This document shows positions 1 to 64,000 of a DNA stretch of 64,000 bases, one piece after another. The position numbers were made by a program, and so were the translations under genes. The notes below the pieces were generated by a model that saw only the letters and a program-made list of their open reading frames with translations, ran no database searches and had not been told where the DNA came from. Source of the stretch: Thermoplasmata archaeon (GTDB lineage: Archaea > Thermoplasmatota > SW-10-69-26 > JACQPN01 > JAJPHT01); NCBI GenBank assembly GCA_034667685.1, contig JAXDQU010000106.1, positions 11,610 through 75,609 of the forward strand, written 5' to 3'. How positions within the stretch are numbered: position 1 is the stretch's first letter; every line of letters starts with the position of its first letter.

Positions 1-3
1 CGG

Positions 4-414
4 ATGGCCCCGGCCGCTCGCGGAGGACGCATGCGCGGGGCGGTGCGCGCGGCGGGCATCCTCTCCCTCGCGGCGGGGCTGGTCCACGCCGACCTGGGCC
101 CGGCGCACTTCCGCGTCTGGTGGGGGTACGGCCTCTTCTTCGCCGTCGCGGCGCTCGCGCAGATCGTGCTGGGCCTCGCGCTCCTGATGGACGCGCTGCC
201 GCGCATGCGCCCCGTCTACGTCGCCGGCATCGTGGGCAACCTCGCGCTCATCGGGCTCTACGTCCTCACGCGCACCGCGGGCATCCCGCTCCTCGGTCCG
301 GCGGCGGGCGGCGTCGAGCGCGTGGCGCCGCTCGACGTCGTCACGGAGGCCATGCAGGCGATCACGATCGCGCTGCTCGCGCGCGGCCTCGTCACATCGA
401 GCGCAGGCGCTTGA
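4..414 (+). CDS. hypothetical integral membrane protein
   Basis: 136-aa ATG ORF with several hydrophobic helices (GILSLAAGLV, GLFFAVAALAQIVLGLALL, VAGIVGNLALIGLYVL). No family recognised. True N-terminus may lie upstream of the window. Confidence 0.35.
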   Translation: MAPAARGGRMRGAVRAAGILSLAAGLVHADLGPAHFRVWWGYGLFFAVAALAQIVLGLALLMDALPRMRPVYVAGIVGNLALIGLYVLTRTAGIPLLGPAAGGVERVAPLDVVTEAMQAITIALLARGLVTSSAGA

Positions 415-1297
415 TGCGCTCGTCCAGCGGCGGGTGGGTGCTCCACGGGCTGGAGCTGGAGAGGTGGTTCCACGGGTTGGCGATGTAGAGCGCCGCGGCC
501 GTGCGCGAGCCCTTCGGGTCGTCGGGCAGGTCGGCCTTGATCTTCTCCAGCGCGTCGGCGAGGCCCTGCGGGTTGCGCGTGAGCTTCGCCCCGGTCGCGT
601 CGGCGAGGTACTCGCGCCTCCGTGATAGCATGAGGTAGACGAGGCGCGAGAGGATGGGCGCCAGGATCAGCGCCGCGATCGCGACGACGATCAGGACCGG
701 GCTCCCCTTGCGGTCGCGCCCGCGTCCTCCGCCGAACCACAGGAGGCGCGTGCCGATCTCGGCGAGCATGGCGATGGCGCCCACCACGCCCACCGTGACG
801 GTGGCGAGGCGCACGTCGTAGTTGGCGACGTGGCTCATCTCGTGGCCGATGACGCCTTCGAGCTCCTCCTGCGAGAGCTGCTCGATCGCGCCCCGCGTGA
901 CGCAGATGACGCTCTTCTGGGGTGCCAGGCCCGTGGCGAAGGCGTTGATGTCGCGCGAGTCCTGGATGTACACCTGCGGCACGGGGAGGCCCGCGGCGAT
1001 CGCCATCTCCTCGACCTTGTACTGGAGGAGCTTCTCCTCGCGCACGTTGGGGTTCGCCGGGCGCGCCTCGGCCGCGAGCAGCACGGTGCTCGTGGCGTTG
1101 GCGTAGGCGATGCCCACGTAGGCGAGCGCGACCACGAGCGCGATCGCGCCCGTGACGACGGGCTCTGCGCCCAGGACCGCGCCCACGGCGAAGACGACGC
1201 CGAAGAGGATCAGCAGCATCAGCGCCTCGACGAGCACGGTCTGGCGCTTGTTGCGCGCGATCTGCTCGGCGAAGCTGACCTTGGCGGGCTCGCTCAT
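392..1297 (-). CDS. htpX: HtpX-like M48 zinc metalloprotease
   Basis: HEMSHV zinc motif (GHEMSHVANYDV), N-terminal TM helices, EYLADATGAKLT region. Start taken at MSEPAKV, whose ATG overlaps the lemA stop (ATGA). Confidence 0.85.
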   Translation of the reverse strand: MSEPAKVSFAEQIARNKRQTVLVEALMLLILFGVVFAVGAVLGAEPVVTGAIALVVALAYVGIAYANATSTVLLAAEARPANPNVREEKLLQYKVEEMAIAAGLPVPQVYIQDSRDINAFATGLAPQKSVICVTRGAIEQLSQEELEGVIGHEMSHVANYDVRLATVTVGVVGAIAMLAEIGTRLLWFGGGRGRDRKGSPVLIVVAIAALILAPILSRLVYLMLSRRREYLADATGAKLTRNPQGLADALEKIKADLPDDPKGSRTAAALYIANPWNHLSSSSPWSTHPPLDERIKRLRSM

Positions 1298-1863
1298 GAG
1301 AACTTGACCTTGGGCGCCTCGCGGTCCGCGGGCGGGATCTCGAGCATGGGGCGCTTCGTCTTGCCCAGCGAGCCCGCGAAGAGCGTGCCGGGGAAGGTGG
1401 TGACGGCGTTGTTGTAGCGGAGCACCTCGTCGTTGTAGAACTGGCGCGCGAAGCCCACCTTGTTCTCGGTGTGCGTCAGCTCGTCCTGGAGCTGGAGGAA
1501 GTTCTGGTTCGCCTTGAGGTCGGGGTACGCCTCGGCCACCGCGAAGAGCTTGCCCAGCGCGGAGGTCAGCATGTTGTTGGCGGCGTTCGCGTCCTCGGGC
1601 GTCCTGGCGTTGACGAGCGCGCTGCGCGCCGCGGTCACGCCTTCCAACGTGGTCTTCTCGTGGGCCGCGTACCCCTTCACCGTCTCGACGAGGTTGGGGA
1701 TCAGGTCCGCGCGCCGCTTGAGCTGCACGTCGATCTGCGACCACGCGTTGTCCACGCTGTTGTCGGCGCGGATGATGCGGTTGCGGGCGCTCACGATGTA
1801 GAGAAGGAAGATCACGATCGCCGCGATCAGCACGATGGCGACGATGAATCCGGTTCCGGCCAT
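1294..1863 (-). CDS. lemA: LemA family protein
   Basis: N-terminal TM helix (FIVAIVLIAAIVIFLLYIV) followed by the LemA-type region NAWSQIDVQLKRRADLIPNLVETVKGYAAHEKTTLEGV. Classic lemA-htpX pair with a 4-nt overlap. Start at second Met (MAGTG). Confidence 0.8.
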   Translation of the reverse strand: MAGTGFIVAIVLIAAIVIFLLYIVSARNRIIRADNSVDNAWSQIDVQLKRRADLIPNLVETVKGYAAHEKTTLEGVTAARSALVNARTPEDANAANNMLTSALGKLFAVAEAYPDLKANQNFLQLQDELTHTENKVGFARQFYNDEVLRYNNAVTTFPGTLFAGSLGKTKRPMLEIPPADREAPKVKFS

Positions 1864-1921
1864 GGTATGCCTAGAGGCCCTCATCGCGCGCTTTCGGCGT
1901 TAGGCTTTGCATGGAAGCTTC

Positions 1922-2809
1922 CTAGCGGCGGCGCAGGGCGATCGCGACGATCACGGCGCCGATCACCAGAAGCCCGAAGCCGAAGCCGGGCGCCTTGGCG
2001 GGCGTCGACGAGGCCGGCGTGGTGGCGCCGCCGCTCGTGCCGGAGGCGGGGGTCGAGCCGGAGGGCGTCGTGCCCGCGGGCGTGGAGCCCGACGCGCCGC
2101 CGCTGGCGCCGTTGCACTTGTAGCCCTGCAGCTCCAGCGTCACGGTGGAGCCGCCCTGGGGGTTGGGCGACTCGGCCTTCACGAAGCCGCAGGCGTCGGG
2201 CGCGTACCACGAGTTGAGCGTCACGTTGTTGGTGGTCGCCTCGATCACGAGCGCGTCGAAGGTGCCCGCCGCGACGGTGATCTTCTCCTCGCGCGCGACC
2301 GTGTAGACGCCGTGCGTGGTCTTCGTCTGCTGCTGGCCGCTGGGCGAGGTGGTCGTGATGGTGCAGTCGACCGTCCACGTCTTGCCCACCGACATCGGGT
2401 ACTGGAACGTCGCGCAGGGCGGGTTGTACTCCGTGGTCGTGGTCTGGCCGCGGCTCGTGGAGACGGACTTCAGCGACGCGAAGTCGTCGACGCGCGTCCA
2501 CGCGGTCGTGTCGCTCGTCGCGGACTGGCTGATCGGCTGGCCCCCGGCGCTGCCGGTGAAGTTGCTCACGGTGTGGCTCGCGGCCTTCACCGCGTCGTAG
2601 GCGTGCCCGCCCACGGTCACGGACTCGGTGCCGGCGTAGGTCGTCGTCGTGTCGATGGTGCCCGAGCCGGTGCCGGGGATCTCGACCGTCCCGTGCAGCA
2701 CCTGGTAGTCGCCGGACTTCGGCACCGGCGGCGCATCCACCACGAGCGCGGCGGAGGCGAAGGGAAGCGTCAGGACCGCGAGCAGGAGCAGGGGGGCAAG
2801 GGATCGCAT
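1922..2809 (-). CDS. secreted PGF-CTERM-anchored surface protein
   Basis: Signal peptide (MRSLAPLLLLAVLTLPFASA), globular domain, Thr/Ser/Gly-rich linker, and C-terminal PGFGFGLLVIGAVIVAIALRRR (PGF-CTERM archaeosortase sorting signal). Start could instead be the upstream Met at 2833. Confidence 0.6.
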   Translation of the reverse strand: MRSLAPLLLLAVLTLPFASAALVVDAPPVPKSGDYQVLHGTVEIPGTGSGTIDTTTTYAGTESVTVGGHAYDAVKAASHTVSNFTGSAGGQPISQSATSDTTAWTRVDDFASLKSVSTSRGQTTTTEYNPPCATFQYPMSVGKTWTVDCTITTTSPSGQQQTKTTHGVYTVAREEKITVAAGTFDALVIEATTNNVTLNSWYAPDACGFVKAESPNPQGGSTVTLELQGYKCNGASGGASGSTPAGTTPSGSTPASGTSGGATTPASSTPAKAPGFGFGLLVIGAVIVAIALRRR

Positions 2810-2846
2810 CGGAGCGCGCCAGGCCCTCGGCACGCAAAGCCCTTCG

Positions 2847-3767
2847 CTAGAGCGTTTCCAGCGCGCTCGCCGGGTCGAGCTTGCGCGCCGCCACGGCGTC
2901 CAGGGCCGCCTGATAGCGCGGGCTCGACTGGACCGCGCGTTCGGCCCGCTCCCGCGCCGCCACGATTATCTCGGCCGCGGCCTGAGCACGGCGCTTCGCA
3001 TCCAGCCCACCATGCGTGGAGAGCCAGGCGCGGTGGCGCGCGACCTCCTCGGCGAGCGCCTCGATCCCAACGCCCGTGGCGGCGACGGTGCGCAGGACGC
3101 GGGGCGACCAGCCGCTCGCCGCGTGCTCCAGCCACGCCTCCAGCTCCGCGACGGTGCGGTCGGCGCCCTCGCGGTCGCCCTTGTTCACGACGAAGACGTC
3201 GCCGATCTCCATGAGGCCGGCCTTGATGTTCTGGATCTCGTCGCCCAGGCCCGGCACCGCGACGACGAGCACGGTGTCGGCCAGGCGCACGATGTCGATC
3301 TCGGCCTGGCCCACGCCCACCGTCTCCACGAGCACCACGTCCTTGCCGGAGGCGTCGAGGATGCGCGCGGCGTCGGCGGCGGCGCGCGAGAGCCCGCCCA
3401 GGTGCCCGCGCGTCGCCATGCTGCGGATGAAGACCTTCGGGTCGGTGGCGCGCTTCTCCATGCGGACACGGTCGCCCAGGAGCGCGCCGCCCGTGAAGGG
3501 GCTCGACGGATCGACCGCGACGACGCCCACGGTGCGCCCCGCCTTGCGGTGGTGCTCGATGAGCCGGTCCACGAGCGTGCTCTTGCCGCTGCCCGGCGGG
3601 CCCGTGACGCCCACGACCTGGGCGCGACCCGTGCGCGGGTACAGCGCCGCCATGAGCGGACGCGCCTCCGGGTCGCCCGACTCGACGAGGCTGATGGCGC
3701 GGGCGATGGCGCGGCGGTCGCCCTCCAGCACGCGCTTGGCGAGCGCGGCGCCCTCGCGGGGGAGCAT
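2847..3767 (-). CDS. meaB: methylmalonyl-CoA mutase-associated GTPase MeaB/ArgK
   Basis: P-loop GVTGPPGSGKST, DPSSPFTGGALLGDR, VETVGVGQ and NKGD motifs typical of MeaB/ArgK G3E GTPases. Start at MLPREG. Confidence 0.8.
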   Translation of the reverse strand: MLPREGAALAKRVLEGDRRAIARAISLVESGDPEARPLMAALYPRTGRAQVVGVTGPPGSGKSTLVDRLIEHHRKAGRTVGVVAVDPSSPFTGGALLGDRVRMEKRATDPKVFIRSMATRGHLGGLSRAAADAARILDASGKDVVLVETVGVGQAEIDIVRLADTVLVVAVPGLGDEIQNIKAGLMEIGDVFVVNKGDREGADRTVAELEAWLEHAASGWSPRVLRTVAATGVGIEALAEEVARHRAWLSTHGGLDAKRRAQAAAEIIVAARERAERAVQSSPRYQAALDAVAARKLDPASALETL

Positions 3768-3790
3768 CGCGCCGGAGAGCCGGCCAGGCG

Positions 3791-4720
3791 TCAAGAACGT
3801 TTCCGGAGGATCGCGAGGGCCACGACGCCCGCGAGGAGCAGCGCGAGGGGCGCGGCCGGCGACCTGGGCGAGACGGGCGGCGGGCTCGTGGTGACGCCTG
3901 GCGTCGTGCTCGGGCTCGTCGTCGTGGTCGGGGCCGGCGCCGTGCTCGTGCCGGGCGTCGTGCTGGGGATGACCGGCGTGGGCACGTTGGGCGCCTGCGC
4001 GCAGCGGAACGCGACGAGGTCCGAGCGCGCCACGAGCTGGTCGGGCGCGGCGTACGTCTCGCTGCGGACGATCTGGCACGCGGCCGGCGCCCACCAGTCG
4101 CGGCGCAGCGCGCCCCCGGGGAAGCGCCCTTCGAGGACGAAGGCGTGGAAGGCGCCGGCGGGCACGGCGAGGTCCTCCTCGCGCAGCACGGTCCAGTTGG
4201 CCGCGATCGTCGGCGTGGAGCCGTCGCTGCCGCGCAGCGCGCACGAGACGTTCCACGCGTCGCCCACGTGGAGCGGGAAGCGCGTCTCGCGGCAGGGGGC
4301 GTCGAGCGAGTACGTGACCGGGCCCGACGACTCGCGCATGAGGGCGAGGTCCTCGTCGCGGTACCAGGCGCTCTGCGACGCGGTGCCGTTGCGCGCCGTC
4401 GAGACGTTCCAGGCGTTGGCGAGCGTCCCGGCCGCCACGCGCTCCAGCCCGCCCACGGTGAGCGTGGCGTTCCCGCCCCCTTCGACGGCGTAGGACCACG
4501 CGTCTCCCTCGCTCCACGCGGGCTGCGTCATGGAGGCGGCGGCGGTGGGCACGAGCAGCACGAGGGCCAGGAGCAGGGCGCGCACGCGGGTGGGCACGTC
4601 GCGCCCGTGCTTGGCGCTTGCGCGCGGCGGCGGAGCAACGCGAGCAGCGCCACGCCCAGCACGAAGGCCGCGAGCGGCGCGGCGGGGGCGTCCTTCGTCG
4701 TCGACGACCTCGTTGCGCAC
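3791..4720 (-). CDS. secreted surface protein, paralog of 1922..2809
   Basis: Shares blocks with the neighbouring PGF-CTERM protein (PAGAFHAFVLEG vs AAGTFDALVIEA; WWAPAACQIVR vs WYAPDACGFVK). Many N-x-S/T sequons, Thr/Pro-rich linker, C-terminal TM plus RKRS. Start uncertain: signal peptide VRALLLALVLLVP suggests a GTG near 4585. Confidence 0.5.
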   Translation of the reverse strand: MRNEVVDDEGRPRRAARGLRAGRGAARVAPPPRASAKHGRDVPTRVRALLLALVLLVPTAAASMTQPAWSEGDAWSYAVEGGGNATLTVGGLERVAAGTLANAWNVSTARNGTASQSAWYRDEDLALMRESSGPVTYSLDAPCRETRFPLHVGDAWNVSCALRGSDGSTPTIAANWTVLREEDLAVPAGAFHAFVLEGRFPGGALRRDWWAPAACQIVRSETYAAPDQLVARSDLVAFRCAQAPNVPTPVIPSTTPGTSTAPAPTTTTSPSTTPGVTTSPPPVSPRSPAAPLALLLAGVVALAILRKRS

Positions 4721-4743
4721 GCGGCTCGCGGAGCCGTGATAGC

Positions 4744-5151
4744 TCAGGCGTGCCGCGCGGCGGCGACCTTGCGCACGAAGTCCACGATCGTGTCGGTGGG
4801 CGTGCCGGGGCCGAAGATCTCCTTGACGCCGCGCTTCTTGAGCTCGACCGCGTCGTCGGGCGGGATGACGCCCCCGCCCAGGACGACGATGTCCTCGGCG
4901 TCCTTCTCCTTGAGAAGCTCGACCACGCGCGGCATGAGCGTCATGTGCGCGCCCGAGAGCAGCGAGAGCGCGACGATGTCCACGTCCTCCTGCACGGCGG
5001 CCTCGGCCACCTGCTCGGGCGTCTGGCGCAGGCCCGTGTAGATGACCTCCATGCCCGCGTCGCGCAGGGCGCGCGCGAGCACCTTGGCGCCGCGGTCGTG
5101 GCCATCGAGGCCCGGCTTCGCGACGAGCACGCGGATCTTGCGCTCCGACAT
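4744..5151 (-). CDS. methylmalonyl-CoA mutase small subunit (B12-binding domain)
   Basis: Cobalamin-binding motif DGHDRGAKV and Rossmann-like VVLGGGVIP, characteristic of the archaeal split MCM C-terminal subunit. Start at MSERKIRV. Confidence 0.75.
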
Positions 5152-5332
5152 CGGCGCGGCGAGCGGGCCCTTGCGCAAATAGGTTTTCGGGGCGCGCCCA
5201 GAACCTGTTTCATGGCCTCCCCCCTGGCTACGAGGTCTTTCTTTTCACCTTCTGCGTGGCCCGGCCAGAGGCATGGGACGCAACAACAGGAGCGAATCCT
5301 GCGCGGCTGCGGCAGAGGTCGTGAAACAGCCT

Positions 5333-5641
5333 CTAGTCGCAGGGCCGCGGGTCGATCACCGGGATGTTGCAGGGCTGAATGGTCTGCCCGTCGGGGCCGC
5401 AGAGCACCTCGTACTCGTACACGCCCCGCACGGGCGGATCGACGACGAGGAAGTAGCAGACCGCGCCGCGCGAGGTGGTGTAGTTCCCCACGCACGCCTC
5501 GGGCTGTTGGTCGTTGGGGTTCGTGAGGGGCGCGCAGGCGGTGATGGCGGAGGCCGGGGGCGCGAGGAGCAGCGGGGCCAGGCAGCAGACGAGGAGGAGG
5601 AGGAGGAGGAGGAGGAGGAGGAGGAGAGTGGGGCGGATCAC
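5333..5641 (-). CDS. small secreted Cys-rich protein with poly-Leu signal peptide
   Basis: GTG start, V-I-R-P-T-(L)12-VCCLAPLLLAPPASA signal peptide, then a ~70-aa mature region with 6 Cys. The poly-Leu is encoded by a (GAG)12 repeat read on the minus strand. Confidence 0.45.
   Translation of the reverse strand: MIRPTLLLLLLLLLLLLVCCLAPLLLAPPASAITACAPLTNPNDQQPEACVGNYTTSRGAVCYFLVVDPPVRGVYEYEVLCGPDGQTIQPCNIPVIDPRPCD
5591..5626. repeat. (GAG)12 trinucleotide microsatellite
   Basis: Twelve perfect GAG units. On the minus strand this is CTC x12, coding the Leu12 core of the signal peptide of the 5333..5641 gene. Confidence 0.9.
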
Positions 5642-5707
5642 ACGCGAGGGCGCTCCTCCGAGGCCGTGAGGATTGTGGGCCAGTTTTTTGCCAGCCCTCC
5701 GCGCCGG

Positions 5708-5723
5708 CCAAATGCTTATAAGC
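5708..5723. promoter_or_regulatory. palindromic TATA box (GCTTATAAGC) in a divergent intergenic region
   Basis: AT-rich TTATAA in a GC-rich context, ~40-45 bp upstream of the larB start and ~70 bp upstream of the divergent small-protein start. Self-complementary, so it could serve both strands. Confidence 0.4.
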
Positions 5724-5761
5724 GGCGGAAGAATCACCGGCTCAGCCCGGAGAGGCTTTTC

Positions 5762-6472
5762 TTGAGGGTGTCCGACTTCGCCAAGCTCGACGTCGCACGG
5801 GAGGCCCGCACGGGCATGCCCGAGGTCGTCCTGGCGGAGGGGAAGCTCGATCACCACCTGGTGGAGATCGTCAAGGCCTTCGCCACGCGCAAGGCGCGCG
5901 TCCTCGTCTCGCGCCTCGCGCCCGATCGCCTCGCCCTCTTCGAAGGCATGCCGCACCTCGCGTACCACGAGTCCGCGCGCCTGCTCGTCGTCGGGAGGGA
6001 GGCGCCGCCCCGGACGGGCGGCCGCGTCCTCATCCTCGCGGCCGGCACGGCGGACGTCCCCGTGGCGGAGGAGGCGCGCCTGGTGGCCCAGGAGCTGGGC
6101 TGCGAGACGCGCGTCGCCTACGACGTGGGCGTCGCGGGCATCCACAGGCTCTTTCCGGAGCTCGACGCGGCCGACTGGGCCGACGTCGTGATCGTCGCGG
6201 CCGGGCGCGAAGGCGCGCTCGGCCCCGTGGTGGCTGGCCTCGTCGATCGGCCGGTCATCGGACTCCCCGTCTCGACGGGGTATGGCATGGGCGGGAAGGG
6301 CGAAGCCGCGCTCCTCTCCATGCTCCAGGCGTGCAGCCCGCTCCTCACCGTGAACATCGACGCCGGTGTGGTGGCGGGCCTGTGCGCCGCACAGATCGCG
6401 AACCGCGTGGCCGGGGCGCGCGAAAGCCCCGGCGAATCCGAGCCCCTGGAGAGCGGGGCAAGGAGGGCGTGA
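5762..6472 (+). CDS. larB: LarB / PurE-like nickel-pincer cofactor biosynthesis carboxylase
   Basis: PurE-like core (ILAAGTADVPVAEEA...VAYDVGVAGIHRL...VVIVAAGREGALGPVVAGL...GLPVSTGYGMGG), with the LarB-type N-terminal extension (DFAKLDVAREARTGMPEVV). Start TTG 5762 or GTG 5768. Confidence 0.65.
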   Translation: MRVSDFAKLDVAREARTGMPEVVLAEGKLDHHLVEIVKAFATRKARVLVSRLAPDRLALFEGMPHLAYHESARLLVVGREAPPRTGGRVLILAAGTADVPVAEEARLVAQELGCETRVAYDVGVAGIHRLFPELDAADWADVVIVAAGREGALGPVVAGLVDRPVIGLPVSTGYGMGGKGEAALLSMLQACSPLLTVNIDAGVVAGLCAAQIANRVAGARESPGESEPLESGARRA

Positions 6473-6473
6473 C

Positions 6474-7376
6474 ATGACCGAGCAGACGAACACCCAGATG
6501 GAAGACGGCGCGAACACTGCAAACCAGGGCGACCTGCGCAACGCGGAGAAGGACTTCCGCAGGCTCATCGAGCGGCGCAACGAGCTCAACGACCTCGCTC
6601 GCGAGGCGCGCGACGAGCGCGACGCGCTCAACGAGCAGAAGAAGGCCCTGGTCACCGAGATGCGCCGCCTCCAGACCGAGCGCGACGGCCGCAACGCGGC
6701 CGCGCGCGAGGAGAAGGAAAAGCGCAACGAGTTCCAGCGCCAGGCCAAGAGCCTCATCGAGAACAAGCGCAAGATGCGCAAGGACGGCTCGGGCGGCAAC
6801 GCCGGCACCATCCGCACCCTCGAGAACGAGATCAAGGCGATGGAGCGCACGCAGGAGACGACGGTCATGACCGTCGCCAAGGAAAACGAGCTGCTCGACA
6901 AGATCAAGCTCAAGCGCCGCGAGATGGAGGCCGCCAAGCTCGTCTACGCCGAGGAGGCGAAGCTCCTCTCGGACGTCAAGGACATCGACGCGAAGATCGA
7001 CGAGCTCTTCCGCATGGCGGACGAGGCCCACAAGCGCGTCGTCGAGCTCTCCAACGAAGGCCAGGCCCTCCACGACCAGATCGGCCCCGTGCTCGAGCAG
7101 CTGAAGTTCCTCGACGCCAAGAGCGACGAGAAGCACCAGGACTACATCGCCAAGCGCAAGGAGGCCGACGAGTTCCACGCGAAGGCCATGCTGCTGCGCG
7201 GCGAGGTCGAGAAGCTCCGCGACGCGCGCGCGAAGGCCTACGGCGAGCGCCGCGCCGAGCAGCAGGGCCAGAACAAGGACGCCCGCGAGCAGCTCTTCGA
7301 CGAGGCCAAGCTCGAAGACAAGGCCGACGATGCCATGAAAGCGCTCATGGCCGGCGGCAAGATCACGCTGGGCTAA
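6474..7376 (+). CDS. coiled-coil protein (Lys/Glu/Arg-rich), unknown function
   Basis: ATG 7 nt after a GGAGG. The ~300-aa product is strongly heptad-like (ERRNELNDLAREARDERDALNEQKKALVTEMRRLQTE...). The ATG lies 1 nt after the larB stop. Confidence 0.6.
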   Translation: MTEQTNTQMEDGANTANQGDLRNAEKDFRRLIERRNELNDLAREARDERDALNEQKKALVTEMRRLQTERDGRNAAAREEKEKRNEFQRQAKSLIENKRKMRKDGSGGNAGTIRTLENEIKAMERTQETTVMTVAKENELLDKIKLKRREMEAAKLVYAEEAKLLSDVKDIDAKIDELFRMADEAHKRVVELSNEGQALHDQIGPVLEQLKFLDAKSDEKHQDYIAKRKEADEFHAKAMLLRGEVEKLRDARAKAYGERRAEQQGQNKDAREQLFDEAKLEDKADDAMKALMAGGKITLG

Positions 7377-7404
7377 GCCCACAGGCGCCCGCGCGGCGCC
7401 AGCC

Positions 7405-7420
7405 ATTTTTTCCATCCTTT
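7405..7420 (+). terminator. oligo-T tract (ATTTTTTCCATCCTTT)
   Basis: T6 run immediately downstream of the coiled-coil gene stop. Archaeal intrinsic terminators are oligo-T tracts. Confidence 0.45.
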
Positions 7421-7504
7421 CGAACGCGTCAGCGTGCGCTCCCGGCTGCGCGCCGGATAGGCTGAAGCCGTGCGCGGCGCCTCGGGGCGCGAGGCCGTCC
7501 CCCC

Positions 7505-7828
7505 ATGCGCTTCTCCACCCTCTTCCTCGCCCTCGCCCTCCTCCCCGCCCTCGCGTTCCCCGTCGCCAGCGCGAACCTCACGCAGGTCTGCACCGGCGGC
7601 CTGATCGAGTCGGTCCAGGCGTGCGCCTCGACGAACGGCTGCGCGACCGTCTGGCTCGGACCCGCCGGGCACACCGTCTGCGCGGGCTCGCTCGTGGGCG
7701 CGGTCCACGTCTGCACGACGAACCTCGTCGAGTCGGTGGGCGTGTGCGTGGACACGGCGCCCGTCTGCGTCACGCTCTACGCGGGCCCCGCCGCGACGCC
7801 CGTGTGCCTGGGCAAGCTCCTCGCCTGA
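7505..7828 (+). CDS. small secreted Cys-rich protein with internal duplication
   Basis: Signal peptide MRFSTLFLALALLPALAFPVASA, then two ~35-aa repeats (VCTGGLIESVQACAS...TVCAGS / VCTTNLVESVGVCVD...PVCLGK). Confidence 0.5.
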   Translation: MRFSTLFLALALLPALAFPVASANLTQVCTGGLIESVQACASTNGCATVWLGPAGHTVCAGSLVGAVHVCTTNLVESVGVCVDTAPVCVTLYAGPAATPVCLGKLLA

Positions 7829-7851
7829 GGGCGCCGCCCGACTTCTGGGCC

Positions 7852-8053
7852 GCATGCGACGCGGCGACGACGCGACGCGCGCGAAGGCGAAAAACTTCGA
7901 TTCGCTTGAGGAGTGACCCCGGCGAATACCCGAGAACCCGGGCACCCGCCGACCCGACCGTAGATGTCCCGCTCGGGTTTTCGGGTCGTCGGGTTCTCGG
8001 GTCTTCGCTGGGGTCACAAGCCAACATCGCGCGCCTCGCGCTCGCCGCACGCG
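7852..8053. mobile_element. MITE-like element, copy 1 (degenerate right end)
   Basis: Left terminus GCATGCGACGCGGCGACGACGCGACGCGCGCGA is near-identical to copy 2 at 23699. Internal long palindrome (GTGACCCC...CCCGAGAACCCGG // CGGGTTCTCGGG...GGGGTCAC). Confidence 0.4.
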
Positions 8054-8123
8054 CCGCATGCGGAGCCGCGCAGCGCCCGCGCGGCAGCGAACCTTTATCG
8101 GCGGCACGCCTGTCCCCGCCTTC

Positions 8124-8846
8124 ATGCCTGAGGACTATGCAGCCTTCCTGAAGCGCGCACGCAGCAAGGTGCCCGAGAAGGTGGGCACGGGCGAGCGCTT
8201 CGTGATGCCGCAGATGGACGTCCTCCAGGAGGGCAAGCTCACCATCGTGCGCAACATGGCCGAGGTGCTCGACCGGCTCAACCGTCCCAGCGACCACCTC
8301 GTCCCGATCCTCCTGCGCGAGGTCGGCACGGCGGGCAGCTACGAGGACGGCCGCCTCACGCTCCAGGCCAAGGTCAGCCCGGACAGCCTCCAGACGCGCC
8401 TCGAGAAGTACGTCGAGACGTACGTCATCTGCGGCGAGTGCGGCCGCCCCGACACGCACCTCATGAAGGAGGAGCGCACGACCATCCTGAAGTGCGACGC
8501 GTGCGGCGCGCACCGGCCGATCAAGGGCGCGGCCAAGAAGGCCGCCGTCAAGCCCGAGGAGGCCGTCGTCGAGGGCAAGACCTACGAGGTCATGATCGAG
8601 GACAACGGCAAGCGCGGCGACGGCATCGCGCGGCGCGACCGCTACACCATCTTCGTGAAGGGCGCGCAGAAGGGCAACGTCTACCACGTCAAGATCGAGA
8701 AGGTCACGGGCACGCTCGCGTTCGGCGAGATCGTCAGCGCCGCGGCCGCGACGCCCAACACGGCCGGCCCCAAGACCGCCGCGCAGGCCGCCGCGGGCAA
8801 CAAGCCTGCTTCGGGCGCGAAGCCCGGCGGCCCCGCCAAGAAGTGA
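8124..8846 (+). CDS. translation initiation factor aIF2 beta subunit with C-terminal TRAM domain
   Basis: eIF2-beta/eIF5 core with the C4 zinc ribbon (CGECGRPDTHL...CDACGA), then TYEVMIEDNGKRGDGIARRDRYTIFVKGAQKGNVYHVKIEKVTGTLAFGEIV (TRAM-like beta-barrel) and an Ala/Lys/Pro-rich tail. Weak TTTATC ~28 nt upstream suggests a leaderless transcript. Confidence 0.8.
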   Translation: MPEDYAAFLKRARSKVPEKVGTGERFVMPQMDVLQEGKLTIVRNMAEVLDRLNRPSDHLVPILLREVGTAGSYEDGRLTLQAKVSPDSLQTRLEKYVETYVICGECGRPDTHLMKEERTTILKCDACGAHRPIKGAAKKAAVKPEEAVVEGKTYEVMIEDNGKRGDGIARRDRYTIFVKGAQKGNVYHVKIEKVTGTLAFGEIVSAAAATPNTAGPKTAAQAAAGNKPASGAKPGGPAKK

Positions 8847-8939
8847 TATCGCCGGAGGGCGGGGGGCGGGTCCCCGGCGCCCCCCGTTGGCCGAACCCTT
8901 TTTACGTGTCCCGAGGCTCCGCGCCCCAGAGGACCGCCC

Positions 8940-9716
8940 ATGGTCAACATCGTCACCCTCGTGAAGCAGTCGCCCGACGTCGAGGCGGTGCGCATCGGCG
9001 CCAACGGCGCGCCCGACCTGTCCGCCGCGGGCCTGAAGGTCTCCGACTACGACAAGAACGCCGTCGAGGCCGCGGTGCAGCTCAAGGAGAAGAACGCCGG
9101 GACGAAGGTCTTCGCGCTCTCGCTGGGCGGCGCCAAGCTGGAGGAGTCCATCAAGGAGGTCCTCGCGATGGGATGCGACGAGGCCGTCATGCTCACCGAC
9201 GCCGCGTTCGCGCAGGCGGACACCGCCGAGAAGGCGCGGCTGCTCGCGCTCGCGGTCAAGAAGATGGGCAACGTGGACCTCGTCATCGCCGCAGAGGAGT
9301 CGCTCGACTCGCACTCGGGGCAGACGGGCCCGCGCGTCGCCGAGGAGCTGGGCTGGCCGCTCGTGGCCTACGTCACCGACAACCTGCGTCTCGAAGGCAC
9401 GACGCTCAAGGCCGAGCGCGAGGTCGACGAGGGCATCGAGGAGGTCGAGGTGCAGCTCCCCGCCGTCATCACGGTGCTGGAGAGCCTCAACACGCCGCGC
9501 CTGCCCGCGCTCATGCAGATCCTCCAGGCGAAGAACAAGCCCAAGAAGACGTTCAGCGCCGCGGACCTCGGCGCGGGGACCGTCGCGCCCGTGCTATCAC
9601 GCCCCAAGAGCGAGGCGCCCAAGAGCGACCGCAAGGGCATCATGCTCCCCAACGACAACCTGGAGGCCGCGGCCGAGCAGCTTGCGAAGGCGCTCGCCAA
9701 GGAAGGGGTGATCTGA
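8940..9716 (+). CDS. etfB: electron transfer flavoprotein beta subunit
   Basis: Typical EtfB sequence (MVNIVTLVKQSPDVEAV...VFALSLGG...DLVIAAEESLDSHSGQTGPRVAE). Confidence 0.85.
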   Translation: MVNIVTLVKQSPDVEAVRIGANGAPDLSAAGLKVSDYDKNAVEAAVQLKEKNAGTKVFALSLGGAKLEESIKEVLAMGCDEAVMLTDAAFAQADTAEKARLLALAVKKMGNVDLVIAAEESLDSHSGQTGPRVAEELGWPLVAYVTDNLRLEGTTLKAEREVDEGIEEVEVQLPAVITVLESLNTPRLPALMQILQAKNKPKKTFSAADLGAGTVAPVLSRPKSEAPKSDRKGIMLPNDNLEAAAEQLAKALAKEGVI

Positions 9717-10661
9717 ATGAGCAACGTCGTCATCTGGGCACCCGAGGCGCGCCAGGCGCACGAGCTCGTCGCGAAGGCCAAGGAGCTGGGCCTCACGCCC
9801 GTCGTGCTCCACGTGGGCGCGGGCGACCCGCAGGCGTACGTCCAGCACGGCGCCGCGAAGGTCCTCGTGGCCGACTCGCCCAAGCTCGCCGACTTCCAGA
9901 GCGGCCCGATGACGGACGCGCTCGCCGACGCCGTCAAGCAGGTCGGCGCCAAGGCCGTGTTCCTCAGCGGCGGCCGCCGCGGCAAGGAGATCGCGCCCCG
10001 CCTGGGCGTCAAGCTCAAGGCCGGCGTCGTCACGCTCGCGCAGAAGGCGCGCAGCGAGGGCGGCAAGCTCGTCTTCGAGCGCATGTTCCTGGGCGGCAAG
10101 ACGCTCGCCACCGAGATCCCGCAGAGCGAGGTCGCGATCGCCACCTTCCCCGCGCGCCTCTTCGAGCCGCTCCCGGCCGACGCGGGCGCCAAGGGCGAGG
10201 TCGCCAAGCTCGCCGGCGAGATCCGTGATAGCAAAGTCAAGGTCACGAAGAAGATGCCGCGCAAGGAGAGCGGCGTCAACCTGGAGGCGGCGCCCGTCGT
10301 CGTGGGCGCGGGCCGCGGCTTCAAGTCGAAGGACGACCTCAAGCTCGCCTTCGACCTCGCGGCCACGATGGGCGGCCAGGTGGGCTGCTCGCGCCCCCTG
10401 GCGACGGACCTCGGCTGGCTCACCGACGAATACTGGATCGGCCTCTCCGGCAAGGAGGTCAAGCCCAAGGTCTACGTCGCCGCGGGCATCAGCGGCCAGA
10501 TCCAGCACACGACGGGCATCCGCAACAGCAAGCTCATCGTCGCGATCAACACGAACAAGGACGCGCCGATCTTCAAGATGGCCGACTATGGGATCGTCGG
10601 CGACTTGTACAAGGTGTTGCCCGCCCTCCAGGCTGCCGTGAAGAAGCAGAAGGGCCGGTAG
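9717..10661 (+). CDS. etfA: electron transfer flavoprotein alpha subunit
   Basis: FAD-binding C-terminal domain (PVVVGAGRGF...YVAAGISGQIQHTTGIRNSKLIVAINTNKDAPIF). Start is adjacent to the etfB stop. Confidence 0.85.
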   Translation: MSNVVIWAPEARQAHELVAKAKELGLTPVVLHVGAGDPQAYVQHGAAKVLVADSPKLADFQSGPMTDALADAVKQVGAKAVFLSGGRRGKEIAPRLGVKLKAGVVTLAQKARSEGGKLVFERMFLGGKTLATEIPQSEVAIATFPARLFEPLPADAGAKGEVAKLAGEIRDSKVKVTKKMPRKESGVNLEAAPVVVGAGRGFKSKDDLKLAFDLAATMGGQVGCSRPLATDLGWLTDEYWIGLSGKEVKPKVYVAAGISGQIQHTTGIRNSKLIVAINTNKDAPIFKMADYGIVGDLYKVLPALQAAVKKQKGR

Positions 10662-10667
10662 GTCGTC

Positions 10668-10922
10668 CTACAGGATCGTGCACGGCGTCAGCACGGGCCC
10701 CGAGCAGTCGAGGACGTTCCAGTAGAGGCACTGCACGTCCGGGCTGTTGGGGCACCACGTCTCGTCCGAGTTGACGAACGTGTTGCCGGTGCCGCAGTGC
10801 ACGTGCTCCCACCAGTCCCAGACGACGACCTGGCACGAGACGGGCGCGGTGGCCGAGGCGGCGGGGACGAGCAGGAAGGGGATCGCGACGAGGCTCGCGG
10901 CGAGGAGGAGGTTGCGGAGCAT
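10668..10922 (-). CDS. small secreted Cys-rich protein, tandem paralog 3 of 3
   Basis: Signal peptide MLRNLLLAASLVAIPFLLVPAASA. ~60-aa mature region with 6 conserved Cys ending ...LDCSGPVLTPCTIL. Confidence 0.5.
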   Translation of the reverse strand: MLRNLLLAASLVAIPFLLVPAASATAPVSCQVVVWDWWEHVHCGTGNTFVNSDETWCPNSPDVQCLYWNVLDCSGPVLTPCTIL

Positions 10923-10932
10923 CGCGTCCACC

Positions 10933-11175
10933 TCAGAGCACCGTGCACGGGAAGAGCAGCGTGCCGTCGCAGACGAGGATGTCGAAGTAGCCGCAGCGCG
11001 AGCCGGGCGGGCACCAGTTCTCGGAGGAGCTGACCGCGGTGGTCGTGGTGCCGCAGTGGACGCTCTCGTCCCAGTCCTGCACCGTGACCTGGCAGGTGGG
11101 CGAGCCGATCGAGGCGCTCGCGGCGGGAACGGAGAGAAGGACGACGAGAAGGGAAAGCAGCGTGGCGCGGAGCAT
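10933..11175 (-). CDS. small secreted Cys-rich protein, tandem paralog 2 of 3
   Basis: Signal peptide MLRATLLSLLVVLLSVPAASA. Same Cys framework (CQVTVQDW...HCG...WCP...C...LVCDGTLLFPCTVL). Confidence 0.5.
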   Translation of the reverse strand: MLRATLLSLLVVLLSVPAASASIGSPTCQVTVQDWDESVHCGTTTTAVSSSENWCPPGSRCGYFDILVCDGTLLFPCTVL

Positions 11176-11257
11176 GGCGGGGGTCACCGCGCCCGTCAGC
11201 GCCCGCGCAAGGGATAGCCGTGACGGAGCGCAACGCGCGCGTTGCGCGCCGCGGCGC

Positions 11258-11509
11258 TCAGAGCAGCGTGCACGGGAAGAGCAGGCTGCCGGTGCAGGCC
11301 AGGATCGTGCCGTCGGCGCAGAGCGTCGGGCTGGGGCACCAGGTCACGCTCCCGGCCGGGCCGACGTTGCTGACCTTGCAGCCGTACGTGGCGTCCCAGA
11401 AGTTGAGGACGAACGAGCAGCTCGCGGGCACCGCGGCGGCGGCCGAGCCGGCGAGCGCGACGGGCAGGAGGACGAGGAGCGCCGAGACGAGGATCGTGGG
11501 GGTTCGCAT
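11258..11509 (-). CDS. small secreted Cys-rich protein, tandem paralog 1 of 3
   Basis: Signal peptide MRTPTILVSALLVLLPVALAGSAAA. CSFVLNFW...YGC...WCP...C...LACTGSLLFPCTLL. Confidence 0.5.
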   Translation of the reverse strand: MRTPTILVSALLVLLPVALAGSAAAAVPASCSFVLNFWDATYGCKVSNVGPAGSVTWCPSPTLCADGTILACTGSLLFPCTLL

Positions 11510-11579
11510 GGGGGAATTCCCGCGCCCGGAACGGGCCACCGAGGCTTGGCTCCTTGGGTGCAGCCGCGCGGGTGCTGCC

Positions 11580-13154
11580 CTACTTCACGTGCACCACGAA
11601 GCGGCACTTGGCGTCGCCGCGCGACTCGCACGAGACCTCCGCGCCGCGCGCCGGGGCGTCGCCGTGCAGGCGCGAGGCGGCGCCCGTCGCGTAGCCCAGG
11701 GCGAGATAGCACGTCGTGGCGCGCGAGCCGGGCGACTTCTCGAAGAGGTCCGAGCCGGTGAACTCGTAGCGCCCGGCGTCCGCGGAGGTCGTCTCGATGC
11801 GGCCCAGGCCCATCTCGGCGTAGGCGCGCGAGAAGGCGTCGAGGTCCTGGGCCTCCGCGGTGCGCGCGAGCGACTCGCCCAGCCGCAGCAGCGCGCTCGC
11901 GTCGGCGTGCGTCTCGTCCATCAGCGCGCGGACGATGCGGCGCACCAGCGGGCGCGCCACGCGCGAGGAGACCAGCCGCTCGCGCGCCTCGTCGAGCTCG
12001 TGGAGCGCGCGGGCGTTGGCGAGCGTGGCGGAGGCCTCGGCCGCGACGATGGCGAGGAGGTTGCGGTCCACCGGCGCGAAGCGCGCGTTGCTGCGCCGGT
12101 TCGGGTGGATCAGCAGCGCGCCCATCTTCGCGCCGCCGGGGCCTTCGAGCGTCGCGGCCATCGGCGGCTCGCTGCTCGCACCCCCTTCGAAGTCGAGGCT
12201 CCACCGGCGCTCGCGGCCGTCCTGCTCGACGACGAGCGTCGTGCGCCCCGCCTGGAAGACGTCGCCGCAGGTCTGGAGGATGCGCGTCGCGGCGCGCTCG
12301 AAGTCCTTCTCGCCCACCAGGGCGCGCGTCATCCCGCTGAGGCGATCGTGGACGAGCGCCTCCCTCTCGGTGCGCGCCACGAGGCCGACGTGCTCGCGCG
12401 CGAGGTAGGCGAAGGGCACGAGCGCCGCGACGGCCACGGGATGGACGTTCCAGAGCGCCCACGTCGCGAGCCCGCCCGCGATGCCCAGCGCGACGTGCAG
12501 CAGCGTGGGGATCCAGAAGCGCTCGCCGAAGACGACGTGGACCGCGACGCGCTCGCGCAGCGAGAAGACGCTGGAGACGAGGACGTGCGTGACGAAGGTG
12601 TAGGCGACGAGGGCGCCGCAGATGGCGACGAGGGGCGGCGCGACGAGCTGGAGGAAGAGGTACGTCGAGACGCAGGCGCCGCCCGCGAGCGCGAGGACGG
12701 CGACGTTGGCCGCGGCGCGCAGGAGCGGCCGGCGCGTCTTGACCTGGTAGGCCGTCATCGGCACGATGGCGAAGAGGACGACGAACGGCAGCGGCAGCGC
12801 GAGGAGGGCGAGGAAGACGAGCACCTCGTCGGGACCGAGGGCGATGCGCTGCCCGCGCCAGTCGAAGAGGATGAGCCGGTTGAGGATCAGCCACGAGGCG
12901 GCGACGAGCCCGGCCAGGAGAAGCCAGCGCGGCGCGTCCATGCTCCCCGTGGCGGTGGGGAGCGCCCAGAGCGCGGTGGCGAGCACGACGGCGCCACCCG
13001 CCGCGAGGGAAGCCAGGTACGGGTCCACGAGGCGCGTCGGGTCGAAGGGCTGCGCGGGAGCGTACGCGTTCGCCATCGGCCGACCCGTCACCCTTCCCCG
13101 TGGGGCGCCTTCTTCAGGGTGCCGCATGTCCGGATTCTCACGAACGATGCTCAT
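11580..13154 (-). CDS. membrane sensor protein: N-terminal polytopic TM domain, central GAF-like region, C-terminal V4R domain
   Basis: ~7 hydrophobic helices in the first 250 aa. The C-terminus (TTCYLALGYATGAASRLHG...EVSCESRGDAKCRFVV) matches the V4R (4-vinyl reductase-like) small-molecule-binding domain. Start could be an internal Met (MANAYAP). Confidence 0.55.
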   Translation of the reverse strand: MSIVRENPDMRHPEEGAPRGRVTGRPMANAYAPAQPFDPTRLVDPYLASLAAGGAVVLATALWALPTATGSMDAPRWLLLAGLVAASWLILNRLILFDWRGQRIALGPDEVLVFLALLALPLPFVVLFAIVPMTAYQVKTRRPLLRAAANVAVLALAGGACVSTYLFLQLVAPPLVAICGALVAYTFVTHVLVSSVFSLRERVAVHVVFGERFWIPTLLHVALGIAGGLATWALWNVHPVAVAALVPFAYLAREHVGLVARTEREALVHDRLSGMTRALVGEKDFERAATRILQTCGDVFQAGRTTLVVEQDGRERRWSLDFEGGASSEPPMAATLEGPGGAKMGALLIHPNRRSNARFAPVDRNLLAIVAAEASATLANARALHELDEARERLVSSRVARPLVRRIVRALMDETHADASALLRLGESLARTAEAQDLDAFSRAYAEMGLGRIETTSADAGRYEFTGSDLFEKSPGSRATTCYLALGYATGAASRLHGDAPARGAEVSCESRGDAKCRFVVHVK

Positions 13155-13207
13155 GGCCGGCTGCGCCGACGGCGGGCTTTTCTCCCCGGCCCCGTGTGTG
13201 GGCGCGC

Positions 13208-13465
13208 ATGCGCTCCCTCCTTCTCGTCGCGCTCCTGGCGACCCCGGTCCTCGCCGCGCTCGCCACGCCCACCGCCTCCGCGACCTGCGCCACGCAGGAC
13301 GTCACGGTCAACGGCCAGGTCGTCGCCAGCCTGCTCTACGACGCGCCCAGCAAGGGCGGCCCGATCTGCATCACGCGCCTCACCGTGTACGAGTGCTCCG
13401 CCACGACCACGACGGACCTCGCGCGCGTGCTGACGTGCTCGTCCACGCCCTTCGTCGTGCTCTGA
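13208..13465 (+). CDS. small secreted Cys-rich protein
   Basis: Signal peptide MRSLLLVALLATPVLAALATPTASA. 60-aa mature region with 6 Cys ending TCSSTPFVVL. Confidence 0.45.
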   Translation: MRSLLLVALLATPVLAALATPTASATCATQDVTVNGQVVASLLYDAPSKGGPICITRLTVYECSATTTTDLARVLTCSSTPFVVL

Positions 13466-13502
13466 GGCGAGGCCTCAAGAGCCCGGGCCCGCCTGCTCGC
13501 GC

Positions 13503-14288
13503 GTGCGGCGCGCGGCGCTCCTCCTTGTCCTGCTCGTGCTGGCCGGCTGCGCCGGACCCACGGGGGCGTGCGACGTGGGGTGCCACCGCGTCTGGCAGGC
13601 GCAGGACCTCGCCGCGGGCTCCTACGACGCGCTCTCGGCCGGCGCGCGCCTCGCGCCCGCATCAGGGATCGCCTTGCCGAACGCCACGCTCGCGGCGCTC
13701 TACGGCGAAAGCTATCGCGTCGCGAGCCTCGTCTACGCGCCCAACGCGAGCGAGGACGCCCGCGCGACGCTGCTGCTCAACGGCACCGCGCCGCGCCTCG
13801 TCGTGGCCGTGCCCCCGACGTGGAACGCGACGCGCATCGAGGCGCTGGCCCGCGGCGCGTTGGCGAACCTGACCCGCGCGGACCTCGCGCCGATCCTCGC
13901 CGCGCTCGAAGCCAACCGCACGGAAGGCGCGTGCTGCCCCGCGCGGACGACGCTCTCCGCCGACCTCGCGGCGCCGCTGAACGTCTCGGGCCTCTGGGCG
14001 CGCCTCAAGCCCGTCGTGCGCGGCGACGAGGACCACCACCTCGACGGCGGCGAGCCCGTGACGAAGGGCGCATGGTCGTTCCTCCTCTCCTTCCCGACCG
14101 CGAGCGTCCAGGCCGGCTCGCCCGACGGGACGCTCCACGCGGAGGCCAACGCGCGCGGCCGCTACAGCGTGCTCCTGGAGCTGCCGCGCGACGAGAACGC
14201 GACGCAGGCGCGCGCCGCGCTCCACGCGCTGCTCGTGGCCGCCGGCGCGCGCGACGACGTGGACTGGGCGCTCGTGCCCGCCGCGTGA
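13503..14288 (+). CDS. putative lipoprotein / secreted glycoprotein
   Basis: GTG start. Lipobox-like LLVLAGCAG. Eight N-x-S/T sequons (NAT, NAS, NGT, NAT, NLT, NRT, NVS, NAT). Confidence 0.5.
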   Translation: MRRAALLLVLLVLAGCAGPTGACDVGCHRVWQAQDLAAGSYDALSAGARLAPASGIALPNATLAALYGESYRVASLVYAPNASEDARATLLLNGTAPRLVVAVPPTWNATRIEALARGALANLTRADLAPILAALEANRTEGACCPARTTLSADLAAPLNVSGLWARLKPVVRGDEDHHLDGGEPVTKGAWSFLLSFPTASVQAGSPDGTLHAEANARGRYSVLLELPRDENATQARAALHALLVAAGARDDVDWALVPAA

Positions 14289-14318
14289 TTCAAGCCTCGG
14301 CCCCGCGATGCGCGCCGC

Positions 14319-15305
14319 ATGGGCTCCGTCGAGCAGGGTGCGCGCAACGCCATCGAGGTCTGCATGGGCGTCAAGCCGGGCGAGTCGGTCGTCCTCGTCA
14401 CCGACCGCAAGGTCCCCGAGGTGGGCGACGCGCTGGAGAAGGCCGCGCGCAAGATCACCGACCACGTCCACCGCTTCGTCCTGGAGGACTTCGGCGCGCG
14501 GCCGCTCACGGACGTGCCGAAGGCGTTGGCGCAGGCCGCCGAGAAGGCGGACGTCTCGATCTGGGCCGCGAGCAGCGCCAAGGGCGAATTGCCCGTGCGC
14601 ATGGCGTACCGCAAGCACCTGGGCAACGCGCGCCACGGCCACATGCCCGGCGTCACGAAGGAGCTCATGGAGCAGGGCATGAACGCCGACTACGACGCCG
14701 TCGCCGACCTCACGACGCGCCTCTTCGAGCGCGTGCAGGGCATCCGCAAGGCGCGCGTCACGAACCCCCACGGCACCGACTTCGAGGTCCTCTTCCACCC
14801 CGACTGGAAGTGGCTCCCCGACACGGGCAAGTTCCACCACCAAGGCGACTGGGGCAACCTCCCCGCGGGCGAGGTCTACACCGCCCCCGTCTGGCTCCAC
14901 GGCACCATCGTCACGAACCTGCTCGGAGACTTCTTCTCCGAGAAATACAAGGAGCTCAAGCCGCCCATGCGCTTCGAGATCAAGGACAGCCGCCTCCAGG
15001 TCGACACGATCCACGGCGCCTCGCCCGAATGCGTCCGCGAGTTCAAGGAATACCTCCTGAGCGACCCCAACGGCACGCGCGCCGGCGAGTTCGCCATGGG
15101 CACCAACCTCGGCCTCACGCGCCTCGTGGGCAACCTCCTCCAGGACGAGAAGATCCCGGGCGTGCACGTCGCGTTCGGCAACCCCTACCCGGAGCAGACC
15201 GGCGCGCCCTGGCACGCCAAGACGCACGTCGACGTCGTCATGCTGGAGACCGACGTGTGGCTCGACGGCGTGCAGGTGCAGAAGCGCGGCAAGTACGTCT
15301 TCTGA
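14319..15305 (+). CDS. M29-family (AmpS/aminopeptidase T-like) aminopeptidase
   Basis: Similarity blocks to thermophilic aminopeptidases (NPHGTDFEV...HHQGDWGNLPAGEVYTAPV...GEFAMGTN...GVHVAFGNPY). Confidence 0.6.
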   Translation: MGSVEQGARNAIEVCMGVKPGESVVLVTDRKVPEVGDALEKAARKITDHVHRFVLEDFGARPLTDVPKALAQAAEKADVSIWAASSAKGELPVRMAYRKHLGNARHGHMPGVTKELMEQGMNADYDAVADLTTRLFERVQGIRKARVTNPHGTDFEVLFHPDWKWLPDTGKFHHQGDWGNLPAGEVYTAPVWLHGTIVTNLLGDFFSEKYKELKPPMRFEIKDSRLQVDTIHGASPECVREFKEYLLSDPNGTRAGEFAMGTNLGLTRLVGNLLQDEKIPGVHVAFGNPYPEQTGAPWHAKTHVDVVMLETDVWLDGVQVQKRGKYVF

Positions 15306-15308
15306 AGG

Positions 15309-15351
15309 GACTCGGGGCTCTGGACTCAAGGCTCCGGAGCCCCGAGTCCTG
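15309..15351 (+). repeat. hairpin (GGACTCGGGGCTC ... GAGCCCCGAGTCC) immediately 3' of the aminopeptidase gene
   Basis: 13-bp perfect inverted repeat with a ~17-nt loop, starting 4 nt after the stop codon. Confidence 0.4.
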
Positions 15352-15420
15352 AGCCCAGAGCCCCGAGCCCGCCACGTCTTTGCGATATGGTTTTCCCTCG
15401 CCGCCCCCTAGGCAAGCACG

Positions 15421-16548
15421 GTGGACGCGAGCCAGATCCTCCAACCCCTCGCGAACGGGGTCGTCTTCGGCGCGATCCTCGCGCTCTGCGCCATCGGCCT
15501 GACGCTGATCTACGGCATCCTCAACCTCTCCAGCTTCGCGCACGGCGACACGCTCGCCTTCGGCGCGTACATGGCGTTCTTCTTCGGGACCTCGCTGTAC
15601 CGGGGCGCGCAGATCGTGCCCCTCGCGCTGGGCGCCGCGGCGCTGCTCTTGATCGCCGTCGGGGCGGATCGCCTCTGGACGCGCAGGCTCGTGCGGCTGG
15701 AGCGCTGGACGCTCCTGGGCTTCGCCGCCGCGCTGGCGCTCGACGCCGCCTACGTGCGGCTCATGCAGGGCGGCGCGTGGGCCGGCACGACGGACCGCGT
15801 GCTCGTCCTCGCGGCGCTGCTCGCCATCGCCGCCACCGTCGCGCTCACCGTCCTCTTCGAGTTCGTCCTCTGGCGGCCGCTGCGCCGCAAGGGCGCCACG
15901 GTGCTCAGCCTCGTCATCGCGAGCCTCGGCCTCTCGCTCGTGATCCGCAACGGCCTCCAGATGTACTTCGGCGGCGACCAGGTCTCGCTCGAGCGCGGCG
16001 TCGACGAGAGCGCGACCTACCTGGGCGTCCACGTCAGCAGCGCGCAGTGGCTGACGCTGCTCCTGGCCGCGGTCGTCATCCTGGGCGTCCACCTCTTCAT
16101 GACGCGCGCCCGCACCGGCAAGGCCATGCGCGCGCTCGCCGACAACCGCGACCTCGCGCGCGTCTGCGGCATCGACGTGGACCGCGTGATCGTCTACGTC
16201 TGGGTCCTCGCCGCCGCGCTGGTCGCGCTCGCGGGCGTGCTGCTCTGCCTCAACAGCAACAACAGCCTCCGCGTGGACATGGGGTTCAACGTCCTGATCC
16301 CCATCTTCGCGGCCGTCCTCCTGGGCGGCATCGGCAGCCCCTACGGCGCGATGCTGGGCGGGCTCGTCGTGGGCGTCGCCATGCGCGCGGGCCCCGGGCT
16401 CATGTTCGTCCTGCTATCACGGACCGGCGGCCCCGGCTGGCTCATGCGCGACCTGGGCAACACCGCCTACGACCTCGCGTGGGCCTTCGTCGTCCTCGTG
16501 CTCGTGCTCCTCTTCCGGCCGCAGGGCATCCTCGGGAGGAAGGCGTAG
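15421..16548 (+). CDS. livH: branched-chain amino-acid ABC transporter permease
   Basis: GTG start. LivH-type polytopic permease (LANGVVFGAILALCAIGLTLIYG...). Confidence 0.85.
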   Translation: MDASQILQPLANGVVFGAILALCAIGLTLIYGILNLSSFAHGDTLAFGAYMAFFFGTSLYRGAQIVPLALGAAALLLIAVGADRLWTRRLVRLERWTLLGFAAALALDAAYVRLMQGGAWAGTTDRVLVLAALLAIAATVALTVLFEFVLWRPLRRKGATVLSLVIASLGLSLVIRNGLQMYFGGDQVSLERGVDESATYLGVHVSSAQWLTLLLAAVVILGVHLFMTRARTGKAMRALADNRDLARVCGIDVDRVIVYVWVLAAALVALAGVLLCLNSNNSLRVDMGFNVLIPIFAAVLLGGIGSPYGAMLGGLVVGVAMRAGPGLMFVLLSRTGGPGWLMRDLGNTAYDLAWAFVVLVLVLLFRPQGILGRKA

Positions 16549-17844
16549 ATGAAGCGCGGCCTGCGCGAGTGGCTCCTGCTGGGCGGGACGTTCCTCCTCG
16601 TCCTCGCCATCCTCGCCGCGTTCGGCTTCACCGGGCCCGGCGTCCACAAGCTGCGCGCGACTTACCTCGCCACCGTCCTCTTCACCATCGCCATCTACGC
16701 GCTCCTCGCGCTGGGCCTCTCCGTCGAGATGGGGTACGCGGGCCTCCTGAACTTCGGCCACGTCGCGTTCATGGGCATCGGCGCCTACGGCCTCGCCGTC
16801 TTCGTCCACAAGAACGCCGCCGCGATGAAGCCCGCGCTCACCGGCTCCCAGCCCTGGGGCCTCGCGCTGGTCGCGCTCATGGCGCTCGCGCTGGGCTTCC
16901 TCGTCTACGTGCTCGCGCTGCTCCTCGCGCAGCGCGTCAAGCCCCTCGCGCGCCTCGCCGCCTGGATCGCCGCGGGCCTGGGCGCGCTCGCCGCGCTGGG
17001 CGCCGCGTACGCGATGTTCCCGCTCGGCGACGTGGGCGCCGCCAACGCGCTCGTCTTCCTGGGCGTGCTCGTGGGCGTCGTGGGCGCCGCGCTCGCCGGC
17101 CTGCTGATGGGCTTCGCGGGCCTGCGCCTGCGCGAGGACTACCTCGCCATCGCGACGCTGGGCTTCGCGCAGGTCGTCTTCCTGGTCGCGCTCAACGAGG
17201 AGCCGCTCACCGGCGGATCGCTGGGCATCCAGGCCATCCACAACCCCGTCATCGACGCGGTCCGCAGCAGCCCGTGGCTCCAGGCGCTCGCCGAGCGCAT
17301 CGACAGCGCCTCGCCCATCCCGCTCGCCAACGCGCTGGGCAACGCCCTCTTCAGCCTCCTCCTCGTCGCCGTCTGCTTCGCGCTCCTGGAGACGCTGGCG
17401 CGCTCGCCCTGGGGGCGCGTGCTCAAGGCCATCCGCGAGGACGAGGAGGTCGCCGCCAGCCTGGGCAAGAACGTCCTGCTCTACAAGCTCCAGGCGCTCA
17501 TGATCGGCAGCGCGCTCGCCGCCGCGGCGGGCATCCTGTTCATCTGGAACGCGGGCGCCGTCGTCCCCGAGGACTTCCTCGCGCTCGTCACGTTCTACAC
17601 CTTCGCCATCCTCGTCCTGGGCGGCGTGGGCAACCACAAGGGGGCGCTCATCGGCGCGCTCGTCATCTGGGGCATCTTCGAGCTGGCCAGCAACGTCTCC
17701 AGCCTCGACTTCTTCAAGCAGCACGGCATCCAGTTCGCGGGCCCGCCCCAATCCATGTTCGTGGGCCTCGTGCTGATCCTCGTCGTGATGCTCCGCCCGC
17801 AAGGCGTGGTCGGCAAGAAGGAGGAGATGTCGCTTGGCAAGTGA
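16549..17844 (+). CDS. livM: branched-chain amino-acid ABC transporter permease
   Basis: LivM-type permease. ATG immediately after the livH TAG stop. Confidence 0.85.
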   Translation: MKRGLREWLLLGGTFLLVLAILAAFGFTGPGVHKLRATYLATVLFTIAIYALLALGLSVEMGYAGLLNFGHVAFMGIGAYGLAVFVHKNAAAMKPALTGSQPWGLALVALMALALGFLVYVLALLLAQRVKPLARLAAWIAAGLGALAALGAAYAMFPLGDVGAANALVFLGVLVGVVGAALAGLLMGFAGLRLREDYLAIATLGFAQVVFLVALNEEPLTGGSLGIQAIHNPVIDAVRSSPWLQALAERIDSASPIPLANALGNALFSLLLVAVCFALLETLARSPWGRVLKAIREDEEVAASLGKNVLLYKLQALMIGSALAAAAGILFIWNAGAVVPEDFLALVTFYTFAILVLGGVGNHKGALIGALVIWGIFELASNVSSLDFFKQHGIQFAGPPQSMFVGLVLILVVMLRPQGVVGKKEEMSLGK

Positions 17845-18616
17845 GCCTGATATCATCCTGGAGACGGTGGACCTCGCGAGGCGCTTCGGGGGCCTCCAGG
17901 CCGTCGACGGCGTGAGCCTCCGGGTCCGGCGCGGCACGCTCACCGCGATCATCGGCCCCAATGGCGCGGGCAAGACGACGTTCTTCAACCTGCTCGCGGG
18001 CAGCCTCCGCCCCCACGCCGGCCGCGTCCTCTTCGAGGGCGTTGATATCACGCGTCTCCCCCCGCACGCGCGCGCCCGGCGCGGCATCGCGCGCACCTTC
18101 CAGCTCACCCGCGCCCTCTCGCGCATGAGCGTCCGCGAGAACCTCATGCTCGCCCCCGACGCCCAGGCCGGCGAGCACGCCTGGGGCCCGCTCTTCGCGG
18201 GACCGCTCGTGGCGCAGCAGGAGCGCGCGCTGCGCGAGAAGGCCGACGCCATGCTCGACCTCTTCGCCCTCACGCGCGTCGCCGACGACTACGCGGGCTC
18301 GCTCTCCGGCGGCCAGAAGAAGCTCCTGGAGCTGGCGCGCGCCCTCATGCGCGACCCGCGCCTCGTGCTCATGGACGAGCCCATGGCCGGCGTCAACCCC
18401 ACGCTCGCCCGCAAGCTGCTCGACCGCGTGGAAGAACTGCGCCGCGACCGCGGCATCACCTTCGTCCTCGTCGAGCACAACCTCGAGGCCGTCTTCGAGC
18501 GCTGCGATCCCATCATGGTGATGGCGGCCGGCAGGAAGCTCGTGGAGGGTGACGCGGCGACCGTGCGCGCGCATCCGCAGGTCATCGAGGCGTATCTCGG
18601 CGGTGAAGCCGCTTGA
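17834..18616 (+). CDS. livG: branched-chain amino-acid ABC transporter ATP-binding protein
   Basis: Walker A GPNGAGKTT, signature LSGGQKK, Walker B LVLMDEP. TTG start overlapping the livM 3' end. Confidence 0.85.
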   Translation: MASEPDIILETVDLARRFGGLQAVDGVSLRVRRGTLTAIIGPNGAGKTTFFNLLAGSLRPHAGRVLFEGVDITRLPPHARARRGIARTFQLTRALSRMSVRENLMLAPDAQAGEHAWGPLFAGPLVAQQERALREKADAMLDLFALTRVADDYAGSLSGGQKKLLELARALMRDPRLVLMDEPMAGVNPTLARKLLDRVEELRRDRGITFVLVEHNLEAVFERCDPIMVMAAGRKLVEGDAATVRAHPQVIEAYLGGEAA

Positions 18617-18638
18617 CGCTCGGCCCGCTCTCTTCCAG

Positions 18639-18706
18639 CCACAGAGGACACGGAGGTCACAGAGGCGACTCTTCTCGTCCCTCTGTGACCTCCGTGTCCT
18701 CTGTGG
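18639..18706 (+). repeat. perfect 27-bp inverted repeat (hairpin) between livG and livF
   Basis: CCACAGAGGACACGGAGGTCACAGAGG, 14-nt loop, CCTCTGTGACCTCCGTGTCCTCTGTGG. No T-tract follows. Confidence 0.9.
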
Positions 18707-18730
18707 ATGGCGTGAAGCAGGGGGCCGCGC

Positions 18731-19453
18731 ATGCCTGACCCGGTGCTATCAGCCGAGGGCATCGTCGCGGGCTACGGCGAGTTGAACATCCTCCAGGGCG
18801 CCAGCGTCGAGGTGTACGAGGGCGAGCTGGTCTGCATCCTCGGACCCAACGGCGCCGGCAAGAGCACCATGCTCAAGGCCATCGCGGGGCTGCTGAAGCC
18901 GCGCGGCGGCACGGTCGCGCTCCTGGGCAAGGAGATCACCGGCCACGCGCCCGACAAGCTCGTGGGCGAAGGGCTCGCCTACGTCCCGCAGGTCGCCAAC
19001 GTCTTCCCCACCATGACCGTCGACGAGAACCTCGACATGGGCGCCTACCTCCTCCCGCCCGCCGAGATCCCCGAAGCCAAGCGCCGCGTCCACGAGCTTT
19101 TCCCGGTGCTGCGCGAGCGCGCCGCCGAGCGGGTGGGCCGCATGAGCGGGGGCCAGCGCCAGATGGTCGCCATCGGCCGCGCGCTCATGACGGAGCCCGC
19201 CGTGCTGCTCCTCGACGAGCCCAGCGCCGGCCTCGCGCCCAACCTCCAGGACCTCGTCTTCGCCCAGGCCCGCGCCATCGCCGACGCCGGCACGCCGATC
19301 CTGCTCGTCGAGCAGAACGCCAAGAAGGCGCTGCTCAAGAGCGACCGCGGCTACGTGCTCGACCAGGGCAAGAACGCCTACACTGGGACCGGCGCCGAGT
19401 TGCTGCACGATCCGAACGTCGGGAAGCTGTACCTGGGCGACCGGCCGACGTGA
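18731..19453 (+). CDS. livF: branched-chain amino-acid ABC transporter ATP-binding protein
   Basis: Walker A GPNGAGKST, MSGGQRQ, LLLDEP. Confidence 0.85.
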   Translation: MPDPVLSAEGIVAGYGELNILQGASVEVYEGELVCILGPNGAGKSTMLKAIAGLLKPRGGTVALLGKEITGHAPDKLVGEGLAYVPQVANVFPTMTVDENLDMGAYLLPPAEIPEAKRRVHELFPVLRERAAERVGRMSGGQRQMVAIGRALMTEPAVLLLDEPSAGLAPNLQDLVFAQARAIADAGTPILLVEQNAKKALLKSDRGYVLDQGKNAYTGTGAELLHDPNVGKLYLGDRPT

Positions 19454-19552
19454 GCGGGCGCACGCGCGGCATCACTCCTTGGCTGCCGGCTCTCCGACTC
19501 CAGCCACAGAGGACCAACCGCGAAACGCCCCGCCGTCGTGGAGGGGAGCCGC

Positions 19553-20164
19553 TCAGAACCCGAGGTTCGCGGTCGGCTTGTCGCGCGCCTCGCGGGCGTA
19601 CTGCACGAGGGCGCCTTCGACGACGCGCGTGAGGAAGCAGTTGCTCTCCGGCACGTTCTCGAAGGTCACGTCGGACTTGAGGCGGTCGATGGCCGCGATG
19701 GCGCCCGCGTAGTCCCAGACGGCCTCCTCGCTCAGGTCCGGCCGGAACACGCACGGCATGCCGACGAGCGCGAGGCCGTCCACGAGGTCGCCCGAGTAGA
19801 TCGGGTAGGCCGGGTGGTGGAAGTGCAGGATCGTCGTGAGCTGCGGGAGCGTCAGGCCCTCGGTGCCCGCGAGCGCGAGGAGCGGCTCCACGTCGGGATA
19901 ACGGATCGTCCGCATGATGCGCGCGATCTTGTCCTCGACGTCCTTCTTGCCCAGCGCGGGGACCTTGCCCTGCTGGCGGAACTCGAGCAGGTGGTTGTTG
20001 AAGTCGCCGTGCGCGGGCGGGTGGAGCGCGTAGATGAGCTTCTCGTAGGCGTCCGCCTCGCGCGCCTGGTTGGCCCAGAAGAGCGGCTTGAGGCTCGCGA
20101 GGAACGTGGGCTCGGCGAGATAGCGTTTCGGCGCGAGGCCGCGGGCGCCTCCCGTGACCTGCAT
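19553..20164 (-). CDS. hypothetical protein co-transcribed with the diiron oxygenase-like gene
   Basis: 203-aa ORF. ATG lies 3 nt after the TAG of the upstream gene. No confident family (HFHHPAYPIYSGDLVDG block). Confidence 0.4.
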   Translation of the reverse strand: MQVTGGARGLAPKRYLAEPTFLASLKPLFWANQAREADAYEKLIYALHPPAHGDFNNHLLEFRQQGKVPALGKKDVEDKIARIMRTIRYPDVEPLLALAGTEGLTLPQLTTILHFHHPAYPIYSGDLVDGLALVGMPCVFRPDLSEEAVWDYAGAIAAIDRLKSDVTFENVPESNCFLTRVVEGALVQYAREARDKPTANLGF

Positions 20165-20167
20165 GGC

Positions 20168-21280
20168 CTACTTCCCCTTGGGCGCGATCCAGTCGTTCGT
20201 CTTGAAGACCTCGGCCAGGCGCGCCTCGTCCTGCGCGCTGGGCAGCACGCTGGCAAGGTAGTCGGCGTAGGCCGCGTCGGTGCCGTGGAAGGGCTGGCCG
20301 TCCACGGAGAACTTCTGGCCCTCGTACTGGCCGATCTTGCGGTTGAACTTCAGCGAAGGCGCGACGAGGTGGGGCTCGCCGGGCTTGACGACGGTGTTGA
20401 GCTGGTCGACGAGCTCCACGCACTCGTTGTAGTAGATCGTGCGGTTGTAGTCGTTGAGCGTGCGCTTGTCGACCGGGTCCTCGGTCTCCAGCTCGTTGAA
20501 GCGGCACTTGATGCCCCAGACGTAGGCCCAGTGGGCGGTGCTGCTGGCGTCCTTGCCGAAGAGGTCGTAGGCGGTGGGGACCCAGTGGTTGAAGTACTTC
20601 TGGAGCAGCGTCGTGGGGATCTTGCCCGCCTGGACGACGCGGCGCAGGCCCGTGTGGCCCGTGCCGAGGTGGAACGCCTCCTCCTTGAGCATCGGTCCCA
20701 TGCTGCGCGCGAGCGGCGAGAAGGCGCTGCGGCTGAGCATCTTGAGCTGGTACTTGCCGTCGCGGTCGACGAACTCGGTGAAGACGAAGAAGTCGAGCCA
20801 GTGGCGCACGGGCTCGTTGAACGAGCCGAGCAGGCGCTGGTTGTCCCAGCTGCGGCGCTCCAGGAGCTTCGCGGCCTCGGTCTTGCCCGTCTCGCCGAAG
20901 TGGTTCACGAGCAGCGTCGCCATCTGCCAGCCGTGGCGCATCTCCTCCGAGTTGACGCGCACGAGGCTCTTCAGGTCGTAGTCGCTGGGCGCGGTGTTGA
21001 CGAGCGCGCGCTGCTGCTCGACGCTGGCGAACTCGGTGTCGCCCTGGTAGACGATCAGCGAGAGGAGCGCGTCCTTGACCTGCTGGTTGGGGATCTGCGC
21101 GAAGGTCTGCCACTTGGGGCGGCCCTTGTAGTCGCCGAACTCGATGACGGGCGAGTCCTCCTCCGCGAACTTCGATTCGAACTGGAAGTCGCCCAGCAGC
21201 GTGGTGTCGTAGCCGATGTCCTTCTGCCACTGGTGGAAGAGGTCGACCCAGTCGTCGAACGTGGACACGGACTTCGCCAT
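20168..21280 (-). CDS. ferritin-like diiron-carboxylate oxygenase (PaaA/BoxB-like)
   Basis: Two E-E-x-x-H motifs ~100 aa apart (SEEMRHGWQ and KEEAFHLGTGH), as in PaaA/BoxB-type diiron oxygenases. Start at MAKSVSTF. Confidence 0.5.
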   Translation of the reverse strand: MAKSVSTFDDWVDLFHQWQKDIGYDTTLLGDFQFESKFAEEDSPVIEFGDYKGRPKWQTFAQIPNQQVKDALLSLIVYQGDTEFASVEQQRALVNTAPSDYDLKSLVRVNSEEMRHGWQMATLLVNHFGETGKTEAAKLLERRSWDNQRLLGSFNEPVRHWLDFFVFTEFVDRDGKYQLKMLSRSAFSPLARSMGPMLKEEAFHLGTGHTGLRRVVQAGKIPTTLLQKYFNHWVPTAYDLFGKDASSTAHWAYVWGIKCRFNELETEDPVDKRTLNDYNRTIYYNECVELVDQLNTVVKPGEPHLVAPSLKFNRKIGQYEGQKFSVDGQPFHGTDAAYADYLASVLPSAQDEARLAEVFKTNDWIAPKGK

Positions 21281-21457
21281 GAGAATCCCTTGCGCCGCGA
21301 TTCCTTGGCCGAGGCTATAGGGGTTGCGGCCGCCCGGCCCGGAGTGTGTTGGTGGCAACACATTCATGGTCTGGCGTCTCGTGCGCACGAACGCTGCGCG
21401 GCCGCTCCCGAGGCGCCCGTGGGACCAGCCCGCCGCAGGCGCCGGACGCGAGAACCC

Positions 21458-21685
21458 ATGCCATCCCGCACGCTGAACGTCACGCAGGAAGCCTACGACC
21501 TGTTATCAGCCCTGAAGGGCCCGAACGAGAGCTTCACCGACGTCATCAAGCGCCTCGCGGGCGAGCGCTCGCTCCTCGACGTCGTGGGCGCGCTGGACGA
21601 GGCGCAGGCCGCGAAGCTGGAGGCGCGCGTGGAGTCGGCCCGCGAGCGCGCGCGAAAGCGGCGGCAGAAGCAGCTGAGGGTGTGA
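21458..21685 (+). CDS. vapB: VapB-type antitoxin (archaeal SFTDVIKRL family)
   Basis: 75-aa product (MPSRTLNVTQEAYDLLSALKGPNESFTDVIKRL...), 4 nt upstream of a PIN-domain gene. Confidence 0.55.
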   Translation: MPSRTLNVTQEAYDLLSALKGPNESFTDVIKRLAGERSLLDVVGALDEAQAAKLEARVESARERARKRRQKQLRV

Positions 21686-21689
21686 GACG

Positions 21690-22085
21690 ATGGCGCTGGC
21701 CGACACGCTCTTCCTGCTGGATCTCATGCGCGGGCGCGAGCGCGCCGTCGCGATGCTCGAGGCGCTGGAGGACGAGGGCGAGGCCATCCTGCTCGCGGCG
21801 CCCACGCTCGCCGAGTTCCACCGCGGCCTGGGCACGCTGGCGCTTCCCGCCGCGCAGCAGCGGCGGCTCGTCGAGGCGGTCCACGGCCGCGTCGTCCTGC
21901 CGCTGGACGCGGCGGCGGCGCGGCGCGCGGGCGAGGTGGACGCGCAGCTCTGGGCGCGCGGCGAGGCGATCGACCCCGAGGACGCGGCGCTGGCCGGCAT
22001 CGCGCTGACGCGGGACCAGGTGCTCGTGACGCGCAAGGCGCGCGAGCTGGGCCGCGTCCCGGGGCTGAGGCTGCGGACCTACTAG
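21690..22085 (+). CDS. vapC: PIN-domain ribonuclease toxin VapC
   Basis: 131 aa. Acidic residues positioned as in PIN domains (D5, E, D). Operon partner of the preceding antitoxin. Confidence 0.6.
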   Translation: MALADTLFLLDLMRGRERAVAMLEALEDEGEAILLAAPTLAEFHRGLGTLALPAAQQRRLVEAVHGRVVLPLDAAAARRAGEVDAQLWARGEAIDPEDAALAGIALTRDQVLVTRKARELGRVPGLRLRTY

Positions 22086-22129
22086 CTTCCGGCCACAAGC
22101 GGCATGGCGCCTCGCGCCGACCGCGCCGC

Positions 22130-23098
22130 GTGCCGCGCGTCCGCCCGTTGGACCTGCTCAAGCGCGCCCTGAAGGAGTGGGGCGAGGACAAGGCGCCCAA
22201 GCAGGCGGCCGCGCTCGCCTACTACAGCGTGTTCGCCCTGGGGCCCTTGCTGCTCGTGTGCGTGCTCGTCGCCGCGCTGGCGGTGGGCCGGGAGGCCGCG
22301 CAGCAGGCGATCCTCGCGCCCTTCGCCCGCCTCACGGGGGACGCGGGCGCGCAGGCGGCGGGCGACATCCTGCACGGCGCCGGTCCGCGCGGGTCGAGCC
22401 TCGTGGGCATCGCGACGGGGGCGGTCGCGCTCGTGCTGGGCGCGATGGGCGTCTTCACGCAGCTCAAGGAGGCCTTGAACACCGTCTTCGAGGTCGCGCG
22501 CAAGCCGCGACGCGGGCTGCGCGCCAAGATCCGCGGCGCCGTGCGCGACGACGCGCTCTCGTTCGCGGGCGTGATGACGGGCGCCTTCCTGCTCGCGGTG
22601 ACGCTCGTGGTCTCCGCCGGCATCGCGGCCCTCGCCGGGTGGATCGACGCGCTCCTGCCCGGAGGCGCCGCGCTGGGGATCGCGCTGGAGGCCGTGCTCG
22701 CGCTCATCGTGCTCACGCTGCTCTTCGCGGCGCTCTTCAAGCTCGTCCCCGACGTGAGGATCGCCTGGCGCGACTCCTTCGTGGGCGGCGCCGCGACCGC
22801 CATCCTCTTCGTCGCGGGCCAGGCGCTCATCGGCGTCTACCTGGGCCGGAGCGGCTTCGCGGCGCGCTACGGGGGCGCCGGCGCCGCGCTGCTGATCCTG
22901 CTCTGGATCTACTACTCCTCGCTCATCCTCGTCTTCGGCGCGGAGCTCACCCAGGTGTACGCGAACCTCTACGGCCGGCGCGTCAAGCCCGCGCCCAACG
23001 CCCGCTCGCTCCAGGAGCAGGTGCTCGACGAGCACCGCGGGCCGGATCGCGAAGGCACCGAGGGACGGCCGGTGAGCCGCAGGCGCCCCGCTACTTGA
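22130..23098 (+). CDS. YihY/BrkB (RNase BN-like) family membrane protein
   Basis: GTG start. Signature AALAYYSVFALGPLLLV and six TM segments. Confidence 0.7.
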   Translation: MPRVRPLDLLKRALKEWGEDKAPKQAAALAYYSVFALGPLLLVCVLVAALAVGREAAQQAILAPFARLTGDAGAQAAGDILHGAGPRGSSLVGIATGAVALVLGAMGVFTQLKEALNTVFEVARKPRRGLRAKIRGAVRDDALSFAGVMTGAFLLAVTLVVSAGIAALAGWIDALLPGGAALGIALEAVLALIVLTLLFAALFKLVPDVRIAWRDSFVGGAATAILFVAGQALIGVYLGRSGFAARYGGAGAALLILLWIYYSSLILVFGAELTQVYANLYGRRVKPAPNARSLQEQVLDEHRGPDREGTEGRPVSRRRPAT

Positions 23099-23669
23099 TC
23101 AGCGCCTGCACGGCCTTGAACTGCGGATGCTCCTTGCCGCCCATGAGCTCGAAGAGCGCCATCTCGACGTTGCTCGGCTCCGCGCCGTGGCGGCGGGCGC
23201 GCGCGAGGCCGCTCTCGCGGTTGGCCGGGTCGCGCGACCCTACGGCGTCCTCGACCACGTGGACGGCGTAGCCCGCTTCGAGAAGGTCGAGCGTCGTCTG
23301 GAGGACGCAGATGTGCGCCTCGATGCCCGCGACGAGGACGTTGGGCCTCCCCGCGGCGCGGATGCGCGCCGCGATGCTCGGGTCGCCCGCGCACGAGAAG
23401 CTCGTCTTCTCCAGCACGCCGCCGGCCGCGTCCACCGCCGCGCGAAGCTCGGGGATCGTGTGGCCCAACCCCTTCGGGTACTGCTCGGTGACCATGACCG
23501 GCACGCCCAGGAGACGCGCCCCCTCCGCGAGCGCGGCCGCCTTCTGACGCAGCGCCGCGTCGCCGTGGATCAGCGGCTGAAGGCGCTCCTGCATGTCGAC
23601 GAGAAGCAGCAGCGTGTCGTCCGGATGGAGGCGGGACATGGGTGCGGCAGGTCGTCCGCGCGGCATCAT
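23091..23669 (-). CDS. isochorismatase-family cysteine hydrolase
   Basis: LLLVDMQ, HICVLQT (Cys nucleophile), VVEDAVGSRD. Start at MM (23669) or MSRLH (23639). Confidence 0.7.
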   Translation of the reverse strand: MMPRGRPAAPMSRLHPDDTLLLLVDMQERLQPLIHGDAALRQKAAALAEGARLLGVPVMVTEQYPKGLGHTIPELRAAVDAAGGVLEKTSFSCAGDPSIAARIRAAGRPNVLVAGIEAHICVLQTTLDLLEAGYAVHVVEDAVGSRDPANRESGLARARRHGAEPSNVEMALFELMGGKEHPQFKAVQALIK

Positions 23670-23698
23670 GGTTTGTCCTCGCGGCTCGGCCGGCTCCG

Positions 23699-23892
23699 CA
23701 TGCGACGCGGCGACGGACGCGACGCGCGCGACGGCGGGCTTCGGTCGTCCATGCTGACCTCGGTGTGAACCCGACGGCCCGATGACCAGACTTTCACCCC
23801 GGGTTCTCGGGTTCGCGGGTCCTCGGGTTCCGCCAAGGTCACCAGCCCCGCGTCGCGCGCGTCGCGCCCGTCGCCGCGTCGCATGCGCAGCT
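23699..23892. mobile_element. MITE-like element, copy 2 (intact ~33-bp terminal inverted repeats)
   Basis: Left end GCATGCGACGCGGCGACGGACGCGACGCGCGCGA. Right end is its near-perfect reverse complement (...CGCGCGCGTCGCGCCCGTCGCCGCGTCGCATGC). Internal CGGGTTCTCGGGT motifs are shared with copy 1. Lies in the divergent intergenic region between the isochorismatase gene and speA. Confidence 0.45.
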
Positions 23893-23937
23893 GCGAAGCG
23901 TCGGCGCGGACCCGCCCCGACGAACAGCTTAAGGGAC

Positions 23938-25971
23938 ATGCGCATCGTGCCCGCTCTCGTGAAGGCAGGCGCCCAGCACGAGGAGCCCTGGACGGTCGAG
24001 CGCGCGTTGCAGTTCTACAACGTCGAGGGGTGGGGCGCGTCGTTCTTCACCATCAACCCCAACGGGAACCTCTGCGTGACGCCCTACGGCCAGCCGGGGC
24101 CCGTCATCGAGATCATGGACGTGATCGAGGACGCGCAGGAGAAGGGGCTCGGCTTCCCGCTGGTCATCCGCTTCAACGACATCCTGCGCACGCGCGTCGT
24201 GAAGCTCAACGACAAGTTCCGCGACGCCATCGCGTCGAACGGCTACAAGGGCGGCTACTTCGGCGTCTATCCCGTGAAGGTCAACCAGCTCCGCGAGGTC
24301 GTCGAGGAGATCCTGGACGCGGGCGCGCCCTACCACCACGGGCTGGAGGCGGGCAGCAAGCCCGAGCTCTTCGTCGCGCTCGCGCTGAACACCGATCCCG
24401 ACGCGCTCACCATCTGCAACGGCTACAAGGACGAGGACTACATGCGCCTCGCGCTCTCGGGCCGCAAGCTGGGCCGCAAGGTCATCGTCGTCATCGAGAA
24501 GCTCAGCGAGCTTCCGCTCCTGCTGCGCGTGGCGGCCGAGATGGGCGTCGAGCCGCTCATCGGCCTGCGCGCGAAGCTCACCACGAAGGGCGTGGGCAAG
24601 TGGGAGAAGAGCAGCGGCGACTTCGCCAAGTTCGGCCTCACCATCCCCGAGCTGATCGAGGCCGTCCGTCTCCTGAAGGAGGCGAACAAGCAGGACGCGT
24701 TGAAGCTGTTCCACTTCCACGTGGGCTCCCAGCTCACCGACATCCGCACCATCAAGGACGCCGTGAAGGAAGGCGCGCGCATCTACGCCAAGCTGCGCAA
24801 GATGGGGATGCCCGTCGAGTTCTTCGACATCGGCGGCGGCCTCGCCGTGGACTACATGGGGAGCCGCAACACCGACAACAGCAGCACCAACTACACGCTC
24901 GACGAGTACTGCGGCGACGTCGTGTACAACGTGCAGCAGATCTGCGAGAGCGAGGAGGTCCCCGTCCCCAACCTCGTCTCGGAGAGCGGCCGCGCGCTCA
25001 CGGCCTACCACTCCTGCATCATCATGAACGTCTTCGGCAACATCGAGATCGGCTCGCCCAAGGTGGCCATCCCGACCAACGCCGAGGAGTTCGGCGTCGA
25101 GATCGTCAAGCAGATGCGCGAGATCGTCGATGGCGTCACGCCCAAGAGCGCGCTGGAAAGCTATCACGACGCCACCGCCAAGAAGGACGAGGCGCTCGAC
25201 GCCTTCCGCCTGGGCCTCATCGGGCTGGAGGAGCGCGCCGCCGTCGAGGCGATGTTCTGGGAATTGATGAAGAAGCTCGTCCCGCTCACCAAGAAGATGC
25301 GCCGCGTCCCCGAGGACCTCCAGGACATCGAGACGAAGCTCGCCGACCAGTATCTCGCGAACTTCTCGCTCTTCCAGAGCGCCCTCGACCACTGGGCCTT
25401 CGACCAGCTCTTCCCCGTCATGCCCGTGCACCGCCTCGACGAGGCGCCCACGCACGAAGCCACGCTCGTGGACATCACGTGCGACTCCGACGGCAAGATC
25501 GACGAGTTCGTCGGCCCCGAATCCAGCGCGCCCACCGTGAAGCTCCATGATATCAGAGGCAACGAGCCCTACTTCATCGGCATGTTCCTCACCGGCGCCT
25601 ACCAGGACATCATGGGCGACATGCACAACCTCTTCGGACGCACCAACGAAGTCCACGTCTTCGTCGACGACGAGGACCCCGAGGACTTCTACCTCGAGAC
25701 CGTCATCCCCGGCGACATCATCAGCGACGTCCTCGCCCGCGTCCAGTACGAGCCGCGCGAGATGCTCCGTCGGGTCAAGACCGCGATCGACGCGCGCGTC
25801 AAGGACCCGCAGTTCCCGCTGAAGCCCAAGGACGGCGTCGCCATCATGGACTTCCTGGAGCAGACGCTGCGCAGCTACACGTACCTCCTGCCCATGAGCG
25901 CGGACGGCAGCGAGCGCATCACGCCCGCCGCGGTCAAGGCGCTCGAGGCGCCCAAGACCGAGCGCGCATGA
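23938..25971 (+). CDS. speA: biosynthetic arginine decarboxylase (PLP, fold type III)
   Basis: 677 aa. Strong SpeA blocks (FYNVEGWGASFFTINPNGNL, GFPLVIRFNDILRTRV, GGYFGVYPVKVNQ, HFHVGSQ). Confidence 0.8.
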   Translation: MRIVPALVKAGAQHEEPWTVERALQFYNVEGWGASFFTINPNGNLCVTPYGQPGPVIEIMDVIEDAQEKGLGFPLVIRFNDILRTRVVKLNDKFRDAIASNGYKGGYFGVYPVKVNQLREVVEEILDAGAPYHHGLEAGSKPELFVALALNTDPDALTICNGYKDEDYMRLALSGRKLGRKVIVVIEKLSELPLLLRVAAEMGVEPLIGLRAKLTTKGVGKWEKSSGDFAKFGLTIPELIEAVRLLKEANKQDALKLFHFHVGSQLTDIRTIKDAVKEGARIYAKLRKMGMPVEFFDIGGGLAVDYMGSRNTDNSSTNYTLDEYCGDVVYNVQQICESEEVPVPNLVSESGRALTAYHSCIIMNVFGNIEIGSPKVAIPTNAEEFGVEIVKQMREIVDGVTPKSALESYHDATAKKDEALDAFRLGLIGLEERAAVEAMFWELMKKLVPLTKKMRRVPEDLQDIETKLADQYLANFSLFQSALDHWAFDQLFPVMPVHRLDEAPTHEATLVDITCDSDGKIDEFVGPESSAPTVKLHDIRGNEPYFIGMFLTGAYQDIMGDMHNLFGRTNEVHVFVDDEDPEDFYLETVIPGDIISDVLARVQYEPREMLRRVKTAIDARVKDPQFPLKPKDGVAIMDFLEQTLRSYTYLLPMSADGSERITPAAVKALEAPKTERA

Positions 25972-26948
25972 TCCGGGAGCGCCTCGCCCGCGAAGCGCCC
26001 ATCCGCGTGCGCGACGCGATGAAGATGTGTCTAGACGCCTACTAGGGCGGCGGCCGCCCCATTGGGGCGGCCGGAGATTTCTACACCGCCGCCAACGCCT
26101 CGCTCTTCAGCCACGCGATGGCGCGCTTCGCCCACGCGGCCGCGGAGCGCCTCGAAGGCGCGCGCATCGTCGAGCTGGGCGGCGGCACCGGCATCCTCGC
26201 CGCCACGCTGGACGCGCCCGTCACGATCGTCGAGCCCCATGCCGGCATGGCCGCGCAGCAGAAGGCGCGCGGGCTCCACGTCGTCGCCTCGCTGGACGAC
26301 CTGCGCCCGGCCCCCACCATTTTCCTCGCCAACGAGGTGCTCGACGCGCTCCCCGTGCACCGCCTGCTCGGGACGGCCGAGGGCGTGCGCGAAGGCTACC
26401 TCGACGCGGACCTGCGCGAGGTGCCGGGCCCCCTCTCGCCCGAGCTGGCCGAGGCCGCCAAGCGCCTCGAGCATCTGCTTCCGGAAGGCGCGGCGGCGGA
26501 GGTGTGCCTCGACGCGCAGCCGCTCCTCGCGCAGATGGCCCGCGCCGCGCCGCGCGGCTACGCGCTCTTCCTCGACTACGGCGACGCGCCCGAGAAGCTC
26601 AACCCGGCCGGCACGCTGCGCGGCTTCCGTGAGCACCGCGTCGTCCCCCCCTTCGAGGCGCCCGGCGAGCATGATATCACGGCCGACGTCGACTTTCCGT
26701 GGATCGCCACGCTCGCGCAGCGCGAAGGGTGGCGCCAGCACGCGACCACGCGCCAGCGCGACCTCCTCGCCGACCTCGGCCTCGTGGAGGACATGATGGG
26801 CGCGATGTCGCGCGGCGACCACGCGGCCTACCTCGCGGGCAAGAACCTGCTCGTCGGCATGGGCGAGCGCTTCGGCGCGCTGCTCCTCGCCCGCGACGCG
26901 CCGCTCGATCCTCCGCTGCCCGGCTTCCGCGCGAGGGGCCTGCGATGA
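25968..26948 (+). pseudogene. NDUFAF7/MidA-like (COG1565) SAM-dependent methyltransferase, interrupted by an in-frame TAG at 26043..26045
   Basis: ATG overlaps the speA stop (ATGA). The reading frame MIRERLAREAPIRVRDAMKMCLDAY-TAG-GGGRPIGAAGDFYTAANASLF... is continuous and aligns with paralog 26945..27949 (IAAEGPIPFHDFMALALAEYYGRGPAIGPGGDFSTSVRF). The TAG sits where the paralog has Tyr (TAC to TAG). The ORF track only picks up the downstream part from 26118. Confidence 0.5.
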
Positions 26949-27949
26949 GCGCCGAGGCCGCGATCCGCGCGCGCATCGCCGCGGAGGGCCCGATCCCGTT
27001 CCACGACTTCATGGCGCTCGCCCTCGCGGAATACTACGGGCGCGGTCCCGCCATCGGCCCCGGCGGCGACTTCAGCACGAGCGTGCGCTTCCCCGCGTTC
27101 CGCCGCGCGATGGCCCGGCTCGTCGCGCACGCGCGCCAGGCCGTGCCGGACCTGCGCGTGGTCGAGCTGGGCGCCGGCACGGGGCAGCTCGCGCGCAGCA
27201 TCCTCGCCGAGCACCCGGGCCTCGACTACGTCACCGTCGACCCCAGCGAAGCGCTGCGCGAGCGCCAGCGCGAGGCCGGCGCGCGGCCGGTCGCCTCGCC
27301 CGGGATGCTATCACCCGCGCCCTCGCTCGTCTTCGGGAACGAGGTGCTCGACGCGCTCCCCGTGCGCCGCGTGGTGGGCGCGCCCGATGGCGGCCTGCTG
27401 GAGATCGGCGTCGACGTGAAGGAGGGACGCTTCCGCGAGCGGCTGATCCCCATGCGCGACGCGCGCGTCGAGGCGCGCCTGAAGGCCGAGGGCGTCTGGC
27501 CCGCGCGGGGGCAGGTGTTCGACGTCGCGCCCATGCTGGAGGACGTCGTCCGCGCCGCCGCGCGCCTCGTCGATCCCGGCTTCCTCGTCTTCGTCGACTA
27601 CGGCGACCCCGCGCCCGCGCTCTACGGCCCGCAACGGCTGCACGGCACGCTCGCGGCGTACAAGGCGGGCGGGCGCTTCCAGGAGCCGCTCGATGAGCCG
27701 GGCCGCCGCGACCTCACCGCCGACGTCGATTTCACCGCGGTCGAGCGCGCCGCGACGGAGGCGGGCCTGGAGCCGCTCGGCCTCGTCACGCAGGGCGCGT
27801 TCCTCGAAGCGCTGGGCATCGGCGACCTGGGCCTCCCCGACGAGGTGCGCGACGTCGCGGGCATGGCCGGCCTGGGCAGCGCGTTCCACGTCGCCGCGTT
27901 CCGGCGCGGGACGAGCGCCACGCTTCCCGGCTACGCGCCTTCGCGCTGA
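26945..27949 (+). CDS. NDUFAF7/MidA-like (COG1565) SAM-dependent methyltransferase
   Basis: Family blocks (GPIPFHDFM, GDFSTS, VVELGAGTGQLA, FGNEVLDALPV, LTADVDFT). ATG overlaps the stop of the preceding paralog. Confidence 0.7.
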   Translation: MSAEAAIRARIAAEGPIPFHDFMALALAEYYGRGPAIGPGGDFSTSVRFPAFRRAMARLVAHARQAVPDLRVVELGAGTGQLARSILAEHPGLDYVTVDPSEALRERQREAGARPVASPGMLSPAPSLVFGNEVLDALPVRRVVGAPDGGLLEIGVDVKEGRFRERLIPMRDARVEARLKAEGVWPARGQVFDVAPMLEDVVRAAARLVDPGFLVFVDYGDPAPALYGPQRLHGTLAAYKAGGRFQEPLDEPGRRDLTADVDFTAVERAATEAGLEPLGLVTQGAFLEALGIGDLGLPDEVRDVAGMAGLGSAFHVAAFRRGTSATLPGYAPSR

Positions 27950-28380
27950 GCGTCCCGAAGCTCCTCGGCGGCCTTGTGCAGCCTCGCGCGGCGCTCCAGC
28001 AGCGTCTCGACGTGCGCGCGCTGCTGCTCCGCGAGGTAGGAGGTCTCGTGCGCGGCCTCGACGCGCGGCGTGCCGGTCCCCTCGCGGCGCTCTGCCGCGA
28101 TCTCGGCGTTGTGAACGTGCTCCGCGGCGCGGTTCGCGATCCGGCGCAGGCGCTCCGCGTCCGGGGGCGCGTCGCGATCCTCCAGCGCGCGCTGGGCCCG
28201 GTCCGTCAGGCGCCGCATCGCCTCCACCGCGAGGATGCGCCGCGACTCGGGCGCTCCCTCGGTCGTCGCCAGCAGGTCCATGAGCAGCGCGTCGTCCAGC
28301 GCCCGCGCCGCCTCGACGAGGGTCGCCGCGCGGCGCCGCGCCTCCTCCCAGCGGGGCCACGGGTCGTTGCGGATCGGCAT
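27931..28380 (-). CDS. hypothetical helical protein
   Basis: 149-aa ORF, Arg/Glu/Ala-rich predicted helices. 3' end overlaps the convergent methyltransferase gene by 19 nt. Confidence 0.3.
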   Translation of the reverse strand: MPIRNDPWPRWEEARRRAATLVEAARALDDALLMDLLATTEGAPESRRILAVEAMRRLTDRAQRALEDRDAPPDAERLRRIANRAAEHVHNAEIAAERREGTGTPRVEAAHETSYLAEQQRAHVETLLERRARLHKAAEELRDAQREGA

Positions 28381-28469
28381 GCGTCCGGCTCGCCCTGCGA
28401 GGGAATGCCGGCTCTGGCCCGATCCTCGCTCAGAAGCGCTTATCCCGAATCGGCCCCGTCGCGCCGCGC

Positions 28470-30065
28470 GTGCAGCCGTTCCTCCTCGGGGAGCAGCCCC
28501 TCCGCGTGCCGGACGTCGTGGACGTCGCGCGCCGCCAGCGCCGGGTCGCCCTCGCGCCCGCCGCCCGCGCCCGCATCGAGGCCTCCCGCGCGCGCGTCGT
28601 GCGCATGCTCGGCCACGACGCCGACATGCACTACGGCGTCACCAGCGACGCGCGCCTCCCGATCTCGCGCATGCAGGTCGAACGCTACGACGCCAAGAGC
28701 GGCGTCGCGTACGGCGTCACGACCGGCTTCGGCGAGCTCGCCCGCGTCCGCATCCCCGCCGAGGACCTCGAAGCGCTCCAGCGCAACCTCCTCCTCTCGC
28801 ACGCCTGCGGCGTGGGCGACCCCCTCCCCGACGAGGTCGTCCGCGCCCTCCTCCTCCTGCGCGCCGCGAGCCTCGCCGTGGGCTTGTCGGGCGTGCGCGT
28901 CGAGACCGTCGAGGCGATCCTCGCCCTGCTGAACCATGATATCACGCCCGTCGTCCCCTCGCGCGGAAGCCTGGGCGCCTCGGGCGACCTCGTGCCCCTC
29001 GCGCACGCCTCGCTGGTCCTCATCGGCGAAGGCGAAGCGCGCCACCAGGGCAAGCTCATCTCCGGCCGCGAGGCGATGGCGGCCGCGGGCCTCGCGCCGC
29101 TCGTCCTCCAACCCAAGGAAGGCCTCGCGCTGATCAACGGCACGCAGATGATGAGCGCCCTGCTCGCGCTCGCGGTCCACGACGGCTGGGCGCTCGTCCG
29201 CACCGCCGAGGTCGCGGCCGCCATGAGCATCGAGGCGCTCCTGGGCAGCGTCGCCCCCTTCGACGCGCGCCTCCAGGCCGCGCGCCCGCACCCCGGCCAG
29301 GCCGAGACGGCGGCGCACCTGCGCGCGCTCCTGGAAGGCTCGGGGATCGTGGCGTCGCACGCCGACTGCGACCGCGTCCAGGACGCCTACTCGCTGCGCT
29401 GCACGCCGCAGGTCCTCGGCCCCGTCCGCGACGCCCTCCGCCACGCCCAGGAGCGCCTGGAGGTCGAGCTCTCCAGCGTCACCGACAACCCCCTGATCCT
29501 GGAGGACGGCGCGCACAGCGGGGGCAACTTCCACGGCGAGAACCTGGGCCTCCTCTGCGCGTACCTGGCGCCCGCGCTCGCCGAGGTCGCCGCGCTGGCC
29601 GAGCGCCGCGTCGCGCGCCTCGTCGACCCGCGCCTCTCCGAGGGATTGCCCGCCTTCCTCGTGGAGAAGAGCGGCCTCAACAGCGGACTCATGATCCCGC
29701 AGTACGTCGCCGCGGCGCTCGTGCTGGAGAACCAGGTCCTCGCGCACCCCGCCGTCGTGGGCAGCCTTCCCACGAGCGCGAACCAGGAGGACCTCGTGAG
29801 CAACGGCGCCGTGGGCGCGCTGCTCCTGCGCCAGATCCTGGAGAACGCGCAGCGCGTCGTGGGCATCGAGCTCCTCTGCGCCGCGCAGGCGCTCGACCTG
29901 CGCAAGCCGCTGGAGCCGGGCGTCGGCACGCGCAAGGCGCTCGCGCGCGTGCGGCAGGAAATCGCGTTCCTCCACCACGACCGGGTGCTATCAGGCGACC
30001 TCGCGAAGGCGCACGCCCTGGTCCGCGCCGGCGCCATCCTCGCGGCGACCGGAGGCGCGCCGTAG
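28470..30065 (+). CDS. hutH: histidine ammonia-lyase-like MIO enzyme (HAL/PAL family)
   Basis: GTG start. MIO-forming Ala-Ser-Gly triad in GSLGASGDLVPLAH. YGVTTGFG, NLLLSHACGVG, QDAYSLRC blocks. ~25-aa insertion near the N-terminus relative to canonical HutH. Confidence 0.75.
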   Translation: MQPFLLGEQPLRVPDVVDVARRQRRVALAPAARARIEASRARVVRMLGHDADMHYGVTSDARLPISRMQVERYDAKSGVAYGVTTGFGELARVRIPAEDLEALQRNLLLSHACGVGDPLPDEVVRALLLLRAASLAVGLSGVRVETVEAILALLNHDITPVVPSRGSLGASGDLVPLAHASLVLIGEGEARHQGKLISGREAMAAAGLAPLVLQPKEGLALINGTQMMSALLALAVHDGWALVRTAEVAAAMSIEALLGSVAPFDARLQAARPHPGQAETAAHLRALLEGSGIVASHADCDRVQDAYSLRCTPQVLGPVRDALRHAQERLEVELSSVTDNPLILEDGAHSGGNFHGENLGLLCAYLAPALAEVAALAERRVARLVDPRLSEGLPAFLVEKSGLNSGLMIPQYVAAALVLENQVLAHPAVVGSLPTSANQEDLVSNGAVGALLLRQILENAQRVVGIELLCAAQALDLRKPLEPGVGTRKALARVRQEIAFLHHDRVLSGDLAKAHALVRAGAILAATGGAP

Positions 30066-30586
30066 TGCCCCCCGAGCTGCGCGGCGAGCGCGTCGTCCTG
30101 CGCGCGCCCACGGAGCGGGACGTCCCCTTCCTCCTGGCGTTCGCCAACGACCCCGACCTGCGCGGGTGGCTGCGCTTCACGATGCCCACGACCGAGGAGC
30201 TGGAGCTGCGCTGGCTCGCCAGCCTCGACGACGCGCACGACCGCGTCTGGCTCATGCTCGACGGGACGCGCGCCGTGGGCTGCGTCGGCCTGCACGGCTG
30301 GGACCCGGTCGCGCGCCACGCCGAGCTGGGCCTGGGGATCCTGCTCCCCGCGGATCGAGGGCGCGGCCTGGGCCACGAGGCGTGCGCGCTCGCCCTGCGC
30401 CACGCCTTCGACGAGATGGGGCTCCAGCGCGTCTGGCTCCACGTGATCGAGGACAACCCGGCGCGCAAGCTCTACGAGCGCCTCGGCTTCCGCGAGGAGG
30501 GGCGCCTGCGCCGGCACGTCTACAAGCGCGGCGCGTGGCGCGACAGCATCGCGATGGGCCTGCTGCGCGAGGAGCGGCGCGGATGA
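30065..30586 (+). CDS. GNAT family N-acetyltransferase (RimJ/RimL-like)
   Basis: GTG start overlapping the hutH TAG by 1 nt. Acetyl-CoA motif RGRGLGHEA...LGFREEG. Confidence 0.65.
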   Translation: MPPELRGERVVLRAPTERDVPFLLAFANDPDLRGWLRFTMPTTEELELRWLASLDDAHDRVWLMLDGTRAVGCVGLHGWDPVARHAELGLGILLPADRGRGLGHEACALALRHAFDEMGLQRVWLHVIEDNPARKLYERLGFREEGRLRRHVYKRGAWRDSIAMGLLREERRG

Positions 30587-31035
30587 GCGTCTTCCTGCGC
30601 GGGCCGCGCGTCGACGTGCTCGCGAGCGACGCCGCCGACCCCGCCTTCGCCGCGGCGCGCGAGCCGTGGCTCCTTCCCGCCGGCGCGCCCGCGGTCGACG
30701 TGGACATGGACGGCGAGGTGAGCCTCGTCTGGGCGCCCGCGCGCGGCGGGAAGACGGGCGGCAGCCTCGCGCTGGCCGACGTCGACTGGATCGCGCGCCG
30801 CGCCCTGCTCGTCGCGTACCTGGCCCCCGGCGCGCCGCGCGACCTGGCCCGCGAGGCGCTCGCGCTGGTGGTCCGCTACGCGCAGGACGAGCTCGCGCTC
30901 GAACGGCTCGACGCGCAGGTCCGCGCCGGGGACGCGGGGACGCTGGCGGCGCTCGCCGCGCTCGGCTTCGTCAAGGAAGCCGAACGGGTCGACGTGGTCA
31001 TTTGCTCGCGCCGCGTGCCCGTCCACCCGCGTTGA
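30583..31035 (+). CDS. GNAT-like acetyltransferase (divergent)
   Basis: ATG overlaps the previous stop (ATGA). ~150 aa with a GNAT-like C-terminal half (LVVRYAQDELALERLDAQVRAGDAGTLAALAALGFVKEAE). Confidence 0.45.
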   Translation: MSVFLRGPRVDVLASDAADPAFAAAREPWLLPAGAPAVDVDMDGEVSLVWAPARGGKTGGSLALADVDWIARRALLVAYLAPGAPRDLAREALALVVRYAQDELALERLDAQVRAGDAGTLAALAALGFVKEAERVDVVICSRRVPVHPR

Positions 31036-31347
31036 CGGCGCGCGTCGAGAAGCCGCACCGAAGGGTTATGCGCCCCCGGTGGATTGCGCCTTGCGAGGCT
31101 GTGTCATGGGCATCCGGAGCGAGACGGCGGCGTTCGCCGCGGGCGGCCTGGCGCTGATCGGCGCGTGCGTGCTCCCCTTCACCGCGGCGTGCCTCGCCGC
31201 CTGCGGCATCGCGCTCTCCGTGGGCGAGGTCCTCGTCGCGCGGCGCGCCCTCGTGGGCGCCTGAGCCGGACCGCGGCAACCGTTCGGGTGCAGCGCGCGA
31301 ACTTGCATCTTCGCAGGTTTGGGTCGCGGCAGCGAGGCACAACCCCC

Positions 31348-32364
31348 ATGCGCCGCTTCCTTGCCCTCAGCTTGCCTGCCATCCTGCTTCTCTCGGGCGT
31401 CACGCTCGTCGCGTCGAACGCCGCCGCGTCGGACCAGCTCTGGGACTGCCAGAGCCTCCTCAACGATGACGGCACCTGCGCGGGCTCCGTCTGCGCGGGC
31501 AACGGCGGCTGGGGCGAGTGCGCGCCGCAGACGACCGAGAAGGTCTGCACGCAGGGCCACGCGCCCTGCCAGGGGCTCGACGTCCTGTGCGTCTACGGCC
31601 CCAAGGTCAACGAGTGCCTGATGGGCTGCGCGTGCTACATCGGGGGCGCCGCCACCACGCCCCAGCCGTGCGTCGACTGCCCCACGTACCCCATCGTGTG
31701 CGTCTCCGGCGTCACGGCCGGCACGTGCGGCGACGGCGACGACGTGTGCGTCTCGATCGGCACGCTGCCGCGCCACTGCGAGGACCTGCCCGGCACGACG
31801 TGCAACGTGCCGTGCCAGCAGCACGTGGAGTGCGTCGTGTTCGTGGGCTCCGGCGCCGCGGCCGCGACGTGCTTCGTCGATGGCCGCGAGGTCGGCCCCG
31901 TGCAGACGTGCGACACGTGCGCCGTCCTCTTCGGCGTCACCTGCCAGGTCGGCACGGACGCGAACGCCTGCGACGGCGTGAGCCCGCCGCCCTGCGCGTG
32001 CATCCCGGCGAGCCAGCCCCAGCCGATCCCCGTCGCCCTCTGCGTGCGCAGCGTCAACGCGGCGCACTGCACCTGGGCCGGCCAGGACCACCCCGCGTGC
32101 GTCACGATCAGCCAGCAGGTCCCGCAGTGCCTGCCCGACCCCGGCGTGGTCTTCACCTGTGGCGACCTCGCGCCCGCCTGCTCCGACCCGACGAACCCGT
32201 GCGCGTGGGGCTGGATCGAGTGCGGGCCCAGCGGCCTGCCCCCGGTGCGCGCCGCGTCCCCGGTGGAGTGCATGGAGTACTACTGGTCGCAGGACTTCGG
32301 CCCCGTGAGCGTCACGATGCGCGACTCGTGTCACGTCTCGGTCGAGCAGCACGTGCTGGCCTAG
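31348..32364 (+). CDS. large secreted Cys-rich protein (~50 Cys)
   Basis: Signal peptide MRRFLALSLPAILLLSGVTLVASNAAAS, then 310 aa with many Cys pairs (CAGSVCAGNGGWGEC, CTQGHAPCQGLDVLC, CLMGCAC...). Confidence 0.5.
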   Translation: MRRFLALSLPAILLLSGVTLVASNAAASDQLWDCQSLLNDDGTCAGSVCAGNGGWGECAPQTTEKVCTQGHAPCQGLDVLCVYGPKVNECLMGCACYIGGAATTPQPCVDCPTYPIVCVSGVTAGTCGDGDDVCVSIGTLPRHCEDLPGTTCNVPCQQHVECVVFVGSGAAAATCFVDGREVGPVQTCDTCAVLFGVTCQVGTDANACDGVSPPPCACIPASQPQPIPVALCVRSVNAAHCTWAGQDHPACVTISQQVPQCLPDPGVVFTCGDLAPACSDPTNPCAWGWIECGPSGLPPVRAASPVECMEYYWSQDFGPVSVTMRDSCHVSVEQHVLA

Positions 32365-32387
32365 AGCGCGACCAGGCGGGAGCCATC

Positions 32388-33212
32388 CTATCGGACCGCG
32401 ACCGGCTGGCCGTCCTTCTCCCGCGGTGGCGCGCGCTGCGGGCGAACGACCTCCAGGTGAGCGCCCGGCGCGATCCCGACCTCGGAGAGGAGGCGCGTGT
32501 CGCGCTCCATGCCGTGCTCCTCGGCCCATCGTGTGCCCATCTCCGGCAGCGGGGCTCCGTTCGCGCGCAAGGCCCAGCGCCGGCCGTAGGTGAACGGCGG
32601 CAGCCGCGCGTGCGCCTTGCTCAGGCGCGCCCACAGGTCGTCCAGGAAGTCGGCGCACGTGGTCTCCTTGCTCCACGGCACGAGCCAGCCGCCCGCCTCC
32701 GGCCCCAGGAGCGGCGTGGCGTCCACCGCGAGGAAAGCGGTTTCGCGCACGTTCGCCGTGACCTGCTCGATGGCGTGCCGCATGACGGCGGAAGCGGCCG
32801 AGGCGTTGCCCGGTCCCGCGAGCGCTTCGAGCGTGTCGCTGGACGTGAGCGTCAACTCCAGGGAGCGGCGCATCTCGTCGAGGATCTCTCCTCCGTCGGC
32901 GGGCGAGCGCGCCATGGCTTGGGCGTAGGCGTTCACGTCGGTGTCCTTGAAATCGGCCGGCGTGTAGAACACCTTGTTGTTCTTCCAGAGGATGAGGAAG
33001 AAGCACGCCGCCACGCCGGTCGCAAAGAACATCGCGAAGAGGAGCGAGGCCCATTGGACGGCGCCCGTGGTCGTCGTCAGCGCGTAGGCGAACACGCCCT
33101 CCACCAGCGCGACGAACAGGCCGATGACCCAGAGCGGGCTGAGCTGATGGCTCGCAGAAGGAAATCCCGGCACGGCGCTCGCCGCCACGCCAGCAGGGCC
33201 GCGCCATTTCAA
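32388..33212 (-). CDS. hypothetical membrane protein (2 N-terminal TM helices)
   Basis: 274-aa ORF with TM helices LWVIGLFVALVEGVFAYAL and LLFAMFFATGVAACFFLILW followed by a soluble domain. No family recognised. Confidence 0.4.
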   Translation of the reverse strand: MKWRGPAGVAASAVPGFPSASHQLSPLWVIGLFVALVEGVFAYALTTTTGAVQWASLLFAMFFATGVAACFFLILWKNNKVFYTPADFKDTDVNAYAQAMARSPADGGEILDEMRRSLELTLTSSDTLEALAGPGNASAASAVMRHAIEQVTANVRETAFLAVDATPLLGPEAGGWLVPWSKETTCADFLDDLWARLSKAHARLPPFTYGRRWALRANGAPLPEMGTRWAEEHGMERDTRLLSEVGIAPGAHLEVVRPQRAPPREKDGQPVAVR

Positions 33213-33228
33213 GGCGGCAGGTGGACTG

Positions 33229-34401
33229 TTATCCGATCACGAGCGTCTCCTTCTCCGGCTGCCAGCCGGGCCCGAAGCGGTCGAGCCGGTAGGGCTTCGG
33301 GTCGACGGGCGGCTGGCGCCCCAGGATCAGGTCGGCGACGATGCGCGTCGTCATGGGGCTCACCATGAAGCCGTGGCCGGAGGCGCCGTTGAGCTGGAGC
33401 AGGTTGTCGACGCCGGGCGTCGGGCCGAGGATCGGCTTGTTGTCCGGCGTGACGTCGTACGCGCCGGCCCACTGGCGCATCACCTTGACCTCGCCCAGCG
33501 TGGGCAGGACGTCGAGGAGGGCGCGCGCGACGCGCTTGGTGAAGTCGAAGCTGCTCGCGAAGTTGACGCCGGGCTTCTCGCCGGGCGTGCCGATGCCGCA
33601 GACCAATTCGCCCCGCATGTCCTGGCTCGCGTAGAGGCCGTTGCGCAGGTCGACGACCATCGGGTCGAGGAACGGCTTCAACGCCTCGGTGACGAGGATC
33701 TCGTGGCGCACCGGCGTGTTGGGAAGCTCCACGCCCGCGAGCGCGGCCACCTCGCGGCTCCAGCACCCCGCGGCGTTGACCACCGTCTCGCACGCCACCC
33801 GTCCGCGCGTGGTCTCGACCGCCACGATGCGGCCCCCCGAGGTCTCGAAGCCGGTGGCGCCCGTGAAGGTGCGCACGTCGACGCCCAGCTCGACGCAGCG
33901 CTTGGCGAGCCCCTGCACGACGGCCCACGGGAAGATGATGCCGTCGCCCGGATGATAGCTCGCGGCGACGAGGCCCTCCAGGTTCAGCTCGGGCACCAGG
34001 ACGTGCGCCTCGGTGGGCTCGACGTAGCGGCTGGGCACGCCGTTGGCGTTGTGGAACTTGACGACGTCGCGCAGCGCGCGCGCCTTCTCCTCGTCGTGCG
34101 CGAGGAAGAGGTAGCCGCCCTGCCGGAACCAGACGTTGAAGCCCAATTCCTGGCTCATGCTGCGGAACATCGGGATGCTCTCGCGCGCCAGGACGAGGTT
34201 GTCGCCCGTGCCCCACTGCGCGCGCACGCCGCCGCCGTTCCGGCCGCTGGCGCCGTGCAGGAGATAGCTTTTCTCCAGGACGAGGACGTCGGTGACGCCG
34301 GCCAACGCGAGGTGGCGCGCGAGCCCCAGGCCGTTGACGCCGCCCCCGACGATCACGACCTGATATCGTTCCCGCAGCGGGCCCTCGGTGGTGAACCTCA
34401 C
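33229..34401 (-). CDS. FAD-dependent oxidoreductase, sarcosine oxidase beta / HcnC / proline dehydrogenase beta-like
   Basis: GTG start. Dinucleotide-binding YQVVIVGGGVNG. DAO-family blocks (HGASGRNGGGV, GLYASQD..GE, GASGHGFM). Confidence 0.7.
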   Translation of the reverse strand: MRFTTEGPLRERYQVVIVGGGVNGLGLARHLALAGVTDVLVLEKSYLLHGASGRNGGGVRAQWGTGDNLVLARESIPMFRSMSQELGFNVWFRQGGYLFLAHDEEKARALRDVVKFHNANGVPSRYVEPTEAHVLVPELNLEGLVAASYHPGDGIIFPWAVVQGLAKRCVELGVDVRTFTGATGFETSGGRIVAVETTRGRVACETVVNAAGCWSREVAALAGVELPNTPVRHEILVTEALKPFLDPMVVDLRNGLYASQDMRGELVCGIGTPGEKPGVNFASSFDFTKRVARALLDVLPTLGEVKVMRQWAGAYDVTPDNKPILGPTPGVDNLLQLNGASGHGFMVSPMTTRIVADLILGRQPPVDPKPYRLDRFGPGWQPEKETLVIG

Positions 34402-34667
34402 TCCGCTTCCCCCGCGAGGTAGCGCAGCGGGATGGGCTGGACGGGCGCGCGGAAGGTGATCGCGCCCAGCGCCCCGGCGGGCTGGCCCGTCTCCTCGGCG
34501 AGCATCTGGCGCGCGAGCGTCAGGCACGTCTTCCCCTGGCAGGGGCCGGTGGCGAAGCCCGTGAGGCGCTTGAGGCTCTCCAGGTCCGTGCAGCCCGCGG
34601 CGATGGCCTCGCGAAGCTCGACGTCGTTGACGTCCTCGCACGCGCATACGATGCACTTGGGGGTCAA
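34398..34667 (-). CDS. small (2Fe-2S)-binding BFD-like subunit
   Basis: 89 aa with CIVCACEDV...GPCQGKTC. TTG start 7 nt after GGAGG, overlapping the upstream stop (TTGA). Its stop overlaps the downstream GTG (GTGA). Confidence 0.5.
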   Translation of the reverse strand: MTPKCIVCACEDVNDVELREAIAAGCTDLESLKRLTGFATGPCQGKTCLTLARQMLAEETGQPAGALGAITFRAPVQPIPLRYLAGEAE

Positions 34668-35950
34668 GCGCGTGCCTCCTTCGCGGCGGCGCGCCCGGCC
34701 GCTTCGCCCTGGCGCAGGCGCTCGGCGAGGGGCGCGTCGCCCAGCACGCTGCCGCACGCGAAGACGCGCGGCGCCGGCGCGGGGCTTGCGGGCGCGAGGG
34801 CCCATCCCTTCGGCGTCAGCGCGCCGCCCGCCTGCTGCACCAATTCGACGCGCGGCGTGGCGTTGCCCGCGGCGAGCACGCAGTCGGCCTCCATGCGCTC
34901 GCCGCTTGATAGCACGACGGCCTTGACGTGGTCGGAGCCTTCGATGGCCGAGACGTCGGCGATCCGGGCCTCGGCGCCCGCCTTGCGCAGGTCGTCCGCG
35001 GCCTGCTGGCCCCAGCCCTCCGCCGAGGTGACGACGACGCGGCGCCCGGCGAGGACGCCGTGGCGGTGGAGGAGGATCAACGCGGCGCGCGCGCCCATCA
35101 CACCAGGAAGGTCGTTGCCCGGGAGGAGCGGGGGGGTCTCGTGGGCGCCGGCGGCGACGACCACCGCGCGGGGGCGGCATTCGAGGATGCGTTCGGCGGT
35201 GAGGATCGCGGCGAGGCCCGGCGCGGGAAGGGCGTCTCCGTGGCCGTCCGTGGGGTAGAGGCCGAAGACGACGCTGCGCGTCAGGACGGGGCCCGCGATA
35301 TCATTCAAGAGAGCGTCGGCCTGCGCGCGCTCGCCCAGGAGGAGCGAGCCCCCCGCGCGGTCGCCTTCGTCCACGAGGGCCACTCGGGCGCCTTCGCGGG
35401 TGGCGGCGCGCGCGGCGGCCAGGCCGCTGGGTCCCGCGCCCACGACGAGGACGTCGGCGTCGAGCTGGCCGATGGCGGGGCGGCGCGGGCCCATCGGCCG
35501 AAGGTCGGGCAGTTTGCCAAAGCCGGCCATGCGGCGCACGATCGCGTGGTGGATCGGGCGCAGCCACGGCGCGCGCGCGAACTGGCCGTGCACGTCGAGC
35601 ACGCGCGGGTAGGCGCGGTCGATCACCCCGAAGAAATCGCGCCGCGCGCTGGGGAACGCGTTCTGCGTCTCGACGACCATGCCATCATGGGCGGGCGTGA
35701 CGCAGGCGCGCACGTTGGGCACGCCGTCCACGCGCATCAGGCAGCCCGCGCACTTGCCCGTGCAGCAGAAGAGCCCGCGCGGCCGGTGGTACTTGATCGA
35801 GCGCATCAGGGTGCGCTCGCCGTGCGCGTGCAGCGCTGCGCCGACCGTCTCGCCCTCGAACGCCCGGATGGCGCGCCCGTCGAGGCGCAGCGTGATGGGC
35901 TTCCCGCGGAACGCCGAAGGGCCGGGCTCGACGCGGAGGTCGTGGGCCAT
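34664..35950 (-). CDS. SoxA/HcnB-like NAD(P)/FAD-binding subunit with N-terminal 2Fe-2S motif
   Basis: CCTGKCAGC cluster, then Rossmann VLVVGAGPSGLAAA and a second nucleotide-binding region. Confidence 0.65.
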   Translation of the reverse strand: MAHDLRVEPGPSAFRGKPITLRLDGRAIRAFEGETVGAALHAHGERTLMRSIKYHRPRGLFCCTGKCAGCLMRVDGVPNVRACVTPAHDGMVVETQNAFPSARRDFFGVIDRAYPRVLDVHGQFARAPWLRPIHHAIVRRMAGFGKLPDLRPMGPRRPAIGQLDADVLVVGAGPSGLAAARAATREGARVALVDEGDRAGGSLLLGERAQADALLNDIAGPVLTRSVVFGLYPTDGHGDALPAPGLAAILTAERILECRPRAVVVAAGAHETPPLLPGNDLPGVMGARAALILLHRHGVLAGRRVVVTSAEGWGQQAADDLRKAGAEARIADVSAIEGSDHVKAVVLSSGERMEADCVLAAGNATPRVELVQQAGGALTPKGWALAPASPAPAPRVFACGSVLGDAPLAERLRQGEAAGRAAAKEARA

Positions 35951-35970
35951 CTTGGGCGCCGCAGCCGGAG

Positions 35971-35992
35971 GGGGCTACTTGGGGGTTGCGGG
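35971..35992 (+). repeat. 22-bp direct repeat GGGGCTACTTGGGGGTTGCGGG, copy 1
   Basis: Exact 22-mer also present at ~42779..42800. Located between the soxA-like start and the archaeosortase 3' end. Confidence 0.85.
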
Positions 35993-36029
35993 ACGTTTGG
36001 CCGGGTGGGGGGATGGCCGTTCCGCTCGT

Positions 36030-37127
36030 TCAGGCATGGTCCGCGGCGCGCGGCGCATCGTACCTGGCCCGCATGCGGCTGCGCCAGACAAGCCACCCCA
36101 ACATGGGCAGGCCGATGTCGCCCACCATGTAGAGCGTATAGAGGCCGGGCGTGACCGCGCCCTGGGTCACCAGGCCCGTCGCGACGAACGCGACCACGAT
36201 CCCGCCCGCGACGACCGGCAGCGCGACGCACGCGACGATGCCGGCGAGCTTGTCACGCATGGGCACGCCGCGCGCCGCGAGGACGAGCGATCCGAAGCCG
36301 ATCATGGCGACGAGGAGGAGGCGGCCGCGGTCCAAGGCATTGAGCCGCTCGGGCGAGACGCGGCCCGTCCAGAACACGTGGGCCAGCGGCGCGGCGACGG
36401 CGAGGACGGCGCGCTCGAGCAGGACATCGGCGCCGACGCGCAGCGCAATCCATGTGATGGCCAGGAAGAGAGCGATGAAGGCGAGGACGGCCCCCAGACG
36501 CGCGGCGAGGGCGCGCAGGCCCATGTCGTGGGCGCTCTGGAGCGCGCCGAGGGAGAGCCAGAGGACGAACCCCGCCGCGCCGATGAGGATCACGCCCGCC
36601 TGCCAGAGGACCACGTGCGCGTAATCGAACCACGCCGGCGCGTTCACGCCGACCCATCCCAGGGTGACCAGGCGCGCGACGTTCACCACGAGCACGAACG
36701 GGAGCGCGGCGAGGGTGCCGATGGCGCGCCAGCGGACCGGGGCGGGGTGAGCGACGATGGCCGCGACAAGCATGATGGCGACGGAGTAGGCGGTGCAGCC
36801 CAGGCTGATGAAGAAAGAGAAGGAGCCCGCGAACGTCACCTGGGGCCCGACGCTGCGCGCGGGCAAGCCCACCAGGCTCGCGCTCCAGGCGACCAGCGCC
36901 GCCGTGCCGTCCTGGAACGGCGGGCCCTCGTCCGGGAAGAGGAGGTACACGACGAGCCCGACGATGCTGAAAGCGAGAAGATATCGTCCGGCCACGCGCG
37001 CCTGCTCGCCCTTCGCGGCGCGGCGCAGCGACGCGTGCAGCCTCGACACGCTGGGGAGCCCAAGGTAATCGAGCCAGCGCACCTCATTGGGTCGTCGTCG
37101 TCTCGTGCAGACACCCCTGCGCGACAT
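36030..37127 (-). CDS. archaeosortase/exosortase family transpeptidase
   Basis: Polytopic membrane protein with a Cys-containing SLGCTAYS region and the downstream VVNVARLVTLGW (N-x-x-R) motif of exosortase/archaeosortase families. Start at MSRRG; a longer ORF extends to 37220. Confidence 0.55.
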   Translation of the reverse strand: MSRRGVCTRRRRPNEVRWLDYLGLPSVSRLHASLRRAAKGEQARVAGRYLLAFSIVGLVVYLLFPDEGPPFQDGTAALVAWSASLVGLPARSVGPQVTFAGSFSFFISLGCTAYSVAIMLVAAIVAHPAPVRWRAIGTLAALPFVLVVNVARLVTLGWVGVNAPAWFDYAHVVLWQAGVILIGAAGFVLWLSLGALQSAHDMGLRALAARLGAVLAFIALFLAITWIALRVGADVLLERAVLAVAAPLAHVFWTGRVSPERLNALDRGRLLLVAMIGFGSLVLAARGVPMRDKLAGIVACVALPVVAGGIVVAFVATGLVTQGAVTPGLYTLYMVGDIGLPMLGWLVWRSRMRARYDAPRAADHA

Positions 37128-37397
37128 GGGGTCACGCGGCCGCGCGTCCTTGGAGCTTGTGGAGCATTGCTTTCTTTCATCGAGAGGAACAGACAACCCC
37201 CCACGTGCTTTTGGAAACAATTCGTTATGTTAAGCTTCCTCGGTGAGCAGGTATCTAGCCTGCTCCCACGAGGCTGCATGGCACGATATACTTCCGCAAG
37301 TCACAACGATGGTCTAGTCTGTTACTTGCATGATGATATCCTTCGTGCCCCGGGCGACAGCTCGCCCGAGTGTGGAGGAATCCAATTGGCCAAAGAC

Positions 37398-39173
37398 ATG
37401 CAATCTCCGATCCGAACGCGGCTTCGCGGCAACGGCGTCCGGACGCTGCTGCTCGCGCTCGTCCTCATCGCGCCGCTCTCTCTCGCGGTCGCCGCGACGC
37501 AGCCGCAGGACGTCACCGTGCCCGCTGGGACGACCCTCACCGTGGCGGCGCCCCTCTCCGTGGGCACGCTCACCGTGCTGGGCACGTTGAAGATGGACGC
37601 GCCCGGCGACTTGCGCATCGTCGCGCAGAGCATCCACGTCGGGCCCCACGGCGTAATCGCTGGCTTCGCCGGCGCGCCCGGGCGAGACGCGCACGGCCTG
37701 GGCGCGACGGGAGCGCCAGGCCTCGACGGCGGCTCCGTGTACCTGACCGCACAGTCGGTCGAGGTGGACGAGGGCGGCTTCATCCTGGCGGGCGCGGGCG
37801 GCCACGGCGGCAACGCCGAAGGGCTCGGCCTCGTGACCGCAGGCCCGGGCGGCCAGGGCGGCTCCGTCGTCGTCCAGGCCGTCACGAGCCGGCTCGACGG
37901 CGCGCTCGTGCCCGGGGACGGCGGCGACGGCGGCAACGCGGCCGAGGTCGTCCATGACCTCGTGCTCCAGGGCGCGACGGTGGCAGGTAACGGTGGCGAC
38001 GCGGGCTGGGCTCTCCTCAATGGGCGCCCGGTCGCGCCGAGCGCCGCGCCGCCCCCGATCGTCGCGGAAGTCATCGACCTCGTCTTCTACTGCGGAGTGC
38101 CGCTCCCCCTGACTCCCGTAGGGGCTCCCGGGGCGCCGGGCGTCGTTACGCGCGGCGGGCGTGGCGGCGACGCGTGCATGAGATCCTTCAGCGCCGATGG
38201 CCTGCCGTGCGTCGGTGATGCGGGCGATGGCGAAACCCCCCACCCCACCCACGCGTCGGCCACGGCGGGCAACGGCGGCGCCGGCGGCCCGACCCAGCCC
38301 GGCGGCGCGGGCGGCACGGCCGTCGCTTGGGCCCGCTCGGGCAACGGGTCCGACGGATGCCCGGGCGCGACGACGGGCGGCGCGGCCGGCAATGGCGCGG
38401 GCGCCACGGCCGACGCGCAAGGCGGCCGGGGCGGCCAGGGCGGCCACTCCGTCGGCCTCACCGCCGGCGGCAGCGGCGGTGGCGGCGGCAGCGCGTTCTC
38501 GGAAGCATACGGCGGCATCGCCGGCAACGGCGGCAGCATCACGACGGCGATCGGCACCGGCGGCGCCGCCGGCATCGGCGGGGGCGCCTCGGCCACCGCG
38601 GTGGCCGGCGATGGCGGCAGCGGCGGCGACAACAACTCGGGCATCGGCGGTGGCGGCGGTTCGGCGAACGCGACGGCGATCGCGGGTCACGGCGGCAACG
38701 GCGGCAACGCCGGGCCCGGCCTGACTGGCGGCACCGCGGGCCTCGGCGGCTCCGGCGGCAATCCCTCGTCCTCGGCCCGTGCGGGCAGCGGCGGTGCAGG
38801 CTCGATCGGCGGTGGCGGCGGCGACGCGAAGGCGACCACCGGCGGCCCGGGTCAGAGCCCGTACGGCGGCGACGCGGGCAACATCGGCACGGCTCAGCCC
38901 GGCGGCAGTGGCGGGAGTTGGAGCGCGGTCGCCATCGCAGGCGATGGTGGCGACGGCTGCTCGAGCCCGACCCACACGCCCGTCCCGGGCAACGGCGGCC
39001 AGGGCGTGGCGTCCGGCCCCACGGGCGGTGCGCCCGGAGGCAACGGCACGCCCCACGGCCAGGCCGGCTCGAGCCTCCAGACATCCTCCGCCAACGGGAG
39101 CTCCGGCGGCATCGACGGACCCACGTGCGCGACGGGCATGCACGCCCCGCCGCCTTTCCAGGACGTCTTCTAG
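37398..39173 (+). CDS. secreted Gly-rich GGxGG-repeat protein 1
   Basis: ATG 14 nt after GGAGG. Signal peptide MQSPIRTRLRGNGVRTLLLALVLIAPLSLAVAA. ~100-aa N-terminal domain, a Cys-containing block, then ~350 aa of GGxGG-type repeats (GGNGGAGG, GGRGGQGG, GGDGGSGG). The antisense frame encodes only Pro/Arg-rich junk. Confidence 0.55.
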   Translation: MQSPIRTRLRGNGVRTLLLALVLIAPLSLAVAATQPQDVTVPAGTTLTVAAPLSVGTLTVLGTLKMDAPGDLRIVAQSIHVGPHGVIAGFAGAPGRDAHGLGATGAPGLDGGSVYLTAQSVEVDEGGFILAGAGGHGGNAEGLGLVTAGPGGQGGSVVVQAVTSRLDGALVPGDGGDGGNAAEVVHDLVLQGATVAGNGGDAGWALLNGRPVAPSAAPPPIVAEVIDLVFYCGVPLPLTPVGAPGAPGVVTRGGRGGDACMRSFSADGLPCVGDAGDGETPHPTHASATAGNGGAGGPTQPGGAGGTAVAWARSGNGSDGCPGATTGGAAGNGAGATADAQGGRGGQGGHSVGLTAGGSGGGGGSAFSEAYGGIAGNGGSITTAIGTGGAAGIGGGASATAVAGDGGSGGDNNSGIGGGGGSANATAIAGHGGNGGNAGPGLTGGTAGLGGSGGNPSSSARAGSGGAGSIGGGGGDAKATTGGPGQSPYGGDAGNIGTAQPGGSGGSWSAVAIAGDGGDGCSSPTHTPVPGNGGQGVASGPTGGAPGGNGTPHGQAGSSLQTSSANGSSGGIDGPTCATGMHAPPPFQDVF

Positions 39174-39259
39174 GAGGAGACGGCAAGAGCGTGACATCCG
39201 GAGCCGTGCGTTCCGCGCCGCACGGCTCCTCTTTTCCCTTTTCCCCAGGAGAACGACGC

Positions 39260-40909
39260 ATGGACCCCGGACGCAAGCCCCGTATCCCGCGTGCATTTGC
39301 CATCGCGTGCGCCGCGCTCGTCGCCCTGACGAGCCTCGGCGCCGCCTCGCTCGCGCAATCCGCGGGGCCCGACATTGTCGTCGCGCGGGGCGTGACGCTC
39401 ACGCTCGATGCGCCCGCGCACCTGCGCCATCTCCTCGTCCAGGGCGAGCTGGTCCTCGACCTGCCGCCCCATGCGGTCCTCGCTGCCGATGACGTCCGCG
39501 TCGCCTCGTCCGGCGCGATCCGCGGCGCCAACGGCGCGGACGCGCCCGCCGCGCGCGGCCTCGACGCGTCTGGCCTGCCAGGCGCGCCCGGCGCGAGCGT
39601 CGCGCTGCGCGTCGGCTCGCTGGTGGTCGAGCGCGGCGGCGCGATCGTTGCCGGCTCGGGCGGGCGCGGCGGCGACGCCCTCGGATCCGGCCTCCTCCGC
39701 GGCGGCCCCGGAGGCGCCGGCGGCTCGCTCCTCCTCGACGCGGCGCAGAGCAGTGTCGAGGGGCGCCTCGCGGCGGGCTCGGGTGGCGAAGGCGGCGACG
39801 CGATCGCGCTGCGCGCGCCGGCGACCGCGCAGGGCGGACGCGGCGGCGACACGGGCGTCGCGCTGCTCGACGGCGCGCCGATCCCCATGACGAATGATAT
39901 CATGCCGTCCCCGCGCTTCGCGGCCGGGTGCAGCTCGCCGCCTCTCGGCGCGCCCGGCGCGGCCGTCGTCGGCGGCGCGGGCGGATACGCCTGCATGCGC
40001 GTCGAGAGCGAGGCCGGCGCGCCCGGCCCCGCGTGCGGCCCCGGCACGGAAGGCGGGCCGGCCCTCGCCCTCGCCATCGGCGGCGACGGCGGCGACGGCC
40101 TCGCGCCTGGCGCCCCCGGAGGCGCCGGCGGCAGCGCGTTCGCGCAGGCCGACGCCGGGCAAGGCGGCGCGGGCGCGGACTGCATCACGGGCAGCGGCGG
40201 CGCCGGAGGCGTTGGCGGCCGGGCCCTCGCCCAGGCGCGCGCGGGCCAGGGCGGCCAGGGAGGCGTGGGCGCGGCGGGCGGCGCCGGCGGACTCGCCTTC
40301 GCGCAGGCGCGCGGCGGACCCGGTGGCGCAGGCGGGTCGGGCGCGCTCGCGGGAGGCGCTGGCGGCGTCGGCGGCGCGGCGGACGCCTCGGCGCTTGGCG
40401 GCGCGGGCGGCGCGGGCGGAGCGCTCGGCGCGCCCGCAGGCGGAGGCGGCCCCGGCCGCGCGGACGCTTCGGGCGGCCACGGCGGCGCGGGAGGCCGCGG
40501 CCAGACGGCGGGCGGGAATGGCGGCGAAGGAGGCGCAACCTCCGCCAACGCCACCGGAGGCGGCGGCGGGGCCGGGGATTCCGGCGGAGGCGGCGGACCG
40601 GGAATCACCAGCATCGACGCGCGCGGCGGCGACGGCGGCGCGCCCGATGGCCTGGGCGGAGCGGGAGGCGCGTGGCGCTCCATCGCCACCGGAGGCGCGG
40701 GCGGCGACGGGTGCGACGGCGGCCAGGGCGCGAACGGCGGCTTCGCGGTGGCCGGCACGCCGGGCCCAGGCGTCTCGGGCGGATCGAACACGGAAGGTGG
40801 CACGGCTCCCCCGGGCGCCGGCAGCGCCACCGCGACGCAAGGCCGGGCCGGAGCCGCGGGCGGGCCGGGCTGCATGTTGTTAGCGATCGACTGGAGGACA
40901 CCAAGATGA
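39260..40909 (+). CDS. secreted Gly-rich GGxGG-repeat protein 2
   Basis: Signal peptide MDPGRKPRIPRAFAIACAALVALTSLGAASLA. Paralogous N-terminal domain and Cys block. Long GGAGG/GGQGG repeat region. Confidence 0.55.
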   Translation: MDPGRKPRIPRAFAIACAALVALTSLGAASLAQSAGPDIVVARGVTLTLDAPAHLRHLLVQGELVLDLPPHAVLAADDVRVASSGAIRGANGADAPAARGLDASGLPGAPGASVALRVGSLVVERGGAIVAGSGGRGGDALGSGLLRGGPGGAGGSLLLDAAQSSVEGRLAAGSGGEGGDAIALRAPATAQGGRGGDTGVALLDGAPIPMTNDIMPSPRFAAGCSSPPLGAPGAAVVGGAGGYACMRVESEAGAPGPACGPGTEGGPALALAIGGDGGDGLAPGAPGGAGGSAFAQADAGQGGAGADCITGSGGAGGVGGRALAQARAGQGGQGGVGAAGGAGGLAFAQARGGPGGAGGSGALAGGAGGVGGAADASALGGAGGAGGALGAPAGGGGPGRADASGGHGGAGGRGQTAGGNGGEGGATSANATGGGGGAGDSGGGGGPGITSIDARGGDGGAPDGLGGAGGAWRSIATGGAGGDGCDGGQGANGGFAVAGTPGPGVSGGSNTEGGTAPPGAGSATATQGRAGAAGGPGCMLLAIDWRTPR

Positions 40910-42723
40910 TATCAGGACACGGAGCCCGAAGGACAAACCGATCGACCCGGCTCGCTGCGACCTGCGCGGTCGCGTTGGGCCTCGTTCTCCTGACGCCGAT
41001 CGTGGGCAGCTTCGGGACCAATGCGCCCGGGATGGACGCGAGCGTCCCTGAGGGCGCGGTGACGACGCTGCAAGGCGCGCGCTCGTTGCACGACATCGAC
41101 GTGCTGGGCACGCTCGTGCTCGACCTCGCCCCCGGCCAGACCCTCGACGCGGTCCATGTGCACGTGGGCGGCCACGGCGCGATCGTGGGTGCCGCAGGCG
41201 CGGCGGGCGCAGACGCGCAGGGACGCGACGCGCAGGGCGCCGCAGGCGCGGAGGGCGGCCGCGTGGTGATCCAGGCGGACTCCATCACGCTCGACGAAGG
41301 AAGCCTCGTGCAGGGCGGCCGTGGCGGTGAGGGCGGCGCGGCGACTGGCTACGGCGTCGTGGTCGGCGGCAACGGAGGCACGGGCGGCTTCGTGCGCGTG
41401 ACCGCGCGGGAGCGCAGCGTGCACGGCCTCATCCTGCCCGGCTCGGGCGGCGACGGCGGCGCGGCCGTCGAGATCGTCAACGCGTCGCAGGTCGTCGGCA
41501 TGAGCGTCAAGGCCGTCGGCGGGCGCGGGGGCGACACGGGCCGCGCGTGGCTCAATGGCGTCCTGGTCCCGGCCAAGCTGCCCGACCTGCCGAAGCCGCC
41601 GCTTGTCTCGATCAATCCGCCGCTCCAGTGCCCCGGCGGCGCGGCGCTCATCATCGGCTCGCCCGGGTTGCCCGAGGGCGGCCACGGCGGGACCGCGTGC
41701 ATGCTCAGCATCGGCGCCCCGGGCGCCAACGGGTCGGGCTGCGCTGGCTCGACGGGCGACGCGGGCTCGACGGGAGACGCGGCAGCGGCTGCGGCGGTCG
41801 GCGGACGCGGCGGCGACGCCGCGCTTCCGGGCGTGCCCGGCGGCGGGGGCGGCGACGCGTGGGCGATCGCGCGCGGCGGCAACGGCGGCGACGGAAACAG
41901 CTGCCTGACCGGCGGCGCGGGTGGCAACGGTGGCGGCGCACAAGCGGAGGCCGTCGGAGGCGAGGGCGGCATGGGCGGGACGCTCGGCGCCCTGGGCGGC
42001 TTGGGCGGCTGCGGCTACGCAGAGGCCAAGGGAGGGCTCGGCGGCACGGGAGGCTCGGGCTCGACCACCGGAGGCGCTGGCGGCTCGGGCGGCAGCGCGT
42101 CCGCCACGACGGACGGCGGCGACGGCGGGCCCGGCGGCCTGCCCAACGGCCTGGCCGGCGACGGCGGCTGCACGTTCACCTTCGGGGCGGGCGGCAACGG
42201 AGGCCGCGGTGGGGCCTGCACCAGCATGTCCCTCTGCACGGCCGGCACGGGCGGCAGCGCGGGCCAGCCCACCGACGCCAAGTCGCGCGGCGGACGCGGT
42301 GGCGACGGCGGGCGCGGAGGGAATGGCGGCGCGGCGCACAGCGAGGTTGACCCGCGCGGCGGGGACGGCGGCGTGCCCAATGGCCTGGGCGGGCTGGGCG
42401 GCAGCGTGAGCGTCCTGGCGGCGGGCGGCGACGGCGGGAACAGCCTCACCTGGCCCGAAGGGGGACTGGGCGGCGAGGCGAGCACGCTGATCCCCCAGGG
42501 GAGCCTCGATGGCGGCCTGGGCGGCGACGGCACCCCCGCGCTGGGCGGGGTGGTTCTCGCCGACCAATCCAAGCGGGGCGAGGATGGGGTCGGGACCGGT
42601 GGGCCTGGGCCCTCCGTTGGCGGCGCACCCACGCTCTCATCCTGGGGCGCGGCGCTCATGGCCGCCGCGCTGCTTGGCGTGGGCGTCGCCTTCACGCGGC
42701 CCCGAAGGCCCGATCAGCCCTGA
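40906..42723 (+). CDS. secreted Gly-rich GGxGG-repeat protein 3 with C-terminal TM anchor
   Basis: ATG overlaps the stop of protein 2 (ATGA). Signal peptide, paralogous N-domain, GGxGG repeats, then C-terminal WGAALMAAALLGVGVAFTRPRRP (hydrophobic helix plus basic cluster, sorting-signal-like). Confidence 0.55.
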   Translation: MISGHGARRTNRSTRLAATCAVALGLVLLTPIVGSFGTNAPGMDASVPEGAVTTLQGARSLHDIDVLGTLVLDLAPGQTLDAVHVHVGGHGAIVGAAGAAGADAQGRDAQGAAGAEGGRVVIQADSITLDEGSLVQGGRGGEGGAATGYGVVVGGNGGTGGFVRVTARERSVHGLILPGSGGDGGAAVEIVNASQVVGMSVKAVGGRGGDTGRAWLNGVLVPAKLPDLPKPPLVSINPPLQCPGGAALIIGSPGLPEGGHGGTACMLSIGAPGANGSGCAGSTGDAGSTGDAAAAAAVGGRGGDAALPGVPGGGGGDAWAIARGGNGGDGNSCLTGGAGGNGGGAQAEAVGGEGGMGGTLGALGGLGGCGYAEAKGGLGGTGGSGSTTGGAGGSGGSASATTDGGDGGPGGLPNGLAGDGGCTFTFGAGGNGGRGGACTSMSLCTAGTGGSAGQPTDAKSRGGRGGDGGRGGNGGAAHSEVDPRGGDGGVPNGLGGLGGSVSVLAAGGDGGNSLTWPEGGLGGEASTLIPQGSLDGGLGGDGTPALGGVVLADQSKRGEDGVGTGGPGPSVGGAPTLSSWGAALMAAALLGVGVAFTRPRRPDQP

Positions 42724-42778
42724 GCACCGCTCGGACGCATGGCCCGCGCCACGGCGGGATGCACCTCGGCTCGGCCGC

Positions 42779-42800
42779 GGGGCTACTTGGGGGTTGCGGG
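42779..42800 (+). repeat. 22-bp direct repeat GGGGCTACTTGGGGGTTGCGGG, copy 2
   Basis: Exact copy of 35971..35992, ~55 nt downstream of the Gly-rich protein 3 stop. Confidence 0.85.
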
Positions 42801-43142
42801 TGCGGGCGTCTCCCGCTCGCGGTTGATGAGCCGCACGGCCGAGGCGCGCGTCTTGGCGCTGGGGGGCCACGCGATGTCGCGGCGCCCCTTCGCGTCGCGC
42901 TTGACGTCGTGGTCGGCGCGGGCGGGCGCGGGCGCGGCGACGGGGGCATCCCCGGCGCGGACCGCGCGCGGCGCGTGCATCGCGCGCATGACGTCCGCGC
43001 TGCGCAGCCACGCCTTGCAGCCCACGCAGGCCATCCCTCCGGCGCGGCTGAGCGTCACGAGGTGGGCCGCGTTGGCCCCCGCGCAGACGGGGCACACGAA
43101 CGGGATCAGGACGGGGGCGCGCGGAGGTGAGACGTTCAACAC
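42783..43142 (-). CDS. possible small zinc-ribbon protein
   Basis: 119-aa ORF with CPVC...CVGC (four Cys in a zinc-ribbon arrangement) near the N-terminus. Compositionally ordinary otherwise. Could be a GC-frame artefact. Confidence 0.25.
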   Translation of the reverse strand: MLNVSPPRAPVLIPFVCPVCAGANAAHLVTLSRAGGMACVGCKAWLRSADVMRAMHAPRAVRAGDAPVAAPAPARADHDVKRDAKGRRDIAWPPSAKTRASAVRLINRERETPAPATPK

Positions 43143-43173
43143 AACCTAGGGGGCCGCCAGGGACACGCCCGCC

Positions 43174-44682
43174 TTATAAGGCAGACGGGTCCGCGAGGGG
43201 TGGGAGCGCCTCCAGCGCGCCGCGCAGCGCCGGCCCTTCCGCCAGCGTGCCCACCGTGAGCACGTTGCCCATCTTGTGGACGGTCGGGTCGGTGACGCAT
43301 TTCTCGTTGCAGACGTCGACGAAGACGGCGTAGGGGCGGCCCTGGGGGTCGATGGCGGCGTCGATGAAGTCGTCCATCCCGCCGCAGCGCGTCTTGCCGC
43401 ACACGCCGCGCGCGAGGGGGTTGGCCGGGTCGTTGGCGGTGACGGTGGTGGCGACGGGGTGCGCGTCCTTCGCGTCGGTCATGACGGTGAGGTAGCCGTT
43501 CCACGAGGCGTTGGCCCACTCGGGCGGGTCCTGCGCGGGGCTGGCGATGTCGGTGACCGTGCCCTCGGGGCCGGTCTGCTTGCCCGCGTACCCGCCGGGG
43601 ATCGTCGTGGCGACGTAGGCGAACACGAGGCGGCCGTCGGCGCCCGCGGCGAGGGCGGGGAACGCGGCGGCGGTGACCTCGGGGGGCGAGACGACGAGGG
43701 CGGGCGCCCACGTGACACCGTGGTCCTTGCTCCAGGCGTAGGTGGGCAGGCCCTTGTCGCTGATCCATCCCGCGTACACGGTGCCGTTGTCGTCGACGGC
43801 GAGGTTCACGTCGTGCACGACGCCGCTGTTGATCACGGCGGAGCCCTTCGCGATGACGTGCGAGGTCCACGTGAGGCCGTCGTCCTCGGTGACGCCGATC
43901 GTGGGGTTGCGGTTGCAGCCGCCGTGCGCGAGGAAGACGCGCCCGTCCTTGTCCGTGACCGGGTGGCCCAGCGAGTCGCCCGGGCAGTCGGTGGGGTCGG
44001 TCGTCTGCGGGAAGACCGTCACGACGGGGCCGAACGTGTAGCCGCCGTTGAGCGAGGTGGCGCACTCGGTCGTGACGCCGGTGTTCGTGCACGAGTAGAC
44101 GACATTGGGATAGAGCGGGCTCACGGGGAGCATGCGCGGCTTGGCGGCGACCATGCTCTGGTGGTCCGCGATGGGGACACCCGCGCCCACGCCGCAGCCC
44201 ACGGGGCTCGTGGTCCACGTGGCGCCCGCGTCGTCCGTCCACGAGAGGATCGCGCACTCGGCGTCGTTCTCGTTCTTGTAGACGCGCCCCGTCGTCGGGT
44301 CGAGGTACATGTACGGGTCGAGCGTCTGCGGCGGCGCGTGCTGGCCCGTGGGCAGCGTGGGCCCCACGTCCTTCCACGTCAGGCCGTGGTCCTCGGAGCG
44401 CATGATGGTGGGCTCGCCAGCCTGGAACGCCTCGGCGAAGATGCGCCCCTTGCTATCAATGCCCAGCGTGGGCTCGCCGCCCGAGGCGCCGGTGGAGAGC
44501 TGCAGGCCGCGGGCGGGCAGGGGCGCGGCGGCCGGGATCGCGCCGCCGCCGAGGACGTGGACCTCGCCCGCGAGCGAGGCGGGGAGCGTCGAGGCGCTCT
44601 GGACGGGCTGGGGGACGGCGCCGGGCGCGGCGCAGCCGGCGAGCAGGACGGCCAAGGCGAGGAAGACGAGCGCGAGACGCAT
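43174..44682 (-). CDS. BNR/Asp-box repeat (sialidase-like beta-propeller) lipoprotein
   Basis: Lipobox-like LAVLLAGCAAPG. Four Asp-boxes (SEDHGLTW, TDDAGATW, TEDDGLTW, SKDHGVTW). Start at MRLALVFLAL. Confidence 0.65.
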   Translation of the reverse strand: MRLALVFLALAVLLAGCAAPGAVPQPVQSASTLPASLAGEVHVLGGGAIPAAAPLPARGLQLSTGASGGEPTLGIDSKGRIFAEAFQAGEPTIMRSEDHGLTWKDVGPTLPTGQHAPPQTLDPYMYLDPTTGRVYKNENDAECAILSWTDDAGATWTTSPVGCGVGAGVPIADHQSMVAAKPRMLPVSPLYPNVVYSCTNTGVTTECATSLNGGYTFGPVVTVFPQTTDPTDCPGDSLGHPVTDKDGRVFLAHGGCNRNPTIGVTEDDGLTWTSHVIAKGSAVINSGVVHDVNLAVDDNGTVYAGWISDKGLPTYAWSKDHGVTWAPALVVSPPEVTAAAFPALAAGADGRLVFAYVATTIPGGYAGKQTGPEGTVTDIASPAQDPPEWANASWNGYLTVMTDAKDAHPVATTVTANDPANPLARGVCGKTRCGGMDDFIDAAIDPQGRPYAVFVDVCNEKCVTDPTVHKMGNVLTVGTLAEGPALRGALEALPPLADPSAL

Positions 44683-44765
44683 GCGCGCGCACGGCCGGCG
44701 GGCACACAAAGGCGTTGTGGTGCTGTCGCAACAATCCTCCACAACGATGATCGGCGCGCGCCCCG

Positions 44766-45131
44766 ATGTCCGAGGCGGTGTCGGTTGTGCGGACCCCTCT
44801 CTTCCTCGGCATGCTCCTCGTGACGTCCCTCGTCGCCCTCGCGCCCTCGGGCAACGCCGCCGCGAACGGCTGCGTCGACGCGGGCAGCGGCATCACCGCG
44901 TGCGGCGCGGCCGTCGCGGTCGGGTGCGGCGTCAGCACGGGTGTGGGCGCGGCGACCGGCATCGTCGCGTGGACGCTCGTGAGCAGCACCGAATCGGGCT
45001 CGAAGTCGTTCAGCCTGCGCGCGCCCGCCTTCGCCGGCGCCGCCGACGCGCCGTGCACCACGGCCTCGTGCACGACGGGCTTCCTCTACGCCAACGGCGT
45101 GCTTGTCTCCGAGAGCCAGACCGTGTGCTGA
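44766..45131 (+). CDS. small secreted Cys-containing protein
   Basis: Hydrophobic leader (LFLGMLLVTSLVALAPSGNAAA) then ~90 aa with 7 Cys, ending SQTVC. Gly/Ala/Thr-rich. Confidence 0.4.
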   Translation: MSEAVSVVRTPLFLGMLLVTSLVALAPSGNAAANGCVDAGSGITACGAAVAVGCGVSTGVGAATGIVAWTLVSSTESGSKSFSLRAPAFAGAADAPCTTASCTTGFLYANGVLVSESQTVC

Positions 45132-45244
45132 GGCTCAGAGCCGCTTCTGAGCCGCGGAGAGAAGGCGAAGCGTCCTCGCACCCAGGGGCCGCGCCCCCTT
45201 GACAAGGTACGCGGGCGGTGTTCACGCGGCGGAGCCCCCTGACC

Positions 45245-46072
45245 TCACGCGATGGGGTGCGAACTGACGTCGTTGACGGCCTTCTTGAGCCGCTTCAGGT
45301 CGAGTCTCTTCCTTGCGTGCGCATCGCGCTGCCAGGCGTCCAACGAATCGATGACCGTGTGCGCCTCGACGAGGTAGCATTCCGCGGCCTTCCACGTCAG
45401 GAGCTGATCCCCCTCCCTCCACGTGTGGACGAGCCAGATGCCGTTCTCGTCGTAATCGCGCGCCCACATCGAGTGCCCGCCGCCCGAGTTGGGCAGCCAG
45501 TCGCCGATCGCGGGCTGCCCGACGGGAATGTCCCAGGCCTTTGGGGGCGAGATGGACTCGAACGCCTTCGGGAGCGCAAGGCACACCGCGATCCCATGGG
45601 CGCCGCTCGAGGCGATCGCGCGGCGAACCTCCTGCTGGTCGAGGTGGTTGACCCTGACGTACGCGTCGATGGTCAGCGCGCGTCCGCTGGCGTCGCGGAT
45701 CGACAGCTCGGGGCGGCGCCAACGGTCGAGCGCGTCGGTCTCGTACGCGCCCTCGTCGTTGCCCCCGTAGAGGTCCGCGCACATCTTCTCGAACACGCGA
45801 AGCGGCTCGTCCTCGGCAATCTGCGGGACGTGCCCCGTCTCGAGCCGCTCCATGCGCAGCATGGCGACGGCCTGCTTCGCGATCGTGCAATCGTTGTGCT
45901 CTGTGTTGCCGTAGGCATGCCTGGCGAAAGGCGCCCTGCGGTTCCAGAAGCCCGTCGCCTTGGGAGGCTTCACGGTCCCCCGCGCGAAGGCTCCGAACAT
46001 CAGGGCTTTCGCCGACGTCTTCGGGGGCAGGCATCCGGTTCTCCTGTTCGCGAGTGGTGTTCGCATCATGGT
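45245..46072 (-). CDS. hypothetical protein, possible papain-like/CHAP-like Cys-His hydrolase
   Basis: ~275 aa. Candidate nucleophile in GNTEHNDCTIAKQ and His in GGGHSMWARDYDENGIWLVHTW. Assignment is speculative. Start at MMRTPL, abutting the upstream stop. Confidence 0.35.
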   Translation of the reverse strand, partial: TMMRTPLANRRTGCLPPKTSAKALMFGAFARGTVKPPKATGFWNRRAPFARHAYGNTEHNDCTIAKQAVAMLRMERLETGHVPQIAEDEPLRVFEKMCADLYGGNDEGAYETDALDRWRRPELSIRDASGRALTIDAYVRVNHLDQQEVRRAIASSGAHGIAVCLALPKAFESISPPKAWDIPVGQPAIGDWLPNSGGGHSMWARDYDENGIWLVHTWREGDQLLTWKAAECYLVEAHTVIDSLDAWQRDAHARKRLDLKRLKKAVNDVSSHPIA

Positions 46073-46821
46073 TCTTCCTTCAGCGTGATCTCGGGTCGAG
46101 CGGGCGCGCGCGGTGGCGGCGCAACGGGCCCTGGGACGCGGAGCGCGCCGCGCGTGGCGTCTTGCCAAGAACGCAGCACGTCGGGCGCGATGGGCTCGGG
46201 CAGGATGGGCGCGAGGTCCTTCGCGAGCCGCGCGGGATCCGCGGCGAGGAAACCGGCAGGGTCCTTGATCGCGGTCTTTGCGATCGCTTCCAGGAGCGCC
46301 GGAGGGATCGTCGGTAGCGCGAGGATCGCCGCCTTGTCGAGCGCGCGATCGAGGCTCGCGCCAAGCCTGAGGTTCGCGAGCGCTGCGCGCCCCGCGGCGG
46401 TCTGCGAGATGCGCATCAGGTCGTCCACCGAGAAGACGCGATGCGCGGCAAGCTTCTCAATCGCCTGATGCGGGAGCCCAAGCGTCGAGAGCGGCTGCGG
46501 CGCGCTCGGAAGCGGCGCGCGTGGCGCGTCTTGCGAGGGCCGCACGCGCAGGCGAAGCGTCGCGCCGCCCGGCGCCGCGTCGTTCGAGAGGCTCACGAGG
46601 ACTTGGCCCAGCTCGTCGAGACGCGCGCGGACGGGCAGCGTCAACTCCAGGTCGTCCAGGATGTAACAGCCTGACGCTCTCGGATGCCGCGCCAGCTCCT
46701 CGTGGATGCCCATCGCGGCGGAGGCGACGGTTTCGCCCAGCTCGTGCAGGACGACCTCGGAAGGGAGCGACGAGAGAGGCTCAACCGGCACGCCCGTCAC
46801 CTCCCGACGCCAGAAAGGCAA
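46066..46821 (-). CDS. hypothetical protein (possible HhH-like helical C-terminal region)
   Basis: 251-aa ORF. Region LGLPHQAIEKLAAHRVFSVDDLMRISQTAAGRAAL resembles a helix-hairpin-helix. No confident family. Confidence 0.35.
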   Translation of the reverse strand: MPFWRREVTGVPVEPLSSLPSEVVLHELGETVASAAMGIHEELARHPRASGCYILDDLELTLPVRARLDELGQVLVSLSNDAAPGGATLRLRVRPSQDAPRAPLPSAPQPLSTLGLPHQAIEKLAAHRVFSVDDLMRISQTAAGRAALANLRLGASLDRALDKAAILALPTIPPALLEAIAKTAIKDPAGFLAADPARLAKDLAPILPEPIAPDVLRSWQDATRGALRVPGPVAPPPRAPARPEITLKEEP

Positions 46822-46873
46822 GGCCGGAATGAGACGACCGCGGCTGCGCGAGAACCGCCGCCATCGTCGCGCC

Positions 46874-48061
46874 TCAGATGTTGATCCCGACGTCGGCGTT
46901 CACGTAGCCGAAGGACGCGTGGACGACCGTCGCGGCGGGAGGCTTCGTCTTGTCGAATTGCGCTCCTTCGCGGGACACCGTGATGACCACCTTGCCCGCG
47001 CTGTCCGTCTTGTCGGTTGTGGACTTGTACGTCCAGCTCAGGAAGGGGTCGCTCAGCGTGATGTCGATGGACTTGCCCGCGAGCGCCGTGCTGTCCACCT
47101 TCAGGAGCGTGAGGGTGACGTCCACGGCGCGCCCCGTGGGGTCGGGGGGCGACCCTCCAGGGGGCGTAGCGGGGACCACGTCCACGCGGGGTCCCGCGGT
47201 CAGCTTCAGCGAGGGGCCCTTCTGCACGATGACCGGCTTAGGAATCTGCATGTCGGGGCGCGGCTCCAACGTCGCGTCGAGATGCATGGAGCCCGCGGCC
47301 TGATCCGTGGACGTGCTCGAATCGCCGGATGCCGCGTAGGAGCCGAAGCTGTAACCGATGCTCCCCGACGCGCCCACGCCGTGCAGGCGGCTGTACGTGG
47401 CGGCCGCGCCCACCGAGAAGCCTTGGCTTTTCCCTTGGACGTTGAACCCGTTGGCGGTGTTGAACTCCGAGACCTTCATGTCGGCCGAGATGTGGACGGA
47501 CTTCCACAAGTAGGCGGGCGGCGTGATGTAGTTGATCAGCGGGAGCTTCATCACAACGGGGTGTCCGTCCACCAGCTGGCCATCGTCGTCGAGCTTCTGC
47601 TCGAAGACCGCGATGACGTCGATCATCTGCTGCGAGAGCGCCGAGGCCGTGACGACGAGGCCTGCGTCGAGCTGGGCCTGCGCTTCCGCGACGGCATCGC
47701 CAACCTTGCTCACGAGCAGACCGAACGCCGGTCCCCCTCGGGCGAGCTCGTCGGTGATGTCAGCATCCGGAGCGACCACGGGCGTCACGCCCATCTTCGC
47801 TTCGCCGACGTGCAATGCCGTGGGGTGCCCGGTCCCGCCTGCCGTGAGGGCCCCCTGCCGGAGATCGCGAGCGTCCTGCTGCGCGAGGCGGATGGCCCGG
47901 AGCTGCGCGGCCTGGGCGGCGTCGATGGCTTCCTGAACGTCCTTGGAGATGGGCGCCTTTCGCTGGCTGGCGTTCGACGATTCGTGCTTGCTCTTCTTGA
48001 CGTGCGTGAGTGCCACGTGATCAGACCTCCGGGCTCGCGAGGAGAAAGGATGTGATACCAT
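46874..48061 (-). CDS. hypothetical protein: N-terminal coiled-coil, C-terminal beta-rich region
   Basis: ~395 aa. N-terminal KKSKHESSNASQRKAPISKDVQEAIDAAQAAQLRAIRLAQQDARDL, then a Gly/Ser/Thr-rich beta region (GSIGYSFGSYAASGDSST...VDVTLTLLKVDSTALAGKSIDITL). Start at MVSHPF preceded by GAGGAA. Confidence 0.4.
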   Translation of the reverse strand: MVSHPFSSRARRSDHVALTHVKKSKHESSNASQRKAPISKDVQEAIDAAQAAQLRAIRLAQQDARDLRQGALTAGGTGHPTALHVGEAKMGVTPVVAPDADITDELARGGPAFGLLVSKVGDAVAEAQAQLDAGLVVTASALSQQMIDVIAVFEQKLDDDGQLVDGHPVVMKLPLINYITPPAYLWKSVHISADMKVSEFNTANGFNVQGKSQGFSVGAAATYSRLHGVGASGSIGYSFGSYAASGDSSTSTDQAAGSMHLDATLEPRPDMQIPKPVIVQKGPSLKLTAGPRVDVVPATPPGGSPPDPTGRAVDVTLTLLKVDSTALAGKSIDITLSDPFLSWTYKSTTDKTDSAGKVVITVSREGAQFDKTKPPAATVVHASFGYVNADVGINI

Positions 48062-48202
48062 TCCTCGCCGCGAGTCCGGTATGCGTGGACCTATGGGCTC
48101 CTCGGGTTTACGCCTTGCAGCGTCCATACGGTTGCTATAGGCGTTCCGAGCGGCAACGCCGACCATGCAAGGCCGAAAGCAGGGTCTCCGCGCGAAGGCG
48201 CG

Positions 48203-49240
48203 TTACAAGCGCTTCTGCGCGACGAAAAGCTCCGCACCCAGCACGTTGGACCCGGCCGCGCCGCGGATCGTGTTGGACCCGCTCGCGATCCAGCGCAGGT
48301 CTAGCACGTTGTCGGGCCGGATGCGCCCCACGCTCACGGCCATGCCCTTCTCCGCATACACGTCCTTGCGCGGCTGCGGCCGGTCGGGCTCGCTGCGCAC
48401 GTGGAGCGGGCGCAGCGGCGCGCTGGGCAGCTTGAGCTTCTGCGGCGCGCCCTGCCACGTCGCCATGACCTCCGCGGCTTCCTCGGGTGTGGGCTTGCTG
48501 CGGAACTGCGCGGTGATCGCGACGGTGTGCCCCTCCTGCACGGGGACGCGGACGCACGTCGCGCTCACGCCGATCTCGGCGAGCTTGACGCCCTCCGGCG
48601 CGACGGCGCCGAGGAACTTGCGCGTCTCCTTCTCCATCTTCTCTTCTTCGCCGCCGATGTGCGGGATCACGTTGTTCATGATCGCCAGCGACGGAACGCC
48701 AGGATAACCGGCGCCGCTGACGGCCTGGTACGTCGCGAAGAAGACCTTCTCCAGGCCGAACACGTCGTGAAGCGGCTTGAGGCTCATCAGCGCGGTGATG
48801 GTGCTGCAGTTGCCGTTGGTGACGATCTTGCCGCGCGTCTTCTGGCGTTCGACCAGCGCGAGGTGGTCCGGGTTGACCTCGGGCAGGAGGAGCGGCACGT
48901 CGGCGTCCCAGCGGTGGTCGCGGGCGTTGCTGAAGACGTGGATCCCGCGCTCGGCGAGCGAGGTCTCGATCGGCCCTGCCTTGCCTCCGGGAATGGCGCT
49001 GAAGACGAGGTCGACGTCGAGGTCGTCCGCGGGCGTCTTGACGCGCATGTCGCGCACCGATGCCGGCATCGGATCGTCGACGACCCACGTGGCGGCGTCC
49101 TTGTAGAGCTTGCCGGCGCTCCGCTCGGAGGCGACGAGCTCGGTGACGCGGAACCAGGGGTGGTTGTCGAGGAGCATGGCGAATCGCTGGCCCACCATGC
49201 CGGTGGCGCCGAGGATGCCGACTTTCACGGTCTGGGTCAT
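48203..49240 (-). CDS. asd: aspartate-semialdehyde dehydrogenase
   Basis: [15 protein letters not shown](P) motif, active-site NGNCSTI, QAVSGAG. ATG overlaps the lysC stop (ATGA). Confidence 0.85.
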
Positions 49241-50643
49241 GACGGATTCTCCTTGGGCGCCGGGCGTTCGAAGAGGAACTCGTGGTGGATGGCGCGCACG
49301 CAGGCGTCTCGGTCCTTGCGCTTGACGACGAAGTTGAGCGCGATGTCGGACGCGCCCACCGAGATCATCTCGATGTTGACGCCCGCCTTGCCCACGGCGG
49401 TGAAGATCTTGCCGGCGGTGCCCTGCGAGCTGCCGATGCCGCGGCCCACGACGCAGATCAGCGTCATGTCGGTGATGCCCTCGACGCTCTGGATGGTGCC
49501 CTCGCGGATCGACTCCAGCGCCTTGAGGCCGCGGTCGAGGTCCTGCTCCTCGATGAGCAGGGCGAAGCTGGCCTGGCTCGCGGCCATGTTGTAGACGTTG
49601 ACCTTGGCCTTGGCGAGCGCGTCGAACACCTTCTGGCCGATGCCCGGCGTGTACGCCATGCCGGGGCCGTAGATCTTCAGGATCGCGAGGCTGTCCTTGG
49701 TGGCCGCGCTGCGCAGCGCGTCGCGGCGCATCGAGGCGACGCCGGTGATCAGGGTGCCCTGGACGTCGGGCTGCTGCGTGTTGCGCACGAGGATCGGGAT
49801 GTGGTGGTCCTTGAGCGGCTCGACCGTGCGCGGGTGGAGGACCTTCGCGCCCACACCCGCAAGCTCCGCCGCCTCCTCGTAGGTCATCTCGGCGATGGGC
49901 TGCGCGTCCTTGAGGATGCGCGGGTCGGCGGTGAGGAAGCCGTCGACGTCCTTCCAGACCTCGAGGCGCTGCGCGCGCAGGGCGGCCGCGACGATGGCGG
50001 CGGCGTAGTCGCTCCCGCCGCGGCCGAAGGTGGTGACGCGGCCCACGGCGTCGCAGCCGAAGAAGCCCGTGAGCACCGGCGTGACGCCTTCGCGCAGGCG
50101 GCCCACGAGCGAGCGTTCGAGGTTGCGCTCGATGGCGCTCATGATGGGCGTCGCGTTGCCGAAGACGCCGTCGGTGAGCATGCCCGCCTCGTCCGCGTCG
50201 AGCGCTTCGGCGGGGACGCCGCGGCTGCGCAGGACGCCCGCGAGCAGGCGCACGCTCATGCGCTCGCCGAACGAGACGGCGAGGTCCTTCGTCTTGGCCG
50301 TGAGCTCCTCGGTGTACGCGATGCCGTAGAGCAGGCGCTCGAAACGTTGCAGCAGCGCGTCCATCTCCTGCGTGACGCGGAGCGTCTCGGGCTCCGTGGC
50401 GCCGGCCTCCTGCAGCGCGCCCAGGTGCTTGCCGAGCATCTCGCGCAGGAAGGGCTCGATCGCCCCCTCGTCGCGCTGCACGCGCGGGAGGACGTTGAGG
50501 ATCGCGTCGGTGACGCCGGCCATCGCGGAGATGACGACGACGCGCTCGGGCGGCGCCTGGCCCACGATGTCGCTGACGCGGACGAGCATCTTGCCCGACC
50601 CGACGCTCGTGCCGCCGAACTTCATCACGATCAATCGTACCAC
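49237..50643 (-). CDS. lysC: aspartate kinase (with C-terminal ACT domains)
   Basis: [21 protein letters not shown], two ACT repeats ([11 protein letters not shown]..., [11 protein letters not shown]...). Confidence 0.85.
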
Positions 50644-51713
50644 TCCTGGACCTGCGCCATGTAGGCGCGGAACGCCTGGCGGTCGGGCACCGCGGCCTCC
50701 AACGCATCAAGGCTTCGCCGGAGCCGCGCGAGCACCTCCGCGGTGTGCGGATTGAGGCGCTGGATCTCGTGGTAGAGGTCCTTGTTCTCGTGGGCGACCT
50801 CGCGGCTCACGGCGACCTGCTTCTGGAACGTGGGGCCGCCCAGGCCCCGGACCTGCTCGAAGGAAATCGGCTGCGAGGCGAGCGCGTGGCCGAACGCGAG
50901 CGCGACGGCGTGCGGAAGCCCGAGCACGAGCCCCATGTAGCGGTCGTGCTCCTCCAGGCCCATCTCGACGACGTGCGCCGCGGTGTGCGCGAAGAGGTCG
51001 CGCGCCGCGCGCGCCGCCTCCGCGTTCCCGCAGTCGCACACGACGAGGTTGCGCCCCGCGAGCAGGTCGGCGCCCGGGCCCCACATGGGATGGAGGCTCG
51101 CGACGCGCGTGCCGGAGGCGGCGAGCGCCCGCAGGGCGTCGGCGTGGGGCGCCTTGAGGCTCGCGATGTCCACGACGAGGCCGCGCGTCTTGCCCTGGAG
51201 CGCGCGCAGGGCGTCCGCGGTCGCGCTGGGCGGCGTGGCGAGGAGCACGAGGTCGTAGTCCTTCGCGGCGCTGGCGAAGTCCGGGACATGCTTGCGCCCG
51301 GGCGGCGCGCCGCGCGGGTCGGCGACGGCGACCTCGTGCCCCATGCTCTCGAGGAACTCGACGAACCAGCGCCCCATGTTGCCCGCGCCGCCCACCACGA
51401 GCGCCTTGCCCGCGTGGCCGTCGGCCTTGACGCGGCCGGCGCGGTCCTTCTCCTGCACGCGGAGGCTCTCGCGGATCTCCAGCTTGAGCAGCTCCTCGGC
51501 GACGTTGGGATCGACGCGCAGCGCGCTTGCGGCCTCGCGCACGAGGCGGATGGCCTCGGCCTCCACCACGTAGTTGCGCACGGGCTGGTGCGCCGCGGCC
51601 TTGATATCACCGACACGCCGCGCGAGGTCGAGCCGGCGGGCGGTCATCTCGACGAGGGCGCGGTCGATGGCGCGGATCTCGTCGCGCAGCTTCGCCAATT
51701 CCTCTTCGCTCAG
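50631..51713 (-). CDS. tyrA: bifunctional chorismate mutase (AroQ) / prephenate dehydrogenase (TyrA)
   Basis: N-terminal AroQ helix (SEEELAKLRDEIRAIDRALVEMTARRLDLARRVGDIKAA), then PDH with ALVVGGAGNMGRWF and MGLEEHDRYMGLVLGLPH. Start uncertain: no ATG. Either a CTG overlapping the aroC stop (CTGA) at 51713 or a GTG at ~51764. Confidence 0.7.
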   Translation of the reverse strand: MSEEELAKLRDEIRAIDRALVEMTARRLDLARRVGDIKAAAHQPVRNYVVEAEAIRLVREAASALRVDPNVAEELLKLEIRESLRVQEKDRAGRVKADGHAGKALVVGGAGNMGRWFVEFLESMGHEVAVADPRGAPPGRKHVPDFASAAKDYDLVLLATPPSATADALRALQGKTRGLVVDIASLKAPHADALRALAASGTRVASLHPMWGPGADLLAGRNLVVCDCGNAEAARAARDLFAHTAAHVVEMGLEEHDRYMGLVLGLPHAVALAFGHALASQPISFEQVRGLGGPTFQKQVAVSREVAHENKDLYHEIQRLNPHTAEVLARLRRSLDALEAAVPDRQAFRAYMAQVQEWYD

Positions 51714-52783
51714 GGGCGCGCCTCCAGGAGCAGGTCGAGGAGCACGCACGCGGCGAGGCTCTCGACCACGGGGACGGCGCGCGGCACGATGCAGGGATCG
51801 TGGCGCCCCTTCACCTTCAGGTCGGCGGGCTGGCCCGTGGCGAGGTCCACCGTGCGCTGGGTCAGCGGGATGCTGCTCGTGGGCTTGAACGCCGCGCGGA
51901 AGCGAAGCGGCATGCCCGTCGTCATGCCCCCGAGCGCCCCGCCGTTGTGGTTTGCCTTGGTCGCGACGCGGCCCTCGCGCATCTCCCATTCGTCGCGCGC
52001 CTCGCTGCCGCGCATGCTGGCGAGGCGGAAGCCGTCGCCGAACTCGACGCCTTTGACTGCGGGCACCGCAAAGAGGGCATGGGATAGCATCGACTCGACG
52101 CTGTCCATCAGCGGATCGCCGATCCCCGCGGGCAAGCCTTCGGCGACGCATTCGACGACGCCACCCACGGAATCGCCGGCCTTGCGCGCGGCCTCGACGG
52201 CGTCGACCATGTCCTGCGCGGTGCCGTAGACGGCGCAACGGGCGGGGGTGGCTTCGACGCCCTTGCGGATCTCGGCGACGTCGAGCTGCGCGTCGGTCCA
52301 GACGTGGCCGATTCGAACCGAGTGGGCCGCGATCTCGGCGCCGCGGGTCGATAGCACTTTGGCGGCGAGGCTGCCGGCCATCGTCCACGCGGCGGTGAGG
52401 CGCCCGCTGAAGATGCCGCTGCCGCGCGGGTCGTTGTGGTTTTGATAGCGCACGCCCGCGGGATAGTCGGCGTGGCCGGGGCGCGGCGTGCGGCGCAGGT
52501 CGGCGTAGTCCTGGCTTCGGGGGTCCTCGTTCGCGATCTCCATGAGGATCGGCGCGCCGGTGGTCTTGCCTTCGAAGACGCCGCTGCGGATCTTCACGCG
52601 GTCCGCCTCCTGGCGCTGCGTGGTAAGGAGGCTCTGGCCGGGGCGGCGGCGGTCCATCTGGGGCTGGACGTCGGCCTCGCTGAACGGGACGCCGGGGGGC
52701 GCGCCGTCGACGACGACGCCCACCATCTCGCCGTGGCTCTCGCCGAGGACCGTGAGGCGGTAGCGGCGGCCGATCGTGTTCAT
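51710..52783 (-). CDS. aroC: chorismate synthase
   Basis: Signature blocks (LTVLGESHGE, GRHDPCIVPRAVPVVE). ATG overlaps the aroA stop. Confidence 0.85.
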   Translation of the reverse strand: MNTIGRRYRLTVLGESHGEMVGVVVDGAPPGVPFSEADVQPQMDRRRPGQSLLTTQRQEADRVKIRSGVFEGKTTGAPILMEIANEDPRSQDYADLRRTPRPGHADYPAGVRYQNHNDPRGSGIFSGRLTAAWTMAGSLAAKVLSTRGAEIAAHSVRIGHVWTDAQLDVAEIRKGVEATPARCAVYGTAQDMVDAVEAARKAGDSVGGVVECVAEGLPAGIGDPLMDSVESMLSHALFAVPAVKGVEFGDGFRLASMRGSEARDEWEMREGRVATKANHNGGALGGMTTGMPLRFRAAFKPTSSIPLTQRTVDLATGQPADLKVKGRHDPCIVPRAVPVVESLAACVLLDLLLEARP

Positions 52784-54030
52784 GATATCACCTGGAGGCT
52801 GGCGCCGAGGCGCTGGAAGTCGGTCAGGAAGGCGGGATAGCTGACGGCGTGCGCCTCGTGGTCGTCCAGCACGAGCGGGCCCTGCGCGGCGAGGCCGCAG
52901 ACGGCGAGCGCCATCTCGACGCGGTGGTCGCCTTCCGTGACGAGGCCGCCCGCGCCGTGGACCGGGCCGCCGCGGATGATGGCGCCATCCTCGCGCTCGC
53001 GGGCGTCGACGCCCAGGCGCTGCAGGTTCGTCACCATCGCGCGGATGCGGTCGCTCTCCTTGAAGCGCAGGTGCGCCGCGCCGGATAGCACCGTCTCGCC
53101 CTGCGCATGGGCCGCGATCGCGCAGAGGATGGGGAAGAGGTCGGGCGTGTCGCTGAGATCGGCTTCGATCCCACGCAGCGGCGCCTTCGCGACCGTGACG
53201 CTCCGGCCGCGCGCCGCGACCCTGGCGCCGAAGCGCCGCAGCAGCTCCACGATGGCCCGGTCGCCCTGCGCGGTGCGCTCGGGCAGGTTCTCCACCGTGA
53301 CCTCGCCCGCAAGCGCGCCCGCCGCGAGCGGAAAGGCCGCGGTGCTGAAGTCGCCCGGCACCGGGTAGTCGCGCGCGCGGTAGCTCTGACCGCCGGGCAC
53401 CGCGAGCCCATCCACGCGCGCCCCGAAGTCGCGCATCATCTCCCGGGTGATATCAACGTACGGCTCGCTCTTGAGCGCGCCCTCGATCTCCACCGTGACG
53501 CCCTGCGGCGTCCGGGCGCCGGCGAGGAGCAACGCGCTCACGAACTGGCTCGACACATCGCCGGGAAGACGCGCGCGTCCCCCCTGGAGCGGCCCGCGGA
53601 TGGCGAGCGGCGCATTGCCCTCGGCGCTCGTCGTCTTGGCGCCCAGCGACTCCAGCGCCGCGAGGAGCGGGCCCATCGGACGCTTGCGCAGCGAGGCGTC
53701 GCCCGTGAGCCGGACTTCCGCGCCCGAGAGCGCGACGATCGCGCTGAGCAGCCGCAGCGTCGTCCCGCTGTTGAGGCAATCGATCGTCTCGCGGGGCGCG
53801 CGCACGACGCCGTCGCTCGTGATCCGGATCGCCTCGCCGCGCTCGACCGTGGCGCCGAGCATCTCGACCGCCTGGAGCGTGGCGCGCGGGTCCTCCGAGA
53901 GGAGCGCGTCGCGCACCGTGGTCGTGCCCTCGGCGAGCAGGCCCAGGAGGAGCGCGCGGTGCGTGTAGGACTTGGAGGGCGCGGCCTTGACCGTGCCGTG
54001 GACCGACGAGGGCGAGACGCGGAGGCTCAT
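52780..54030 (-). CDS. aroA: 3-phosphoshikimate 1-carboxyvinyltransferase (EPSP synthase)
   Basis: KSYTHRALLLG, LNSGTTLRLL, DVSSQFVSALLLAGA blocks. 416 aa. Confidence 0.85.
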   Translation of the reverse strand: MSLRVSPSSVHGTVKAAPSKSYTHRALLLGLLAEGTTTVRDALLSEDPRATLQAVEMLGATVERGEAIRITSDGVVRAPRETIDCLNSGTTLRLLSAIVALSGAEVRLTGDASLRKRPMGPLLAALESLGAKTTSAEGNAPLAIRGPLQGGRARLPGDVSSQFVSALLLAGARTPQGVTVEIEGALKSEPYVDITREMMRDFGARVDGLAVPGGQSYRARDYPVPGDFSTAAFPLAAGALAGEVTVENLPERTAQGDRAIVELLRRFGARVAARGRSVTVAKAPLRGIEADLSDTPDLFPILCAIAAHAQGETVLSGAAHLRFKESDRIRAMVTNLQRLGVDAREREDGAIIRGGPVHGAGGLVTEGDHRVEMALAVCGLAAQGPLVLDDHEAHAVSYPAFLTDFQRLGASLQVIS

Positions 54031-54914
54031 GATAGCACCTCGGCGCGCGCGTTGGTGGGGCGCGTCAGGAGGACCTGCGCGTTGGGGGCGAGGCTCCGCA
54101 GCGCGCTCTCGACGGCCTTGGTGTCGGCCTCGCGCGCGACCGCCGCGAACGCGGGGCCCTTGCCCGAGACGCCCGCGGCGAGCGCGCCCGACGCAAGCGC
54201 GGCGCGGGTCCACCCGGGAGACGTGCCGTAGAGCGCGCCGCAGACGAGGCCGTTCATCGTCATCGCATCCGCCCAACGCCCGACCCGCGCGAGCGTGTGC
54301 GCCTCCAGCGCGAGCGGCGCGAAGGGCGCGTAAGGCAGGTCCTTGACCGAGAGAGTAGGAGTCTTGGTGGAGGGAACTAGGAGGATAACACGGAGCGACT
54401 CGTCCACGTCCTCGCGGTGGAGCACCTTCCGCTGGCGGTTGTCCGTCACGACGAGGCCCCCCTGCATGGAAGCGCTCGCATCGTCGAACGCGCCCGTGAT
54501 CGTGACGCCCGCGTCGAGCGCGGCCTCGATGGCGGCGTCGAGCAACGCCGCGCGATCCAGCGCGCGCCCCTCGTAGAGCTGGAAGGCGCGGTTCGCGGCC
54601 AACACGATGGCATTGGCCGCCGCGCTGCTGGATTTCAGCCCGCGGGTCGCGGGGATCGTGCTGGTCGTCTCGACGCGACCGCCCCAATCCGGCTCGCCCA
54701 GGCGCGCGACGACGGCCTTGAGCGCGAGACGCGCCAGCATCGGGTCCTCCGCCTCCTCCCCGTCGATCACGACCTCGACCTCGGGCACGTCCTCGAGCAG
54801 CGTCACCTTGGCCTCCGTGCGCAGGTCCACCGCGAACGCCGCCCCCGCGTGGCCCGTGACGATGGCGTTGACGACGCTCACCGCGCCCTGGGCGAACGCG
54901 CGCGCCACGCTCAT
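54027..54914 (-). CDS. aroK: archaeal GHMP-type shikimate kinase
   Basis: GHMP motif PATRGLKSSSAAANA. 295 aa, in aro operon context. ATG overlaps the upstream stop. Confidence 0.75.
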   Translation of the reverse strand: MSVARAFAQGAVSVVNAIVTGHAGAAFAVDLRTEAKVTLLEDVPEVEVVIDGEEAEDPMLARLALKAVVARLGEPDWGGRVETTSTIPATRGLKSSSAAANAIVLAANRAFQLYEGRALDRAALLDAAIEAALDAGVTITGAFDDASASMQGGLVVTDNRQRKVLHREDVDESLRVILLVPSTKTPTLSVKDLPYAPFAPLALEAHTLARVGRWADAMTMNGLVCGALYGTSPGWTRAALASGALAAGVSGKGPAFAAVAREADTKAVESALRSLAPNAQVLLTRPTNARAEVLS

Positions 54915-56368
54915 GATAGCACGCTCCGCATCGCGTCGAGGGGCGCCTCGCGGCCCGTCCAGAGCTTGAACGCGCGCGCCCCCTGGTGCAGGAGCATCGC
55001 CCGCCCGTCCACCGCCACGAGACCGCGCGCGCGGGCCTCGCGGACCAGACGCGTGCCGCCCGGCCGGTAAACCGCATCGAGCAACGCCGCCCCGGACCCG
55101 AGACGCGCGACGTCGATCGGGCTTTCGTCCTGGTGGAGCCCCACCGTCGTGCAGTTCACGACGAGCGCAAAAGGAGCAGGGTCCGCGCCCCACGGCAGCA
55201 CGGCAAAGCCCAACGCCGCCGCCTTCTCGGCCGTCCGGTTGCTGACCGTCACGCGCGCCCCGGCGCCCGCCAACGCATGCGCCACGCCACGCGCCGCGCC
55301 CCCCGCGCCCAAAACGAGCGCACCGAGCCCGCGGACCGCGACACCCGCCTCGGCCAGCGCATCGAGCGCCCCCGCGCCATCCGTGTTGTGCGCCTCCACC
55401 TTGCCGTCGCGGAACACGAGCGCGTTGGCCGCGCCCGCCGCCCGCGCCTCCGGCGAGACGACGTCCACCAGGTCCAACGCCGCGACCTTGTGCGGCACCG
55501 TCAGGCTGACGCCCAAGGGCGGCGCGGCCCGAAAGCCCGCGATCGCCGCATCCAGGTTCTGCGGCGCGACGTCCAACGCAAGATAGCACGCATCGAGACC
55601 GAGCGCGCGGAACGCCGCGTTGTGCATCGCGGGCGAAAGCGAATGCGAGACGGGATGGCCCACGACGTAGGCCGCGCGCGTCGCCGCGCCGAAGCTAGAT
55701 CTGCTGAGATCTAGCTGGACCCGGCGCAGCGCGTCGAGGGGCACCTGCCCCGCGGTCGCGGCTGGCGCGCCGGGCACGCTGCCATACGCGAGCGCGAGGC
55801 CCAGCGCGGGCGCAAGCAGGCGCAGGAACGGATCGTTGACCGCCATGATCGCGCACGGGATCTTCTCCTGGCGGGCGCGTTGGGCGGCTTCGACGAGCGC
55901 GGCGGCGTCCTGCGGGCCCTGGACGAACGTGGCGATCTTGGCGACGTCGGCGCCCAGCGCGCGCATCTGACGCAGCGTGGCGAGGAGCGCGTCGGCGCTG
56001 GGCGTGCCGGCGAGGTCGTGCTGCGAGACGATCGCCTGGGCGTCCATGGCGTGGGCTTCGGCGACGAGGGCGCGCGCTTCGTCGTTGGCGAGCTCGACGT
56101 CGATCGCCTTGGCGCCGGCCCGGAGCGCGCGGCGGAGGATATCGTTCCGGGTCTTGTCGTCAGCATGGCTACGGCCGCCGTCGTCCGCGTGGCGCATGGT
56201 GGCGATGCAGGGCTTGGCGAAGCTGAAGAACGCGCGCAGGTCCCAGGGCAGGCCGCTGGGCCCGTCGAGGCGGATCTCGATCCAGTCGGCGTGGGCCTCG
56301 GCGGCCCGGGCGCGGGCGTAGAGCTCGTCGGGCGTCTCGCCGATGGCCGTCGCGACGAGGAGCGTCAT
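54911..56368 (-). CDS. aroDE: fused 3-dehydroquinate dehydratase (type I) / shikimate 5-dehydrogenase
   Basis: N-terminal type I DHQase (IEIRLD, catalytic Lys in DVAKIATF). C-terminal AroE (HSLSPAMHNAAF, NTDGAGALDAL, LVLGAGGAARGVA). Confidence 0.8.
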   Translation of the reverse strand: MTLLVATAIGETPDELYARARAAEAHADWIEIRLDGPSGLPWDLRAFFSFAKPCIATMRHADDGGRSHADDKTRNDILRRALRAGAKAIDVELANDEARALVAEAHAMDAQAIVSQHDLAGTPSADALLATLRQMRALGADVAKIATFVQGPQDAAALVEAAQRARQEKIPCAIMAVNDPFLRLLAPALGLALAYGSVPGAPAATAGQVPLDALRRVQLDLSRSSFGAATRAAYVVGHPVSHSLSPAMHNAAFRALGLDACYLALDVAPQNLDAAIAGFRAAPPLGVSLTVPHKVAALDLVDVVSPEARAAGAANALVFRDGKVEAHNTDGAGALDALAEAGVAVRGLGALVLGAGGAARGVAHALAGAGARVTVSNRTAEKAAALGFAVLPWGADPAPFALVVNCTTVGLHQDESPIDVARLGSGAALLDAVYRPGGTRLVREARARGLVAVDGRAMLLHQGARAFKLWTGREAPLDAMRSVLS

Positions 56369-56369
56369 G

Positions 56370-57371
56370 CTATCGCTCCGTGACCGTCTCGTCGACGCTC
56401 ATGCCGAAGTGGCGGCCGCCCCGGTCGAGGCGCACGAGGATGATATCGCCTGGCGCGAGCGCGACGACGCTCTTGGTGCCTTGGGGGCCCACGAGGCGGA
56501 TGGTCTCGGCGTTCTGGACGAGGGTGGCGACGTGCTTGCCCTCGGGCGTCTGCGCCTCGATGAGCAGGAGGGGGCGGCGCTCGATCTTCACGCGGCCCAG
56601 CACGACCTTGCGGGCGTGGCCGTCGCGTCCCACCGCGAGGACCTCGTCGCCGGCGCGCAGCTCGGAAAGATATCGCGTCCCGCCGCCCGGGACGAGGCAG
56701 TAGGCGTGGACGGCGCCCGCGTTCACCCGGAACGGCCGCGCGGCGACGTAGCCGCTCTCGCGCGCCTCGGACGCGACGAGGAAGAGCGCGCCGCTCGCGT
56801 TGCCGCACAGGACACCCTCGTCCTCGGCCAGGAGGCTGGCGGTATCGAGGCAGGCGCGGTCGCCGGCGCCCACGGGGTGGATGCGCGTGACGCGGGCCTC
56901 CACGAGGCTCTCTTGGGCGGCGGCCTTGAGCGCGTCGGCGGCCGCGCGCGCGTGCTTGGCCGGGAGGAGGACGACGTCGACGCCGCTCTCGAGCGTCTCC
57001 AGGAGCACCTTGGCGTCGGCGGCGTCGGCGGCGGTGGCGATCAGGCGCGTGCCCTGCCGGCGGTAGGCGGCGATGAGGTTCTCGTGCGGGATCACGCGCC
57101 AGTCGCGCGCGTCGACGTGCACGGCCTCGTGCCGGCCGGCCATCTGGAGCGCGCGGGCCTGGTCGTCGGGCGTGCGGATCTCGACGCGCGGCGCGAGGAG
57201 CGCATCGCCTTCGCGCAGCCCCTGCTCGTCGAGGCGCAGCACGCGGACGCGCGCGAGGCCTTGCGGAAGCTCGCCCTGCGCGACGAAGGTGGTGAAGCCC
57301 GCCTCCAGCGCCTCGGTCATTGCCGCTTGGGGCGACTTGGCGGGGAGGAGGATCCAGACGCGCTCGATCAC
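56370..57371 (-). CDS. 3-dehydroquinate synthase II (archaeal AroB')
   Basis: GTG start overlapping the upstream stop (GTGA). Family blocks (VWILLPAK...LVEARVTRIHPVGAGDRACLDT...GMSVDETVTER) typical of archaeal DHQ synthase II. Confidence 0.8.
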   Translation of the reverse strand: MIERVWILLPAKSPQAAMTEALEAGFTTFVAQGELPQGLARVRVLRLDEQGLREGDALLAPRVEIRTPDDQARALQMAGRHEAVHVDARDWRVIPHENLIAAYRRQGTRLIATAADAADAKVLLETLESGVDVVLLPAKHARAAADALKAAAQESLVEARVTRIHPVGAGDRACLDTASLLAEDEGVLCGNASGALFLVASEARESGYVAARPFRVNAGAVHAYCLVPGGGTRYLSELRAGDEVLAVGRDGHARKVVLGRVKIERRPLLLIEAQTPEGKHVATLVQNAETIRLVGPQGTKSVVALAPGDIILVRLDRGGRHFGMSVDETVTER

Positions 57372-58156
57372 AGGTCGCGGACCACCTCGTCCAGCGTGGC
57401 CTTGCCGTGGACGAGGCGGCCCACGGCGCGCGTGATGCCGGCGACGTCCTTGTGCTGCCAGAGGTTGCGTCCGACCGAGACGCCCGCGCCGCCCGCGGCG
57501 AGCGAGCCGGCGACCATCTCCAGGAAGGCGCGGTCGGTGTCGGCCTTGGGGCCGCCGCTGATGACGACGGGCACGTCCACGGACCGCACGACCTCGCGGA
57601 ACGTGTCGGGCGAGCCCGTGTAGGGGACCTTGATGATATCAGCGCCCAGCTCGTAGCCTAGGCGCGCGACCTTCTTGACGAGCTTGAGGTCGTGCGGGTT
57701 GGTGATCTCGTGGCCGCGCGGGTACATCATGGCCAGGAGCGGGAGGCCGTAGCGGTCGCAGTCGTCCGAGAGACGGCCCACGTCCTCGATCATGCGCGAC
57801 TCCTCGGGGCTGCCGACGTTCACGTGGACCGAGAGCCCGTCCGCGCCCAGGCGGAGCGCCTCCTCGACCGACGCGACGACGCGCTTGTCGTTGGGGTCGG
57901 GGTTGAGGCCCGTGCTGGCGCTCACGTGGAGCCACACGCCCATCCCGCCGACGCTGCCCGCCAGCGAGCGCACGACGCCCTTGTGGACGACGATGCTGTC
58001 GGCGCCGCCCCGCGCGACGGCGGCCGCGGTCTCGGCCGGCCGCTCCAGGCCGGGGAGGGGGCCGTCGCTGACGCCGTGGTCCATGGGGACGATGACGCCC
58101 TTGCCTTCCGCACCGAGGAGGCGGCGGAGCCGGAGCCGCTTGCCAACGCTTGTCAT
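57368..58156 (-). CDS. 2-amino-3,7-dideoxy-D-threo-hept-6-ulosonate (ADH) synthase, class I aldolase family (AroA')
   Basis: DhnA-type class I aldolase blocks (GVIVPMDHGV, Schiff-base Lys in ADIIKVPYTG). First gene of the aro operon. Start at MTSVGK. Confidence 0.75.
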   Translation of the reverse strand: MTSVGKRLRLRRLLGAEGKGVIVPMDHGVSDGPLPGLERPAETAAAVARGGADSIVVHKGVVRSLAGSVGGMGVWLHVSASTGLNPDPNDKRVVASVEEALRLGADGLSVHVNVGSPEESRMIEDVGRLSDDCDRYGLPLLAMMYPRGHEITNPHDLKLVKKVARLGYELGADIIKVPYTGSPDTFREVVRSVDVPVVISGGPKADTDRAFLEMVAGSLAAGGAGVSVGRNLWQHKDVAGITRAVGRLVHGKATLDEVVRDL

Positions 58157-58284
58157 GGTCTGTCGAGGGTGTATACGCGCGGGCATATCAAGACATTGCT
58201 CCGCAAGATTGGTCATCGCCACTGTCCAGAAGTCGCCATTCTGGAAGGATTTATGACTCCGCTGCGCATCCTCGATCATTGGCC

Positions 58285-58785
58285 ATGTGGGACCTTCTCA
58301 CGCGCTACTTCCAGCGCTTCCCCGCCCAGAGCCGCGTCGCCCAGACGCTCCTCACCCAGGGACTGAGCGTGCGCGACGACGGCGTCTACTCGGGAGAGGT
58401 CGCCATCAGCGACACGGCCCTCGCCCGCGCGTGCGGCGTCGACCGGCGCATCATCGCCGCCACGGTCGAGACCATCCGCCGCGAGCCGGAGCTCCAGAAG
58501 GTCTACTCGCGTCTCCAACCCACCGGCCTCCTCAAGGACGTCGCGCCGCAGCTGCGCTGGGGCGTCATCGAGATCGTCCCCAGCGACGCGCGCGAGCCCG
58601 GCATCCTCGCCCACGTCGCCACCGTCATCGCCAAGCGCGGGCTCTCCATCCGCCAGGCCATCGTCGACGACCCCGACCTCGTCGAGGAGCCGCGCCTCTA
58701 CGTCATCACGGAAGCGCAGGTGCCCATGGACGTCATCAGCGAGATCCGCGAAGGGCACGGCATCAAGAGCGTCGTGATCTCGTAA
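58285..58785 (+). CDS. ACT-domain regulator of amino-acid metabolism (COG2150-like) with N-terminal HTH
   Basis: HTH-like SDTALARACGVDRRIIAATVETIRRE. C-terminal ACT-like GILAHVATVIAKRGLSIRQAIVDD. Divergent from the aro operon, which is a common archaeal arrangement. Start at MWDLL. Confidence 0.55.
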   Translation: MWDLLTRYFQRFPAQSRVAQTLLTQGLSVRDDGVYSGEVAISDTALARACGVDRRIIAATVETIRREPELQKVYSRLQPTGLLKDVAPQLRWGVIEIVPSDAREPGILAHVATVIAKRGLSIRQAIVDDPDLVEEPRLYVITEAQVPMDVISEIREGHGIKSVVIS

Positions 58786-58805
58786 CGGCGCGCGGACTTG
58801 TTTCC

Positions 58806-58975
58806 TGCAACGTGTTCCGTGCTTCCGTGCAACGTGAACGTGGAACGAACGCCGTGAACGAGAACGTGAACGACCGTCCCGGCTAGATCTGGCCAGATCT
58901 AGCCGAGCCGCGGCGCCGTCCTGCCGTTCACGTTCACGGCCAACGTTCACGTCGCACGTTGCACGGGACGCGCCC
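58806..58975. repeat. complex inverted-repeat region with >=7 GTGAACG/CGTTCAC-type motifs around a perfect 24-bp palindrome GGCTAGATCTGGCCAGATCTAGCC (58881..58904)
   Basis: Left arm TGCAACGTGAACGTGGAACGAACGCCGTGAACGAGAACGTGAACG. Right arm is its imperfect reverse complement (CCGTTCACGTTCACGGCCAACGTTCACGTCGCACGTTGCACG). Confidence 0.8.
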
Positions 58976-59003
58976 AAGTCGCCTGCGCCTGGAGCAAGCC
59001 ATC

Positions 59004-59495
59004 ATGTGCTCGCCGCGGGTTGAGGACGGCGTGCGCCCCCGCATGGTCTGGTACCGCTACCGGCGCGAGTTCCCGCACGGCGCGCAGGAATGCTATCGGT
59101 GGCTCACGGACTACCAAGACCACGACCCCGACCTGGCCAACCGGAACATCCTCCAGGAGCGGCAGGTCGAGTCGCGCAGCCCGGAGCGCGTCGTGATGCG
59201 CGTGCGCAACGACGTCCTGGGGCGCAGCATGGCCGGGCGCGCGGAGGTGCGCCTGTTCCCCGAGGAATTGCGCTACGAGGCGCGCCCGCTCGAAGGCGAT
59301 GGCGGCGGCCTTCTCTACACCTATCGGCTCACGCCCCTGGGGCCCGGCCGCGCGCGGCTGGAGGTCGCCTACGGGCACCGCGCGCGGAAGCTGAAGCGCT
59401 GGCTTCAGCTGCAGCTCGCGCGCCTGGCCGCGCTGCGCCGCATCGCGCGCATGTGGGACGGGTTCGCCGACGCGATGGCGAAGGACCTGGGCTGA
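59004..59495 (+). CDS. SRPBCC (START/polyketide-cyclase-like) family protein
   Basis: MVWYRYRREFPHGAQECYRWLTDYQDHDPDL N-terminal beta-strand/helix pattern resembling SRPBCC ligand-binding proteins. Weak assignment. Confidence 0.4.
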   Translation: MCSPRVEDGVRPRMVWYRYRREFPHGAQECYRWLTDYQDHDPDLANRNILQERQVESRSPERVVMRVRNDVLGRSMAGRAEVRLFPEELRYEARPLEGDGGGLLYTYRLTPLGPGRARLEVAYGHRARKLKRWLQLQLARLAALRRIARMWDGFADAMAKDLG

Positions 59496-59813
59496 ACGCC
59501 TGGCGCGCCGAAGCGGATTCGGGGGCAGGTTCATCTGATCCGGCGGCCAAGCACAGGCCACATGCCTGGCCGCAAGAACCCGTCGAGCCACGACAACGAG
59601 GACCTGCGCGACTTCCGCCGCTTCCAGGCGCGCCTGCGCGGCGAAGGCGTCGTGGGCGACCAGGCGCCCGGCATGGACATCCTCGCCTCGCCGCGGCCGG
59701 ACGCTGAAGTCCGGCGGTCGAAGCACCGCGAGAATTTTAGGCGATAGGGGGTTCGGGGGCGCAGCCCCAACGTCTGGACCTCGTCTCAACCTGGGGTTGA
59801 GATTCCGTTCGCG

Positions 59814-60584
59814 CTACGTGAAGCCCGCGCGACTCTCGATGACCACACTTTGGATGACCGTCTCAGGCACGAATCGCGCGTCCATGTCCGACGCAGCCGG
59901 TCCGGTGAGGTCCCGGACGTAGAATCCGTCGGGCGTCTGAGCCACGAAGAAGAACGTCTGGTTGTCCAGGTCGGACGGGGCCGTCGTGTGGAGCGTGACT
60001 ACCTTGTAGCTTGAGCGATGGGCAAGCGCGTCGTCGGCGGCGTTCCTGCCAAGCTCGGAGGCGCCGAACGTGACGAAAGCGACGACGAGGAACACGCCGA
60101 GCGCGAGCATCCCAAGCGAGGACGCAGTCTCCGGGTCCTTCCGCTGCCACCTGCGGACGAGAAGAACGCCCACCACGCAAGCCACAATGAGCAGGAGCAC
60201 CAGGCCGATGCCCCAATCCTGCGCGATGGGGCGCCCCGCAAGGGTCAGCGTGGTCACGGCGTGTGGCGTGAACGAGCTGAGCAGGAAGATGAACGCGACG
60301 ATGATCGTCAACACAGCGATCTCGGCAGACGTTGCTTCACGAGGCAACCGTCGGAACTGGACGAAGAAGCGGCGGACCAGGATCGCGGCGCCGCCGAGGA
60401 CCACCAACCACATCGACATGACGAAGCCTTGGATCACGAGGGTCTGCGGCGCACGGACGATGACGTTCTCGGGCACGCGCATTCGGACGTCGTAGGACGC
60501 GAACCAGAGCGTGCCCATGAACAGCCAAGCGCCCGTGACGAGGGCGACGAGGAATGCGCCATCGAGGGGGCGAGGCAACTTCAT
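59814..60584 (-). CDS. hypothetical polytopic membrane protein
   Basis: ~5 TM helices and a C-terminal soluble tail. Start at MKLPRP. Confidence 0.4.
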   Translation of the reverse strand: MKLPRPLDGAFLVALVTGAWLFMGTLWFASYDVRMRVPENVIVRAPQTLVIQGFVMSMWLVVLGGAAILVRRFFVQFRRLPREATSAEIAVLTIIVAFIFLLSSFTPHAVTTLTLAGRPIAQDWGIGLVLLLIVACVVGVLLVRRWQRKDPETASSLGMLALGVFLVVAFVTFGASELGRNAADDALAHRSSYKVVTLHTTAPSDLDNQTFFFVAQTPDGFYVRDLTGPAASDMDARFVPETVIQSVVIESRAGFT

Positions 60585-60642
60585 GCCCGCCCAAGCTCCG
60601 CCGGCAGGCAAGAACTGCGCGGAACGCGTCGGCTGTTACGCG

Positions 60643-62289
60643 TCACGTCTCCGCCGGCGTGTCGGCGCCGCTGGGCGTGATCTGCACGTTCAGCTCGGCC
60701 CACGCGGGTCCGGCGAAGTAGCGCACCTGGCGGCCGTCCTTGACGCGCTTGACGAGGCCGACGCCTTCGAGCTTCTCGACGTGCCAGCTGGCGAGCGAGG
60801 GCTGGATGCCCACGGCGGCGCACAATTCCTTCTGGCTGCTGCCGGGGTGCTCGACGATGAACTCGGCGACCTTCTTGGCCGTCTCGTTGCGCAGCGCGCC
60901 GTAGACGTCCTTCTTCTTGGTGTACTCGCCGGTGTTCACGAAGAAGCGCTTGTAGCGGCCGCTCTTCTTGGAGACGACGAGGCCGTGGCTCTCCAGGAGC
61001 TTGAGGTGGTAGACGGTCGTGCCCCAGCCGATGAGCGCCTTCTCGCCGATCTCGTGGGCGTGGATGCCGGGCGTGGCGCGGATCAGCTCGTAGATCTCGT
61101 CGCGCTTGCCGTGCTCCAGGACGTCCTGGCGCTCGATGCGGCTGTAGAGCGGGAGGAGGAGCGCGGTGGCGGCGAAGCGGAGGCGCGGCCAGAAGTAGAC
61201 CAGCGCGGCGAGGAGGCCCGCGCCGCCCGCGCCGGCGGCGCCCGCGGCGACGAGCGCGGCGGTGCCGCTCTTGGCGTCGGGGTGCGCGGGCGGGATGACG
61301 CGGAGCGTGTCGCTCACGGTGAAGACGATGCGCGCGGGGTTGCCCGCCTTGGCGCTGACGAGCCCGAGCGAGATGGGGCCGGGGAGCGTGACGTCCTGGT
61401 TGGAGTTGACGACGACGGGCTGGCCGTTGAGCGTCGTGTGGCCGCTGGCCTGCGCGAGCTGCGCGGAGCCGTGGACGTCCGCGATCGCGATGCCATAGCC
61501 CACGAAGGGGGCGTCGGACTGCGCCGCGAGGTCGCCGCGCGTGACGTCGACCACGAGGAACGTCTCGTCGCCGCCGTTCGTCGCGAGCGTGGTGGGGAGG
61601 ACGGTGTCGACGGCCTTGCCGGTGGCGGCGGACGTGCCGCGCAGGTGGACCTTGACGCCCTGGAGCAGCACGCGCATGCCCTGGTCCGCGCTGACGCTGC
61701 CGCCCCCGTTGGCGGAGAGCGAGAAGCCGTTCGCGTCGGCCTGGTAGAAGGGCTCGCCGGGTGCGCGCGCGGTGCTCGACGACCAGCCCGGCTCGTAGCC
61801 GGAGAGGTGCTGGGCCTGCGGGTTGGTGCCCAGCGAGGAGGCGGGGCCGGTCGTCGCGACGAGGCTGCCGGGCGCGCCGAAGCTCGGGCTGGGCGTCGCC
61901 TGCGTGCGGTTGTTGGTGACCGCGACCTGGTAGGCACCGGTCGCGCCCTCGACCGTCAGCGTCGCGTCGCGCAGCGTGTCGCCCTCGCTCTTGGGCGCAG
62001 CATCCGCGCAGCCCGACGGAAGGGGCGAGCCGCCGCTGCACGAGGCGGGGGAGTACGTGGTCGTGTTGTACGCGAGCTCCTGGGCGTTCAGCGTGAGCGC
62101 GAGGGGCTCGCTCCCCTTGGTCGAGACCCAGGAGACGACGCCACCGACGTAAGCCGAGTCCACCTTGCCGTTCAGGTAGATGGGGTCGTTGGCCTCGAAC
62201 GTGCTTCCGCCGAAGTCGGCGGCCAGCGCGAAAGGGGCCAGGAGGGCGACGAGGGCCAAGGATGTGACCGCTGCGGCTCGCATGCTCAT
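60643..62289 (-). CDS. membrane-tethered transcription regulator: signal peptide, extracellular domain, single TM, two cytoplasmic winged-helix domains
   Basis: Signal peptide MSMRAAAVTSLALVALLAPFALA. ~380-aa extracellular region with N-x-T sequons. TM LVAAGAAGAGGAGLLAALVYFW. Then wHTH 1 (DEIYELIRATPGIHAHEIGEKALIGWGTTVYHLKLLESHGLVVSKK) and wHTH 2 (VAEFIVEHPGSSQKELCAAVGIQPSLASWHVEKLEGVGLVKRV). Confidence 0.55.
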   Translation of the reverse strand: MSMRAAAVTSLALVALLAPFALAADFGGSTFEANDPIYLNGKVDSAYVGGVVSWVSTKGSEPLALTLNAQELAYNTTTYSPASCSGGSPLPSGCADAAPKSEGDTLRDATLTVEGATGAYQVAVTNNRTQATPSPSFGAPGSLVATTGPASSLGTNPQAQHLSGYEPGWSSSTARAPGEPFYQADANGFSLSANGGGSVSADQGMRVLLQGVKVHLRGTSAATGKAVDTVLPTTLATNGGDETFLVVDVTRGDLAAQSDAPFVGYGIAIADVHGSAQLAQASGHTTLNGQPVVVNSNQDVTLPGPISLGLVSAKAGNPARIVFTVSDTLRVIPPAHPDAKSGTAALVAAGAAGAGGAGLLAALVYFWPRLRFAATALLLPLYSRIERQDVLEHGKRDEIYELIRATPGIHAHEIGEKALIGWGTTVYHLKLLESHGLVVSKKSGRYKRFFVNTGEYTKKKDVYGALRNETAKKVAEFIVEHPGSSQKELCAAVGIQPSLASWHVEKLEGVGLVKRVKDGRQVRYFAGPAWAELNVQITPSGADTPAET

Positions 62290-62300
62290 CCACCCGGAAC

Positions 62301-62380
62301 CTCGACATATAAGGGTGCTGGGCTGGCCGTTGAAACGAGATTGAAACAACGCTTCAGGCCGCGATTTGACGATTGAAATC
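62301..62380 (-). promoter_or_regulatory. AT-rich promoter region: TATA box (CCCTTATATG on the coding strand) ~20 nt upstream of the regulator start, plus three TTTCAA repeats
   Basis: TATAAG-type box at ~62306..62313. TTGAAA (plus-strand view) at ~62330, 62341 and 62373, the first two spaced 11 bp apart. Confidence 0.45.
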
Positions 62381-63122
62381 AGGCGCGGCGCGCTTTCTGG
62401 ACGGCGGCGATGACCTCGCCGAGCCGGTCGAAGTGGCCGTTCTCCGCGATGGTCCCGGTGACCAGGATGTCGGCTCCGGCGGCCAGGATCGCCTCGGCCT
62501 GGGCGCCGCTCCGGATGCCGCCCCCCACCACCAGGGGGATCTTGATCGCGGCGCGGACCGCGCGCACGATCTCGACGGGGCAGGGCTCGGGCGCGCCGGA
62601 GCCGCATTCGAGGTAGACGACACGCATGCCGAACATCTCGGCCGCCAGCGCCAGGCTCGCCGCCCGCGTGGCACCCGCCGCGTCCCGCGTGATGAGATCC
62701 GCCTGGCTGACCTGGCCGACCTTCATGCCCGGCGCGACGATGAGATAGCCCATCGGGATCGCCTCGGTGCCCAAGGCGCGCAGGAGCGGGGCGCCGCGCG
62801 CCTGCTCGCCCACGATCATGCGCGGGTCGCGCGAGTTGAGCACGCTGAGGAACCAGATCGCGTCCACGTGCGGCGACATCGCGCTCGCCGTGCTCGGGAA
62901 GAGGATCACGGGCAGGTGCGTCTTCTCCCGGACGTGCAGGACGAGCTCGTCGAGGTTCTCGCTCGACACGTCGGTGCTCCCGCCCACCATGATCGCGTCG
63001 GTGCCGGCCTCCGCCGCCAGCGTGGCGATGCGCTCGCCCGCCTTCCCGCTGGAGGTCGCCGGATCGAGCAGCGTCATGTGGACCGGGCCGCCGCGCAGGC
63101 GCTCCTCCACGTGGGCCCACAC
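62379..63122 (-). CDS. geranylgeranylglyceryl phosphate synthase (PcrB family)
   Basis: GTG start giving VWAHVEERLRGGPVHMTLLDP (W-x-H...LDP N-terminal motif), IMVGGS, VVYLECGSGA, PLVVGGGIRS blocks. Confidence 0.8.
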   Translation of the reverse strand: MWAHVEERLRGGPVHMTLLDPATSSGKAGERIATLAAEAGTDAIMVGGSTDVSSENLDELVLHVREKTHLPVILFPSTASAMSPHVDAIWFLSVLNSRDPRMIVGEQARGAPLLRALGTEAIPMGYLIVAPGMKVGQVSQADLITRDAAGATRAASLALAAEMFGMRVVYLECGSGAPEPCPVEIVRAVRAAIKIPLVVGGGIRSGAQAEAILAAGADILVTGTIAENGHFDRLGEVIAAVQKARRA

Positions 63123-63133
63123 CCTCGCGCGCG

Positions 63134-63970
63134 TCACCAACCCGCCACCACCTGCGCCCGCCCCGCCACGAGGGCCGCGAGCGCCAGCACCATCCCGGCC
63201 TTCACGAGGCGCTGGGCCCGGTCCGGACGCGAGAAGCCCGTCGCCACCGCCGCCAAGAAAGCAGCATCGGCCAAGGCGACCGCGGGAACATAGGCCCACC
63301 CTAAAACGTTTCCCCGCCACCACGGCCACGGCGAGAGCAGCACGGTGGCCACCAGGAACGCGCCCGCCACGAGCGCCGCGCCGCGCGCCCCGACGCGCAT
63401 CGGCAACGTCCGCCGCGCGCCGCGATCCGCCTCGACGTCCTCCACGTCCTTGAGCACCTCGCGCCCCACCGTCGCCAACGCCGCGAGCGCCGCGACCACG
63501 AGGACGGGCCACGCGAGCCCGCCCGCCGCCAGGCCACCCACGAGGAACGGCGCGGCCGTCAACGCGCCGATGGCGAGGTTGCCCACGAGGCCCTGCGCCT
63601 TCAGCGCGCGCTCGTACCCTTCCATCAGCGGAAGCGCGACCAGCACGAGCAGGCCCACCCACGGCGCGATCAGGAAGCCCGCCGCGAGCGCGACCGCGTA
63701 GAGGGCGAGGGCCGCGACGTTCGCCGCGCGCGCCGAGACGAGCCCTCGGGGAAGCGGCCGCGACGGATGCGCCACGCGATCGACCTCGACGTCGAGCACG
63801 TCGTTGCGCAGGTTGCCCGCCGCCGCGAACGCGACCGACGCCAGGATCGCGAGCCCGACGCGCCACGCGGGAAGGAGCGCCGCGCCCGCCAGCAGCGAGC
63901 CGGCCCACGCCCCCGCGCCCGCGACGAGCACGTTGGCGGGGCGCGTCATGCGGACCAGCGGCGCGAGCAC
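63134..63970 (-). CDS. UbiA-family digeranylgeranylglyceryl phosphate synthase
   Basis: Polytopic UbiA prenyltransferase with Asp-rich motifs (NDVLDVEVDR, KDVEDVEADR). Adjacent to the GGGPS gene as in many archaea. Confidence 0.75.
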   Translation of the reverse strand: MLAPLVRMTRPANVLVAGAGAWAGSLLAGAALLPAWRVGLAILASVAFAAAGNLRNDVLDVEVDRVAHPSRPLPRGLVSARAANVAALALYAVALAAGFLIAPWVGLLVLVALPLMEGYERALKAQGLVGNLAIGALTAAPFLVGGLAAGGLAWPVLVVAALAALATVGREVLKDVEDVEADRGARRTLPMRVGARGAALVAGAFLVATVLLSPWPWWRGNVLGWAYVPAVALADAAFLAAVATGFSRPDRAQRLVKAGMVLALAALVAGRAQVVAGW

Positions 63971-64000
63971 GGGCGGCGAAGGCGCAGCGAGCGGATGAAG

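Follow-up and report, generated by a model that had tools for sequence, protein, structure and literature searches.

Genes of the block and its flanks

The window (the whole stretch of DNA that was analysed, 64 kb in length) contains a 6.8-kb block of four genes, one encoding a sortase and three encoding Gly-rich proteins, which is bracketed by two copies of a 22-bp direct repeat and lies in a variable slot between two conserved backbone genes. The features of the block and its flanks are listed below.

34664 to 35950, minus strand: soxA-like Fer2_4/FAD subunit, a backbone gene conserved downstream of the slot (profile matches and orthologues)
35971 to 35992, minus strand: left repeat copy, minus-strand reading CCCGCAACCCCCAAGTAGCCCC (exact match)
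36030 to 37127, minus strand: exosortase/archaeosortase-family intramembrane cysteine protease, long form (TIGR04178 match)
37128 to 37397, no strand: AT-rich divergent intergenic region (54.4% GC vs 72.2% for the window)
37398 to 39173, plus strand: G1, 591 aa, secreted Gly-rich beta-solenoid paralogue without the C-terminal sorting tail
39260 to 40909, plus strand: G2, 549-aa paralogue, its stop overlapping the start of G3 (ATGA)
40906 to 42723, plus strand: G3, 605-aa paralogue, the only one with the complete tripartite sorting signal
42625 to 42720, plus strand: sorting signal of G3 (APTLSSWG, hydrophobic helix, RPRRPDQP; IPTL-CTERM-like)
42779 to 42800, minus strand: right repeat copy (exact match), overlapping the end of the 119-aa ORF (last five codons plus stop)
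42783 to 43142, minus strand: 119-aa CxxC...CxxC (zinc-ribbon-like) ORF, lineage-specific, outside the cassette but in the same variable slot
43174 to 44742, minus strand: BNR/sialidase-like protein, a conserved gene of the backbone, upstream of the slot (Pfam BNR_2 below cut-off)
Border repeat motif: CCCGCAACCCCCAAGTAGCC

The backbone around the slot consists of shikimate genes, AK, ASD and BNR, followed by the soxA operon. The layout described in the initial annotation, an archaeosortase gene divergent from three paralogous Gly-rich proteins across an AT-rich promoter region, was found as described; from its sequence, the intergenic region is presumed to hold the promoters for both the sortase and a G1-G2-G3 operon. 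The 119-aa ORF has a GC3 of 0.95 and a TTATAA box about 33-38 nt upstream of its GTG start; it was not present in either of the two relatives compared below (L005 and L022) and matched no family in Pfam, NCBIfam or PHROGs.

The sortase and its predicted substrate

The sortase scored 37.9 against the family signature TIGR04178 (cut-off 23), which places it in the superfamily and upholds its original assignment as an archaeosortase-family protein. The top-scoring enzyme model was ArtB (TIGR04144; 51.4 bits, cut-off 150), and XrtH (TIGR04177) gave 48.5 bits (cut-off 86), so that both scores fell below their thresholds; ArtA gave no match at E <= 0.01. Across 38-45 long homologues, residues C111, N149, R152 and H171 do not vary; long homologues scored 49-73 against the XrtH model, and the homologue P0002 carries PF09721. 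The catalytic core spans approximately residues 44-192 and is followed by a multi-helix C-terminal extension (approximately residues 200-365). In the AF2 model (pLDDT 86.8) the protein consists of helices, apart from a small beta-sheet at residues 90-106, and it is predicted on this basis to be a polytopic, multi-helix membrane protein. No solved structures related by sequence were found, and a Foldseek search with the model gave nothing beyond generic helical membrane proteins. Approximately 40-50 long-form representatives were found among the best 150 matches in a search of 1.8 billion clusters, and the sequence comparisons point to an uncurated long-form branch that is here added to the exosortase/archaeosortase family.

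G1, G2 and G3 are paralogues with 44-46% identity; G1 had no match in Pfam or NCBIfam. Signal peptides were assigned to them solely by visual inspection and from the AF2 helix. The tail of G3 is tripartite, with the APTLSSWG motif, a TM helix and RPRRP, and no second tail of this type appeared when the window was translated in all six frames; no hidden sorting tails of G1 or G2 were found in other reading frames, and the C-terminus of G2 looks like the deleted remnant of one. With no sorting tail on G1 or G2, the module does not amount to a plain set of one enzyme with three substrates. The best HMM match of the G3 tail was IPTL-CTERM (TIGR04174), at 20.2 bits with a cut-off of 20.5. A locus from the Centralia metagenome (L004) carries a 42%-identical sortase directly after Gly-rich paralogues with homologous tails, and these also matched IPTL-CTERM best (19.2 and 15.6 bits, same cut-off). 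The motifs of the G3 and L004 tails are APTLSSWG, APVLSSAG and VPALSPAG, and none of the tails has a VPXXXP-CTERM signal or a PGF motif.

In structure prediction with AlphaFold, which had been suggested for the Gly-rich proteins, G3 was modelled confidently as a long beta-solenoid resembling the passenger domains of adhesins, with TM-scores of about 0.1, and no solved structures related to it by sequence were found. The proteins compared were the beta-helical adhesins IcsA, Ag43 and pertactin, the TpsA proteins EtpA and HMW1, the tapirins and curli CsgA, together with Gly-rich polyglycine/PPII-type proteins (springtail antifreeze protein 7jjv and phage gp38). No sequence family is shared with any of these and, unlike the adhesins, the Gly-rich proteins have no beta-barrel translocator or TPS domain and would be anchored by a sortase signal. 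The Gly-rich beta-solenoid target family is previously undescribed and has so far been found mainly in MAGs labelled Thermoplasmatota; it gives a starting point for work on the cell surface of uncultured Thermoplasmatota in soil.

The Cys/Arg/His triad is typical of the exosortase/archaeosortase family, and in dedicated systems the enzyme adjoins its target (Haft, bioRxiv 10.1101/2023.06.07.544157). By its sequence features the module appears to be a dedicated system of this known kind rather than a new kind of system: the enzyme is a predicted polytopic membrane protein with invariant Cys/Arg/His, its gene adjoins the target gene, the target ends in a tripartite signal made up of a motif, a TM helix and a basic cluster, and the target family includes homologues without the signal. 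It departs from the described systems in that the sortase scores below every curated subfamily cut-off and carries about 170 aa of additional sequence, a C-terminal half with roughly five helices, and in that two of the three adjacent paralogues lack the signal. The earlier statement that no comparable sortase/GGxGG-protein module was recognised from characterised archaea therefore did not stand, since the arrangement is the standard dedicated one, with an enzyme nearest to ArtB/XrtH and a tail nearest to IPTL-CTERM.

XrtH pairs with IPTL-CTERM targets according to the TIGRFAM descriptions. Likeness to this pair lies in the IPTL-CTERM match of the G3 and L004 tails and in XrtH being among the two best enzyme matches, whereas both scores are below cut-off (48.5 vs 86 for the enzyme and 20.2 vs 20.5 for the tail), the sortase has 365 aa compared with the 158 positions of the XrtH model, and the host is an archaeon. 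An IPTL-CTERM protein is an S-layer protein in Methylomirabilis (PMC8671808). ArtB/VPXXXP-CTERM is archaeal, supplies the top-scoring enzyme model and has a similarly small catalytic core, but it differs in the enzyme score (51.4 vs 150), in the VPxxxP that is missing from the present tails and in having no counterpart of the extra C-terminal half. The ArtA/PGF-CTERM system differs in both components, with no ArtA match for the enzyme and no PGF in the tails.

The direct repeat and the slot upstream of soxA

The exact 22-mer GGGGCTACTTGGGGGTTGCGGG occurs twice in the 64-kb window, both times on the plus strand (35971-35992 and 42779-42800), and a tolerance of up to 3 mismatches added no other copy in the window. 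The pair was not expected by chance (0 in 100 shuffles), which agrees with the earlier report of an exact repeat bracketing the block. Identity ends sharply at 22 bp, with no extension found and with unrelated flanks at the two copies, and the insert between the repeats is 6,786 bp long. The right repeat begins 55 bp past the stop of G3, as previously estimated, and the distance from the sortase stop to the end of the left repeat, formerly put at about 45 bp, is corrected to 37 bp.

The left copy is located 21-42 nt upstream of the ATG of the soxA-like gene. On the minus strand the right copy encodes PATPK*, the final codons and stop of the 119-aa ORF; no gene lies downstream of it on that strand, and what it points at is the 3' end of G3, a gene running towards it. 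No other gene in the 64 kb uses the motif, and it is found once in a 351-kb contig of the relative, so that it is not frequent in these sequences; a motif frequent elsewhere in the genome was what the initial annotation had named as fatal to its reading. The exact 22-mer had 0 matches in metagenome_contigs and genome_contigs, two collections that do not include the source contig. A 20-mer scan matched only L010, which is from the same organism as L005, and L011, where the match falls inside an unrelated gene and was rejected as chance.

Synteny was compared with one close relative (L005, Centralia_MAG_189, the nearest relative at 75-92% aa identity, from the same metagenome as L004) and one more distant relative (L022). 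The BNR protein shares 78% identity with its orthologue in L005 and 59% with that in L022, and soxA-like orthologues were found in L005, L006 and L022. In L005 the same backbone runs from BNR through an 838-bp segment to soxA; neither the sortase nor any G gene is present in its 21 kb, and one motif copy (20/22) stands at the same place upstream of soxA. Nucleotide homology with L005 resumes at 35992, the first base of the left repeat, and the flanks are approximately 80% identical. The search for an empty site proposed at the outset thus yielded a relative with a single motif copy and a breakpoint at the left repeat, and the cassette, which is lineage-specific, has its borders at the two repeats. 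L005 is not a clean empty site, as it lacks the 119-aa ORF and carries another gene: its slot holds an Exo_endo_phos gene between two CCCAAGTAG cores, the only ones in 21 kb (0.01 expected), and a degenerate second motif copy lies 22 nt before the start of this gene. L022 and L023 (BNR 59% identical) have a SchA_CurD gene in the slot and no cassette. In three species (window, L005 and L022) the AAGTAG part of the motif has been kept ahead of soxA, 22-30 nt from its start; in L022 the distance is about 23-28 nt. No direct repeats were found at the two other indels between the window and L005.

The single motif in L005, the L005 breakpoint at the repeat and the conserved AAGTAG in L022 together indicate that the repeat is a native soxA-proximal element that was duplicated when the cassette was inserted. 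The left copy, judged from these alignments, would accordingly be the host's own promoter-like element rather than a foreign att scar. The repeat had initially been read as either a shared regulatory site or an att-like scar. Both alternatives are partly true because the repeat is the host's soxA-proximal element, conserved in three species; the part that did not survive is the foreign origin of the scar.

Origin of the cassette

The block is probably a self-contained archaeosortase cassette that was inserted upstream of soxA, duplicating 22 bp, and that encodes a sorting module with G3 as its substrate. Two features of att-type elements were found: direct repeats of the target at both ends, one copy being orthologous to the single site of the relative, and an unoccupied site in relatives, L005 and L022 both being without the cassette and each with other cargo. 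Site-specific recombination, which the initial annotation had put forward, gained no backing from the block itself. No integrase, transposase or recombinase was detected with Pfam, NCBIfam or PHROGs in any gene between 31 and 48 kb, the PHROG matches of neighbouring ORFs being two of unknown function only; no terminal inverted repeats were seen on inspection of the cassette ends; and both junctions folded like shuffles on both strands (z-scores -0.2 to +1.0), with no hairpin, attC or terminator beyond shuffle level. There were no tRNA genes in the window as an integration target, no Rfam matches at gathering thresholds in 33-46 kb (0 matches) and no match in the plasmid collection.

Two known kinds of element were considered and rejected. 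A DDE transposon or IS does not fit, given the lack of inverted repeats and transposase and a duplication of 22 bp vs 2-15 bp; typical transposase target duplications are shorter than 22 bp. An integron gene cassette does not fit either, as there is no attC hairpin and no integrase match in the approximately two thirds of called window ORFs that were covered. The closest likeness is to integrase-less att-flanked elements (cis-mobilizable-type islets). The block shares with them an exact, target-derived direct repeat at both ends of the cargo, its absence from a relative and a site that different cargo occupies; here, however, the target is a promoter-like element and not a tRNA gene, no recombinase came up among the window ORFs covered, and mobility of the cassette is only putative.

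An ancestral cassette that the relatives lost by precise excision or deletion between the 22-bp repeats is an unlikely alternative. Direct repeats this long can mediate precise deletion, which would leave a single motif upstream of soxA as in L005, and the related module of L004 occurs in the same Centralia metagenome. Yet ancestral loss requires more events than a single gain, because L005 and L022, at different distances, both lack the cassette and have different genes in the slot. The two copies are moreover identical at 22/22 positions while the orthologous copy of L005 differs at 2/22 and the flanks are only about 80% identical, which suggests that the duplication is younger than the species split; and loss would still leave the origin of the duplication to be explained.

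It is similarly improbable that both copies are functional cis-regulatory sites kept identical by selection, with the bracketing of the block being incidental. The position of AAGTAG upstream of soxA in three species and that of the degenerate copy before the Exo_endo_phos gene would both suit a regulatory role, and such spacing fits an archaeal TATA-like element of leaderless or short-leader mRNAs. The right copy, however, has no downstream gene in its orientation, the motif serves no other gene in 64 kb, and regulation leaves the coincidence of the L005 breakpoint with the repeat edge unexplained.

A chimeric join of two genomes in the assembly, or a random match, is highly improbable. In sample 3300044807 the region is split among three contigs and one break (35957/35977) falls on the left repeat, but the sequence there is rich in G runs, where Illumina coverage often drops and presumably did so here. 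Two independent assemblies (JGI 3300044737 and Logan SRR24887406) show the identical arrangement across both junctions at 100% identity, the right junction is also covered by a third contig, the block is even in GC3 and codon pattern throughout, and the chance expectation is nil. The break in 3300044807 was also considered as a co-existing empty-site variant and rejected, as the right junction was assembled through and the overlap geometry was unlike a graph branch.

If the block is an inserted cassette, the insertion point would be the promoter-like element just upstream of soxA in a soil Thermoplasmata backbone, which left the 22 bp on both sides. Arrival would have involved recombination at the 22-bp segment, either of Campbell type through a short identical segment or site-specific and catalysed in trans, and the same slot would have taken up different cargo in the relatives. 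Once in place, G1-G2-G3 and the sortase would be transcribed divergently from the AT-rich spacer, and the three Gly-rich proteins would be exported by way of their N-terminal signal peptides, each adopting a long beta-solenoid fold. A C-terminal helix would keep G3 in the membrane, and the sortase (Cys111/Arg152/His171) would cut at APTLSSWG, leaving G3 anchored at the surface by analogy with ArtA; G1 and G2, having lost the tail, might be released or assembled on G3. The block would then be a clean example of a surface-protein module acting as a cassette of the flexible genome, its insertion borders being defined to the base, and would indicate that a promoter-proximal element can be the duplicated target, while leaving current concepts unchanged.

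A bolder reading, which we regard as doubtful, is that in this Thermoplasmata lineage the conserved element of approximately 20 bp ahead of soxA serves specifically for recombination, a recombinase acting in trans repeatedly loading promoter-adjacent cassettes there and duplicating the site each time. This would amount to an integron-like or att-like capture platform without a known integrase or attC. The cargo of such a platform would be the sortase module in the present genome, Exo_endo_phos in the Centralia relative and SchA/CurD in the forest-soil relative.

Layout of the cassette and its flanking repeats

The cassette, a probable insert of 6,786 bp, carries a gene of the archaeosortase family (the sortase) and three genes for Gly-rich secreted paralogues (G1, G2, and G3; pairwise identity 44-46%). 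The features of the region are as follows.

34664-35950, minus: soxA-like gene
35971-35992: left repeat copy, 21-42 nt upstream of the soxA-like gene ATG
36030-37127, minus: sortase, 365 aa, between the repeat copies
Between the sortase and G1: spacer of 270 bp, 54.4% GC against 72.2% GC in the window
37398-39173, plus: G1, between the repeat copies
39260-40909, plus: G2, between the repeat copies
40906-42723, plus: G3, between the repeat copies
42779-42800: right repeat copy, encoding the last five codons and stop of ORF119 (PATPK and stop)
42783-43142, minus: ORF119, a 119-aa ORF of pattern CxxC...CxxC, GC3 0.95, with a TTATAA box upstream

The exact direct pair reported in the initial annotation as bracketing these four genes was confirmed. 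The window contains two exact copies of the 22-mer GGGGCTACTTGGGGGTTGCGGG in direct orientation, one at 35971-35992 and the other at 42779-42800; no further copies were found there at up to 3 mismatches, and none appeared in 100 dinucleotide-preserving shuffles. Identity ends abruptly at 22 bp, the flanks of the two copies being unrelated. On the minus strand, which is that of soxA, the sortase, ORF119, and the BNR/sialidase-like gene (BNR), the repeat reads CCCGCAACCCCCAAGTAGCCCC, and the right copy, past the ORF119 stop, points towards the 3' end of G3, which runs convergently. The sequence over both junctions is identical in the independent assemblies JGI 3300044737 and Logan SRR24887406, so the repeat and layout are real and not an assembly artefact.

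In a further sample (3300044807) the region was recovered in three contigs (L018, L003, and L020), with the right junction assembled through; one contig break, at 35957-35977, coincides with the left 22-mer and the G-run-rich sequence around it, and probably reflects reduced coverage rather than a structural variant. On the plus strand at 35965-36015 and 42775-42812, the 22-mer and its flanks form G3-6 runs with short loops, a G-quadruplex-like pattern in a genome of 72% GC. ORF119 has two CxxC pairs followed by a basic Pro/Ala-rich tail; no homologues were detectable in Pfam, NCBIfam, or PHROGs, and the gene is missing from the relatives.

The site in relatives and the origin of the probable insert

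Relatives were sought by scanning the soxA-like protein against GTDB species representatives, which yielded one close relative, Centralia_MAG_189 (locus L005, 73% GC, protein identity 75-92%). This locus (JAJPHT010000046.1) is labelled 'Proteobacteria bacterium' at NCBI, yet has the backbone genes AK, ASD, BNR, and soxA/soxB and their neighbours in common with the window. Because this backbone is shared at 75-92% amino acid identity, the label looks wrong, and the organism appears to be a relative of the window's archaeon. The order AK, ASD, BNR, soxA, soxB is the same, and no sortase or Gly-rich gene is present across 21 kb. Loci L022 and L023 of a more distant relative (BNR 59% identical) have BNR, an opposite-strand SchA_CurD gene, and then soxA, again with the cassette absent. 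The synteny comparison thus bore out a BNR/soxA neighbourhood lacking the cassette in both relatives; the empty site envisaged at the outset was found only in this sense, as the slot between BNR and soxA is filled by other genes.

L005 9146-9166 and 9953-9974: motif cores around an Exo_endo_phos-family gene, the second being the soxA copy
L022 11559-11930 (also in L023), opposite strand in the BNR/soxA slot: SchA_CurD-like gene of the forest-soil relative

Upstream of soxA, L005 has a single motif copy in the same place as the left repeat (20/22 identical). Nucleotide alignment pairs L005 9953-12808 with window 35992-33233, so the first base of the left repeat is where homology begins; across the slot, it ends at 43184, near the BNR end. 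When the soxA upstream regions of three species were anchored on the homologous starts MAHD, VPKD, and MAQD, AAGTAG was found at -30..-25, -27..-22, and -28..-23, the position in which archaea would have a TATA-like element if the mRNA had a short leader or none. TTAT-type boxes stand at similar distances before other window genes. From the single L005 copy in place and the AAGTAG spacing in three species, the left copy is identified as the native soxA-proximal, promoter-like element and the right copy as its duplicate, beyond the block missing from the relatives.

Within the 64 kb, the 9-nt core CCCAAGTAG is confined to the two repeats (0.1 expected). Among JGI metagenome contigs, the 20-mer common to the window and L005 turned up once on the relative's 351-kb contig; a single other match, within a gene of no relation in an organism of low GC, is attributed to chance.

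The L005 slot measures 838 bp between BNR and soxA and contains the Exo_endo_phos-family gene (Pfam 1.5e-11), on either side of which lie the only two CCCAAGTAG cores in 21 kb (0.01 expected). The second motif copy (15/22 matches) is just past the BNR stop, 22 nt before the Exo_endo_phos start; there is also a third, less similar sequence, AACCCCCTCGTAA, that overlaps the stop codon of BNR. Three species therefore have three different slot occupants, placed between motif copies in two of the three, and no junction repeats were found at the other two window/L005 indels (31246-33232 and 44723-48189). Taken together, these patterns speak for recombination at the motif rather than for a regulatory function of the repeat copies alone. 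The islets at these indels (two and four genes, respectively) are lineage-specific relative to Centralia_MAG_189 and have no Pfam matches; two of their genes match PHROGs of unknown function (phrog_19005 and phrog_26238).

The two window copies are identical (22/22), the L005 orthologue differs at 2/22, and neighbouring DNA is about 80% identical, which suggests, with two outgroups only, that the duplication is younger than the species split and hence that the cassette was gained in the window's lineage, not lost in the relatives. Of the original alternatives, a regulatory site or the scars of a cassette, a lineage-specific cassette is upheld by the comparison with relatives; the repeat is not a foreign scar but duplicated host promoter-proximal sequence. 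The site-specific recombination also proposed remains hypothetical: searches of the genes of 31 to 48 kb turned up neither an integrase nor a transposase, and the cassette has no terminal inverted repeats. The window contains no tRNA genes, Rfam gave no matches in 33-46 kb, and the junctions fold no better than shuffled sequence. Target duplications made by transposases are typically shorter than 22 bp. The 22-bp duplication fits Campbell-type integration via a short identical segment, either site-specific or short-homology-dependent. That the conserved element of about 20 bp is a reusable cassette-capture site, served by a putative recombinase, is considered unlikely.

The sortase and its Gly-rich partners

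In the HMM searches proposed by the initial annotation, the sortase passed the exosortase/archaeosortase signature TIGR04178 (37.9, cut-off 23) and failed every curated subfamily model, the best being ArtB (51.4 against 150) and XrtH (48.5 against 86). A word-index search returned one relative only, P0002 (42% identity). When 1.84 billion representatives were searched exhaustively with a profile, 2,096 matched at E <= 1e-3, just 5 of them at E <= 1e-30. Of the 150 best profile matches, about 40-50 are of a long form (330-410 aa) in which the core is followed by a C-terminal extension; all eight long homologues tested pass the signature model and fall below the subfamily cut-offs. Alignments of 38-45 long forms show no variation at C111, N149, R152, and H171, and these residues match the Cys/Arg/His triad that has been put forward for the family (10.1101/2023.06.07.544157). 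The AF2 model (pLDDT 86.8, pTM 0.83) is polytopic and helical, with a small beta-sheet ahead of the catalytic Cys and about five more helices in the extension; neither sequence search nor Foldseek of the model found a related solved structure.

G1, G2, and G3 have basic and hydrophobic N-terminal leaders, which we interpret as signal peptides on visual inspection and on the strength of the AF2 helix, and match no Pfam or NCBIfam family. G3 alone has a tripartite sorting signal (APTLSSWG, a hydrophobic helix, and RPRRPDQP); six-frame translation of the window gave no second tail of this kind. The model that matches the G3 tail best is IPTL-CTERM (TIGR04174), whose cut-off of 20.5 bits is narrowly missed with a score of 20.2. 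The C-terminus of G2 (40850-40909, …GGPGCMLLAIDWRTPR) aligns to the end of the G3 tail (…TRPRR) and looks like a deleted remnant from which the hydrophobic helix has gone. G1 has no sorting tail, and no hidden G1 or G2 tails were found in other frames. The G2 stop and G3 start overlap (ATGA), which suggests translational coupling.

On L004, the contig encoding P0002, Gly-rich paralogues lie directly upstream of that sortase on the same strand, with tails (APVLSSAG and VPALSPAG, each with a TM helix and basic end) that match IPTL-CTERM best, at 15.6 and 19.2 bits, respectively. This adjacency of sortase and tailed paralogues shows the enzyme/target pairing to be conserved, as in 'dedicated' exosortase/archaeosortase systems, which pair an enzyme with its target (10.1101/2023.06.07.544157). 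The L004 Gly-rich gene adjoining the sortase (431-2282) is split over two frames near 1800, the second frame having the sorting tail, by either a frameshift or a sequencing error. Other members of the Gly-rich family in Thermoplasmatota MAGs mostly have neither a tail nor an adjoining sortase.

Modelling of the Gly-rich proteins, as originally proposed, gave a confident all-beta AF2 model of G3 (pLDDT 82, pTM 0.77), in which the GGxGG region repeats about every 25 residues. By Foldseek it matches no more than locally, to the Gly-rich springtail antifreeze bundle 7jjv (TM-scores about 0.1), and P0009, a G3 homologue, has a precomputed match to PF05268, the Gly-rich phage Gp38 adhesin family; together they hint at polyglycine-II-type packing in part of the repeat region. 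We conclude that G1-G3 are long beta-solenoid proteins of the cell surface and probably resemble adhesins or belong to the envelope. The sortase would anchor G3; G1 and G2 would either be released or assemble on G3.

The initial annotation had recognised no comparable sortase/GGxGG-protein module; this does not hold, as the cassette genes are a recognisable exosortase/archaeosortase dedicated system outside all curated subfamilies. The closest known systems are XrtH/IPTL-CTERM, by the G3 tail and with an XrtH score below its cut-off, and ArtB, the top-scoring sortase model, likewise below cut-off.

Host

The host is a Thermoplasmata archaeon from soil, with a high GC content. Among the proteins encoded in the window are ADH synthase and 3-dehydroquinate synthase II (the archaeal shikimate route) together with DUF7121 and V4R proteins. 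The NCBI entry for its BNR protein carries the label 'Thermoplasmata archaeon', and homologues of G3 and BNR are nearly all from Thermoplasmatota MAGs. At 51710-58279, chorismate synthase, a fused 3-dehydroquinate dehydratase/shikimate dehydrogenase, 3-dehydroquinate synthase II, and ADH synthase form a cluster for the archaeal ADTH route to shikimate that is syntenic in L005, L021, and L022.

What the first reader, a model, noticed from the sequence alone, without database searches (positions are those of the whole stretch)
37398..42723. Novel paralogous family of GGxGG-repeat (PGRS/RTX-like) surface proteins; only the third carries a C-terminal anchor
All three have a signal peptide and a conserved ~100-aa N-terminal domain. 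This is followed by a conserved Cys block (CGVPLPL...GGRGGDACMRSF / CSSPPLGAPG...GGYACMRVE / CPGGAALIIGSPG...GGTACMLSI), then 300-400 aa of degenerate ~13-16-residue units built on GG-x-GG-x-G followed by A-x-A/T. That pattern fits a beta-solenoid/beta-roll, possibly cation-binding via GGDGG/GGNGG. Proteins 2 and 3 are translationally coupled (ATGA). Only protein 3 ends with a tripartite tail (WGAALMAAALLGVGVAFT + RPRRP) resembling, but not matching, PGF-CTERM, which suggests a non-ArtA sorting signal. The antisense strand yields long Pro/Arg ORFs, which are artefacts.
Basis: partly seen in the sequence, partly recalled or inferred. Interest (0 to 1): 0.6.

Follow-up and report, generated by a model that had tools for sequence, protein, structure and literature searches.

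The report
Archaeosortase locus with glycine-rich surface proteins
Three neighbouring genes of an uncultured high-GC archaeon encode secreted glycine-rich beta-solenoid proteins. The one with a C-terminal membrane tail sits beside an unclassified sorting protease that probably removes the tail and fixes the protein to the cell surface.

Summary
Three co-linear paralogs lie on the + strand: A 37398-39173, B 39260-40909 and C 40906-42723. They are 38-47% identical, about 29% Gly, and each has a signal-peptide-like N-terminus. Only C ends in a motif + TM + Arg tail.

The divergent upstream gene (36030-37127, -) is an exosortase/archaeosortase with the invariant Cys/Arg/His. It fits no curated subfamily: XrtH scores 48 bits against a cutoff of 86.

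In two other metagenomic loci, a 38-42% identical sortase lies directly after GG-family genes. Those genes carry the same tail motif, [AV]PxLSxxG + TM + basic. All four tails best-match IPTL-CTERM (15-20.4 bits, cutoff 20.5). I recall IPTL-CTERM as the XrtH signal. Bacterial XrtH loci fetched here show TPTLSSWG-type tails next to XrtH.

The window is archaeal (aIF-2beta, ADH synthase).

AlphaFold gives a confident two-domain beta-solenoid with about 25 aa per coil. It is neither RTX nor PGRS.

The N-terminal domain family has no Pfam or NCBIfam model. It is rare: 336 cluster representatives among 1.84 billion.

Verdict: a dedicated XrtH-like archaeosortase / IPTL-like-signal system with a new cargo family. 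This is a new variant of a known kind.

The parts
36030..37127 (-). Archaeosortase (exosortase/archaeosortase superfamily, XrtH-like, unclassified subfamily). The start is uncertain: ATG 37127 gives 365 aa, and the JGI GTG 37082 gives 350 aa (= P0009).
   Evidence: TIGR04178 signature scores 37.7 bits (cutoff 23). The best subfamilies are ArtB at 51 bits (cutoff 150) and XrtH at 48 bits (cutoff 86). C96/R137/H156 are invariant across 3 archaeal and 7 bacterial relatives. There are about 7 hydrophobic segments, and a ~165-aa C-terminal extension that bacterial XrtH lacks.
37128..37397 (.). Divergent intergenic region between the sortase and gene A. It looks locally AT-richer, and I presume it is a bidirectional promoter region.
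   Evidence: Sequence read. No promoter test was made.
37398..39173 (+). GG-family protein A, 591 aa. Signal-peptide-like N-terminus and no C-terminal anchor; it ends ...GPTCATGMHAPPPFQDVF.
   Evidence: Its best match in another locus is the tail-less L013 X1 (44%).
39260..40909 (+). GG-family protein B, 549 aa. Signal-peptide-like N-terminus and no anchor; it ends ...GGPGCMLLAIDWRTPR. AGGAG lies before the ATG.
40906..42723 (+). GG-family protein C, 605 aa. The ATG overlaps B's stop (ATGA), and GGAGG lies 9-13 nt upstream.
   Evidence: AF2 model m53b7a75bd15d has mean pLDDT 74 and pTM 0.71.
41026..41583 (+). N-terminal beta-helix domain of C (residues ~41-226). This is the conserved family domain.
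   Evidence: 10-residue-block pLDDT is 82-96 across the domain apart from one dip to 68 (residues 191-200). The profile of this region plus the Cys block finds 336 cluster representatives.
41668..42570 (+). C-terminal Gly/Ala-rich solenoid of C (residues ~255-555), about 11 coils of ~25 aa. It begins at the conserved GGxGGxAC block.
   Evidence: Predicted strands recur every 21-33 residues (mean about 25). pLDDT is 79-93 up to residue ~440 and lower beyond. GGxGG spacing alternates 10-13 and 3.
42625..42720 (+). Tripartite C-terminal sorting signal of C: APTLSSWG / AALMAAALLGVGVAFT / RPRRPDQP.
   Evidence: The best NCBIfam hit is IPTL-CTERM (TIGR04174) at 20.4 bits, E 4.5e-4, against a cutoff of 20.5. 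The same motif is present in L005 (two genes) and L013 X2.

Best explanation
The locus is a dedicated protein-sorting system of an archaeon. A, B and C are exported through Sec and fold outside the cell into long two-domain beta-solenoids. C is first held in the membrane by its C-terminal helix. The adjacent multi-pass cysteine protease is an XrtH-like archaeosortase with Cys96/Arg137/His156. It recognises the PTLSSWG motif that abuts the helix and removes the helix plus the basic tail. By analogy with ArtA acting on PGF-CTERM proteins, it leaves the mature protein attached to the cell surface, probably through a lipid.

A and B have no signal of their own. I infer that they are either released or held on the surface by association with anchored C, forming a glycine-rich surface fibre, adhesin or layer.

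Shown: the gene structures, the paralogy, the fold prediction, the sortase family assignment, the conserved tail motif, and the sortase-cargo adjacency in three loci. Inferred: cleavage, lipid attachment, the partnership of A and B with C, and the surface role.
For: 1. The sortase is a member of the superfamily. TIGR04178 scores 37.7 bits against a cutoff of 23, and the catalytic-type Cys/Arg/His are invariant.

2. Three independent loci pair this sortase clade with GG-family genes, in different arrangements.
- In the window the sortase is divergent and lies upstream of A.
- In L005 (74.6% GC, sortase 42% identical) at least two tail-bearing GG genes lie directly before the sortase.
- In L013 (a 427-kb contig, sortase 38% identical over its full length) tail-less X1, tail-bearing X2 and the sortase lie in a row.

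3. All four tails share [AV]PxLSxxG + TM + basic. All four best-hit IPTL-CTERM at 20.4, 19.4, 16.0 and 15.1 bits. Twelve control tails never hit it.

4. The nearest relatives of the sortase are bacterial XrtH. L009, L011 and L015 score 120-135 bits against a cutoff of 86. Proteins ending TPTLSSWG (L011, directly upstream) and TPALSQWS (L009) lie beside XrtH.

5. A different, PGF-type tail (APGFGFG...RRR) occurs on another protein in the same window, at 1922-2965. C's signal is therefore a distinct class in the same genome.

6. Homologs of the cargo elsewhere lack a tail or carry other TM+basic tails. Haft lists this among the criteria for a true sorting signal (bioRxiv 10.1101/2023.06.07.544157).

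8. ArtA-dependent cleavage and lipid anchoring are established in Haloferax (PMC6098224; PMC7157517 listed).
Against: - There is no experimental or expression data.
- The sortase misses every curated subfamily cutoff.
- The tails fall just under the IPTL-CTERM cutoff.
- Only three loci are known, and two of them come from one metagenome.
- Other family members sit on short contigs with no sortase in view.
- The sortase model failed (pLDDT 44), so nothing can be said about its active-site geometry.
- The link between XrtH and IPTL-CTERM as a curated pairing rests on my memory of the TIGRFAMs description plus the adjacency seen.
- The roles of A and B are pure inference.
Confidence: 0.65

Rival explanations
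1. C is simply a tail-anchored (type I) membrane protein. Its helix is never cleaved, and the neighbouring sortase acts on other substrates.
For: There is no direct evidence of processing. The tail scores just under the IPTL-CTERM cutoff. Family members on other contigs have TM tails with no sortase in view.
Against: Adjacency recurs in three loci despite rearrangement. A conserved motif abuts the helix in all four tails. No other candidate substrate with this motif exists in the 64-kb window.
Confidence: 0.15
2. C is an ArtA / PGF-CTERM substrate with a degenerate signal, processed by a housekeeping ArtA encoded elsewhere.
For: The organism appears to use PGF-type tails (1922-2965). More distant family members carry PGF-like tails such as IPGF and SPGLG.
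Against: C's tail has no PGF motif and no PGF-CTERM hit, but it consistently hits IPTL-CTERM. The adjacent sortase gives no ArtA hit at E<=0.01, and its L013 homolog scores 35 bits against a cutoff of 75.
Confidence: 0.07
3. The proteins are RTX-like calcium-binding beta-rolls, or PGRS-like polyglycine-II sandwiches.
For: Gly content is 28-30%, with GGDGG and GGNGG motifs. The top Foldseek hit is a springtail polyproline-II antifreeze protein (E 1.4e-4).
Confidence: 0.05
4. The beta-helices are secreted enzymes, such as polysaccharide lyases or glycosidases, rather than structural or adhesive proteins.
For: Right-handed beta-helices are common in lyases. Weak Foldseek hits include a fucoidan lyase and polygalacturonases. 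A BNR/Asp-box protein lies next door at 43174-44742.
Confidence: 0.1
5. The region is not coding on the + strand, and the long antisense Pro/Arg/Ala ORFs are the real genes.
For: Antisense ORFs of 550-780 aa exist, with GC3 up to 0.92 in some.
Against: The sense frames have homologs in other contigs at 30-50% identity. They also have SD sites, export signals, a sorting tail and an AF2 fold with pLDDT above 90 over 209 residues. JGI's caller also chose the sense strand.
Confidence: 0.01

Closest known systems
Exosortase H (XrtH, TIGR04177) with IPTL-CTERM (IPTLxxWG) sorting signals, in bacteria
   Same: The sortase core has the same invariant Cys/Arg/His and WF..H motif. XrtH is the best or near-best subfamily hit for all three archaeal sortases. 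The tail motif PTLSSWG + TM + basic is essentially the one seen beside true XrtH in L011 and L066. The target genes lie next to the enzyme.
   Different: Scores are 42-48 bits against a cutoff of 86. The host is archaeal, so there is no outer membrane. The enzyme has an extra ~165-aa C-terminal membrane extension and a VRWLDYLG N-terminal motif that bacterial XrtH lacks. In L005 and L013 the Trp of the motif is replaced (PxLSxAG, PxLSxLG). The cargo family is unrelated to the bacterial cargos.
Archaeosortase A (ArtA) with PGF-CTERM (Haloferax S-layer glycoprotein)
   Same: An archaeal member of the same enzyme superfamily acts on a tripartite C-terminal signal. It gives the mechanistic precedent: tail removal plus lipid anchoring (PMC6098224).
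   Different: ArtA is a one-to-many housekeeping enzyme. Here the enzyme sits beside one or two targets. The motif is not PGF, and there is no ArtA model hit for the window sortase.
Archaeosortase B (ArtB) with VPXXXP-CTERM
   Same: It gives the highest raw NCBIfam score for the window sortase (51 bits).
   Different: The score is far below the cutoff of 150. The homologs P0010 and L013 score higher on XrtH. No VPXXXP motif is present in the tails.
IPTL-CTERM-bearing S-layer protein of Methylomirabilis lanthanidiphila (mela_00855)
   Same: It is a surface-layer protein with a signal peptide and an IPTL-CTERM tail (PMC8671808). This is a precedent for the signal marking a major surface protein.
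   Different: It is from a diderm bacterium and is a 312-aa protein. I did not compare it with the GG family by sequence.
Beta-solenoid surface proteins (autotransporter passengers such as pertactin, Ag43 and IcsA; curli CsgA; tapirins; RsaA)
   Different: There is no sequence relationship. The coils are unusually Gly/Ala-rich. The export and anchoring routes differ.
Mycobacterial PE_PGRS and RTX repeat proteins
   Same: Gly-rich GGxGG-type repeats.
   Different: There is no PE domain and no RTX nonapeptide. The period and the predicted fold also differ.

Membership tests
Exosortase/archaeosortase superfamily | Match to the signature model TIGR04178 above its cutoff | tested here: met
   37.7 bits against a cutoff of 23 for window 36030-37220(-). 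P0010 scores 42.3 and the L013 sortase 42.4.
Exosortase/archaeosortase superfamily | Conserved Cys, Arg and His in a multi-pass membrane protein | tested here: met
   C96, R137 and H156 are invariant in 10 aligned sequences. There are about 7 hydrophobic segments.
Exosortase H (XrtH, TIGR04177) | Score at or above the curated cutoff (86 bits) | tested here: not met
   The scores are 48.3, 47.4 and 41.9 bits. True XrtH in L009, L011 and L015 scores 120-135 bits.
Exosortase H (XrtH, TIGR04177) | Short enzyme (about 160-220 aa) with no further domains | tested here: not met
   The archaeal enzymes are 350-365 aa and carry a conserved C-terminal extension.
Exosortase H (XrtH, TIGR04177) | IPTL-type targets encoded nearby | tested here: met
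   Tail-bearing genes are adjacent or nearby in all three loci: two genes from the sortase in the window, directly adjacent in L005 and L013. The same holds for bacterial L011 and L009.
IPTL-CTERM sorting domain (TIGR04174) | Score at or above the cutoff (20.5 bits) | tested here: inconclusive
   C scores 20.4 bits (E 4.5e-4). The other three tails score 19.4, 16.0 and 15.1. It is the best hit in every case, and it never hits the 12 control tails.
IPTL-CTERM sorting domain (TIGR04174) | Tripartite architecture at the extreme C-terminus, with the motif abutting the TM helix and a signal peptide at the N-terminus | tested here: met
   APTLSSWG | 16 hydrophobic residues | RPRRPDQP-end.
Archaeosortase A / PGF-CTERM | ArtA model hit above its cutoff (75 bits) and a PGF motif in the target | tested here: not met
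   The window sortase has no ArtA hit at E<=0.01. The L013 homolog scores 34.9 bits. C's tail has no PGF motif and no PGF_CTERM hit.
Archaeosortase B / VPXXXP-CTERM | TIGR04144 at or above 150 bits and a VPXXXP motif in the target | tested here: not met
   The scores are 51, 41 and 36 bits. The motif is absent from the tails.
Dedicated (one-to-one or one-to-few) sorting system in the sense of Haft | [quoted passage not shown] | tested here: met
   Three of the three loci that hold this sortase clade show it. The criterion is quoted from bioRxiv 10.1101/2023.06.07.544157. The sample is small.
RTX / HemolysinCabind (PF00353) | Tandem GGxGxDxUx nonapeptides detected by the Pfam model | tested here: not met
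   There is no hit at E<=1 for A, B or C, and none at E<=0.01 in the 11 family members. The period is about 25 aa.
PE_PGRS | N-terminal PE domain, and GGA/GGX triplets folding as a PGII sandwich | tested here: not met
   There is no PE hit. AF2 shows one beta-strand per ~25-aa coil. The PGII model is described in PMC9436101.
G8 domain (PF10162) | Score at or above the gathering threshold (22.9 bits) | tested here: not met
   A scores 15.3 and B 18.4 bits. C has no hit. I treat this only as a hint of a beta-helix N-cap.

The most novel reading that the evidence does not exclude
A previously unrecognised archaeosortase class is related to bacterial XrtH, perhaps through inter-domain transfer, and has been enlarged by a four-helix extension. 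It builds a heteromeric glycine-rich surface structure in an uncultured high-GC archaeal lineage. Only one subunit (C) is covalently anchored. The tail-less paralogs A and B are held by solenoid-to-solenoid contacts or by disulfides through their conserved Cys residues. On this reading the family would be a new type of archaeal cell-surface fibre or layer, with its own dedicated anchoring enzyme.
Probability: 0.25. Interest if true: 0.7.

Novelty: new variant of a known kind. Interest (0 to 1): 0.52.

Why it matters
Archaeosortases are currently divided into a handful of subfamilies, each with its own signal (ArtA-E; PMC6098224). Only ArtA has been studied experimentally.

This locus adds an archaeal enzyme that passes no curated subfamily model and whose nearest relatives are bacterial XrtH. 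It comes with a readable signal (PxLSxxG) and a small set of adjacent substrates. That gives a compact, testable enzyme-substrate pair for asking how archaeosortases recognise and process their targets. It is also consistent with, but does not show, movement of such systems between the domains.

The cargo is also a protein family with no model in Pfam or NCBIfam. It has a confidently predicted Gly-rich solenoid fold. Across lineages it carries three different kinds of C-terminus: none or a C-terminal Cys, a PGF-like tail, and an IPTL-like tail. That makes it a natural case for studying how sorting signals are swapped.

Tried and rejected
- **Pfam and NCBIfam on A, B and C.** Nothing was found except sub-threshold G8 hits.
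- **tRNA and Rfam scans of the window.** Nothing was found.
- **Contexts of distant family members P0004, P0005, P0007 and P0008.** No sortase lies on those 5.7-12.6-kb contigs, so they neither help nor hurt.
- **Scan of GTDB species representatives with the sortase profile.** Only distant bacterial exosortases were found (29-36% identity), with no close relative.
- **Foldseek against the PDB.** There was no meaningful global match. The top hit is a composition-driven match to a PPII antifreeze protein.
- **afdb50 fold library.** Not available.
- **PDB sequence searches with both profiles.** Nothing was found.
- **AF2 model of the sortase from a 2-sequence alignment.** Unusable, with pLDDT 44.
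- **PGF-CTERM HMM on the PGF-looking tail at 1922-2965.** Only 13.5 bits, so I describe it as PGF-type by motif only.
- **Search for a second sortase or more GG paralogs in the window.** None was found.
- **Literature search for XrtH, IPTL-CTERM or archaeosortases in Thermoplasmatota.** No paper describes such a system. Haft 2012 (PMC3256604) is not held.


Full report
**1. What is there**

The window is about 72% GC.
- A: 37398-39173, 591 aa.
- B: 39260-40909, 549 aa.
- C: 40906-42723, 605 aa.

GC3 is 0.88-0.90 in these frames. B's stop and C's ATG overlap as ATGA. GGAGG lies 9-13 nt before C's ATG and AGGAG lies before B's ATG. The TTG start chosen for C by the JGI gene caller (582 aa) has no such site and would delete the Arg-rich n-region.

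The three proteins align end to end at 46-47% identity to A in the multiple alignment and 38-42% pairwise by BLASTP. They are 28-30% Gly, 13-21% Ala and only 4-5% Asp. After the signal region is removed they contain 6, 6 and 8 Cys. Even counts would allow complete disulfide pairing; that is an inference.

Each begins with a basic stretch followed by a hydrophobic stretch (read from the sequence; no predictor was available). Only C ends in a hydrophobic segment plus basic residues: APTLSSWG-AALMAAALLGVGVAFT-RPRRPDQP.

The long antisense ORFs are real as ORFs. They are 25-35% Pro or about 30% Ala plus Arg. All positive evidence lies on the sense strand.

**2. The fold**

AlphaFold2 was run on an 11-sequence family alignment. 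It gives mean pLDDT 74 and pTM 0.71, with 209 residues above 90. The model has these parts:
- Residues ~41-226 form a beta-helix. 10-residue-block pLDDT is 82-96, apart from one dip to 68.
- Residues 227-253 form a low-confidence, Pro-rich linker that contains the first conserved Cys.
- Residues ~255-555 form a second solenoid with one 6-residue strand every 21-33 residues (mean about 25).
- This second solenoid starts at the conserved GGxGGxAC block.

This period matches the sequence, where 12-residue GGxGGxAxAxAx units alternate with 10-13-residue GGxGGxGGxxxx units. The structural repeat is therefore about 25 aa, not 13-16.

Foldseek finds nothing significant beyond a composition-level match to a springtail PPII antifreeze protein (TM 0.08/0.27).

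There is no RTX or PE hit. The model also differs from the polyglycine-II sandwich proposed for PGRS (PMC9436101).

**3.

The gene 270 bp upstream on the opposite strand (36030-37127) is a multi-pass membrane protein. It passes the exosortase/archaeosortase signature model (TIGR04178, 37.7 bits against a cutoff of 23). It passes none of the subfamily models: ArtB scores 51 against 150 and XrtH 48 against 86.

JGI itself names the identical protein "exosortase/archaeosortase family protein". It places it on the 111.8-kb contig Ga0467038_0000142 of metagenome 3300044737, which is the source of the window.

Cys96, Arg137 and His156 (P0009 numbering) are invariant in an alignment with two archaeal homologs and seven bacterial relatives.

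**4. Is the pairing real?**

The word-indexed search of 5.8 billion proteins finds only one other close homolog of the sortase: P0010, 42% identical.

Its 3.4-kb contig (L005, 74.6% GC) holds GG-family genes directly before the sortase on the same strand:
- One is the 3' end of a GG-family gene.
- The other is a GG-family gene 50% identical to C. It is split by a frameshift, and its final ORF is counted as its 3' end.

These two gene ends read ...QAPVLSSAGMLLMGAALLAAGVVLVGRKRGA and ...QVPALSPAGMLAMSASLVVVAAFLLGRRKPGA.

A scan of JGI metagenome contigs found a third locus, L013, on a 427-kb contig. Its sortase is 38% identical over the full length. Two GG-family genes precede it:
- X1, 610 aa, is tail-less and ends GGPGCNTM.
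- X2, 626 aa, ends GPAPALSPLGMLVLGGTLVSVGAIVQRRGRAGP.

All three known loci of this sortase clade therefore carry the cargo family, and in each at least one copy has the tail. The gene order differs between the window (divergent) and the other two loci (co-directional). This argues for selection on the linkage rather than shared ancestry of one arrangement. It meets Haft's description of a dedicated sorting system (bioRxiv 10.1101/2023.06.07.544157).

**5. What kind of signal and enzyme**

I scanned the four tails alone against NCBIfam. All four have IPTL-CTERM (TIGR04174) as their best hit, at 20.4, 19.4, 16.0 and 15.1 bits against a cutoff of 20.5. Twelve other TM+basic tails never hit it. 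These controls came from distant family members, from other loci and from the window's own PGF-type protein.

The sortase's nearest relatives outside its clade are bacterial, at 29-38% identity over the core. Those tested are bona fide XrtH: L009, L011 and L015 score 120-135 bits.

Beside them lie proteins with these endings:
- ...TPTLSSWGMILLGGVLLLFGMK in L011, where the gene ends 14 nt before XrtH.
- ...TPALSQWS... in L009.

The same type of ending is seen in two further loci whose sortases I did not test against the XrtH model:
- ...VPTLSDWG... in L045.
- ...TPTLSTWG... in L066.

These bacterial cargos are unrelated to the GG family. From memory, TIGR04177 is described as IPTLxxWG-CTERM-specific, and the adjacency seen here agrees with that.

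The archaeal enzymes differ from XrtH in four ways:
- They score below the XrtH cutoff.
- They have a conserved N-terminal motif, VRWLDYLG(L/M)P.
- They have a ~165-aa C-terminal extension with three to four further hydrophobic segments.
- They are 350-365 aa long, against 180-220 aa for XrtH.

**6. Host**

The window is archaeal. It encodes the following:
- aIF-2 beta (NF008993, 251 bits, above its cutoff).
- ADH synthase (TIGR01949, 313 bits, above its cutoff).
- A 3-dehydroquinate synthase II-like protein (338 bits, below its cutoff).
- A GGGP-type prenyltransferase-like protein (211 bits, below its cutoff).

One distant family member, P0005, is labelled Thermoplasmatota archaeon by NCBI. 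The phylum of the window itself was not established.

The same window encodes another secreted protein (1922-2965, -) that ends in a Thr/Ser-rich linker and APGFGFGLLVIGAVIVAIALRRR. By motif this is a PGF-type tail, though the HMM gives only 13.5 bits. C's signal is therefore a second, distinct class in the same genome.

**7. The cargo family at large**

A profile of the N-terminal domain plus the Cys block was scored against 1.84 billion cluster representatives. It finds 336 at E<=1e-3, 101 at E<=1e-10 and 27 at E<=1e-30. No Pfam or NCBIfam model covers the family, and no PDB sequence is related.

Most strong members are 430-630 aa. Among the roughly 150 representatives listed:
- 33 end in a Cys within four residues of the C-terminus (...GPGVC).
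- 24 carry other TM+basic tails, several of them PGF-like (IPGF..., SPGLG..., VPGEG...).
- None of them has the PxLSxxG tail. That tail is so far confined to the high-GC subgroup that sits beside this sortase.

A, B and L013 X1 keep the GP(G/T)C motif close to their ends. The tail-less form therefore looks conserved rather than decayed, although B's ending (MLLAIDWRTPR) could be a remnant of a tail.

**8. Mechanism, and how far it is supported**

Shown:
- The coding frames.
- The paralogy.
- The predicted solenoid.
- The sortase superfamily membership with an intact triad.
- The conserved tail motif.
- Adjacency in three loci.

Inferred from the established ArtA precedent (PMC6098224), and from the analogous XrtH / IPTL pairing:
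- The sortase cleaves at or after PTLSSWG and leaves C attached at the surface, probably through a lipid.

Speculative:
- A and B assemble on C.

I put the probability that this enzyme and this tail form a cognate pair at about 0.65-0.7.

**9. Verdict**

The locus is best described as a dedicated XrtH-like archaeosortase system with an IPTL-like signal and a new Gly-rich beta-solenoid cargo family. That makes it a new variant of a known kind. It is of moderate interest to people who work on archaeal envelopes and on protein sorting.

Noticed in passing
window 1922-2965 (-): A secreted protein with a Thr/Ser/Pro-rich linker and the tail APGFGFGLLVIGAVIVAIALRRR. By motif this is PGF-CTERM-type, but the HMMs are weak: PGF_CTERM 13.5 bits and Heimdall-CTERM 15.9 bits, both below their cutoffs. 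It implies that an ArtA-type system exists elsewhere in the genome.
   Followed up: partly
window 43174-44742 (-); L001 8548-9669 (-): A secreted BNR/Asp-box (sialidase-like) protein lies just downstream of gene C. Another Asp-box protein lies about 6 kb from the family member P0005 in L001. The association may be chance.
   Followed up: no
L005 431-1894 and 1977-2282: A GG-family gene beside the sortase is split by a frameshift. Its last ~45 codons read as an Arg-rich out-of-frame tail, and the true C-terminus with the sorting signal is in the next ORF. This is either an assembly error or a pseudogene.
   Followed up: partly
proteins P0012-P0043 and others: 33 of about 150 family representatives end with a Cys within four residues of the C-terminus (...GPGVC...GNVC...GVCP). 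Window A and B and L013 X1 keep GP(G/T)C near their ends. The role of this conserved terminal Cys is unexplained.
   Followed up: no
proteins P0035, P0045, P0047-P0049, P0070: Low-GC proteins of about 900-1170 aa share only the N-terminal GG-turn beta-helix repeats, matched in several tandem stretches, and then continue into unrelated domains. The solenoid module is therefore used more widely than the archaeal family.
   Followed up: no
window 54911-58297 (-): A cluster of the archaeal-type aromatic amino acid pathway: a fused aroD/aroE gene, 3-dehydroquinate synthase II and ADH synthase.
   Followed up: partly
window 33229-35950 (-): Sarcosine/opine-oxidase-like alpha (2Fe-2S + FAD) and beta (DAO) subunit genes lie immediately beyond the sortase. 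They are not present beside the sortase in L005 or L013, so they are probably unrelated to the sorting system.
   Followed up: no
window 42783-43142 (-) and 44766-45131 (+): Two small ORFs flank the BNR gene. One is a Cys-rich, zinc-ribbon-like protein (CPVC...CVGC). The other is a small protein with a weak halo_sig_pep hit. Neither was characterised.
   Followed up: no
L004 3534-3896 (-); L001 6252-6884 (+): Other small secreted proteins in loci of distant family members also end in TM+Arg tails (APGLGTIAALGAGVLAAGVATARRR; ...AGWLLRKKL). This suggests that these archaea use C-terminal anchors widely.
   Followed up: no

Follow-up and report, generated by a model that had tools for sequence, protein, structure and literature searches.

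An archaeal three-gene operon related to a bacterial cassette with a lytic transglycosylase and varied peptidases

The operon and its three products

We analysed a stretch of 64,000 nucleotides of contig JAXDQU010000106.1 (GenBank assembly GCA_034667685.1, positions 11,610 to 75,609 of the forward strand), here called the window. It holds three intact co-directional genes on the minus strand, ORF1, ORF2 and ORF3, which have tight or overlapping junctions and lie among housekeeping genes (Table 1). GC content at third codon positions (GC3) was 0.83-0.89 in the three genes compared with 0.48-0.53 at second positions (GC2), and antisense ORFs had a GC3 of 0.66-0.70. The first pass returned 19, 25 and 68 homologues for the three products. 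The ORF1 family comprises 272 cluster representatives, and three data sets yielded the identical gene order in independent assemblies. Because the codon-position GC is coding-like and conserved homologues are many, ORF1 to ORF3 are real genes, and chance ORFs are excluded.

A preliminary description of this DNA had proposed an uncharacterised three-gene operon here, and its coordinates, strand and coding bias were confirmed. It had named uniform third-position GC of the antisense type and confident housekeeping assignments by profile searches as findings that would speak against the proposal. GC3 proved coding-like, and Pfam and NCBIfam gave no housekeeping assignment; Pfam, NCBIfam, PADLOC and PHROGs returned no match for any of the three products. 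The GC deviation that had also been considered is present, as GC3 in most neighbouring genes is 0.92-0.99.

Table 1 Features of the operon (positions in the window)
Feature	Position	Strand	Remarks
ORF1 (A)	46874-48061	-	395 aa counted from ATG
N-terminal extension, ORF1 residues 1-100	47762-48061	-	poorly conserved, partly helical or disordered
Gly/Ser-rich segment, ORF1 residues 200-256	47294-47464	-	column-by-column analysis, 19 homologues
Ig-like beta-sandwich, Big_1 (invasin/intimin) type, ORF1 residues ~305-395	46877-47149	-	
ORF1-ORF2 spacer	46822-46873		52 nt with longest ORF2 start
ORF2 (D)	46066-46821	-	251 aa
ORF2 stop/ORF3 start overlap, ATGA	46066-46069	-	direct sequence reading
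ORF3 (E1)	45245-46069	-	274 aa
Cys61 codon	45887-45889	-	ORF3, family-invariant
His199 codon	45473-45475	-	ORF3, family-invariant

Alternative starts exist for ORF1: the longest ORF extends to 48166, and a 380-aa NCBI protein would place the start about 15 codons 3' of the ATG used here. The alignment with ORF3 homologues begins at residue 1-3, which favours the long start over a 251-aa call, and G12 is invariant. The overlap between ORF2 and ORF3 is consistent with translational coupling.

We compared the ORF3 model (pLDDT 94.1, pTM 0.91) with the PDB using Foldseek and obtained 199 matches at E ≤ 1e-3. The best was xylellain (3ois, E 1.6e-8), followed by papain and cathepsins, and the matches listed were all papain, cathepsins or xylellain, with a probability of 1.00 and TMq ≤ 0.65. 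Four residues (N55, C61, H199 and W217) are invariant among the 45 sequences of the family; in the model, C61 starts the helix 61-78 and H199 lies within the strand 197-206. The Cys/His dyad suggested earlier for the last gene (NDC...GGGHSMW) is thus borne out by invariance and by fold. By residue spacing, Asn55 presumably corresponds to papain Gln19, and His215-Thr-Trp217 to papain Asn175-Ser-Trp177. Under this assignment both papain-equivalent positions are substituted, with Asn55 invariant and His215 the consensus. The window ORF3 matched neither Peptidase_C1 (PF00112) nor any other Pfam family at E ≤ 1, whereas the peptidase of a bacterial cassette (L022, see below) matches PF00112 with an E of 1.1e-15, and ORF3 is therefore a separate divergent lineage of the papain fold. 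Its model identifies it as a divergent cysteine peptidase of the papain fold (clan CA, C1-like), for which proteolytic activity is predicted. It resembles xylellain of Xylella fastidiosa (MEROPS C1) in fold (TM 0.65-0.67, probability 1.0), in the dyad, in an oxyanion and third-residue spacing equal to that of papain, and in being an intracellular enzyme of bacterial type that is extended at its N-terminus. It differs from the papain family in its low identity (13-17%), the missing PF00112 match, Asn in place of Gln19 and His in place of Asn175, and it lacks both a signal peptide and a classical I29 prodomain.

ORF1, a putative effector, begins with an N-terminal extension that varies between relatives, continues with a helix/beta core faintly resembling DUF2589, and ends in an Ig domain of the invasin type. 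The window ORF1 itself has no Pfam match. Among 80 relatives, Big_1 was matched by 13 and DUF2589 (PF11655) weakly by five; the window ORF1 is not one of these five, and their best match (E 0.0015) falls short of the curated threshold. Like DUF2589, these relatives have beta strands after a 'G-x-A-V-x-E-A-Q-x-x-LD' helix, although the match is sub-threshold and, as the function of DUF2589 is not known, the link implies no mechanism. In Archaeoglobus fulgidus, DUF2589 genes are likewise found as short paralogues in tandem (AF0414-AF0417; PMC3949148).

The ORF1 alignment is variable up to an invariant ADITDE motif, and the model falls below pLDDT 50 at residues 1-37 and 63-107 and forms a helix at 40-76. 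Many relatives lack the N-terminal extension, including the 308-aa protein of a second archaeal locus (L024), and in fusions of a subtilase to A the peptidase sits N-terminal to the variable-extension region. Residues 1-100 are a candidate pro-region that a peptidase may cut off. The sequence pattern at residues ~206-250 is a conserved, strict alternation of hydrophobic and small residues, nearly uncharged, with an aromatic-Gly tip. AlphaFold modelled this Gly/Ser segment as two strands (213-222 and 230-239) with low confidence, and residues 200-256 could be a membrane-inserting amphipathic beta-hairpin. The core of the model reached a pLDDT of only ~30-78, and the Ig domain was the sole return of fold searches. 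ORF1 had no HMM match in Pfam to gasdermin, aerolysin/ETX-MTX2 or other pore-former families, none of these was among the top families matched by its 80 relatives, and a PDB sequence search gave no match for the ORF1 family. The N-terminal helix and the beta-rich Gly/Ser region described earlier for this product both appear in the AlphaFold model. A likeness to pore-forming or phage structural proteins had also been suggested; the first half gains from the beta-pore-like segment, and for the second half no viral structural match was found.

ORF2 has a conserved N-domain of helix and beta structure (residues ~20-95), followed by two helical repeats of HhH-like type (~108-225). Its Pfam matches were all sub-threshold (SAM_EPH, 0.057); one relative carries DUF4332 (PF14229) and another CarboxypepD_reg. 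The only match of the family profile in the PDB was to BurrH helical repeats (E 2.7e-5). We propose an accessory or regulatory role for ORF2.

Related cassettes in bacteria and archaea

The bacterial relatives form a conserved cassette of A (ORF1-like), B (a signal-less SLT lytic transglycosylase), C (a small protein) and D (ORF2-like), in which D is always the final core gene. The A-B-C-D order is kept in loci L001, L002, L009-L012, L020, L022, L033 and L034, and B directly follows A in almost every one of another 22 metagenome loci. Some cassette loci contain bacterial markers (sigma-70, GGDEF-EAL). The SLT domain of B was identified with an E of 2.7e-11, and a hydrophobic N-terminus is absent. 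Signal peptides and transmembrane helices were found in none of A, B, C, D or E, and lipoboxes and sortase/PGF-type anchors in no cassette component. No transporter or ATPase is conserved across the bacterial loci compared. B must act on murein despite having no signal peptide. A, C and D have a motif in common ('G-x-A-V-x-x-Q-x-x-LD helix plus beta-strand'), for which hhalign gave P = 8.7e-4 for C against A and P = 0.06 for D against A, with probabilities ≤23%. A is present as two or three paralogues in several loci (L028, L037).

A peptidase gene adjoins the cassette in nine of 13 informative loci; the four others are L009, L020, the archaeal L024 and one JGI contig. These peptidases belong to unrelated classes, at least four by catalytic type. 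The papain-like E1 occurs in the window and L001, and E2 (L002, L011) can be aligned to a protein with a Pfam Peptidase_C1 match (E 3e-5). Elsewhere we found the Peptidase_C1 member of L022, a subtilase (L012/L038, L037), a GDSGS chymotrypsin-like protein (L025/L029) and an astacin (L010). Subtilase and A are fused in three independent cases, and the L012 subtilase carries a signal peptide. The preliminary description had seen in the operon the logic of an effector, an accessory protein and a peptidase, typical of defence or toxin cassettes and phage remnants. The peptidase linkage and the subtilase fusions agree with the logic.

In bacterial cassettes, B (~1.2 kb) and C (~0.3 kb) fill the position of the ORF1-ORF2 spacer. 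The window copy keeps A, D and E1 and lacks B and C; tblastn with B and C queries found nothing anywhere in the window. B is likewise absent from L024, which lies in a second, unrelated archaeal genome and has intact A, C and D. The archaeal identity of both copies is based on MAG labels (Thermoplasmata for the window) and two marker genes, a GHMP-type shikimate kinase in the aro operon adjacent to the cassette in the window and a proteasome-activating nucleotidase in L024 (552.8 bits vs a cutoff of 500). Our main point beyond the preliminary description is that, judged from these sequence comparisons, the window operon is an archaeal, truncated version derived from a bacterial cassette in which a lytic transglycosylase is normally present. 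Quite possibly, it is a functional, cut-down copy that was acquired by horizontal transfer and lost B and C.

Possible mode of action and its precedents

We tentatively suggest, by analogy with gasdermin-protease and holin-endolysin pairs, that the cassette is a lysis module that permeabilises the membrane under the control of a protease. A would be produced as a soluble cytoplasmic precursor, and the partner peptidase (here ORF3) would remove or cut its variable N-terminal extension. The DUF2589-like core of A could then oligomerise, and the amphipathic Gly/Ser hairpin would enter the cytoplasmic membrane to form a pore. In bacteria, the pore would give the signal-less SLT enzyme B access to peptidoglycan, leading to its cutting and to cell lysis. 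In wall-less archaea, the pore alone may be enough, and B would be dispensable because a pore suffices where there is no wall. D may serve as an accessory or regulator, and the module might be used in abortive infection or in another form of programmed lysis or release.

Several features of the cassette resemble bacterial gasdermins (bGSDM): 43 of 50 bGSDM genes adjoin genes for proteases by which the pore former is activated, and in fungi the partners of gasdermins are subtilases (Johnson et al., bioRxiv 10.1101/2021.06.07.447441). A is a putative beta-type pore former of the cytoplasm, has no signal peptide and lies beside a protease gene, the protease varies by locus, and some cassette copies adjoin defence genes (L011 with ThsA). 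However, A has no gasdermin sequence match, and the fold search with the low-confidence ORF1 core gave no gasdermin fold. The candidate pro-region of A is N-terminal, whereas the bGSDM inhibitory peptide is short and C-terminal. A also lacks an N-terminal (palmitoylatable) Cys and ends in a 90-residue Ig domain, the cassette adds three conserved genes (SLT, C and D), and its peptidases are mostly papain-like or subtilases, none of them caspase-like.

The arrangement of a signal-less muralytic B beside a protein that possibly opens the cytoplasmic membrane also recalls phage holin-endolysin pairs, whose logic predicts that the muralytic gene is absent where murein is absent. Unlike a holin, A has no alpha-helical transmembrane segment, and the cassette lies outside phage genomes, includes a peptidase and an HhH protein, and has no spanins. 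A third likeness is to aerolysin/ETX-MTX2 and leukocidin: A has one conserved amphipathic Ser/Gly/Thr-rich hairpin between long beta strands and a separate beta-sandwich. Beta-barrel pore-forming toxins commonly become active once a pro-peptide is cleaved off. Unlike these toxins, A has no signal peptide and would act inside the producer cell, and neither HMM nor fold searches matched it to them.

In its widest form, the proposal is that A-B-C-D with its peptidase is an unrecognised protease-gated beta-pore lysis or suicide system of bacteria and archaea, gasdermin-like in function and unrelated in sequence, with a modular SLT, and that ORF1 defines a new DUF2589-scaffold family of intracellularly acting pore formers. 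We regard this wide form as doubtful. Several observations count against the pore mechanism. The Big_1 and CarboxypepD_reg-like domains would suit a surface structure equally well or better, and the L012 subtilase, with its signal peptide, may never meet cytoplasmic A. The archaeal loss of B would be equally expected if B were a mere murein 'space-maker' for an envelope structure. The loci without an adjoining peptidase and the weak defence-island context point the same way.

If true, the proposal would mean that prokaryotic programmed cell death has another lineage of protease-activated pore formers, unrelated in sequence to the first, and would give a function to the orphan DUF2589-like scaffold. 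It would also represent a natural experiment on a lysis or envelope-breaching module that crossed from murein-walled bacteria to wall-less archaea, losing its muralytic gene while the remainder stayed, and would offer a simple two- or three-gene co-expression test system. Even with the mechanism wrong, a conserved cluster (~270 sequence clusters of the key protein, obligate SLT linkage, interchangeable peptidases) that is unannotated in Pfam, NCBIfam and PADLOC merits family definition.

Other readings of the cassette

An envelope or surface module is a rather unlikely alternative. A, C and D would be paralogous DUF2589-like subunits of an extracellular or envelope-spanning multimer (fibre, sheet or channel), for which the SLT enzyme opens murein locally and the peptidase matures the subunits; wall-less archaea would need no SLT, in agreement with their loss of B. 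VirB1, FlgJ and EtgA open murein locally for the assembly of secretion systems or flagella. Big_1-type Ig and CarboxypepD_reg/transthyretin-like domains are typical of extracytoplasmic or surface proteins, and the cassette has the former on A and the latter on many D proteins. The motif common to A, C and D and the A paralogues fit as well, although the hhalign probabilities make the paralogy signal weak. The envelope reading is opposed by the lack of signal peptides, lipoboxes, transmembrane helices, anchors and a conserved transporter or ATPase, and peptidases swapped across catalytic classes fit activation by cleavage better than subunit maturation.

We consider it quite improbable that the cassette is an antagonistic, bacteriocin-like toxin system, in which A would be a pore-forming or translocating toxin released with the muralytic B against competitors after the peptidase had processed a pro-toxin. 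The amphipathic hairpin and Ig-type binding domain of A, the muralytic B, the linked peptidases (including the subtilase with a signal peptide) and the variable genomic contexts agree with such a role. However, the cassette has no conserved immunity-like gene, export system or signal peptides, and polymorphic-toxin, PAAR, Rhs and LXG markers were not found. An archaeal host without the anti-murein part would lose the antibacterial activity yet retains the remainder intact.

The preliminary description had also raised a role as a defence cassette. No PADLOC-DB v2 model matched ORF1-ORF3 of the window or A, B, C, D and E2 of L002. Among 71 neighbouring proteins scanned in 12 related loci, the one unambiguous defence gene was ThsA, which adjoins the cassette in one of the 12 (L011) together with a PD-T4-6-like kinase; L010 has Mrr and an MBL-fold protein beside it. 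The association of the cassette with defence islands is weak, in a set of loci too few for statistical treatment.

The window copy might also be a non-functional relic, decaying after transfer and the loss of B and C, with ORFs that are merely undegraded so far. The two missing core genes, the GC3 atypical for the host and the housekeeping neighbourhood would suit such decay. It is very unlikely, given that the three ORFs are full length, family-invariant residues including the predicted catalytic C61 and H199 are retained, the stop/start overlap is preserved, and the excision of B and C left a neat 52-nt spacer; the unrelated archaeal L024 likewise keeps A, C and D intact without B.

Finally, a phage remnant, in which the three genes would be leftover structural or lysis genes, is extremely unlikely and largely refuted for ORF1 and ORF2, although the Ig-like and SLT domains of the cassette are of types often present on phage proteins: neither family was found in IMG/VR, 50,697 phage records or 72,556 plasmids, PHROGs gave no match, the ORF1 model had no BFVD match at E ≤ 1e-3 (TM-scores ≤0.20), and integrase, terminase, capsid, portal and tRNA genes are absent from the window flanks and related loci. 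A phage structural origin of the locus is not supported, and the earlier suggestion of a phage remnant could hold, at most, for the family of the peptidase. Relatives of ORF3 do occur in the phage-like contigs L007/L008 and in six IMG/VR contigs, and in one GenBank phage a distant relative lies directly 3' of an amidase endolysin gene.

Genomic setting and coding signatures of the three genes

Three ORFs lie in a row on the minus strand of 45245-48166, with a 52-nt spacer between ORF1 and ORF2 and an ATGA shared by the ORF2 stop and the ORF3 start. They have a third-position GC (GC3) of 0.83-0.89 and a GC2 of about 0.5 in a genome of 72% GC, versus a GC3 of 0.66-0.70 in long antisense ORFs; codon-position GC thus marks them as real genes. 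A first pass of searches retrieved 19, 25, and 68 homologues of the three products, and a profile search of 1.84 billion representatives returned 272 ORF1-like clusters. The gene order recurs unchanged in one NCBI MAG and two JGI metagenomes, and these three independent assemblies rule out a chimeric contig. Intact ORFs, tight junctions, and conserved homologues bear out the three-gene operon proposed in the preliminary description, and the GC3 values set the genes apart from the antisense frames it had considered. ORF1 has alternative starts: the longest ORF extends to 48166, and the start implied by a 380-aa NCBI protein lies about 15 codons inside the ATG of the 395-aa version. For ORF3, the long start that creates the ATGA overlap is correct, since alignment of its homologues begins at residues 1-3 and includes an invariant G12.

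Database entries 100% identical to window proteins are named 'Thermoplasmata archaeon'. Upstream of the three genes lies an aro-asd operon encoding dehydroquinase/shikimate dehydrogenase, a GHMP-family kinase at the shikimate-kinase position, EPSP synthase, chorismate synthase, CM/prephenate dehydrogenase, aspartate kinase, and the asd product. Archaea use a GHMP-type shikimate kinase for this step. Downstream are a secreted Cys-rich ORF and then the BNR lipoprotein gene. No tRNA or Rfam RNA was found in the whole window, and no integrase or other mobile-element gene in the flanks of the three genes. The compositional deviation that the preliminary description proposed to check is present: these genes have the lowest GC3 of the well-supported window genes (most others 0.92-0.99), which is compatible with a foreign origin.

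Several features of the surrounding sequence were also recorded. The Cys-rich ORF begins with a clear signal peptide, followed by a mature part rich in Cys, Gly, Ala, and Thr; it is convergent with ORF3 and is called as a gene by JGI in both independent assemblies. Where local GC climbs to as much as 0.87, the sequence encodes a long protein, rich in Gly and apparently secreted; its hydrophobic N-terminal segment comes after an internal Met, and basic residues follow its hydrophobic anchor at the C-terminus. This is probably an archaeal surface protein, and the long Arg-rich ORFs in the other frames are artefactual. The 140-nt spacer between asd and ORF1 is GC-rich apart from 'CCTATAGCAA', a candidate archaeal TATA-like promoter element that could give ORF1-3 their own transcript. 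A BNR/sortilin-repeat gene also adjoins the related genes in three bacterial loci (L002-L004). The window and L002 BNR proteins share no mutual BLAST similarity, so we treat this adjacency as a probable coincidence.

Coordinates of the three genes, their surroundings, and features in related loci
Feature	Sequence	Position	Strand	Description
ORF1 (A)	window	46874-48061	-	395 aa from the ATG of the preliminary description
ORF2 (D)	window	46066-46821	-	251 aa
ORF3 (E1)	window	45245-46069	-	274 aa
'CCTATAGCAA' element	window	~48130-48138	-	short, AT-rich, upstream of ORF1
Cys-rich ORF	window	44766-45131	+	121 aa, between BNR lipoprotein gene and ORF3
BNR/sortilin-repeat gene	window	43174-44742	-	lipoprotein
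Gly-rich protein gene	window	39928-42723	+	probable surface protein
Gene B	L002	9145-10425		SLT domain at residues 52-159
BNR/sortilin-repeat gene	L002	13492-16347	-
ORF1-like paralogues	L037	6992-14138		region with A-B, a subtilase, and two more A-like genes
Distant ORF3 relative	L043 (MW202816.1, Caudoviricetes)	4426-5645		region of the relative (29% identity, annotated 'cysteine protease')

Predicted architecture of the three products

None of the products had been assigned to a nameable family, and searches of Pfam, NCBIfam, PADLOC, and PHROGs indeed gave only noise. PDB sequence searches with the three family profiles also returned nothing useful. The ORF1 model has a mean pLDDT of 60, with low confidence in the core. 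Residues 1-100, which include a helix at 40-76, show little conservation; starting with the invariant 'ADITDE...GPAFG' motif, a 35-residue helix (110-144) precedes long beta strands (146-295). The model therefore agrees with the helix and Gly/Ser-rich beta region predicted earlier. Residues ~200-256 are Gly/Ser-rich and nearly without charge, with a family-conserved alternation of hydrophobic and small residues and a 'Y-G-[ML]-F-G-G' tip. This sequence pattern is that of a membrane-inserting beta-hairpin, for which the segment is a candidate. When 80 diverse ORF1-family members were scanned individually, 13 matched Big_1 and five weakly matched DUF2589, a family of unknown function (best E 0.0015).

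Other assignments of ORF1 were rejected. Matches to EspC and a pestivirus protein were discarded as noise, and a type IV pilin-like reading was ruled out because the helix is not hydrophobic. An HK97 capsid/encapsulin fold (a coiled-coil 'delta domain' plus protease) is contradicted by the order of elements, helix then hairpin rather than hairpin then helix, by the lack of capsid or PHROG matches, and by the absence of a portal or terminase gene nearby.

ORF2 begins with a conserved helix-plus-strand domain ('EVxLHELGESxAxxVxxxQxELARY...LRLRLKP'), followed by two helical repeats ('RIFSVDDLLRVA...' and 'LPxLP...') that we tentatively assign as HhH-like. Some relatives carry extra N-terminal CarboxypepD_reg/transthyretin-like domains.

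The ORF3 model (pLDDT 94, pTM 0.91) has a papain-like peptidase fold. Foldseek returned 199 PDB matches at E<=1e-3, led by xylellain (3ois; E 1.6e-8, TM 0.65-0.67) and followed by papain and cathepsins K, L, S, and H. Across 45 homologues, N55, C61, H199, and W217 are invariant, and C61 is the first residue of the central helix. The six-residue N55-C61 spacing presumably equals that of papain Gln19-Cys25, and we take the H199-H215-x-W217 spacing (16 and 18 residues) to be that of His159-Asn175-x-Trp177. Based on the predicted fold, the invariant residues, and these spacings, ORF3 is assigned as a divergent clan-CA, C1-like cysteine peptidase beyond the recognition of the Pfam model, in line with the Cys/His hydrolase first suggested. 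A GvpA match was discarded (E 0.008; 16 bits, far below the cutoff of 151).

A modular cassette in bacteria and archaea

Bacterial contigs carrying the homologues share a conserved block of four genes: A (ORF1-like, ~370-400 aa), B (an SLT lytic transglycosylase of ~390-426 aa, domain E 2.7e-11, catalytic Glu in an '...ATICTES...' motif), C (~100-125 aa), and D (ORF2-like). Bacterial markers on some of these contigs include sigma-70 (L009) and GGDEF-EAL (L012) proteins. A is directly followed by B in nearly all of 22 further loci from a metagenome scan; public contig collections were scanned with short peptide patterns, which may miss relatives. The literature on SLT domains with defence, gasdermin, or pore-forming proteins and on DUF2589 yielded no account of this cassette, which is unannotated and fairly widespread. 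Neither a signal peptide nor a hydrophobic helix was found in A, B, C, D, or the papain-like peptidases E1 and E2, although B has to reach murein. Similarity between A, C, and D in hhalign is weak (C vs A, P = 8.7e-4), so paralogy is kept only as a possibility.

The ~200-residue C-terminal half of B is conserved in L002 and its orthologues (L025, L029, and L037). Its 'SRH...D' and 'GYHLEIP' motifs are reminiscent of LAS/M15-type murein peptidases, which would make B a candidate bifunctional muralytic enzyme; Pfam and PDB sequence searches gave no confirmation of this peptidase identity. At some bacterial loci (L037 and L028), ORF1-like paralogues number two or three, and L025/L029 lack C. In L037, A-B is followed by a subtilase with a weak C-terminal HHH_5 match in the usual C/D position, then two more A-like genes. 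The HhH region of this subtilase does not match the D profile, so we do not claim a subtilase-D fusion.

In both archaeal copies, B is missing. Searches of the 64-kb window with B and C queries (tblastn) found neither gene, and the 52-nt spacer occupies their position. A second case is locus L024, an A-C-D arrangement with no B, whose 842-kb contig (38% GC) also encodes a proteasome-activating nucleotidase (552.8 bits, cutoff 500), an archaeal hallmark. With taxonomic calls resting on MAG labels and marker genes, B is thus missing in both archaeal instances and lies directly after A in almost every bacterial one. The archaeal ORFs are all intact and keep the family-invariant residues, which speaks for a remodelled cassette that still works and against debris. 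This clear modular difference between bacteria and archaea goes beyond a generic hypothetical operon. A third SLT-less variant, A-C-D, occurs on a 4.5-kb metagenome contig (L027, 66% GC) and, if bacterial, would weaken the archaea-only correlation.

By our own count, a peptidase gene is adjacent in nine of 13 loci with enough flanking sequence, a small sample in which our gene calls are rough at high GC. The partners are E1 (window and L001); E2, a second papain-like lineage that aligns with a protein matching Pfam Peptidase_C1 at E 3e-5 (L002-L004 and L011); a Pfam-recognised Peptidase_C1 (L022, E 1.1e-15); subtilase S8 (L012/L038 and L037); a chymotrypsin-like protein that has a GDSGS motif and is weakly similar to NAL1 and alphavirus capsid protease (L025/L029); an astacin-like metallopeptidase (L010, 24.9 bits, cutoff 22.5); and a CHAT protein on the opposite strand (L011). 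In addition, three database proteins are in-frame fusions of subtilase S8 to an A-like C-terminal part: P0168 (1079 aa, no obvious signal peptide), P0221 (607 aa), and the fragment P0220 (441 aa). We interpret these fusions as Rosetta-stone evidence that would link the peptidase to A. Together with the swapping of partners across catalytic classes, they are an argument that the function involves generic proteolysis of some component of the cassette.

Candidate function and competing explanations

The cassette is real, and from its anatomy and associations we infer its function, including cleavage, pore formation, the role of D, and physiological purpose. Its best explanation, offered tentatively and at somewhat less than even confidence, is a protease-gated membrane-permeabilising module. 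The peptidase would trim A, which would then oligomerise and perforate the cytoplasmic membrane; in bacteria, B would pass through the opening and degrade the wall. This reading is based on a signal-less muralytic enzyme whose neighbour A has a conserved amphipathic beta-hairpin and no transmembrane helix, and on an interchangeable or fused protease. It also draws on the variable N-terminal extension of A, missing in short members including that of L024 (no peptidase nearby), and on the loss of the muralytic gene where murein is absent while the same hosts keep the rest. Gasdermin-protease and holin-endolysin systems share this working logic without implying family membership: A has no HMM match to gasdermin or aerolysin, no fold match to either with its low-confidence core model, no C-terminal inhibitory peptide as in gasdermins, and no holin-type helix. 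Among bacterial gasdermins, 43 of 50 adjoin proteases (bioRxiv 10.1101/2021.06.07.447441).

In the strongest rival, the weakly similar proteins A, C, and D would be DUF2589-like subunits that build a surface or envelope assembly, B would be a 'space-maker' in the murein, and the peptidase would carry out maturation. This reading would account equally well for the loss of B in archaea and suits the Ig-like and transthyretin-like domains and the C-A similarity, but the cassette has no export signal or transporter. An antagonistic toxin is possible, against which stands the lack of an immunity gene and an export system. A dead relic in the window is likewise possible; the intact ORFs and the second archaeon with the same genes count against it. 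The phage remnant envisaged in the preliminary description is largely excluded for ORF1 and ORF2, which have no matches in PHROGs, IMG/VR, 50,697 phage records, 72,556 plasmids, or BFVD. The suggested defence cassette is possible but unsupported: PADLOC matched no component, and ThsA is the only unambiguous defence gene among 71 neighbouring proteins at 12 loci.

That ThsA gene lies with a PD-T4-6-like kinase gene on one side of the L011 cassette, opposite the CHAT protease gene, and the L010 cassette has Mrr and an MBL-fold protein as neighbours. Those in the window are biosynthetic.

The promiscuous E1 family stands alone in bacterial chromosomes (L005, Eisenbacteria, and L006) and is present in phage-like contigs (L007/L008, where it sits among replication genes, six IMG/VR contigs, and one GenBank myovirus); L013-L018 belong to its phage occurrences. 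Genome collections were scanned with the ORF3 profile through one narrow peptide pattern; the single locus recovered says little about taxonomic spread. In the myovirus, MW202816, the distant ORF3 relative overlaps the end of an N-acetylmuramoyl-L-alanine amidase (endolysin) gene and lies immediately downstream of it, at the end of the baseplate/lysis region.
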